DNA from: Jimgerdemannia flammicorona
Lineage: Eukaryota
Assembly: GCA_003990765.1 (NCBI GenBank)
Contig: RBNJ01000228.1
Coordinates: forward strand, 1 to 36,156
Reading direction: 5' to 3'
Length of the DNA stretch: 36,156 bases
The notes below the pieces were generated by a model. That model searched no databases. It was not told the origin of the DNA and saw only the letters and a list, made by a program, of their open reading frames with translations. The stretch's first letter is position 1. Each line of letters starts with the position of its first letter. The position numbers and the translations under genes were made by a program. This document shows positions 1 through 36,156 of this stretch, one piece after another.

Positions 1-624
1 ACTGTGAACTGACTCAGCAGTCAGATGATCTCTTGACATGTCAGATCACACTTGTACTACGTGACTGCATTCCGACTCAGCAAAGCACTTAGTGCTACAT
101 CCATATTCAGCATAGTCCAGATAGCCCCTCACTAGTATAAATACCCCCTCCCCCAGACCTCAGAATCTCAGACTCGAACAATCCGAACACAACTCCTGAG
201 CACTTCTCCACAATACTCCTTCACACAAATACTCCTAGTATAGCAATATCATGAATAGCGAATAAACCTATTTCATAACCCACAAACCACTCTTAAGTAA
301 ATCCGCTCTCTGTTAGGTCCTACTCCTAACCCTATCACAAAATTTCCTAATTGGGTATTGTCTGCAGCGATACACCGATTCAACTAAGCTGGTCTTAGTT
401 TCTTGAACTTCCTGAAATACGGAAAATCCTGAACATCCAGAACTAGTCCAGAAAAAGACTTTGGTTGAGACGTCAACCCAATCTTGCAATCAATAAGCGT
501 AGAGGACGTACTCCATACGAAATTGATCTTGACCATAAGAAAACGGTCTTCCAGAATATCCAGAACCTCGGGAAAACCCTTCTAGAACTACGTAACTGTC
601 ACCCTAAAAAGTAACCCTCTTACA
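1..624 (+). mobile_element. 3' part of an LTR of the Ty3/gypsy family at 25454-36111 (3' LTR or solo LTR, cut by the window edge)
   Basis: Colinear with ~35480-36111; ends ...AACCCTCTTACA at 624; no PBS follows (next bases AGATC); retains more CpGs than the other copies. Confidence 0.95.
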
Positions 625-646
625 AGATCAAAAAAAAGCACAACAC

Positions 647-2343
647 TTACTGTTCCTCATTGCACCGCATTCCAAATTCAAATAAAGCATCTTCTATTAC
701 TTTTCCTGTCGATAGTCGCCATTTTTGGTTATCCAGCATATCTCTGAAAACCTTTGCGAAAGCATCCAGATTTGTTCGTGCTGGCTTCGCAGGTAATCCC
801 GATGTCATAATTTCCTGACGTAGCTCCCTCTCTTTCTTTTCCTTAACAACAGCCTCGCATGGGGACATACTGCCATCGCCGGAATCAAGCACTTCAGTCT
901 CATCTATTTCCTCGTCTCTCAGCTAATATTAAGGATAGAAAATGAAAGAATTTGTAGTGAGTTTGAGTTGCGTCAAATTTCTGAGTTTGAGAATCATCAT
1001 TCACCTTCTTAGTCGATATAGACATGTTGGTCTGGTGGTAATCATCAAGGCTGCGCTTATTGAAACGGTATTGTTTCGTTTCTTTTACCTGTAAGCATAA
1101 ATATCAATAATTTGGTCCCGCAAAGGCTAAATCCAAAGAATTAGCAACAAAGGATTGCAAGCAGAACAAAAACTGTTACCAACCGTGCTTTCGATTTGCC
1201 CTTTCGATGATGATGACGACCTGGTATACAGATCTCTGATATTTTTGATTTGTGATTTCCCTGCAGTGCCCACCAGGTCGAGACTCCCATTATCAAATAT
1301 GTCCTTGGTTAATAACTATTACACATAAAACATTATGTAAATTTGCAAGTTTTCGAGAGTCTGAGCATGCATGTGCAGCAGCTATTGCAAACCTGATTCC
1401 GGTGAAGAATTATTGACGACCAGAAATTTTCCAAGTATTTTGTGTCTTTGAACTCGATTTTGGCCTGTCAAGGAAGGTATAAAGCAGTAAGTGCTCGCGA
1501 TAGGCAATATCACCGTTCATATACCCTGAGTAGGTAGAAAGTGGGTCGCGTATAGGGGGACTGTCACTCTCATCGGGATTTACCTTCCAAAGAGCTGTCC
1601 CACACTACCACTCGGGCTGAGATCTTCTCTCATCACTCTCATCGGGATTTACCTTCCAAAGAGCTACCCTTCCACTGAGAAAAATTTTTTTTTTTTCAAC
1701 ACTCACCTTTTTTACCACGTAATCTCCCAAATGTGTTATCTCTTGTAAAAAGCGTTGCCCCCATGTATTTTGATTAGCGTACCAAGTTTTAGAAAATGGT
1801 GGGTTCGCGCTGATAACGTCTCGGTTGGCATTTAGAAATGCGAAATAGGAGACATCCTCCCAACGAGTACTGGCCAAATAATCGCAAAGAGCTGCCAAGT
1901 GAAAGGTAATTAATACCTCACGCAACTGACGTACCTGAACCCAAAAGAGACCGATAAATTACCAGAATGGCCTAAGTATTTCTCCGTGTTGGACATGGAG
2001 GGTGATAACTCGTCCTCTGCCGGGGCCATACCACTTCGCTGGTATTTGGCGGTGGTTTTCTATTATGACGAGATCAGTTTAATTCCAACATAAATACATT
2101 CGGAGAGTAGGGAGTTTGATAGAATGGATCGGTTTATTTATTACAAAAACAAGAAAACAAGAATACTGCTATACCTCGTCTACGTCCTCCGATGCTTCCG
2201 AGTCGTCCTCCTCGGCGTTACGCGCCGCCGCGAGCACTGTTTTTAAAGTAAAAGAGCTGTAAGACCAGCCAGTTTACTATCGTTCGAAATATATTACCTT
2301 CATAGCCGGGATAAGGGGAAGACAGCCCACCGAGTGTCGACAT
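647..2343 (-). CDS. 5' part of a multi-exon hypothetical fungal gene; the downstream part lies beyond the LTR and window edge
   Basis: ATG at 2343; GT-AG spliced frame MSTLGGLSSPYPGYE/VLAAARNAEEDDSEASEDVDE; exons ALCDYLASTRWEDVSYFAFLNANRD...WGQRFL (~1710-1890) and KWRLSTGKVIEDALFEFGMRCNEEQ (650-920) followed by donor GTAAGT; CpG-rich like the host genes. Function unassigned, internal exon structure not fully resolved. Confidence 0.65.
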
Positions 2344-2535
2344 TATGGAGGAGGGAGGAGAGAAGGGAATGTTTTGATCAACGCCCTATATACATATACG
2401 TTGCGCGTCAGTGGCTTGGCTTACACTGTGACGTAATGCCCCGTGAAAGTTACCACTTCTCTGAGATCATCTTTATCAACTAGTTTACGTTATGGGACAT
2501 GCGTATGTAGGATTATCCCTATATAAAATATCAAT

Positions 2536-2868
2536 ATGAAACTAGTTTACATTAAATCCACTATGGAACCGAAAAATTATAGTACCATCAGAAGCATTTT
2601 GAAACAAGAGCAAGGTGAGAAAATTGCTCCATATGTTTTCAAAGTATCCAGCACTAGAGTTATTCAAGAATATTTGGATAAAGAGAAAATTACCTATGAA
2701 ATTTACCAACAATTATATGTCAATTCTAATAATTCTAATAGAAACATAAATATTACTTACTAAGAAGATATTTCCAGATGAAGTCAGTAGGAATTAAATT
2801 TTAAGAAATAAGAATTACTAAAAATATTCCAAGAGTTTAAGAAAAAAAGACAAATCTCTAAAGAGTAG
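2536..2868 (+). pseudogene. Decayed AT-rich intronless ORF, MRE-like hypothetical protein
   Basis: 75-aa ORF continues in frame past C>T-type stops and a TGA: ...NITY*EDISR(TGA)SQ*ELNFKK*ELLKIFQEFKKKRQISKE*; K/E/I/N-rich. Confidence 0.45.
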
Positions 2869-4508
2869 AATATTATAGATATCATATATAGGGGTATTCT
2901 TATATATATTCTTTAATATGCTCTATGGAAGAAATTTTACAAACTGTATATAATATATATATATTAGATGTCATAATTATGAATAAATATGAGAAAGCTC
3001 TCTATTTCCTAGAAGTGGGATATGGTTGCGGTTGCTCAACTAAGACACCAAAAGAAAAATTTGCTGAATTGTAAGAAGACTTTCAAGCGTTAACAAAATC
3101 TGAATAAGACATTTTCTTAATAGCTCAACTCAAATCTATGGATGGAAGAGTGATAAGTACTAGTTAGTATTTTAAGAACAAAACTTGGATCAATAAAAGA
3201 ACTGTCTACTGCTGAAATCATAGCACTCTGATTTGCCAAAAAACTTACCTCAATATGCTTGATATTGGTTATAATTATTTTGAAAATATTCAAAATCATT
3301 TGTTAAAGAATAGTCTTCTATCATAAGTCTATAGTAATATAAAAAGAATGTCATAGTGAAAAACCAGAATGGGTATCGATATTTATTATGGCTACTGTAA
3401 TCAAGAATTTTTTGCTAAATTATGTCAAAATTTATAGCCTACCTAGCTCAGTCAGAAATATTAATCATATGACCCAATCAATTATCTTTCTACTGATAGA
3501 AATAAGCTATAAGTCTGTTCACTAGGATTTTTTAGCCAGTCTGGAGAATAATAGTAAATTGCATAACCTCAAGTATGATGCATTCTGCAAATTATAATAC
3601 CAGTTAACCCTGTATATTCAAATTATGAGTCTGAGAACTAATTTATATGATACTTACCAGTATTTGTAAAATGACTTACAGTTTAAAGCTCATAAAGAAG
3701 AAGAGGCCTAAGATTTATTAAAGAAATATAAAGAACATTTAGCCAAAGCCAAGTTAGAACAAAATTATTATAACAGAAATACTAAGTTGATAGAAGAATA
3801 AAAGAAACTTATCAACCAAAATCAATCTATACTGAAAGGTAAGGCATCATATTGTAGTATTGAAGCCACCTCTCATTATAGCTCTAACTGAGCTCAAAAT
3901 GTTCATATTCCTCATTTCGATCAACAAATTGATAAAGTATATTATTTTAGTACTCATAAAGTGCATTTGTTTGATATTCAAGATGAAGCAGTATAGGAGC
4001 AAATTAATTATATACTAGATGAGAATGAACTGCTTGGAAAAAGTCCAAATGGCACCCTTAGTCTAGTCTTCAATGAAATTAAGCAATTAAATAAAGGTGA
4101 GAAACATTTGAAAGTTATCTGTGATAATACAGGTGGACAAAACAAAAATAATACTACTCTTTAGTTTTACCTATACCTGGTAATTGCTAGTTATTATGAA
4201 AGTATTGAATTGAACTTCATGGTTCCAGGTCATACCAAGTTCAAGTGCAATGGTAGCTTTGGTCTAATTAAAAGACTTTATCATAATACTATGGTAGATT
4301 GTATAGATCATATGGTAGAGGTGGTAAAGAAGTCCAATATTATTGAGCTAAACAAAGCTCAGCATTATAATGGTAATAGAGGATTTCAATATTATGATAT
4401 CATAAGCAGTCTAGAAACTTATTTCAAAAAGTTGCCTAGTTTATAAAAGTTTCAGCATTTTCTTTTCACTAGTACTAATCCTAGGGTGATCAAAGCCCAA
4501 AGAGTCAC

Positions 4509-6583
4509 TATAAGCATACAATCTCCAAACTGCAGAAATCACATGTCATCCTCTGAATAAGCTATTGAAATCACACATGACCTCTAAACAAATCTGAAAA
4601 TCACCTGCTTGATCATGAAGCTGAGTCAAACTAAAGTCACAGCATACAAAGATGAGTCAACATGAAGTCACAGAATATAAGATTTACACAAATAGAATCT
4701 TACCAATCAGGACCAAATATATATATACCAAGTACTGAGATGCATTGAAATAGAGAACCAAAACAAACAACAACTATAACTTCCAAACATACACAAATAT
4801 GACCACTGAGATCTACAACCACATCTGCACTGACATTTGGAATGTCATTGTCAATCAAGCCACACCCCCTCTACCTCTCATGAATATCCATAGTCTAGTA
4901 CCCCTCTACTTTGTGAAAGCCTGATGAAATGCTCTGAACATACTTAGCGAGGTCCACCAAATCAGACAAATCTCAAGCTACTACTAGATCAGCTACCTCC
5001 TAGAAGACATAGTCGAACACTACTATGATACAGACATTATCCAGATGTCCCAACACCAGAAACTTATTGTCTGTAAATATCAAGAACTCTTTTATGAGTA
5101 CAGTATCTTTATTCCTTGCCTCTGAGTTACTACCAGCAAAATGGTTGCTACTCTATCCTATGGCCAAATCAATGACATGATATAAGAACTCAACCATAAG
5201 TACCTCGAATATGTTCAGACCATAGACAGAACCTTCCCACACCCCAATGACCATATTCTGCAAATGCCTCAAGTCAGATATACCATGAAGGATGTCTATG
5301 ATATAATCTGATTTGATGAAGATGAAGCAGAAGACAATGATCCCTCTGATGCCAACATGATCTCAAGCCAAGGATCTCTGCCAACTCTGATCATACCACC
5401 AACCTTACTAATAAACTTACAACAGTTCATAACTACATATGAGACTTATTGGGACAATGACCACTGGCACAAATACTAACCTGTATTTACTTCTGATTAT
5501 TTCAACTATAATGAAGAGACCAGAGAATACAACCTGTACCTTCAGACAACTCTCGAGATTAAACCAACCACTCTGCTACCCAAGTATGAGTGATATGAAC
5601 TATAGCTGCCAGCTTACTACAACTCTACAACTCATAGTGCTGTAATCTATAGAAGGTATGCAGATAGCGAATCTGATGAAAGTGAAGATAATGCACCCCT
5701 TCTTCACCCACCAATACCTTATCCAGCATATGAAACAGATAATTCTATCCTGTAGGATAGTGACGAAGTCCCAATATATTATTATCTCAGCAAACAAGGA
5801 GAAGTAATCCATGAACCACTCTTCCTAGATGACTACTTTATTAGAGATGATACCATTGATAGTGATGTCATCAAAGACTACCCAGATAGTGTCTAAATCT
5901 ATAGATAGCCTAACAGTCATAGTATAGTTAGATTAGCCTTATATGATGTGACTGTAAACTGACTCAGCAGTCAGATGATCTCTTGATATATCAGATTACA
6001 CTTGTACTATGTGACTATATTCCGACTCAGCAAAGTACTAAGTACTACATCCATATTTAGTATAGCTCAGATAGTCCCTCACTAGTATAAATACCTCCTC
6101 CCCCAGACCTCAGAATCTCAGACTTGAAATAGACTCAAACATGCAAGAACATTCCTAAACACTTTCCCACAATATCCCTTTACACAACTACTCCTAGTAT
6201 AGTAATATCATGAATAGTGAATAAACCTATTTGATAACCCACAAACTACTCTTAAGTAAATCCACTCTCTATTAGGTCCCACTCCTAACCCTGTCATGAA
6301 ATTTCCTAATTAGGTATTGTCTACAGTGATACACTGATTCAACTAAGCTGGTCTTAGTTTCTTGAACTTTCTGAAATATAGAAAATCCTGAATATCCAGA
6401 ACTAGTTCAAAAAAGGACTTTGGTTGAGACATTAACCTGATCTTGAAATCAATAAGTATAGAGGATGTACTCCATATGAAATTAATCTTGACCTTAAGAA
6501 AATGGTCTTCTAGAATACTCAGAACTTCCAGAAAACTCTTCCAGAACTATGTAATGGTTACTCTAAAAAGCAACCCTCTTATA
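4509..6583 (+). mobile_element. Solo LTR A (2075 bp), Ty3/gypsy
   Basis: Full-length match to 25454-27526; TG...CA termini decayed to TA...TA; 5-bp TSD GTCAC (4504-4508) / GTCAT (6584-6588). Confidence 0.95.
4799..5896 (+). pseudogene. LTR (U3)-encoded ORF, copy in solo LTR A
   Basis: 1098 nt from ATG (MTTEIY) to TAA, same length as the other copies, with many C>T stops. Confidence 0.7.
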
Positions 6584-7729
6584 GTCATAAATAGTCTTTT
6601 CCAGGAATTCAAGTTACTGAAGTGTAAGAGGGTTGCCTTTTAGGGTAACCGTTATATAGTTTTGGAAGGGTTTTCTGGAAGTTCTGGATATTTTGGAAGA
6701 CTGTTTTCTTATGGTCAAGATCAATTTCATATGGAGTACATTTTTTATACTTATTGATTTCAAAATCAGATTGATGTCTCAACCAAAGTCCTTTTTTGGA
6801 CTAGTTCTAGATGTTCAGGATTTTCCATATTTCAGGAAGTTTAAGAAACTAAGGCCAGCTTAGTTAAATTAGCATATCACTGCAGATAATACTCAATTAG
6901 GAAATTTCGTAATGGGGTTAGAAGTGGGACCTAACAGGGAGCAGATTTACTTAAAAGTGGTTTATGGGTTATTAAATAGGTTTATTCGCTATTCATGATA
7001 TTGCTATACTAGAAGTAGTTGTATAAAGGGATATTGTGGGGAAGTGCTCAGAAGTTATATTTGAATTGTTCAAGTCTGGTCAAGTCTGAGATTCTGAGGT
7101 CTGGGAGAGGGGGTATTTATACTAGTGAGAGGCTATCTGGGCTATACTAGATATGGATATAGCACTAAGTACTTTGCTGAGTCAGAATGCAGTCATGTAG
7201 TATAAGTGTGATCTGACATGTCAAGAGATCGTCTAACTGCTGAGTTAGTTCACAGTCACATCATACAAGGCTAATCTAACTATACTATGACTGCTAGGCT
7301 ATTTATAAGTTTAGACGCTATCTGAGTAGTCTTCAATGATATCATCATTGATAACATCATCCCTGATGAAGTAGTTGTCTAGGAAGAGTGGTTTGCGGAT
7401 TACTTCTCCTTGTTGGCTGAGGTAGTAATACATTGGAACTTCGTCTCTATCTCACAGAATAGCATCATCTGTCTCATATGCTAGATAAGGTGTTGGTGGG
7501 CGAAGAAGGGGTATATTGTCTTTCATCAGATTCACTGTCTGTATACCTTCTATAGGTTACAGCACTATGAGTTGCGGGGTTGTAGTAAGCTGGCAGCTGT
7601 GGTTCATGTTGCTCATACTTAGGTGGTGGAGTTGTTGGTTCGATTTTAAGGATTGTCTGAAGGTACAGGTTGTGTTCTCTGGTCTCTTCATTGTAGTTGA
7701 AGTAATCAGGGGTTAGTGCTCCAAATGAG

Positions 7730-8020
7730 TCAATTCGAATCAAATCTAGATTCAATTTGTCACATAATAGTTTGATCTGAATCTCAAATTCGAAGCCATC
7801 TGAATCAACTCAGATTAATCTGAATCACCCCATCCAAATCACCCTATCTGAATCACCCATCCGAACCACCCCAATCCGAATCACTCAATCCGAATCACTC
7901 AATCTGAATCACTCAATTCGAATCCTCCAATTCGAATCCTCCAATTCGAATCCTCCAATTCGAATCCTTCAATCCGAATCCTCATCCAAATTCTTCAACT
8001 GAATCCTCTAATCCAAATCC
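7730..8020 (+). repeat. Left subterminal short-repeat array of the hAT element (~14-bp units such as CGAATCCTCCAATT / CGAATCACTCAATC)
   Basis: Tandem GAATC-containing units directly visible; typical hAT transposase-binding region. Confidence 0.85.
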
Positions 8021-8199
8021 TCTATATGACTCATATGTCGGATGTGTCTACAATACAATACACACACATACACAATACATATACATACATACACATATAC
8101 ATACACATGCAAACACACAAATATATATGTCGACAGATCAGTCTTCAATAGTTCACAGTACCGATGATGCTTTAAGTCAAACATCTCTGATAGTTCTAC

Positions 8200-10724
8200 A
8201 CCTTTCACACAATTCTTGCTCCAAAATCTGGCAACATTGTGCTAAGATAGGAGATGATGTTGTTTGTAATTATTATAGGTAAAAAATTAAGACACACCTA
8301 TTGACACTTTTTGTTTGTTTTGACATACACATGATATTGTTTCATCTACTACTAGTCAGAAGTTCAAAATACTTGTGGATATGACTTCGAACATGAATCG
8401 ATATATAAAAGACAAGTACTCTGACAAAATCAAAAAGAATATGAAGACAAATAAAATCGACATCCAAGCTGTGGTGGGTACATTTATCTGATTGCCCAAC
8501 CATTTCTGTACCAACAATGCCATTTAATCAAAATATTTAGTCATACTCTTTGGCAGAATTTCAAAATTGGCTCATTCGCTGGATTGTGTACACAGACCAG
8601 CCATTCACAACCATCAAGAGTGATCAATTACATAGCATCTTTGGCCTCCTCAAGTATGATTTATATTTGCCAAGTACTGATACTATTCGCAAAGATGTCC
8701 TGGAGGCCTATAGGAAGAAGCATGACAATCTCCACCAGACACTTCAGGTAAAATAAGAGCAGCATTATGACCTTTGTAAGCTGAATTATATAAGAGCTCA
8801 CCAATTTAACCTCATATTCAATAAGTAGAATTTGGCAGGCAAAATTTTGTTTACAATCGACACATAGACATCCCCCAATGCAATTTCGTTTCTGGGCATT
8901 ACTGGTCATTAGATTGACCTCGATTGGTAGCTTAAATCTCTCACCCTTAACTTTGTCAAACTTGCTGGCCCTCATTCTGGAGACAACATCATAGATACTT
9001 TTATTAGTTGTATCTGAGAGCTTGGGATCACCACCAAGGTAAAAAAGAGGGGCTTGCCATTAGGTCAGCATTTTGAGGGAGGTCCTAAACCAAACCAGAT
9101 TTTATTGGTTATTTATTTTCACATAAATTTGCCAACCGAATATTTCAAGTACAGATTTTGGCCATTACAACAGACAATGCCACAAATAACTCAACATTTT
9201 TCAAAGTTTTAGTGGTCAGCCTCAAACAGGAAAACATGGCCTTCAGTGCAGAAAGCTGCTGTGTGCGATGCCAGGCCCATGTACTGAACCTCGCTGTTCA
9301 GGACTATCTTATGCACATAGACAAAACATCTGAGAGAAGAGGGGCCCTGAGTATAATTTTCAAGCTGCACAACCTGGTTGTATCAGTCTGATCATCCCCA
9401 CAATGACGAGACAAATTCGCTGCACAGTATAGAGCAATCAGTTTAGCCCTGAAAGAGCTTATATTGGATGTCTATATGTATTGGAACTTAACATTTGTAA
9501 TGATCCAGCATGTGCTGGAGTTTGTTGTGATATATATCCTTTTTTTCTTCAGTCAGCTGAAGCAACTTGTTTCAGATGATTGAAGATTTATTTAAAAAAA
9601 AAAACAAAAAACAAAAAAAGCCAATAGATTCAACAGTGGCTACTGATAAGGAAATACAGGCCGAGGCTCTAGGTGAAAGTGAGTGGGACGTACTTAGGAA
9701 TATTATCAGAGTTTTGGAAGTAAGTGGTGACTGCTCTGGCTCTACACTCATTTTGTCTGCCTCCGCATAATGCAATATCTCACCACATGTAACTGTCAGT
9801 GTTTCGATGATTGTATGAAGGATATAGTCAAACAAATAACTCTGACAATAAGCTTGGCAATACCAGTATACAACCTTCTGATTGACTGGCTAGAGGACAA
9901 GCTTGAGGACAGGCTGGAGGGTTGTGGTGATTTTTGGTTGAGCCCAAATCAGAGAGACACCATGGAGGTTGCTCTTAGCAAGCTCAGAAAGTACTACTCC
10001 CAAACAGATACTGTCATATATTCAATCAGTACAGGTATGTTGATGTCAGCATGTGGTCATTGCCCCTTCCAAAACAGAGAAACCCCCATAAAAACACACT
10101 CTCTCCTCTCCTTCAAACAGTGCTGGACCTACGCTTAAAGCTACAATACCATAAAGATTAGGGCTAGGAGCAGTACTTCATTGAGAGAACCAAGCAGGCC
10201 ATAATCGAAGTGTACCAGAAAAACTATGCACCACCACAAGGTTTCAGCCAAAGTCTGGATGAATATGCTGAGGGATCCCTCCTGTCCTACATTTACTTCA
10301 GCAGAAAGAGGAAGAGGGAGCTGTCAGTGGAAGAGCTGCTGTCAATAGACAAACTTACCATTTACCTTGCCAGCAACTGCATGATCCTACTGGAGGGTGC
10401 AGAGATACTCAACTGGTGGAAGGTGGGTTGTCAGGTAGGTGTTGGGCCAATTTAACCCACCAATCTAACCACCGCTCTAACCACTGCTCTACCCACCACT
10501 CTATCCACTGCTCTACTCACCAGGGTGTGTAGCTACATCAAACAGACTTCTCCAGCCTGTGTGGTATGGCTTGGGACTACTTGGTGATTCCTGCCTCCAG
10601 TGCTCCTATCAAGTGAGTGTTCTTAGGTGGGGTGGACCTCATTGCCCCAAAGAGGTATGTGCTGAATGCTGAGACAATCTGGATGTATATGTATCTGAAG
10701 TCTTGGTGGGGCTTGGGCCACTAA
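8200..10724 (+). pseudogene. hAT transposase pseudogene (intron-containing)
   Basis: BED-finger-like SKIWQHC...VVCNY; WIVYTDQPFTTIKS...LPSTDTIR; ITTDNATNN; VRCQAHVLNLAVQ; decayed LILDV..WN; C-terminal dimerization region LNWWK...DYLVIPASSAPIK*VF...LKSW; internal stops. Start approximate. Confidence 0.92.
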
Positions 10725-10829
10725 AATTTGGTAGGTCCTGGGGGTTCACGGATAAGTTGGTTAGCCTTGTGGAGTATTTAATATCTTTCAAAAATAATAA
10801 AAGGTAAAAAACCCTGAAGACTCAGCCTG

Positions 10830-11500
10830 GAGTTTGCGGCCCAAGTGGGCAGCGGTTGGCAGAGTTGGTGGTGGCGGTAGAGGGAGTACGCAATGTTTGC
10901 GGCCCTCCGCCAGCTGCAAGGGGCAGCCCCAAGCTGTTAGTGCCTGGATTAATGGGCGGGTCAGTGGGCAGGTCAGTGGGTGGGTCGGTGGAGGGAGTGC
11001 ACAAAATTTGCGGCCCTTTGCTAGTAGCAAGGGGCAGCCCCAAGCCACAAGTGTCCTGGTCAGGGGGATTGGCAGAGGGAGCATGCAAAACTTGCAGCTC
11101 TCTGTCAGTAGCAAGGGGCAGCCCCAAGCTATCAGCACTCAGGTCAGTGGGTGGGGTCGGTCGGCAGGGTTGGTGGGCACAGGGTCAGTAGAGAGAGTGT
11201 GCAAAATTTACGGCCCTCTGCCAGTAGCAAGGGGCAGCCCCAAGCCGCAAGTATCTGGGATGGGTGGAGCAGGTGGAGGGAGCATACAAAATTTGTAGCC
11301 CTCCACCAGCAGCGAGGGGTAGCCCCAAGCTGTCAGCACCTGGGTCAGGGGCAGGTGCGGGTTGGCAAGAAAGTGTGCAAAATTTGCGGTCCTCCACCGG
11401 TAGCAAGGGGCAGCCCCAAGCTGCAAGTGTCCAGGACGGGTAGGGCAGGTAGAGGGAGCATGCAAAATTTGCGGCCCTCTACCAGCGGCATAGGGGCAGC
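10830..11500. repeat. GC-rich tandem array, ~7 copies of a ~45-bp core (GCAAAATTTGCGGCCCTCYRCCAGYAGCAAGGGGCAGCCCCAAGC) with alternating spacer types
   Basis: Cores near 10889, 11000, 11084, 11201, 11286, 11377 and 11462; the overlapping six-frame ORFs here are repeat artefacts. Confidence 0.9.
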
Positions 11501-11516
11501 TAAGGAGTCTGGGGCA

Positions 11517-11596
11517 GAGAGTGCTTCTGGTGGCCGGAGGGTGCTTCTGGCAGCTGGAGAGTGCTTCTAGTGGTCGGAGGGCGTTTCTGGTGGTCA
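11517..11596. repeat. 20-bp tandem repeat x4 (GAGRGTGCTTCTGGTGGYCG)
   Basis: Directly visible with period 20. Confidence 0.85.
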
Positions 11597-11773
11597 AGGT
11601 CTGCCACAGATTTAGGCCCTATCGCTGGTTCGAGTTTGGGTCCCATGGGTACCCTGGCCCTATGCCACAGTACCGCACTGGCAGCACCGCAGAGTAGGGC
11701 CAAGGGGCCGGTAGGGCCCTACATAACAGCTAAGCTAGTGCTACAGAAGAGGCACCTGGCCCAACCCCCTACA

Positions 11774-11866
11774 TAAGACTGCCCAATCTGTACAAAATGA
11801 CTGCCTAACTCTCATGAAAGACTGCCTAACCCTCACGAAAGATTGCCTAACCCTTACAAAAACTGC
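11774..11866. repeat. ~21-22-bp tandem repeat x4-5 (AAGACTGCCTAACCCTCACGA-like) just downstream of the cargo gene stop
   Basis: Directly visible. Confidence 0.75.
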
Positions 11867-11880
11867 TCCACCCGCTGGTC

Positions 11881-13833
11881 CTAGGCCTTGATGAGTCTAT
11901 CATCTATTGTAAGTGCAACGACTGTTGTATTCAAGCTCTCCTCAAAGGCGACAGTGCTGTAGTGGTCATGTGGTTGGAAGAGGATAGCCGTGTTGGCTGC
12001 AAACGGGACCCCAAAACCATAGGTGAGGTCATACCAGACTCTCCCACTATCCTCCCAGATTGGGCCCTTCCTTTCTGGGATGTAAAACATTACTGGAGTA
12101 ATATTGTTATCTGTGTGTGTGGGCAGAGAAAGGTTGTGTCTGATGTATCCTGATGTGACATGAGTATACAGTTGGGTGAACCCTTGGTCCAGGACCTCAT
12201 ACTGCCAGACTATACTGGTGGATGCCTGCCCTTGGTCCAGCCCCAGGAGCCCTGGCTTGGAAACCTGCCAAAATGGACAGCAACTAGTCAGTCCTTTTTG
12301 CATGCGGGGGGGCAGAAACCCCCCGGGCTGCAGAAACCCCCCGGGCTGCAGTATCCCAAAAAAGCGGAGCTCCTTACCTCATACGGTATGCTAAATTGCA
12401 CCAAGAATATACATACAGCCGTGCCGAGATCACCACTAAGCTGGCCTGCCATATGCTCTATCAATCTGCTCAAAGAACCCCAGATCATAGCCACCATCGC
12501 TGCATAGGCCGTGTCATGCTTGCATGCAGTTTGCTCTTTGACGGCACTTCTAAAGTTCCAGTAGGGGTACAGAATCTTGTGCATCCCTGGATTTGTATCA
12601 AAAAGAGTATGTCGGTGAAGAGTGTGATTTATCTGGGGAGTAAAAAAAAAGGGAGATGAGTACAGGGGATTTCGGAACTCCGGAACCCACCTTTCGCCAG
12701 TGTTGCAGTATACCCAATTCCCATCCAAACCCCCCCTCCTTGCTTTTTTCACCCCCTCTTTCCTATCACCCAGTATTTGACACAATCCTCATAAATCTTG
12801 TTGATATGGCAGTGAAGCTTGTTGCTGTAGAGGTTCCTTATTACCATTGCAACCACTTCTCCATGTTTGTTAATAAAGATATGGTTCTCTTCATCATTAA
12901 TTACTCCTGCTGACCAATGGACCCCTTGGTCGAGAACGATTGGCTCTGATTCAAATGTAGACCCCCAAGCCTTAATGACAATGCTGGTACTGCTCATACT
13001 GAACATGCTCTCGAATTTCTCTATTTGATCAGACACCAGATGTGGTTGAACTCGGGTAACTTTGAACTCTCCTTTCCAATGGAACTGAGCTCTAATCTGA
13101 GGGACCAAGATAAGTGTGCAGATAGGTTGCGTGCAGACAGGTTGCATGTGGGCGAGTTGCATACAGGCGGGTTGCATGTGGGTGTGGGTGTTTTTTAAGG
13201 AGAGACCACATAAAAAATGAAATTAAATAAAACACAAAGATGGGTATTTCAGAAAAGAGTGTGAGTGAGTGAGTGAGTGAGCTACATGCCAACAAGTTGC
13301 ACATCGACAAGTTGCATGAGTTACATAAGATTGCTCATGAAGGCTTATTTCTGTTCCTTTTGAGACCTCCGCCATATAATATATTGACTCAACAGCTCAG
13401 CCACCAAAGGCATACCCTACAACATCTTCCAACCTTTCTTCATCTTGACCAGATGTTGCAAATAAAGTCGGCAGATCTTACTGTAGAGCTGTGGACCCTA
13501 AGAAGAGCACGAGATGAATCAGGTCATGCTGGGGGAAATTTAAACAAGTAAAAAGTAGCGGCAGAAAAGAGCAACCTACATCTACTACTGGCTGCTCCAA
13601 AAAGGCTACTGCATACATAGCTATGAGGTCTGTAAATTCCGAGGTCCAAAGGGCCACCATGAGTTATTGCCAGAATTCACCCTCATCTCCACCATCGCCA
13701 TTACCATTGCCATTGCCACTACTGTCACCCCTTTGGCTCTCGATGAGCAGCTTGTGTGCTGCTCATATGAGAAAGAATCTAATATTGTTAGCAGAGAGTG
13801 TGTTTCCACCTCAAATACTCCCTTTTTTGACAA
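11881..13833 (-). pseudogene. hAT cargo gene: putative TET/JBP-like Fe(II) dioxygenase (spliced, decayed)
   Basis: In-phase intron 12265-12377 (GTAAGG...CAG) joins ...QFSIPYE to VSKPGLLG...; last exon has GYIRHNLSLPTHTDNN (HxD) ... WYDLTYGFGVPFAANTAILFQPHDHYST (double-stranded beta-helix strands, distal H-S-T region); upstream GEVVAMVIRN strand. 5' exons (13325-13833) are decayed and less certain. Confidence 0.6.
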
Positions 13834-14034
13834 TTATTATAGGGTGAAAAATGAGTAGACTGGACCAACATATAAATTAAGGGCTGCTGTTTTGTTTGCT
13901 CATGATGCAGCAGGAAAGAACAAAGAAAAAGAACAAAGAAAAGAGAGGAAACAAAGAAAAGGGTGATGTCACCAAAGTGTGGCAGGAAAAAAAAAACAAG
14001 AGTGAAATGAATAAAAGAAAGAATGATATCACCA

Positions 14035-14185
14035 AAGATTTCAATCTAGATGGATCAATCCGGATAGATCAATCTAGATGGATCATCCAGATGGATCATC
14101 TGGATCAGATTACGAGACCAATCTGAGTTGATTTGAACCCATCACATGATGAATCTGAATTGAATCTCATCTGGATCAACTCCAT
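14035..14185. repeat. Right subterminal repeats of the hAT element (GATGGATCAATCYR-like units)
   Basis: Short GGATC/GAATC-rich repeats adjacent to the right TIR. Confidence 0.75.
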
Positions 14186-15480
14186 TCATTCAGAGCACTA
14201 TTGGGGGTAAATGTAGGTTGGTATTCGTGCCAGTGGTCATTGTCTCAATAAGTCTCATATGTGGTTATGAACTGTTGTAAGTTCATTGGCAAGGTTAGCA
14301 GTGTGATCAGGGTTGGCAGAGATCCTTGGCTGGAGGTCATGTTGGCATCAGAGGGATCATTGTCTTTTGCTTCATCTTCGTTAAAGTGGATTATATCATA
14401 GACGTCCTTCATAGCATAACCAACTTGAGGCATTTGTAGGATATGGTCATCAGAGTGCGAGAAGGTTCTGTCTGTAGTCTTGACATACTCGAGGTACTTA
14501 TAGTTGAGTTCTTGTATTATGTCATCGATTTGGCCATAGGACAGAGTAGCAATCATTTCACTGGTGGTAACTCAGAGGTAGGGAATAAAGGTGCTGTACT
14601 CATAAAAGAGTTCTTGGTGTTTGCAGGTGATGGGCTTCTAGTGTTGAGACATCTGGATAATGTCTGTATCATGGTGGTATTTGACCATATCTTCTAGGAG
14701 GCAGCCAATCTGGTAGTAGCTTGAGATTTGTCCAATCTGGTGGGCCTCATTGAGTATGTTCAGGGCATTCCATCAGGCTTCCATGAAATAGAGGGGTGCC
14801 AGGCTATGGATATTCATGAGAGGCAGAGAGGATGTAGCTCGGTTGATAATGACATTCCAAATATCAGCATGGATGCAGTTGTAGATCTTGGTAGTCATGT
14901 TTGTATATTTGGAAGTTGTGGTTATTGTTTGTTTTGGTTCTGCTTCAATGCATCTCAGTGCTCAGTATATATATATTTGGTCCTGATTGATAAGATTCCA
15001 TTTTGTGTAAATCTTGTATTTCATGACTTCATGTTGACTCAGCTTTGTGCACTGTGACTTCAGTTTAACTCAGCTTTGTGATCTTGCAAGTAATTTCTAG
15101 ATTTGTTCAGAGGTCATATGTGATTTTGGTGGCTTAGAGGTTATGTGCTTATATGAAGACTAGTAAATTTACAACTCCTCAATCTATAGAAAAAATCAAA
15201 GCTTTGTCATTTCCAGTGCTTAAGCCTCTTCTTATAGAATTGAAACACTAAGAGTACCTCTATCACAATATTCACCTCTTTGTCTGGGATGAATTCAAAG
15301 ATATTACTTGTCCAAGACTGACTTATAATAATAATGAATAAAAAAATTCAATTATTGCTTGTTAATGTTGTTAAGTTTAATAAGTCATCTTTCACAAATA
15401 TTACTAGCTTTTCTTACTTTTAAAAATAAAATTATTTATATATTTAACAATAAAAATAAATAATAATAATAAAAAAAACT

Positions 15481-15822
15481 ATGGTAAACATTTTAGAAGC
15501 CCAATAGCAAGAAAATAAAGAATTATTAAATGAAATCGAAACATTGAAAAAGCAACTAGCCAATCAATACCAAGCAATCAGCAAACTAAAAGAAAGATTT
15601 AGTGTTAATGAAAATAATATTTTAACCAAAGAGGAAATAAGAGAACTAATTGGTAGTTTAAATCAGAATCTAGATGAATCAGATACATATAAGAGCAGTT
15701 ATAGATTATTTTTGACTTTACCTTCATGAATTACAGTATTTAGGAGATAAAGAGTTTAGAAAAAGTTTTGTTCACTATATTTATATATATTATAATATAA
15801 TAACTTGATGAGTAAAGACTAA
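15481..15822 (+). pseudogene. MRE-like coiled-coil hypothetical ORF 1 (TGA read as Trp)
   Basis: MVNILEAQ*QENKELLNEIETLKKQL...FLTLPS(TGA)ITVF...FCSL; intronless, very AT-rich. Confidence 0.55.
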
Positions 15823-16267
15823 TAAAGAAGTTAAGAGTTTACAAATAAAGAAGAATGAATTAACTGAGAAGAACAAGCAATTAGATAAAAAGAATGCTAT
15901 TTTAGAAAAGAATATTGTTGATTTAGAAGTAAAACAAAAATATCTAGAAAGAGCAGTAGAATTAGAATAAAAAAATCATTTGGAATTTATTGATATATCT
16001 GAAGAATAGCATAAATAAAGGGTGTTTGAAATGAACATGATAAAGGATAGTTTTATAACAGACTTGAGATTGAAAGTATAGGAATTAGAAAAGGTTTTAG
16101 TAGCCAAAGATGAGAAGTTAGTTGAATTAACTAAACTAATTGAGCCTAAACCTAAGAAATTTCAACAAATTAAAAAGTTAGTAAATACAGCAAAAGAAAA
16201 AACTCATGTATTTAAGGAAAAGATTCAAGCAAAGTTCCATACTTATATTCTACAAAAGAATAAGTAA
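15800..16267 (+). pseudogene. MRE-like coiled-coil hypothetical ORF 2
   Basis: T(TGA)(TGA)VKTNKEVKSLQIKKNELTEKNKQL...KFHTYILQKNK*; overlaps the end of ORF 1 and stops 3 nt before the ORF 3 ATG. Start approximate. Confidence 0.55.
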
Positions 16268-16270
16268 TTT

Positions 16271-16925
16271 ATGAAATTAGAATATAGAGTTCTTGAAATA
16301 GCAGAAGAGAATAAGCAAGATTGTAATTATTGTTCATTAGATTTTTGGGCTGAAATTGGTTTTAATCTTAATATTGCTACCCATGAAATAGCAGCTAATA
16401 ATAAAGAAGGTAACTGTGTTGATATTGCCTATATCTGTGCTACTTATAAAGAGGGTTTGGAAAACAATATTCTTCCTTATTGTTAAAAGTATAGTAGATT
16501 GATAAGGAATAAAAAAAGTTGTTTTTGTAAGTTGCTAAAAGACAAACCTACTCAACCAGTTTCTGAAAATATCTTAATTGCTTGGTCTTTTACTTCTCAT
16601 TTAGAAAATAAAACCAAAGAATTAGAGAAAGAATTACTTGCTACTAAAGAAGCATTAAAAATTGAAAGAGAAGAAATTACTAAGTTTCATGAAAAGTCTG
16701 AGGAGTGAAGTAAAAGGCAAAAACAGGAGTTATTAGACAAAATTAAGCAACAAGAAGCAGAGATTGAATGTTTAAAAAAAATTATCTCCTCAAGAATTGA
16801 TTAATGAAATAGAATCTTATAAGGAAGAAATTGCTTGATTAAAAACTCAGTTAGAAAAATTGAATTCTCAACAGAACGCTCAAATTGAGGTTAAAAGGTG
16901 ATCTTGATTGAAAATAAGAAAGTAA
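16271..16925 (+). pseudogene. MRE-like ORF 3: CxxC zinc-ribbon-like N-terminus plus coiled coil
   Basis: DCNYC...ICATY...YC*KY...SCFC, then KELEKELL...EE(TGA)SKRQKQELLDKIKQQEAEI, one frameshift in the A-run ~16775, ending NAQIEVKR(TGA)S(TGA)LKIRK*. Confidence 0.6.
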
Positions 16926-17205
16926 TTAAAAGAAATTCATTCCAACATTGAATCACTAAAGTTACAAGCAAAAACAAGCCTGATACCCGAGTGACGTCGC
17001 AAGTTCACTTTGTCTGGTTTTGTTGCAGCACGCCCCATATTATTTCGTTCGAATGAAGTTATCTATTAAACTCAAAAATAAAAAGGTTGCCGAGAATATC
17101 GTACAAATACAATGGTCATATACAAGAATCGGGGATGAAACGGGGGGGAGAGGGGGAGGAAGCCGACGGTGACATGAACTGAGCATGTGTATCTTGAATG
17201 ATGTC

Positions 17206-21521
<4,316 letters not shown>

Positions 21522-21690
21522 GAGTTTCTTGGTTCTTGGGGTCAGGAATCAGGAATCGGAATCGGAATCGGGGAATGGGTATAATTATAAATAAAAGACT
21601 TGGTCAATTGTTTCAGTTATAATTGTTTCTCAGGAATGTGACTGCTGCATATGTATATACGTGGCGAAGTCTCCGTGCCCTCCATCCTCG
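21522..21690. promoter_or_regulatory. Short divergent intergenic region, candidate bidirectional promoter for IRE1 and GPI10
   Basis: ~170 bp between start codons; AT-rich TATAATTATAAATAAAA at ~21580-21596; (A/C)GGAAT repeats ~21544-21576. Confidence 0.6.
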
Positions 21691-23957
21691 ATGCTCATGG
21701 ACCACTCCATTTATACTCGAAAGCGGAATCCTTCACCAAAGCCACCATCCCCACCCCCACCCCCATCTCCCCCTCCCCAGCAATCTACCCCCTTGTCATC
21801 CACCCTCCTCTTCTGCTTCCTCGTCTCCTTTCGCCTCGTGAATGCCCTGATCCAGAGGACCTACGACAATCCCGACGAATACTGGCAGTCGCTTGAAGTT
21901 GCCCACAATCTGGTTTTTGGATATCCTTTTGATGAAATTTTACGCGCTGTCGAGCTATGTCATCCACGCTTGTTCTTAACTCTATAATGAATGCTCTGTA
22001 CACACGTATGGGTATCTGACATGGGAATGGCGGTCGCAAATACGAAGCTTCGCCCATCCGCTCATATTCGCCGCTTTGTACAAGCTGCTCGCGGTGATAG
22101 GGCTCGATGAAACCGGATTTTTTGTAAGGTCACTTTAAGCTGGATGATCAAGCACTTGCGATCCGATGGATATGCATCGTGTAATTTGCGCATCTATACT
22201 CGTAGTTCCTAGCACCGCACCTTCTCCAGGCAGTATTTGCTGGCGTGGGCGATTACTACACGTGTCGATTTGCACAGAAAGCCGTTGGCATGTGGATCTC
22301 ACCCACGATCGTAAGTCCTCGCTAACACCATCACCTTGGATTGTTTCATGCAAAAATGTACACATTCAACCCAAAATTACCCTCCCACACTCTCTTAGCT
22401 CTTTAGCACCCTCACTTCCTGGTTCAACCTTCACACCGCTGTCCGGCCTCTCTCCAACTCCCTCGAGACGGTCCTGACCGTCGTCGCACTATTCTATTGG
22501 CCGCTCCCGGGCGTGGTCGCCGAGATCGATCCGCGATGGCAGAGCGGACTGCGCGTTGCGCTCGTGTGGGCAGCTGTATCGTGCGTGATTCGTCCAACTA
22601 ATGGCGTTGTTTGGTTGTTTTTGGGAGTGCATCTCCTGTGGAGATGCCCTAACAGGCAGTTAAGTATAATGATAAACACGGCAATTGTGATGTAGGTATA
22701 TTAGTTTTTCGTTCGTGCAGTATACATTTGTTGGACTTGCCATAGCATAATTTCATTGTCGGTCATTTCACATGCATCAGGGTGCTCGCATTTGGTACCG
22801 TCCTTACCCTCGATACCTATTTGTATACCGGTTCCTTCTCCGCCCTCCTCACCGCCCCTATTATCGCTCCGCTCAATTTCCTCCGCGTCAACGTTTTCAA
22901 CTCCATCTCCCTCTTCTATGGCATCCACTCATGGCATTGGTATCTCACCCAAGGCCTCCCCGTGTTGCTCACGACCTTCCTCCCGTTATTCATCTCAGGA
23001 CTGTGGCTTTCTTACGCAGACCCAGCACTCCGCACACGCACCATCCCTCTCCTCTACCTCCTCGCTTTTGTCATATCCGTTTATAGTCTCCTCCCTCATA
23101 AAGAATTCCGGTTCATCTACCCCTTACTTCCCATCCTCCTCCTCTTTGCCTCCATCGGTTTGCACAATCTTTCCCCGAAACACAAATGGCTCGCAATGGT
23201 CGCGTTGGTGATGACTAACATACCCATGGCGTTGTACACGAGCATTTGGCATCAACGAGGAGTGGTTGATGTCATGCGGTGGGTGAGAGAGCGAGCGCAA
23301 CCGGGGATGGAGGTGGAGTTTCTGATGCCATGTCATTCAACACCGTGGTATTCGGAGGTGCATGATAAAGAAGTCAATCTGGAATTTTTGGGGTGCGAGC
23401 CACCATTAGAGTGAGTAGCCCCCTTTCGCTCGATGTTTCTTAATGATGTATTGTTTTTAAAATATATATATATATTGATGTGCCGACTTCGACTCCCAAC
23501 TCCCTCGAACAGTCCAACCGATCCTACGTACATGGACGAAGCGGACGTTTTTTACGCGAATCCACGGCGCTTCATTCTTGATCGATTCAACAGATCTTCA
23601 GTACAAGGGCGGGCCTGGCCGACACATCTGGTCATGTTTGAGGCGTTATTGAAGATGGAGGATGAGGATGGTTCTTTACGAGGGTTATTTTTGGGAAAGG
23701 GGGAGAATGGGGAAGGAATTTATCGTGAGGTAAGCGGGGATATTTTAGCTTGATTTCAGAGATCGAAATGGGGACATGTTCATGTATTGATTGTCTGACT
23801 ATCGATTCTCTCTGCCCGCGAACCATCGTTTAACGTCAAAACAATTTAGTGCGCACGGTTCTTCAACACACATTTCAATGGTGACTGGCGGCGTAAGGGG
23901 GACGTCATCGTGTTATGTTATAACGATACTGGTGAGGATTTCGTGCATATTGCATGA
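21691..23957 (+). CDS. GPI10: GPI mannosyltransferase 3 (PIG-B/Gpi10, Alg9-like GT22 family), multi-exon
   Basis: FRLVNALIQRTYDNPDEYWQSLEVAHNLVFG/YGYLTWEW; SNSLETVLT; IRPTN; FYGIHSWHWYLTQG; YSLLPHKEFRFIYPLLP; HQRGVVDVM; FLMPCHSTPWYS; DEADVFYANP; FFNTHFNGDWRRKGDV. Start is ATG 21691 or 21697. Confidence 0.96.
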
Positions 23958-24729
23958 AATTGAGGTGCCGTTTTAGCATTTACATATATATAAACAAATC
24001 ACCCATTTTTGTAGATGAAGCAGTATGATTGTTATTAGAGATTTTTATGGGGTCTTTACCATTCTCTATGACTTTATTGTAGCAAAAAACTTTGTAAACA
24101 ATTTGTGATCTATAGAACTGATTTCTGATATTTTTCAAAGATCTGAGATTAGTCTTTAACTGATATTACTTTATAATCAGCTTCTTTCTCTACTACCATA
24201 CTGGTTATAAGATTGATAGGTAATTTTTCAAGTTCTTTTTCTCTTATTTTATCTTCTTTACTTTGAATTGGTTTGTTGTATTTATAAAGGTATAGTGGGA
24301 GGGAGGTAATGGTGATGAGTTGTTCTTCTACATATCAGTATTAGATTAGTGTTTTTTTTTACTTTTTTGTAGTTTTTGGTATCTTTAGTTATATTTGGGA
24401 TATATTTGTTTTGATGTAGTACTTTCTTCCTTTTATTATCATCAACAAAGTATTATCTGGGTATATTATGAGTTATGTAGAATATTAGCCAACCTTGAGT
24501 ATTAAGTATTAGTATAGATTATTTGTAGGTTTTTGGTATCTATAGTGGAGTCCTCTGAGTTTTAGTGAGCTTTTAGTGAGTACAGTGTTGGTATAGATGA
24601 TTATTTTTTAAGTAAAATTAAGATGGAAGGAGAGATGGTTATTATAGATAAAAGGAAGGGCAATTATAGTAAACCAGTAGAGTGTTAAGTTAGGGTAGTT
24701 ATTGAGACTAAGATAGATACTATATCTAG

Positions 24730-24892
24730 TATTTTTAAATAAATCAAATTAATTTAAATTAAATTGAATTAAGGATTATTTAAATCAAATTAAACTAGGA
24801 TTTTTTTAATTTAAATTAAGTTCAAATCAAATTAAATTTGAATCAAATCTCAAATCAAATTAGATCTTTGATTTAATTTATTGAGAGTACTA
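24730..24892. mobile_element. Heavily AT-decayed terminus of a hAT-related element
   Basis: Ends ATTTATTGAGAGTACTA, matching the right end ATTCATTCAGAGCACTA of the element at 7714-14200, preceded by AAATCAAATT repeats resembling decayed GAATCGAATC; other end not found. Confidence 0.55.
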
Positions 24893-24908
24893 GCTATATC
24901 AGTGGGGT

Positions 24909-25453
24909 TGTAAGAGGGTTACTTTTTAGAATAACTGTTATATAGTTCTGGAAGGGTTTTCTAGAAGTTCTAGATATTTGGAAAGACTATTTTCTTAAGG
25001 TCAAGATCAATTTCATATAGAGTATGTCCTCTATACTTATTGATTTCAAGATTGGATTGATGTCTCAACCAAAGTCCTTTTTTGGACTAGTTCTAGATGT
25101 TCAGGATTTTTCGTATTTCAGGAAGTTCAAGAAACTAAGACCAGCTTAGTTGAATTGGCATATTACTGTAGACAATACCCAATTAGGAAATTTCGTGATG
25201 GAGTTAGAAGTGAAACCTAACAGAGAGCAGATTTACTTAAGAGTAGTTTGTGGATTATTAAATAGATTTATTTGCTATTCATGATATTGCTATACTAGAA
25301 GTAGTTATGTAAAGAGATATTGTGAAGAAGTACTCAGAAGTTGTGTTCAGATTATTTAGGTCTGAGATTCTAAGGTCTGGGGGGGGGGGTATTTATACTA
25401 GTGAGGAGCTATCTGGACTATACTGAATATAGATGTAGCACTAAGTATCTTGC
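24909..25453 (-). mobile_element. Older LTR copy (reverse orientation, U5/R end) interrupted by the full-length element; resumes at 36112-36124
   Basis: Starts TGTAAGAGGGTT (reverse complement of the LTR end); sequence ...CTAAGTATCTTGC|TGAGTTAG continues across the insertion. Confidence 0.9.
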
Positions 25454-27526
25454 TGTAAGTGCACAACCTCCAAGCCACCAAAATTACATATCACCCTCTG
25501 AACAAGCCACCGAAATTACACGTGACCTCTGAACAAATCTGGAAATCACCTGCTTGATCATGAAGCTGAGTCAAACCAAAGTCACAGTGCATAAAGCTGA
25601 GTCAATATGAAGTTACAGAACACAAGATTTATACAAACGGAATCTTATCAATCAGGACCAAATGCATATATACTGAGCACCGAGACGCGGCGAATCAGAA
25701 AACCAAAAAAAACAACAACCACAACTTCCAAACACACAAACATGACCACTGAGATCTACAACTGTATCTGCGCTGACATTTGGAATACCATTGTCAACCG
25801 AGCCACACCACCTCTGTCTCTCATGAATATCCATAGCCTGGTACCCCTCTACTTTGTGGAAGCCCGATGGAATGCCCTGAACATACTTAGCGAGACCTAC
25901 TGAATCAGACAAATCTCAAGCTACTACTAGATTGGCCACCTCCTGGAAGACATGGTCGAACACCACCATGATACAGACATCACCCAGATGTCTCAACACC
26001 AGAAGCTCATTGCCCGCAAACATCGAGAACTCTTCTATGAGTACAACACCTTTATTCCCCGCCTCTGAGTCACTACCAGCGAAATGGTTGCTACCCTATC
26101 CTATGGCCAAATCGATGATATGATACAAGAACTCAATCACAAGTACCTCGAGTATGTCGAAACCACAGACAGAACCTTCTCACACCCCAATGATCATATC
26201 CTACAAATGCCCCAAGTTGGATACACCATGAAGGACATCTACAATATAATCCACTTCGATGAAGATGAAGCAGAAGACAATAATCCCTCTGATACTGATA
26301 TGACCTCTAGCCAAGGATCTCTGCCAACCCTGATCACTCCGCTAACCTTCCCGATGAATTTACAATAGTTCATAACTACATACAAGACTTATTGGGATAA
26401 TGACCCCTGGTATGAATACCAACTTGCATTCACCCCCGATTACTTCAACTACAATGAAGAGACTGAAGAACACAACCTGTACCTCCAGACAACCCTCGAG
26501 ATAGAACCAACAACCCCACCACCTAAGTATGAGTGACATGAACCACAGCTGCCAGCTTACTACAACTCTGCGACTCATAGTGCTGTAACCTATAGAAGAT
26601 ATACAGATAGCGAATCCGATGAAAGTGAAGACAATACACCCATCCTTCGCCCACCAACACCTTATCCAGTATACAAAACAGACGATGCTATCCTGTGGGA
26701 TGGAGATGAAGCTCCAATGTATTACTACCTCAGCCAACAAGGAGAAGTAATCCGCGAACCACTCTTCCTAGATGACTACTTCATCAGAGATGATGCAATC
26801 AATGGTGATGTCATTGAAGACTACCCAGATAGTGCCTAAACCTATAAATAGTCTAGCAGTCATAAGTATAGATAGATTAGCCTTGTATGATGTGACTGTG
26901 AACTAACTCAGTAGTCAGACGATCTCTTGACATATCAGATCACACTTGTACGACGTGACTGCATTCGGACTCAGCGAGGCACTTAATGCTATATCCATAT
27001 TCAGTATAGTCCAGATAGCCCCTCACTAGTATAAATACCCCCTCCCCCAGACCTCAGAATCTCAGACTTAAACAGACTTGAACACACAAGAACATTCCTG
27101 AATACTTCCCCACAATACCCCTTTACACAAATACTCCTAGTATAGCAATATCATGAATAGCAAATAAACCTATTCCATAACCCACAAACCACTTTTAAGT
27201 AAATCCACTCTCTGTTAGGTCCTACTCCTAACCCCATCACAAAATTTCCTAATTGGGTATTGTCTGCAGCGATACACCAATTCAACTAAGCTGGTCTTAG
27301 TTTCTTGAACTTTCTGAAATACAGAAAATCCTGAACATCCAGAACTAGTCCGGAAAAGAACTTTGGTTGAGACATCAACCCAATCTTGAAATCAATAAGT
27401 GTAGAGGACGTACTCCATATGAAATTGATCTTGACCATAAGAAAACGGTCTTCCAGAATATCCAGAACTTCCAGAAAACCCTTCCAGAACTACATAACAG
27501 TTACCCTAAAAAGCAACCCTCTTACA
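25454..27526 (+). repeat. 5' LTR (2073 bp)
   Basis: Direct repeat of 34041-36111; TATAAATA 27030-27037; AATAAA 27163-27168. Confidence 0.97.
25742..26839 (+). pseudogene. LTR (U3)-encoded ORF, 365 codons, unknown function (5' LTR copy)
   Basis: ATG MTTEIYN... to ...IEDYPDSA*; single frame with no indels; most stops are sense codons in other copies. Confidence 0.75.
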
Positions 27527-27529
27527 ACT

Positions 27530-27538
27530 TGGTAGCAG
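27530..27538 (+). promoter_or_regulatory. Primer-binding site, initiator tRNA-Met type
   Basis: TGGTAGCAG 3 nt after the 5' LTR, complementary to a ...CUGCUACCA tRNA 3' end. Confidence 0.75.
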
Positions 27539-27559
27539 CAGTTTACAATCCAATTCCAC

Positions 27560-29500
27560 TTCAAGATGCTTCCTCACCCCGCTACAAACCCTTCTGTGAA
27601 TTCCTACAAGTTGGTATAGAGCTCAACCTCTGAACTGGAATTAATCCTGAACCATCTGACAATCTGGAGAGAATTGAACCTGACGTACAAGGACAATTTG
27701 ACCTCCACACCTGCAACAAGTGGGACAAACTTCATTCTAAGAAAGAAGTACTCTGGTTAAACCAGCAAATAGGCGAAACCCTATTCACCGAACTCCTTGC
27801 ACTACACCCAGCAAGTCAAGATGAAGAAGGTCTTATTGAAGTCTTCTTTACCCTTCTCAACAAGAGTTTTGTCAGCTCCACAAATCCAAGCGACCTAGGA
27901 TAACCAGCAGCAGTCTTTCTAGCCTTAGTCCCTCACGAAGCCCAAGCCTCTGTAGCCAAGTGGCTTAACTCTACCAACTTTCACCGCACCAGGACCAAGA
28001 CCGCCTTATACTACCGATTTCAGAACAGCAAGGCCTGCCATATTCTTAAGGAAGAAGTAAGAGAAACTCTTCACCAACTATCTGACCCCGAACCTGAAGC
28101 AGGCCCTACTACAGCCCTACCTGAATCTGAAACCAATACCGAACCTGAACTTGACTTTGAATTAAGTCCATCTGAAATCAGATATACAACTGATTCTGTC
28201 TACTTTGACGCCAAGCAAACCCAATTACACGGGGACCAAACCGAAGAAGAGGAGGAGTATTTCACTGAATTCGATCCCGGATACACCACTGAAGGAGACA
28301 CATGCCCATCAGGACAGAATACACCTACACAGCAACAAACAGTTATCTATCAAGCCCTCACTCCAGACCCACAACTACTACTCCAGCAACTTACACAGAC
28401 CCAAAGAACCCCATCACACTCTGCACCAGTACCTCAAGTAGTACCAGTAACACTACTATCAGCAGTCCAACTACCTCCAGCAATCAACATGGCAAACCAA
28501 TAGATTCTTGATCTCACAGCCCAAGTAGCTATAATAGCAGCAACCATTACTGCCTTAGCCAAACAGACCCGACCTACCAAAAATCTGAGCCTACCTACCT
28601 TCAATAGTACTGCACAAGAAGTCCAAAGCTTCATTAGTGTAGTTGACACTAACTTCGAAGCCAATCAATGGACTAATGAGCGAGTCGCTGACTGTTCTGA
28701 CAAACAATCAAGACCACACTCTGGAACAACTCTTTGCTACCACTACAGCCTATGTCCGCTGAGTTGTTACATTCTTCCAAGGACCTGCTGAAGAATGGTG
28801 GCAAACTCTTCCTAAAAAACCCCTCACATAGGATACCCAACCTGCAGTAGTTGCTCAGAATGCAGCAAATAATGCCCCAGGATATGGAGCCCATTCTGCA
28901 GCCCCTGGACTCAAATAACTCATGATTGCTCAATATCGCAGCGAAACCATGATTGCCAAATCTCGAGTAAAACTCTGCAACCTCAAATTTGATGTATATG
29001 GCAAAGAAGAATTTGAAACCTTTTGTACAAAACTTGAGTCACTCCTGAACACTGTTGACCTAGGATACATCACCAATGATGAAGCATGAAATGGTACAAG
29101 AGCAGACCATTTATTCGATGCCCTGCCTGAATGGCTTACTAGAAAAATCTGAGAACAAGGCCGCCCAGTTGGTTGTGATCACCAACAATAGTGTCTGGCA
29201 AGAATCAAGACCATGATCAAGCAAATCCTAACAGCTGGACCAATTCTGCCCTGAAGACAATTCAACAACAAGGAAAAGACTTGGACCAAGAAAGAAGAAC
29301 CCAAGCATGAAGTATCTCGAGCTCCCTCCACATCCACCTCTTGGACACCCAGAAATCATGAACCCACCCAGCCAAGTACCTTCAAGAAACTTACTGAAGG
29401 CGAAAGAAATAAACTTCAAAGAAGCGGAGCATGCTTCTATTGCCGAAAGACAGGACACATGGCCAGTGCCTGCCCCAACCGAAAACTCCAAACAGCAACA
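27560..29500 (+). pseudogene. gag: Gag with a long N-terminal extension and CCHC zinc knuckle
   Basis: LPTFNS..QEVQSFI and FFQGPAEEWW capsid-like motifs; CFYCRKTGHMASAC at ~29430-29472; frameshift ~28695 and several C>T stops. Confidence 0.85.
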
Positions 29501-29554
29501 TGAGCAACTGTTACCACTCTGCACCATCTCAACAACCTGACCACCAGAATACTA

Positions 29555-29960
29555 GACTTTGTCAAGTTGAGACAAACTGCTAAGGCCCCAACCAAAGAAA
29601 GTCAAAAAGCAGCTGGATATGATCTGTATGCAGCTGAAGAAGCTACAGTTTCCAACCGAGAAGTCAAACAAGTCTATACAGGAATCAGTATCCAAATTCC
29701 TGAAGGACATGTTGGAAGAATATGCTGTCGCAGCAGCCTATCATTGAAAGAACTCTCAGTAGAAGGCAAAGTCATTGACGAGGATTACACAGGCGAAATT
29801 ATTGTCCTCATCCGAAACCATAGTTGGACACCCTTCAAGATCTCTATTGGTTTCTGCATTGCTCAGATCCTATTCAAAAAAATCGAGTCAACCCTGACAG
29901 TCAAGGAAGTCCCTGAACTACTGTCCACCATCTGAGGATCCAAAGGATTTGGCTCATCAA
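29555..29960 (+). pseudogene. dut: dUTPase domain in frame between nucleocapsid and protease
   Basis: All five trimeric dUTPase motifs: AGYDL, RSSL, VIDEDYTGEI, IAQIL and (TGA=R)GSKGFGSS. Confidence 0.95.
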
Positions 29961-30169
29961 ACAAGGCCCCAGCCCAACCTACCATGAGCAAGGAAAAACA
30001 ATTCTACAAGAAGATTGAAGATGGATATGTACCAAGTGGCCAATACCCTCATAGCATTGGAATGTACTCTTCCTGAATGATTGATAATTGCTTCTCTTGT
30101 GTCAGCGAACTGGCTCAAAGAAGAACCAACAGAAGAAAGACTCCTATAACTGAAATCACCAGCATTGGA

Positions 30170-33100
30170 TCAGACAAACTGCTCACTCTTAAGGCTTTTG
30201 TCAACGGAGCACCTGTCAAGATTATGATAGATAGTGGTGCCTCAGGCAACTTCATCAATAAAGAAACAGCCAACAGACTCAAGGTCTTCACCTCTCCAGT
30301 ACAGCAAACTCAAGCAGTTGCTACAGCTGATGGAACCTCACATGTTATTAGCAAAGAAGTCCGCAATCTACCCTTCCGAATTGGCGACTACCAAGTACAT
30401 GTTACCCTCCAAATCGTACCACTTCCTGACAATGAAATCATCCTTGGGACTCTATGGTTAAAACAAAAGAACCCTATGATTGATTGGGTAAACCATTCCC
30501 TGACCATCAAGAAAGGACGCCACAACTTCAAACTATAAGGCGAAAAGGACCCACTCAACCCTAGTGACCCTAGACCAAAGATCATCCACATTAACAAGCT
30601 ACAACTCAAGAAATTGGCCAAGAAATGCCCTCTCTTTGCCATCTCCATCTGTCCATCCAAAGGAGAACCTGAGAACTCTGAAGAAGACTTTTCCAAAGTT
30701 GACAGCCATGTCAGACCACTACTCCAGAAATTCCAAGACATATTCCCAAAGAAGCTTCCGAAAGGCCTACCTCCCAAACGAGCAGTAGACCATGCAATCA
30801 AGACTATCCCAGATGCCAAACCAGCCTTCAAGTCAATCTACTACATGTCTCCAAGAGAATTGATGCACTCAAGAAGGAAATTGACGAACTCCTAGAACAA
30901 GGATTCATCAGACCCAGCATATCACCCTATGGTGTATCAGTCCTCTTTGTTGTCAAGAAAGGAGGAGACCTGCAAATGTGCATTAACTACTGCGATCTCA
31001 ATGAACAGACTATCAAGAACTGTTGCCCACTATCGAGGATTGATGAAATATTTGATAGACTTACCAATTTACAATTCATGAGCTCCTTTGACCTGCGAAA
31101 TGGTTACTGGCAAATTGTCATGAAAGAAGAAGACATCTACAAGACAGCTTTCTGAACTCGCTATGGACATTTTGAGTTCCTGGTTATGCCCTTTGGCTTA
31201 ACTAATGCTCCAGCAACCTTCCAGACACTGATGAATACCATTCTGCATCCATACCTGGACAAATTCGTTGTTATCTACATTGATGACATCCTAGTCTTTA
31301 GCAAAACTCTGGAGGAACATCTTGAACACCTTGAACTAGTACTACTGAAACTCCGAGAAAACTGACTCTTTGCAAAACTCAGTAAGTATGAATTCCTCCT
31401 GAAAGAAATTCAGTTCCTTGGATACATTGTTACTCCAAATGGAATCAAAGTAGACCCCAGCAAAATCTCTGCAATCAAGGATTGGCCCAGACCCAAGAAG
31501 CTGAAAGACCTCCAGTCATTCCTGGGATTAGCAAACTATTACAGGCGATTTGTTACCAACTTTGCTAAAATAGCTACTCCCCTCACCCAAATGACCAAGC
31601 ACAGCAAGAAACAAGAACAACTCTAGACCATGAAACAAGAGAAAGACTTCAACAATCTTGTAAATTGGGGACACAAGCAAGATACCGCCTTTCAAGCACT
31701 GAAAGATGCCCTGATAACTACCCCAGTACTTCAAGCAGCAAACCCTGCCCTACCATATGAAGTCACTACTAATACCTCTGACCTAGCTCTTGGAGCAGTG
31801 CTCATGCAAGAAGGACACTCTGTGGCCTATCACTCCCACAAGTTCAATGATGCCGAAATCAACTACACAACTCACGAGAAGGAAATGCTAGCCATTGTAG
31901 ACACTCTGATCAAATGGCAACCATATCTAGAAGGAGCACACTTCACTATATTGACTGACCATAAGTCATTAGTCAACATCAAGACACAGGCTACCCTTTC
32001 TCAAAAGCAAGCCAGATGGATGAAAGTTCTCACCAATTTTGACTATGAAATCCAGTATCGCCCTGGCAAAGAAAACATTGTTGCCGATGTAATCTCCAGA
32101 CCACCCATTGAAGAAGTCATCCAAACTCTCACTTTGGTTACAAACTCCATCATGGAACAAATTATCACAGTATGTGCTGATGATAAAGAAGCTCAAGCAC
32201 TCCGAGAAATCCTGAACAATGATGATACTGACAAGCATACCTGGTACAATCAATACCAACTCAAGGATAATGCTATCTACTACAAGGACAGACTATATGT
32301 CCCAAACAACCAAGACCTCCGAAGGACTATCCTATTTGAATGTTATGATGCCCCTACAGCTGGACATTTAGGATTTGATAAATATTATGAAGTTATCTCC
32401 TGAAACTTCTATTGGCCCTGCATGGCAGATTAACTCAAAACTTACATTACTTCCTGTGATGCCTGCCAATGAAACAAGTCCTCAACACTAGCAAAACCCG
32501 GCTTACTCCACTCTATTCCAGTACCATCCGCAAATTGGGAACAAATCTCTATGGACTTCATTGTACAACTACCCCAAACCAAGAACAGGAAAGATGCAAT
32601 TGTTGTCTTTGTAGACTATCTCAGCAAACAAGCCCACTTTGTGCCTACTACCACTACTGCAATAGCACCAGACATAGCCACACTTTTGTTTGACAACATC
32701 TTCCACTATCATGGTCTTCCCAAGATCATTGTTAGTGACCGAGATCCGAAATTCACCAGCCACTTTTGGAAAGCCCTCTATGCACACCTTGGAATGAAAC
32801 TTGCACTATCCATGGCCTTTCACCCTGAAACTGATGGCCAAACCGAAAGAATGAACCGAACTCTGGAACAAATGCTAAGGAACTATGTCTCCTACAGACA
32901 AGATGATTGGCATGAACATCTCACCGCAGTCGAGTTTGCCTATAACAATAGCAAGCAAGCCTCTCTTGGAATAACCCCATTCTTCACTAATACTGGACAA
33001 AACCCAAACACCCCTTTGATACTTATCTGAACTACTGATGAACCCTCCACAGTCGAAGCTGTTGAAGAATTCCTACTCCGAATGTGCAATCTAAGCCAGA

Positions 33101-33618
33101 TTGCAATTGAGAATTTATCACAAGCTCAAGAACAACAGTCACAGTATGTTAACCAACACCGCCGAGAAGAAACTTTTGATATTGGAGAAAAAGTCCTACT
33201 AGACATCAGAGGATACCGAGTTGACAACCTCAAGCACAAACTATCTACTAAGCTGAACAGTAAGTTCATTAGACCATTTGAAGTCATTGCACAAGTCTCT
33301 CCAACTGCCTATAAACTGGCGCTACTGGACACCATTAAGATTCACCCAGTCTTTAATGTTCAATGTCTCAAGTGATACAATGAGAATAATGACGAGCTAT
33401 TCTCCAACTGGACCACTAAACCACCTGCACCTATCATCATTAATGACCAAGAAGAGTATAAAGTTGAACAAATCCTCAACAAATGTAGCAACAAGAACCA
33501 TCCCGAGTACCTTATCAAATGGAAAGGTTACCCAATCCACGATGCAACCTGGGAACCCAAGACCAATCTTCAGAATACTACCGATCTAGTTCAGGAATAC
33601 GATTCCTTGAATAACTAG
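30170..33618 (+). pseudogene. pol: Pol: aspartic protease, RT, RNase H, integrase, chromodomain
   Basis: IMIDSGASGNF and [26 protein letters not shown] at 31276; NYTTHEKEMLAIV and TDHKSL; GHLG..CDACQ, SMDFI, VSDRDPKF, QTERMNR; chromodomain EEYKVEQIL...[17 protein letters not shown]; 1-nt frameshift ~30862 and several stops. Confidence 0.97.
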
Positions 33619-34026
33619 AACCAAATACTCTGCACCTACCCGTACACTATATTTTATCCTCCCAAACATTATAATTATTGTGAACCAAACCAAAAACTCA
33701 GCAAAACAAGACAAGAATACTGAATCTCTGGAAAAATAGCAAAACTGAAAGCAAGCCTATTCTCCCTGTACCACTGGTGGGAAACAAGGTGTAGACATTT
33801 AAGAAGATTCCTTAGAGGAAATTCTCCAGCAGTGAATGACGTCAGAATTACTTCTGGCGCACAGTATTAAATACACAACCCTTTAACATGTGAATCCAAT
33901 GCATTAGGCAACTGTACTACGAGCATGCCACTTTCTGAGAAAATGGACCTTACCAGACTTTTGATCTCTCAAATGGTATAACAACACTAGAACAAATTAG
34001 AAGGCCTGACAAGGATGTCGAAAGCT

Positions 34027-34039
34027 AAGAAGGGGAGAG
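34027..34039 (+). promoter_or_regulatory. Polypurine tract
   Basis: AAGAAGGGGAGAG 1 nt before the 3' LTR. Confidence 0.9.
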
Positions 34040-34040
34040 T

Positions 34041-36111
34041 TGTAAGCGCACAACCTCCAAGCCACCGAAATTACACGTCACCCTCTGAACAAGCCACCGA
34101 AATTACACGTGACCTCTGAACAAATCTGGAAATCACCTGCTTGATCACGAAGCTAAGTCAAACCGAAGTCACAGCGCACAAAGCTGAGTTAATACGAAGT
34201 CACAGAACACAAGATTTACACAAACGGAATCTTACCAATCAGGACCAAATGCATATACCGAGCACTGAGATGCATCAAATCAGAAAACCAAAACAAACAA
34301 CAACCACAACTTCCAAACATACAAACATGACCACTGAGATCTACAACCGTATCTGCGCTGACATTTGGAATGCTATTGTCAACCAAGCCACACCACCTCT
34401 GCCCCTCATGAATATCTATAGCCTGGCACCCCTCTACTTCGTGGAAGCCTGATGGAATGCCCTGAACATGCTTAGTGAGGCCTACCGAATCAGACAAATC
34501 TCAAGCTACTACCAGATTGGCTGCCTCCTGGAAGATATGGTTGAACACCACCATGATACAGACATCACCCAGATGTCTCAACACCAGAAGCTCATTGTCT
34601 GCAAACATCGAGAACTCTTCTATGAGTACAACATCTTTATTCCCCACCTCTAAGTCACTACCAGCGAAATGGTTGCTACCCTGTCCTATGGCCAAATCGA
34701 TGACATGATACAAGAACTCAATCACAAGTACCTCAAGTATGTCGAAACCACAGACAGAACCTTCCCACACCCCAATGATCATATCCTACAAATGCCCCAA
34801 GTTAGATATGCCATGAAGGACATCTACGATATAATCCACTTCAATGAAGATGAAGCAGAAGACAATGATCCCTCTGACACCAACATGACCTCTAGCCAAG
34901 GATCCCTGCCAACCCTGATCACTCCGCCAACCTTCCCGATGAATTTACAACAGTTCATAACTACATACGAGACTTATTGGGATAACGACCACTGGCATAA
35001 ATACCAATCTGCATTCACTCCTGATTACTTCAACTACAATGAAGAGACCAGAGAACACAACCTGTACCTCCAGACAACCCTTGAGATAGAACCAACAACC
35101 CCACTACCTGAGTATGAGCGACATGAACTACAGCCGCCAGCTTACTACAACCCCATGACTTATAGTGCTGTAACCTATAGAAGGTACACAGATAGCAAAT
35201 CTGATGAAAGTGAAGACAATACACCCATCCTTCGCCCACCAACACCTTATCCAGCATATGAAACAGACGATGCTATCCTGTGGGACAGAGATGAAGTCCC
35301 AATATATTACTACCTCAGCTAACAAGGAGAAGTAATCCGCGAACCACTCTTCCTAGATGACTACTTCATCAGAGATGATGCAATCGATGGTGATGTCATC
35401 GAAGACTACCCAGATAGTGCCTAAACCTATAAATAGTCTAGCAGTCATAAGTATAGATAGATTAGCCTTGAATGATGTGACTGTGAACTGACTCAGCAGT
35501 CAGACGATCTCTTGACATATCAGATCACACTTGTACGACATGACTGCATTCCGACTCAGTGAGGCACTTAGTGCTATATCCATATTCAGCATAGTCCAGA
35601 TAGCCCCTCACTAGTATAAATACCCCCTCCCCCAGATCTCAGAATCTCAGACTTAAACAGACTCGAATACACAAGAACATTCCTGAATACTTCTCCACAA
35701 TACCCCTTCACACAAATACTCCTAGTATAGCAATATCATGAATAGCAAATAAACCTATTCTATAACCCACAAACCACTCTTAAGTAAATCCGCTCTCTGT
35801 TAGGTCCTACTCCTAACCTCATCACGAAATTTTCTAATTGGGTATTGTCTGCAGTGATACACCAATTCAACTAAGCTGGTCTTAGTTTCTTAAACTTCCT
35901 GAAATATGGAAAATCCTGAACATCCAGAACTAGTCTGGAAAAGGACTTTGGTTGAGATGTCAACCCAATCTTGAAATCAATAAGCATAGAGGACATACTC
36001 CATATGAAATTGATCTTGACCATAAGAAAACAGTCTTCCAGAATATCCAGAACTTCCAGAAAACCCTTCCAGAACTATGTAACAGTTACCCTAAAAAGCA
36101 ACCCTCTTACA
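34041..36111 (+). repeat. 3' LTR (2071 bp)
   Basis: TGTAAGCG...CTCTTACA; TATAAATA 35615-35622; AATAAA 35748-35753. Confidence 0.97.
34327..35424 (+). pseudogene. LTR (U3)-encoded ORF, best-preserved copy (3 internal stops)
   Basis: Track ORFs at 34141, 34468 and 34669 are all one frame; stops at 34450, 34651 and 35320. Confidence 0.8.
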
Positions 36112-36122
36112 CTTGCTGAGTT

Positions 36123-36124
<2 letters not shown>

Positions 36125-36156
<32 letters not shown>
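36125..36156. repeat. Poly(T) run to the window end
   Basis: 32 T residues abruptly replacing the expected LTR sequence. Confidence 0.8.

Follow-up and report, generated by a model that had tools for sequence, protein, structure and literature searches.

The window, i.e., the whole stretch of 36,156 nucleotides analysed here, holds a dead hAT transposon of autonomous type, inserted in a Ty3/gypsy long terminal repeat. As an integral part, this element appears to carry a passenger gene, convergent with the transposase, whose product would be a highly divergent protein of the TET/JBP (Tet-like 2-oxoglutarate/Fe(II) dioxygenase) superfamily, oxidizing DNA bases in intact copies. We give this reading as a whole a probability of roughly 0.58. 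A hAT transposon with a TET/JBP gene is an idea already in print, as 20 TET+ hAT7 families have been described in Puccinia (rust fungi) by Kojima 2025 (Biology 14:1741, PMC12730594), and the view of the first-pass annotation that there is no standard description of this for hAT is outdated. The window element differs from those families in its duplication, ends, gene orientation and divergent dioxygenase type. What the element adds is a canonical hAT lineage together with a putative dioxygenase family that is unrecognized by any sequence library. As for the copy in the window, it is a fossil with no present function.

The hAT element spans positions 7714–14200 (6487 bp) and forms one unit, bounded by inverted ends of 15 bp and flanked by a target duplication of 8 bp:

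7706–7713, no strand: left copy of the 8-bp target-site duplication, TCAGGGGT
7714–7728, plus strand: left terminal inverted repeat, TAGTGCTCCAAATGA
7735–8022, no strand: left subterminal short repeats in 14-nt units of GAATC type, with arrays at 7817–8022
14041–14185, no strand: right subterminal short repeats
14186–14200, minus strand: right terminal inverted repeat, TAGTGCTCTGAATGA
14201–14208, no strand: right copy of the 8-bp target-site duplication, TTGGGGGT

The terminal-repeat pattern matched twice in the whole window, both times at the element ends (7714–7728, plus; 14186–14200, minus); shuffled sequences gave 0.29 matches on average and reached two matches in 4 of 100 shuffles. The arms of the inverted repeat are identical at 13/15 positions and the two copies of the target duplication at 6/8, with both mismatches being transitions. 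The 8-bp duplication was independently confirmed in three ways, because (i) uninterrupted paralogues of the host repeat (at ~35017–35021 and ~26432–26437) each contain the target once, (ii) the flanking minus-strand frame is open across the join when the element and 8 bp are excised in silico, and (iii) in contigs from a soil-metagenome run (X1), position 7708 is followed directly by 14204, and 7710 by 14206, so that exactly 6495 (6487 + 8) bases are missing. The proposal that inverted repeats and an 8-bp duplication enclose both genes is thus borne out by the end matches, the empty paralogues and the X1 joints. The element had inserted into a Ty3/gypsy retrotransposon, in its long terminal repeat. 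Within the left subterminal region, TCGAATC occurs at 7735, 7918, 7932, 7946 and 7960. Comparison of inverted ends and repeats found no second copy of the element within the window.

The plus-strand half of the element contains the remains of the transposase and is separated from the minus-strand gene by tandem repeats:

8127–10724, plus strand: hAT transposase pseudogene in several exons, with hAT-like motifs recognized by eye
10533–10721, plus strand: hAT C-terminal dimerization domain (PF05699, Dimer_Tnp_hAT) with one internal stop
10800–11870, no strand: G+C-rich tandem repeats between the convergent genes (units of ~85, 20 and 21 nt), with copy-number joints in X1 contigs

Read through its stop, the dimerization domain matched PF05699 with an E value of 4e-5 (23.8 bits; cut-off 21.4). 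A BED-like finger near 8200–8450 and motifs of an RNase-H-like DDE core are recognizable by eye only, and single transposase exons compared with Pfam and PDB sequences gave no match to either of them. The plus-strand hAT transposase that had been annotated is supported by its dimerization domain, with the other exons assigned by eye. Reading through four exon stretches gave nine in-frame stops (1 + 4 + 2 + 2), and the copy has no intact transposase reading frame, as autonomous activity would require. Canonical hAT elements such as Ac, hobo and Tam3 have in common with the window element an 8-bp duplication, subterminal repeats, short inverted ends that begin with TAG, and the hAT dimerization domain in the transposase. 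With its 8-bp duplication, short inverted ends and dimerization domain, the window element is a member of the hAT superfamily; it differs from the canonical elements in having a second, unrelated gene.

This second gene is spliced, lies on the minus strand, converges with the transposase and has three homology-supported exons:

13040–13833, minus strand: possible 5' exons, with weak matches only (best at 13404–13339, E 2.5)
12689–12973, minus strand: exon with an R-G-K...SAGYT-like motif (E 1.3e-4) and an in-frame stop at 12749–12751
12378–12587, minus strand: middle exon with a GMH..PY.NF motif (E 5.8e-4 to the exon of locus L001)
11884–12264, minus strand: last exon (127 aa) with H-T-D and a mutated distal site, similar to P0001 and P0003
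12109–12117, minus strand: H-T-D codons (His 12115–12117, Asp 12109–12111)
11959–11961, minus strand: Tyr codon at the conserved distal His position (H-G-S/T in relatives; alignment A3)
11881–11883, minus strand: premature stop TAG (LIKA*DQRVEQF vs. LIKAWDWWVEQF), where P0001 has Trp and reads on

The last exon is 77% identical to P0001 (E 1.9e-59) and 33% identical to P0003. A spliced gene had been drawn from 11881 to ~13833; homology supports exons at 12973–12695, 12587–12378 and 12264–11884, and the single best match upstream is the one at E 2.5. The peptides quoted for it (H-T-D, YDLTYGFGV and AILFQPHDHYST) were all found in the minus-strand gene. As a correction, the distal His conserved in the relatives aligns with the Y of HDHYST and with neither H of HDH. 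Because of the Tyr at the distal His position, the internal stop and the premature end, the window copy of the Tet-like gene is dead. Together with the nine stops of the transposase, this agrees with the earlier description of a decayed copy.

The gene belongs to a very small family. Our protein search (1.84 billion representative proteins) returned six proteins at E ≤ 0.001, three of them at E ≤ 1e-10; further searches added P0003 (374 aa) and P0007, and a profile search for homologues gave two proteins. P0007 as query recovered no relative beyond itself, and there were no relatives of the gene among the viral and prokaryote genome contigs searched. Two soil-metagenome loci (L001 and L002) contain an intact three-exon relative. 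In the sequencing-run index, a soil-metagenome DNA run was the single run listed (0.07 of words shared), and none of the runs listed was an RNA run sharing the element's words. Across the seven sequences of alignment A3, H-x-D keeps its His in 7/7 and its Asp in 6/7, and the distal His is kept in 6/7, the exception for the last being the Tyr of the window copy. The H-x-D...H iron triad is thus conserved across the family and incomplete in the window copy, which retains H-T-D. These motifs are conserved between members that are only ~30–47% identical. The Arg of G-R-C-A, which precedes the H-x-D His by five residues, is kept in 5/7 sequences. Some 15 residues beyond the distal His, where TET2 has the Arg for 2-oxoglutarate, A3 shows no Arg; the family has an S/T-rich L-S-x-S there.

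With regard to how the gene came to lie in the element, it is unlikely that it represents a chance capture (transduplication) or a trapped host gene in one copy or sub-lineage that plays no role for the transposon. Such an origin would be consistent with the decay of the sole end-to-end copy of the element seen, and with the AT-rich soil contigs of the L001 and L002 relatives, which are not depleted in CpG (observed/expected ratio, o/e, of 1.2). The link of these loci to a hAT end is likewise a hint only (a hAT-like end in L001 scored 20 vs. a shuffle maximum of 19). Coverage by X1 contigs with 80–100% likeness is nevertheless as continuous over the Tet-like exons as over the transposase, and none of the 13 X1 joints listed deletes the Tet-like gene alone, which fits a family-wide component. 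In total, all 30 bins are covered, with 2663 X1 contigs, and only a fraction of 0.01 of the matched contig sequence continues into unlike sequence. As these contigs are short (pieces listed are 151–224 bases), none bridges the transposase and the Tet-like gene. Summed X1 depth, which is no copy number, was lower over the Tet-like exons (~138) than over the transposase (~214).

We consider it highly improbable that the gene arrived with a second mobile element (e.g., a KDZ or Plavaka fragment) nested into the hAT. The 1.1-kb G+C-rich tandem-repeat block between gene and transposase, where base composition shifts, might mark such a seam; against this, no second transposase was found, no inverted or direct repeat pair was found around the gene (11.8–13.9 kb), and no 'empty' hAT joint without the gene occurs among the 13 X1 joints listed. 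A nested gene with its own ends had been named as the finding that would undo the first-pass proposal, and the searches for bracketing repeats and gene-only joints speak for an integral gene instead.

The nature of the encoded protein was approached through sequence, language-model and structure searches. Pfam searches with P0003, P0001, P0002 and P0004 (E up to 10) and with the window exons (E up to 1) returned no family; the PF20515 and PF12851 HMMs did not match the family, NCBIfam and PHROGs gave nothing meaningful for it, and two profiles and one protein had no relevant match among PDB sequences. In the protein-language-model search (Atlas), the first match of P0003 was a basidiomycete cluster in which 15% of the members carry PF20515, at 0.96 (209/256 features in common), a score to be read as weak evidence since P0003 (2142) lies below the recognition mark of 2300; a Mucoromycota-labelled look-alike cluster also appeared. 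P0007 lies above that mark (2506), and all 30 of its named matches carry PF20515 (8) or PF12851 Tet_JBP (22). Its top three PF20515 matches, from clusters named 'Tet-like 2OG-Fe(II) oxygenase', scored 0.94, 0.93 and 0.92, in a search where shuffled proteins reach 0.9 in 4–10 of 100 cases. The gene is most likely Tet-like, an assignment for which these look-alikes are the sole basis. The TET/JBP-like character first claimed is supported by the H-x-D...H of the family and the language-model look-alikes; no Pfam model matched, and the window copy lacks the distal His.

It is improbable, in our view, that the gene encodes an accessory transposon protein of some other fold in which H-x-D...H is coincidental. 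The empty library searches and the high scores that shuffled proteins can reach fit such a protein, as do the two AlphaFold runs, which yielded no confident model (pLDDT 35.1 and 38.4 with just 6 and 12 alignment rows); a Foldseek search of the PDB with the low-confidence second model returned herpesvirus gB at TM 0.10, which is meaningless. Yet the Atlas answer is the same for two members sharing 46% identity, the recognition of P0007 is above the mark, and the motifs are kept across widely diverged members. Sequence searches likewise miss the published PE-type TET/JBP proteins, for which HHpred gave E values of 1.4 and 19 (Kojima 2025, PMC12730594).

For a TET/JBP-type passenger, we infer a dioxygenase fold and chemistry in which the conserved H-x-D, together with the distal H-G-S/T His, would hold iron in the intact enzyme, which would oxidize a methylated DNA base, most likely 5-methylcytosine. 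Such oxidation may benefit the transposon by making its silencing or mutation through methylation less effective. A counter-silencing role has already been proposed for the TET/JBP-type gene inside the ends of the Puccinia hAT7 transposons (PMC12730594), and we suggest the same for the passenger gene here. Repeats in the window are CpG-depleted (o/e 0.10–0.44 vs. 0.85–1.05 in the genic stretch), in agreement with the methylation signature noted earlier; among the window-private changes shown, 7/32 were at CpG, with no enrichment.

Comparison with known systems sets the window element apart in several respects. According to Kojima 2025 (PMC12730594), TET+ hAT7 elements have a 7-bp duplication rather than 8 bp, the one hAT7 end considered (hAT7-1_PGr, Table S1) starts with CAACGGTGGG as opposed to TAGTGCTCC, and in hAT7-1_PCor, hAT7-2_PCor and hAT7-1_PHor the TET gene is located upstream of the transposase and reads in the same direction. 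In the window element, unlike these three named families, the Tet-like gene is downstream and convergent. PU-type motifs also differ, as only LHGT of six window-family motifs was present in the first 400 characters per cell of the supplement. The PE-type proteins (Agaricus and Pezizomycetes transposons) resemble the window family in being very divergent and, by eye in two Table S1 sequences, in layout (R-x-G...SAG, the metal motif, H-G-T, then L-S-x-V/S-T/S), but their hallmark is H-x-E rather than H-x-D (PMC12730594). The CcTET/AG-type proteins (PF20515) of Kyakuja-Dileera-Zisupton elements are the nearest named language-model clusters and are also transposon-linked fungal dioxygenases, and CcTET oxidizes 5mC and 6mA (Kojima 2025, PMC12730594). 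They belong to another transposon superfamily, and PF20515, which was not mentioned in our literature search, does not match the window family.

Mobile elements with TET/JBP genes of their own are the clearest candidates for editing a host silencing mark, and surveys based on Pfam Tet_JBP will overlook passengers such as this one. We tentatively raise the possibility, itself doubtful, that a canonical 8-bp hAT lineage independently captured a fourth, undescribed Tet-like type (H-x-D, H-G-S/T, no Pfam coverage; set apart from the PU, AG and PE types by eye) in a soil fungus outside the three groups in which TET+ transposons are known, namely rusts, mushrooms and Pezizomycetes, and possibly in an early-diverging lineage. 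If true, the L001 and L002 loci and the Mucoromycota-labelled cluster would extend transposon-borne base oxidases to fungi where 6mA, not 5mC, dominates, and a different substrate would become possible. P0003 and the L001 gene are intact relatives and provide concrete proteins for expression. As a side observation, a sub-threshold N6_Mtase fragment was recorded, only as a lead to the host taxon.

The hAT element proved to be real, well-bounded and dead. In the 36-kb window, the pattern TAGTGCTCYRAATGA had exactly two matches, at 7714-7728 (plus strand) and 14186-14200 (minus strand); shuffled sequences gave a mean of 0.29 matches, and two matches were reached in 4 of 100 shuffles. The arms of the terminal inverted repeat agree at 13 of 15 positions, the likeness ends after ~16 bases, and short subterminal repeats adjoin both ends. 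The octamers flanking the element (TCAGGGGT vs. TTGGGGGT) are identical at 6 of 8 positions, both differences being transitions. These flanks are part of a 2.07-kb repeat, whose other copies are the two LTRs of a Ty3/gypsy element and a copy at 4511-6581; the target octamer is present once in the copies without the insertion. A minus-strand frame of the repeat stays open over the join once the element and 8 bases are removed. Moreover, two of 2663 contigs from X1, a soil-metagenome sequencing run, connect 7708 to 14204 and 7710 to 14206, a skip of exactly 6495 bases (6487 + 8). Since these three independent checks (empty paralogues, open frame, X1 contigs) agree, the inverted ends and 8-bp duplication proposed in the first-pass annotation are borne out, and the element spans 7714-14200, in reverse orientation in the LTR copy. 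In one further X1 contig, 5 additional letters separate the right end of the element (14200) from 7578; a member of the same element family may have inserted separately here, at another position within this LTR family.

The element contains two convergent genes:

8127 (ATG) to 10722-10724 (stop), plus strand: multi-exon hAT transposase pseudogene, from our reading of the strand
12973-12695, 12587-12378 and 12264-11884, minus strand: exons of the probable Tet-like gene, guided by its relatives

With one stop read through, the last transposase exon matched PF05699, the hAT C-terminal dimerisation region (E 4e-5; 23.8 bits, cut-off 21.4). For the remaining exons, motifs typical of hAT are recognisable by eye only, and searches of Pfam and PDB sequences gave no match. 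Nine in-frame stops fall across four transposase exon stretches, and, as read here, the window copy cannot produce a transposase. For the Tet-like gene, the best match to the relatives upstream of 12973 was weak (13404-13339, E 2.5); upstream exons probably exist, and the start near 13833 from the first-pass annotation is a candidate. Between the ends of the convergent genes, at 10800-11870, tandem repeats with units of ~85, 20 and 21 nt form a G+C-rich block (G+C up to 57%), whose copy-number variants are visible among the X1 contigs.

The Tet-like gene had been described as enclosed with the transposase, and this description held. The gene lies entirely between the element ends, with no inverted or direct repeat pair found around it and no second transposase in the element. 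X1 contigs at 80-100% likeness covered all 30 bins of the region (267 contigs at 99% or above, 730 at 95-99%, 1134 at 90-95% and 532 lower), and only 0.01 of the aligned contig sequence continues into unlike sequence. The X1 joints listed comprise the empty sites, copy-number changes of the tandem repeats (10.9-11.5 kb) and a small number of others. Not one of those listed deletes the Tet-like gene by itself, in contigs that are too short to span both genes (pieces listed, 151-224 bases). Summed X1 depth, which is not copy number, averaged ~138 across five bins of the Tet-like exons vs. ~214 across ten bins of the transposase.

Relatives of the Tet-like gene were few. A HMMER search of 1.84 billion representative proteins with the last exon (12264-11884, 127 aa) returned only 6 proteins at E ≤ 0.001, including P0001 (77% identical, E 1.9e-59), P0002 (50%), P0003 (33%; complete, 374 aa) and P0004. 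P0005 (E 2.2e-5), a repeat protein that shows no likeness at the motifs, was dropped from the family, and P0007 was gained by using P0003 as query. No new members came from a profile search, from P0007 as query, or from viral or prokaryote genome contigs. Scanning JGI metagenomes yielded two AT-rich contigs, L001 and L002, with a mutual identity of 99%; the gene on L001 is intact, and its exon junction (…S-G|M-H…) matches that in the window. The two contigs come from different metagenomes, their 99% identity spans 2.7 kb, and in-frame stops are present in the L002 gene and absent from that of L001. Their CpG observed/expected ratio (o/e) is 1.2, so their organism shows no sign of CpG decay. 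Downstream of the intact gene, L001 has a second spliced-looking gene without a Pfam match (2320-3260, plus strand); GATTTGA/GATTCGA repeats follow as a block, and what may be a hAT-like end lies near 3623. The L001 3' end resembles the left terminus of the window element (alignment score 20 vs. 19 for the best of 1000 shuffles), and its last 160 bases hold 10 GATTTGA/GATTCGA sites, the same kind of subterminal repeat as at the left end of the element. We regard this likeness as a hint only.

The family shares the blocks R-G-K…S-A-G-Y-T, G-M-H..PY.NF, L-P.L-D-G-G, G-R-C-A-(S/T)-S-P-(T/V)-H-(V/T)-D, F-Y-N..Y-G-F-G-V, H-G-(S/T) and L-S-x-S. In an alignment of seven sequences, all have the H-x-D His and six its Asp (Asn in P0004), while the distal His is found in six, the sole exception being the window copy. 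There, H-D-H-Y-S-T aligns with H-D-L-H-G-T of P0001, which places a Tyr (11959-11961) at the conserved His; the distal ligand had initially been sought in the histidines of HDH. The proposed H-x-D...H triad is thus kept across the family, but its distal His is replaced in the window copy. In addition, this copy is interrupted by an in-frame stop at 12749-12751, and its frame closes with a TAG (11881-11883) at a position that is Trp in P0001, which continues beyond it.

Whether the gene product is of TET/JBP type was examined with sequence models, structure prediction and an ESM Atlas look-alike search. 
Pfam gave no family at E ≤ 10 for four relatives (P0001-P0004) and none at E ≤ 1 for the window exons; NCBIfam and PHROGs gave no meaningful match, and two profiles and one protein of the family had no match among PDB sequences. 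Two AlphaFold models from shallow alignments (6 and 12 rows) reached pLDDT 35.1 and 38.4, and Foldseek with the second, low-confidence model returned chance matches only (TM 0.10). This failure of sequence models is no strong evidence against a Tet-like fold, because HHpred also all but misses the PE type (E 1.4 and 19), one of the published TET/JBP protein types, which was recognised via predicted structures (Kojima 2025, PMC12730594, section 3.2.3). In the ESM Atlas, the top match of P0003 (0.96; 209 of 256 features common) was a basidiomycete cluster with PF20515 on 15% of its members, followed by a Tet_JBP cluster (0.91), at a recognition value of 2142, below the tool's 2300 mark. P0007, which is 46% identical to P0003, had a recognition value of 2506, and all 30 of its named matches carry PF20515 (8) or PF12851 Tet_JBP (22). 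Its best three PF20515 matches scored 0.94, 0.93 and 0.92; two of these three clusters bear the name 'Tet-like 2OG-Fe(II) oxygenase superfamily domain-containing protein', and 72% and 97% of their members carry the family. These look-alikes suggest that the minus-strand gene is Tet-like, with a probability of roughly 0.7.

TET/JBP genes have been reported within complete DNA transposons in 11 lineages, from rusts, mushrooms and Pezizomycetes, and escape from methylation-based silencing was proposed for the carriers (PMC12730594); a 2026 review restates this account (PMC13297926). The statement that no standard description existed for hAT is out of date, since Kojima 2025 describes 20 hAT7 families with TET/JBP genes in six Puccinia species, with 7-bp duplications (PMC12730594). 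A TET-like passenger on a hAT element is therefore a kind already in print in December 2025, and the window element, whose passenger is probably Tet-like, is a variant of that kind. It differs in its 8-bp duplication and in its ends, which are unrelated to the sole hAT7 end compared (hAT7-1_PGr, beginning CAACGGTGGG). Its gene is convergent with and downstream of the transposase, whereas in the three hAT7 families of section 4.1 the gene lies upstream in the same orientation. The putative dioxygenase family fits none of the published motif sets in the supplement (cells to 400 characters), where, among six family motifs sought, LHGT alone was present, in PE-type rows. By eye, two PE-type sequences (Table S1) resemble the family in block order (R-x-G…S-A-G, metal motif, H-G-T, G-L-S-F-V-T-S), although the PE metal motif is H-x-E (section 3.4) and that of the family here H-x-D. 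For Mucoromycota and Glomeromycota, our literature search gave no description of such elements, and the Kojima text consulted has 0 mentions of them. As in the literature, we infer that the passenger enzyme would oxidise methylated bases and that silencing would thereby be blunted.

The CpG depletion of the repeats is real: CpG o/e is 0.10-0.44 in repeat-rich parts and 0.26-0.29 in the element vs. 0.85-1.05 in the genic stretch at 16-24 kb. The window and the X1 contigs differ by 528 transitions and 23 transversions, and 39 of the 40 best-supported differences are transitions. Among these 40, the window carries T or A vs. C or G elsewhere at 32, of which only 7 lie in a CpG-derived context (background ~0.3) and 13 in a CpA-to-TpA context. 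In this small sample, the recent private decay of the window copy is not CpG-specific.

A complete-looking Ty3/gypsy retrotransposon (25463-36109) is bounded by 2.07-kb LTRs (25463-27524 and 34043-36109), between which aspartyl protease, RT RNase H and integrase domains are encoded; a 222-aa open frame without a Pfam match lies inside the LTR (34654-35322). More LTR copies occur at 4511-6581 (plus strand) and 6623-7713/14204-15135 (minus strand), the latter split by the hAT element. A genic island (17421-23753, CpG o/e ~1) holds two genes:

within 17421-23753, minus strand: IRE1-like gene (Pkinase E 2.1e-30, Ribonuc_2-5A E 3.6e-24)
within 17421-23753, plus strand: Alg9-like mannosyltransferase gene (Glyco_transf_22 E 2.6e-42)

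An open frame at 1605-1958 (minus strand) contains N-P-P-F and matches N6_Mtase PF02384 below threshold (E 0.02; 14.7 bits, cut-off 20.4). It may be a piece of an N6-adenine methyltransferase gene; according to a 2026 review, this family occurs in Mucoromycota and Glomeromycota, and the match is at most a lead to which host this is. A 93-aa frame at 4165-4446 (plus strand), in an AT-rich stretch adjoining an LTR copy, matched DUF7869 slightly below the 26-bit cut-off (E 1.4e-5, 25.3 bits) and is possibly the remnant of another mobile element.

Follow-up and report, generated by a model that had tools for sequence, protein, structure and literature searches.

A probable 365-codon gene within the U3 region of chromovirus long terminal repeats

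The long terminal repeats (LTRs) of a Ty3/gypsy chromovirus in the window analyzed here, a single DNA stretch of 36,156 nt, carry a reading frame of 365 codons. In our judgment, held with good confidence, this frame represents one gene located wholly within U3, which was selected while the element was transposing and has since decayed. The comparison of copies indicates that the frame was intact in their ancestor, and that purifying selection acted on it during the transposition of the family and gave way to neutral decay after insertion. The decay has proceeded chiefly via C>T changes at CpG, and the stop at codon 109 most likely arose from CGA by the same path. The four copies in the window are dead relics, every one of them broken.

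Results

The carrier element and its LTRs

The full-length element, on the forward strand, consists of a 5' LTR (copy E, 25454..27526), an internal region (27527..34040), and a 3' LTR (copy F, 34041..36111). The LTRs are 2.07 kb long, have TGTAAG and CTTACA termini, and form direct repeats with 93% identity, flanked by the target-site duplication CTTGC at 25449..25453 on the left and 36112–36116 on the right. A primer-binding-site-like TGGTAGCAGCAG lies at 27530..27541, 3 nt past the 5' LTR, and the same letters follow an LTR end in contigs of run X3; the polypurine tract AAGAAGGGGAGAG (34027..34039) is directly 5' of the 3' LTR. The internal region holds a dUTPase (29504–29932), followed in order by the Pfam matches on the + strand to protease (2.6e-14), RVT_1 (0.0036, weak), RT_RNaseH (3.2e-31), rve (2.7e-8), SH3_Tf2-1 (1.5e-15), and Chromo (1.4e-17), and all of these domains are broken by stops. 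The LTR ends, target-site duplication, primer-binding site, polypurine tract, and order of protease, reverse transcriptase, RNase H, integrase, and chromodomain all identify the carrier as a Ty3/gypsy chromovirus, in this case one with a dUTPase. Two solo LTRs complete the set. Copy B (4509..6583, +) has the 5-bp target duplication GTCAC/GTCAT, and copy C (6623..15153, −), with CTTCA/CTTCA, is split by the insertion of a 6.5-kb TIR-element at 7720–14203. Compared piecewise, LTR segments were uniform in identity (82–96%), a figure that has no bearing on promoter conservation.

The reading frame in four copies

The frame from ATG to TAA, which comprises 365 codons plus the stop, is 1098 nt and gap-free on the + strand in copies F (34327..35424), E (25742..26839), and B (4799..5896). 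In copy C, on the − strand, it is present as a 5' piece (14200..14898), which ends in the first target-duplication copy of the insertion, and a 3' piece (7311..7704). Once the 6.5-kb TIR-element and one target-duplication copy are taken out, the frame of copy C measures 1093 nt, and its sole gap is a 5-bp deletion in the 3' piece, at F 35208–35212. These lengths are those given in an earlier note on this DNA, which had described 1098 nt in three copies and a 5-bp deletion in the fourth. Internal stops number 3 in F (codons 42, 109, and 332), 5 in E (where codon 42 is still CGA), 10 in B, which has no indel, and 5 in C; forward frames 2 and 3 contain 15–19 and 33–43 stops per copy, respectively. 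The near-complete rescue of internal stops by other copies, also claimed earlier, holds for 14 of the 15 stop positions, each being a sense codon in at least one other window copy. Thirteen of these 14 are one transition away from the sense codon, and codon 171 of copy B differs at three bases. At codon 109, said to be a stop in every copy, TAA was indeed found in F and TGA in E, B, and C. No frameshifting indel is common to several copies. The gene had also been proposed to be retained by solo LTRs, and copies B and C, both solo, each keep a decayed frame.

Two other delimitations of the frame were rejected. A continuation of pol is ruled out by 6 stops that the frame contains after the chromodomain and ahead of the ATG. 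Neither of the in-frame ATGs further upstream, at 34249 and 34270, was accepted as a start, since other copies lose the register through 2-bp indels at 34252, 34284, and 34320; in addition, the second of these ATGs is ACG in E, and the relative P0006, which has 128 aa and 88% identity, begins MTTEIY.

Position of the frame relative to LTR signals

Judged from LTR anatomy, namely the positions of the TATA boxes, poly(A) signal, primer-binding site, polypurine tract, and target duplications, the ORF would be located entirely within U3. The earlier note had placed the ORF upstream of a TATA box and a poly(A) signal; it ends at 35424, ahead of AATAAA and of both TATAAATA boxes. The first TATAAATA box (35428..35435) is 4 nt past the stop codon, and the second (35615..35622) is the likely promoter of the genomic RNA. 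The boxes sit 313–320 and 126–133 nt ahead of the sole AATAAA (35748..35753). At the 5' end of U3, upstream of the ORF, two tandem duplications (32 nt ×2.1 and 31 nt ×2.2; 34058..34212, +) contain ACGTCA and CACGTG motifs and form a candidate enhancer or promoter region, and an ATATATA stretch is found about 75 nt 5' of the ATG.

The same repeats could be read differently. If transcription began near 34058–34212, the ORF would fall into an R region of about 1.5 kb and would be both the first cistron and the 3' end of the genomic RNA. The motif-bearing duplications and the ATATATA stretch 5' of the ATG would suit such a layout, as would the A at −3 of the ATG and its A/C-rich leader, and an AATAAA present only 3' of the ORF is compatible with both layouts. 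However, the two canonical TATAAATA boxes are 3' of the ORF, at the usual U3–R spacing to AATAAA, and an upstream cistron of 365 codons would impede translation of gag. To our knowledge, an R region of 1.5 kb is highly unusual among Ty3/gypsy elements. We therefore regard placement in R as quite unlikely and placement in U3 as the better account.

The state of codon 109

The earlier note had left two readings of codon 109, a repeatedly mutated CGA and a boundary between two ORFs. The former is favored by sequences from outside the window. Arg stands at both codon 42 and codon 109 of P0006, which reads ...IPRLRATTSEMVATLSY... unbroken, on into MVATLSYGQIDDMI. At position 34651, C in place of T accounts for 174.5 of 292.5 depth in run X1 (15 contigs; T in about 40%), 20.8 of 20.8 in run X3 (3 contigs), 18.7 of 22.5 in X14 (1 contig), and 0 of 2.3 in X17. 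The mutational spectrum is in line with this. Since the insertion of the E–F element, 27 CpG sites have changed and 27 have been kept, with C>T at CpG as the dominant mutation. For the 10 Arg codons of P0006, Arg is retained in 9 of the 40 window cells, and 3 of the 10 survive in none of the four copies, their replacements being TGN, CAN, or TAN in every case, so that TGA is the expected decay product of CGA.

Under a two-cistron arrangement, a 108-codon ORF with a genuine stop at codon 109 would be followed by a 251-codon ORF from MVATLSY. The stop in all four window copies, the T persisting at 34651 in run X1, and the start of the divergent relative P0003 precisely at the Met of codon 115 would agree with it. 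Against this stand the in-frame Arg of P0006, the predominance of C at 34651 in runs X1 and X14 and its exclusive presence in X3, the dominance of CpG decay with its loss of Arg codons in all copies, and the six codons from the stop to Met115, which are conserved as much as the remainder. These observations make two cistrons very unlikely for the family in the window. A two-cistron layout may exist in the divergent subfamily of P0003, whose known protein starts at Met115.

Relatives and the protein product

P0003 is an uninterrupted protein of 247 aa that shares 66% identity and 82% positives with the LTR ORF over codons 115–364, contains in-frame gaps only, and ends at the same stop position. 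Together with P0006, it makes up the only two accepted relatives in the whole protein collection, P0006 being an N-terminal and P0003 a C-terminal fragment. A single intact 365-codon copy was present neither in the protein collection nor among the window copies. P0007 was rejected as a relative, since its match (E = 8.7e-9) is spread over 6 repeats of a stretch of about 38 residues. A metagenome scan with alignment matched 590 pattern stretches, of which 0 were confirmed, and a 24-nt pattern from the R region gave 0 matches in metagenomes.

The product would be an acidic protein of about 43 kDa with a pI of 4.4, rich in Tyr, Asp, Thr, and Pro. Its N-terminal 110 residues or so are predicted to be helical and its C-terminal two-thirds to be largely unstructured. 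It lacks a hydrophobic segment (maximum Kyte–Doolittle 19-residue score, 1.05). The protein is an orphan with neither a known family nor a confident fold. Against Pfam, P0001 and P0002 matched 0 families at E ≤ 1, the best match in a PDB sequence search had E = 0.26, and AlphaFold models reached a pLDDT of 34 for the whole protein and 53 for its first 128 residues, values that do not permit a fold search. In the Atlas, P0003 had no usable feature match and a TM of at most 0.30 by structure, P0006 had matches at 0.90–0.93 with no family common to them, and the Atlas model, at 0.39, likewise gave no confident fold.

Coding potential and selection

The number of stops fixed in all four copies is 1 in the ORF frame (codon 109) versus 13 and 18 in the other forward frames; the reverse frames have 3 (antisense register), 20, and 17. 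With a strand composition of 33% A, 29% C, 17% G, and 22% T, 17.3 stops would be expected per 365 codons (Poisson P(≤1) = 5.6e-7). Three-base periodicity is also evident, with G counts of 95, 38, and 49 at codon positions 1, 2, and 3, respectively.

Between subfamilies, NG86 dN/dS is 0.16–0.24 in the ORF frame versus 0.66–1.19 in the two control frames; as NG86 takes no account of the extreme transition bias, the off-frames are the sole control for it. For the E–F pair, which records post-insertion changes only, dN/dS is 0.44 versus 0.43 and 0.88 in the controls. The ratio of nonsynonymous to synonymous changes is 12:26 for differences of E+F versus B+C and 30:17 for differences private to E or F (Fisher p = 0.0045), a split into lineage and post-insertion differences that is approximate, being made from four copies. 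The off-frames gave 31:7.

The ORF contributes 46% of the exposure but contains 1 of the 11 indel events recorded between LTR copies in the window (p = 0.011), and the closest flanking indels, at 34320 and 35449, bracket it. In contigs of other runs, 9 of 11 indel rows are outside the ORF, and the inner pair (−1 at 34634 and +1 at 34636) is self-cancelling. Of the 25 best-supported ORF variant sites in the run contigs, 16 are at third codon positions and 1 is at a second (chi-square p = 0.0012).

The earlier note had named a dN/dS near 1, several fixed stops or indels, and a lack of homologues as results that speak against a protein-coding LTR. The in-frame dN/dS is well below 1 and below that of the controls, codon 109 is the only fixed stop and is sense elsewhere, no frameshift is shared, and P0003 is an intact, divergent homologue. 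The claim of a protein-coding LTR is thus supported by stops, dN/dS, the contrast in substitution ratios, indel placement, and a homologue.

Selection while transposing combined with neutral decay once inserted points to an accessory gene that served the element rather than a host gene. A gene piece of host or foreign origin, caught in the LTR and rendering the element no service, would likewise be an orphan sequence without a retroelement-like domain, and a similarity comparison found the ORF to be unlike both the gag-pol of the element itself and everything else in the window. However, a search of 1.84 billion representative proteins gave no relative outside LTR elements, the frame is kept in a subfamily of only 66% identity, and a useless passenger would not show both purifying selection between transposing lineages and decay after insertion, which renders this origin highly improbable. 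That the frame is a chance opening in an A/C-rich, T-poor, noncoding LTR and was never translated is scarcely credible and appears largely refuted: the A+C-rich strand, the few stops in the same-register antisense frame (6–12 per copy), and the orphan status of the protein would fit it, but composition still predicts many stops, the other forward frames have them fixed, and dN/dS, the substitution contrast, periodicity, ORF-bounded indel avoidance, and the intact P0003 all contradict it.

Discussion

Possible function and expression

As to what an element-serving accessory gene might do, we lean toward a trans-acting regulator or adaptor for the expression or particle formation of the element itself. 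Such a protein would act via conserved aromatic–acidic linear motifs in its largely unstructured C-terminal two-thirds. Reverse transcription would copy U3 to both ends, so that the gene would be present twice per provirus and once per solo LTR. A more specific proposal, which we consider unlikely, is that the LTR is a self-contained cassette of repeat promoter, ORF, and poly(A) signal, in which the acidic aromatic C terminus would transactivate the same U3 repeats. Every LTR, solo LTRs included, could then express the protein, creating positive feedback. Foamy-virus Tas and HTLV Tax offer a likeness to such a cassette, with the difference that it would have arisen in a probably fungal retrotransposon and spread with solo LTRs.

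As the 3'-terminal cistron after pol in the genomic RNA, the ORF would need a separate route to translation. One route, to which we give slightly less than an even chance, is an LTR-internal promoter at the ACGTCA/CACGTG repeats and ATATATA stretch that shares the poly(A) signal of the LTR. The other, by analogy with retroviral sag or nef, is a spliced subgenomic mRNA, which we propose tentatively. None of the listed runs is recorded as RNA. In X14 and X17, which are RNA by guess only, contigs cover 35697–35903 at a word depth of 1075–7225 and U3 at 0–70; depths of contigs do not allow one part of a stretch to be ranked against another, and these depths are no evidence for a start site or expression. 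Some parts of the ORF fall into bins of zero cover in these two runs, from which nothing can be read. One X17 contig has an adapter-like string joined about 6 nt before 35681, which was not counted as start-site evidence.

LTRs are usually viewed as noncoding regulatory modules and are masked in annotation pipelines, a view that a selected U3 gene would change. It would mean that retrovirus-like accessory functions are possible in an element without an env gene, and that a gene can be doubled at each insertion and outlive recombination to a solo LTR. Thousands of LTR copies per genome could hide a reservoir of one orphan protein. The frame also offers a concrete candidate for how a chromovirus of one soil eukaryote, probably fungal, regulates itself or counters host silencing.

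Comparison with known systems

Outside this element, such an arrangement is known chiefly from a small number of retroviruses. MMTV sag is a complete gene of a few hundred codons inside U3, duplicated in each provirus and 3'-terminal in the genomic RNA. The LTR ORF would resemble it as a whole gene probably inside U3, to judge from motif positions. Pfam contains a Sag model, and at E ≤ 1 the LTR ORF protein matched neither this model nor any other family. The Sag protein is a glycoprotein of the membrane, whereas the LTR ORF protein is devoid of a hydrophobic segment. The carriers differ as well, the present one being an env-less chromovirus retrotransposon rather than a vertebrate retrovirus. 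HIV/SIV nef and foamy-virus bel/bet are 3' accessory frames that reach into the 3' LTR, overlap U3 in part, and are expressed from spliced mRNAs. They share with the LTR ORF an accessory frame at the 3' end that extends into the LTR; however, the LTR ORF lies in the LTR from start to stop, so solo LTRs retain the gene, and no homology was found.

In plant LTR retrotransposons, some additional ORFs (aORFs) are located between the 5' LTR and gag. In the parts of the source consulted, plant aORFs are described as mostly orphan frames beyond gag-pol, proposed to be retroviral-accessory-like and placed downstream of pol, ahead of the 3' LTR, with many of them antisense (PMC7264820). A term search of that text for a location inside the LTR gave 0 occurrences. 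The LTR ORF is likewise an additional orphan frame, but it is sense and inside the LTR. The literature searched, which comprised neither subscription journals nor figures, yielded no LTR retrotransposon with an ORF inside its LTR, which is not proof that none has been published. Basidiomycete chromodomain Gypsy elements with a dUTPase at the amino-terminal end of Pol have been described, and such elements are noted for Tuber, in the portion of the source consulted, where a figure legend lists an "add. ORF" without known function (PMC2864245). By their description, these dUTPase-bearing fungal chromoviruses have the same build as the present carrier. The phrase "LTR ORF" for a gene inside the repeat occurs in MMTV literature among the matches listed, and the transposon papers, as far as their text was seen, use the phrase otherwise.

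A Reading Frame within the LTRs of a Degenerate Chromovirus

The window holds six copies (A to F) of a 2.07-kb repeat. Copy A (1–624) is the 3′ part of an LTR truncated by the window edge, whereas B (4509–6583; flanks GTCAC/GTCAT) and C (15153–6623, minus strand; flanks CTTCA/CTTCA) are solo LTRs. Copies E (25454–27526) and F (34041–36111), which are 93% identical and have the termini TGTAAG...CTTACA, are the 5′ and 3′ LTRs of one element. This E–F element has a 5-bp duplication, CTTGC, on both sides and lies within an older LTR on the minus strand, copy D (from 24909; 24909–25453), whose reverse complement resumes past F (36112–36156). A run of 32 T (36125–36156) ends the window within this continuation. 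The 6.5-kb interior, of which a second copy was not found in the window, has TGGTAGCAGCAG beginning three bases past E and a polypurine tract immediately 5′ of F. Its Pfam domains follow the order dUTPase, aspartyl protease, RT, RNase H, integrase, SH3, and chromodomain, and the element is a Ty3/gypsy chromovirus in which stops break every pol piece. The dUTPase domain (29504–29932, plus strand, Pfam E = 1.2e-29) lies upstream of the protease in the pol region, as described for some basidiomycete chromoviruses (PMC2864245).

A frame of 365 codons runs from the ATG at 34327 to the TAA ending at 35424 in F (plus strand) and is also found in E, B, and C. As the earlier note had claimed, its 1098 nt are ungapped in F, E, and B, and a 5-bp deletion is private to C, which measures 1093 nt after removal of an insertion and one copy of its duplication. 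Internal stops number 3 in F, 5 in E, 10 in B, and 5 in C. They occupy 15 codon positions, 14 of which are sense in another copy, in keeping with the claim that nearly all of them would be, and a single transition separates the two states at 13 of these 14. The solo LTRs B and C both carry the frame in decayed form, in line with the assertion that solo LTRs keep the gene. One internal stop is fixed across the four copies in the ORF frame, with 13 and 18 in the other forward frames and 3, 20, and 17 in the reverse frames; 17.3 stops are expected from composition over 365 codons (P(≤1) = 5.6e-7). The scarcity of stops in the antisense frame in the register of the ORF would follow from a sense ORF poor in TTA, CTA, and TCA codons, and this antisense frame nonetheless contains three fixed stops. 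Counts of G at codon positions 1, 2, and 3 are 95, 38, and 49.

Conservation of the Frame during Spread of the Family

Nei–Gojobori dN/dS between subfamilies (F or E versus B or C, and B versus C), a comparison that the earlier note had proposed, is 0.16–0.24 in the ORF frame versus 0.66–1.19 in the two off-frames, which controlled for the skew in the mutation spectrum. Within the E–F pair, whose differences all postdate insertion, the value of 0.44 is not distinguishable from the controls (0.43 and 0.88). In a McDonald–Kreitman-like contrast, differences between E+F and B+C have an N:S ratio of 12:26, versus 30:17 for those private to E or F (Fisher p = 0.0045); the lineage-class differences stand at 31:7 in the off-frames. 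The LTR copies show 11 indel events, and the ORF, which makes up 46% of the aligned exposure, contains one of them, the private deletion of C (p = 0.011 for indel avoidance); the closest others flank it at 34320 and 35449. Contigs from other sequencing runs give 11 indel rows on the LTR, of which 9 fall outside the ORF and the remaining two cancel out, and 16 of the 25 best-supported ORF variant sites are at third positions and 1 is at a second position (p = 0.0012). Collectively, dN/dS, the N:S contrast, indels, and variant positions indicate that the frame was conserved while the family spread and that it decays neutrally in inserted copies. Selection thus acted for the element, not the host.

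Decay at CpG and the Stop at Codon 109

Nearly all differences between the LTR copies are transitions; E and F, for example, differ in the ORF by 78 transitions and 1 transversion. Since the E–F insertion, C>T change has affected 27 sites and spared 27 in CpG context, with corresponding counts of 27 and 196 in CpA, 11 and 153 in CpC, and 5 and 261 in CpT. This transition bias, with C>T at CpG and less at CpA, is the signature of cytosine-methylation-driven repeat decay, and its focus on CpG makes CGN arginine codons mutation hot spots. All four copies have TAA or TGA at codon 109, and it had been suggested that the frame might be two ORFs split there. However, the database protein P0006 (128 aa), an N-terminal fragment of the product that shares 88% identity with F, carries Arg at both codon 42 and codon 109 and runs on unbroken (...FIPRLRATTSEMVATLSYGQIDDMI). 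At its 10 Arg positions, Arg is retained in 9 of 40 cells over the four window copies; positions 10, 66, and 109 have lost it in all four, and the replacement is always TGN, CAN, or TAN. The first base of codon 109 (34651) was scored as C or T in contigs of other sequencing runs, and C accounts for 174.5 of 292.5 depth in run X1 (15 contigs), 20.8 of 20.8 in X3, 18.7 of 22.5 in X14, and 0 of 2.3 in X17. The CpG decay, the Arg of P0006, and the C at 34651 in X1, X3, and X14 argue against the split and indicate that the stop is most probably a decayed CGA. In the window's subfamily, the ORF would then be one cistron of 365 codons.

Relatives and Properties of the Product

Searches of 5.8 billion clustered and 1.84 billion representative proteins returned only two true relatives, P0006 and P0003. 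The latter, known from protein alone, is an uninterrupted 247-aa sequence whose first residue is the Met of codon 115; it is 66% identical to the product (82% positives) with in-frame gaps only and stops where the product does. P0007, a 436-aa protein of six repeats, was discounted as a relative because only a motif of ∼38 residues, repeated six times, is in common; this motif (..LSFDKIADFIEKLN.GY..) resembles TLSYGQIDDMIQELNHKY of codons 111–148, and the likeness may be coincidental or reflect a short helix motif common to both. Neither a relative elsewhere in the window nor similarity to the element's own gag-pol was found.

The product (42.9 kDa) has a pI of 4.4 and contains 8.8% Tyr, 8.8% Asp, 8.6% Thr, 7.7% Pro, and only 5 Gly residues. 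A hydrophobic segment, a Pfam family at E ≤ 1, a PDB sequence match, and an informative Atlas neighbor were looked for in it and not found. AlphaFold gave a low-confidence model of the full-length product (pLDDT 34) and, also at low confidence (pLDDT 53), predicted the N-terminal 128 residues to be all-helical. Blocks common to both subfamilies cluster C-terminally: HILQMPQV, LQQFITTYETYW, FTPDYFNYNE, EHNLYLQTT, PPTPYPAY, and EPLF.D.YFIRDD, followed by a final YPDS. Their density argues for binding motifs or a fold hidden from shallow alignments. The PPAY motif of F is not conserved; E and B have LPAY in its place, whereas P0003 has PLAY.

Position in the LTR and Possible Routes of Expression

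A TATAAATA box lies at 35428, 3 nt past the end of the ORF at 35424, a second is at 35615, and the sole AATAAA is at 35748; the ORF is thus upstream of the TATA box and poly(A) signal, as had been stated. By the usual LTR logic, these positions place the ORF in U3, so that reverse transcription would put a copy at either end and, in genomic RNA, the ORF would lie 3′ of pol. The frame is not a continuation of pol. The first 286 nt of the LTR, 5′ of the ATG, include two tandem duplications bearing ACGTCA and CACGTG, and a ATATATATA stretch occurs ∼75 nt 5′ of the ATG in E, B, and C. We infer one or other of two routes of expression: a putative LTR-internal promoter, which would make every LTR a gene cassette, or a putative spliced subgenomic RNA.

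None of the listed runs carrying matching sequence is on record as RNA. In X14 and X17, small runs guessed to be RNA, word depths are 1075–7225 over R-U5 (span 35681–35903) versus 0–70 over U3, a contrast unusable as evidence since contig depth in these runs cannot rank parts of the stretch. One X17 contig has an adapter-like string joined ∼6 nt before 35681; the pattern is suggestive of a start ∼50 nt past the second TATA box but is likewise not usable as evidence.

In MMTV, the whole sag gene is within U3, a layout that motif positions suggest for the LTR ORF. The nef and foamy-virus bel genes, in contrast, overlap U3 only in part. Among the matches listed, the phrase “LTR ORF” denotes a gene inside the repeat in MMTV papers and gag-pol ORFs or “non-LTR ORF2” in two transposon papers. 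A review of additional ORFs in plant LTR retrotransposons describes them between pol and the 3′ LTR, not inside the LTR as here, and contains neither “in the LTR” nor “within the LTR” (PMC7264820). Fungal chromoviruses with dUTPase are already known (PMC2864245). Relative to these cases, the ORF is an orphan accessory gene lying entirely inside an LTR, and its chromovirus carrier lacks env; the gene-in-U3 layout itself is known.

Insertions into LTR Copies and Neighboring Genes

Copy C is interrupted by a 6.5-kb insertion (7720–14203), whose inverted termini are short (TAGTGCTC...GAGCACTA) and whose 8- to 9-bp target duplication has decayed at its CpG; a transposase domain was not found in the two of its ORFs tested. 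Its terminus recurs as a loose end at a second LTR site (35805) in X17, indicating that its family struck the LTR more than once. Loose ends at 34962 (X14) and 35515 (X17) are mutual reverse complements save one CA/TG change, which points to a second inverted-terminus element inserted into LTR copies in another organism. A GC-richer island (∼50% GC) separates C and D and contains host-like genes for a protein kinase (17856–18644, minus strand, E = 2.1e-30) and an Alg9-like mannosyltransferase (22782–23411, plus strand, E = 9e-42), together with a 397-aa ORF (18889–20082, minus strand) for which no Pfam family was found. The type of element suggests a fungal host. Partial matches to the window sequence occur in soil and root metagenomes and in two further organisms.
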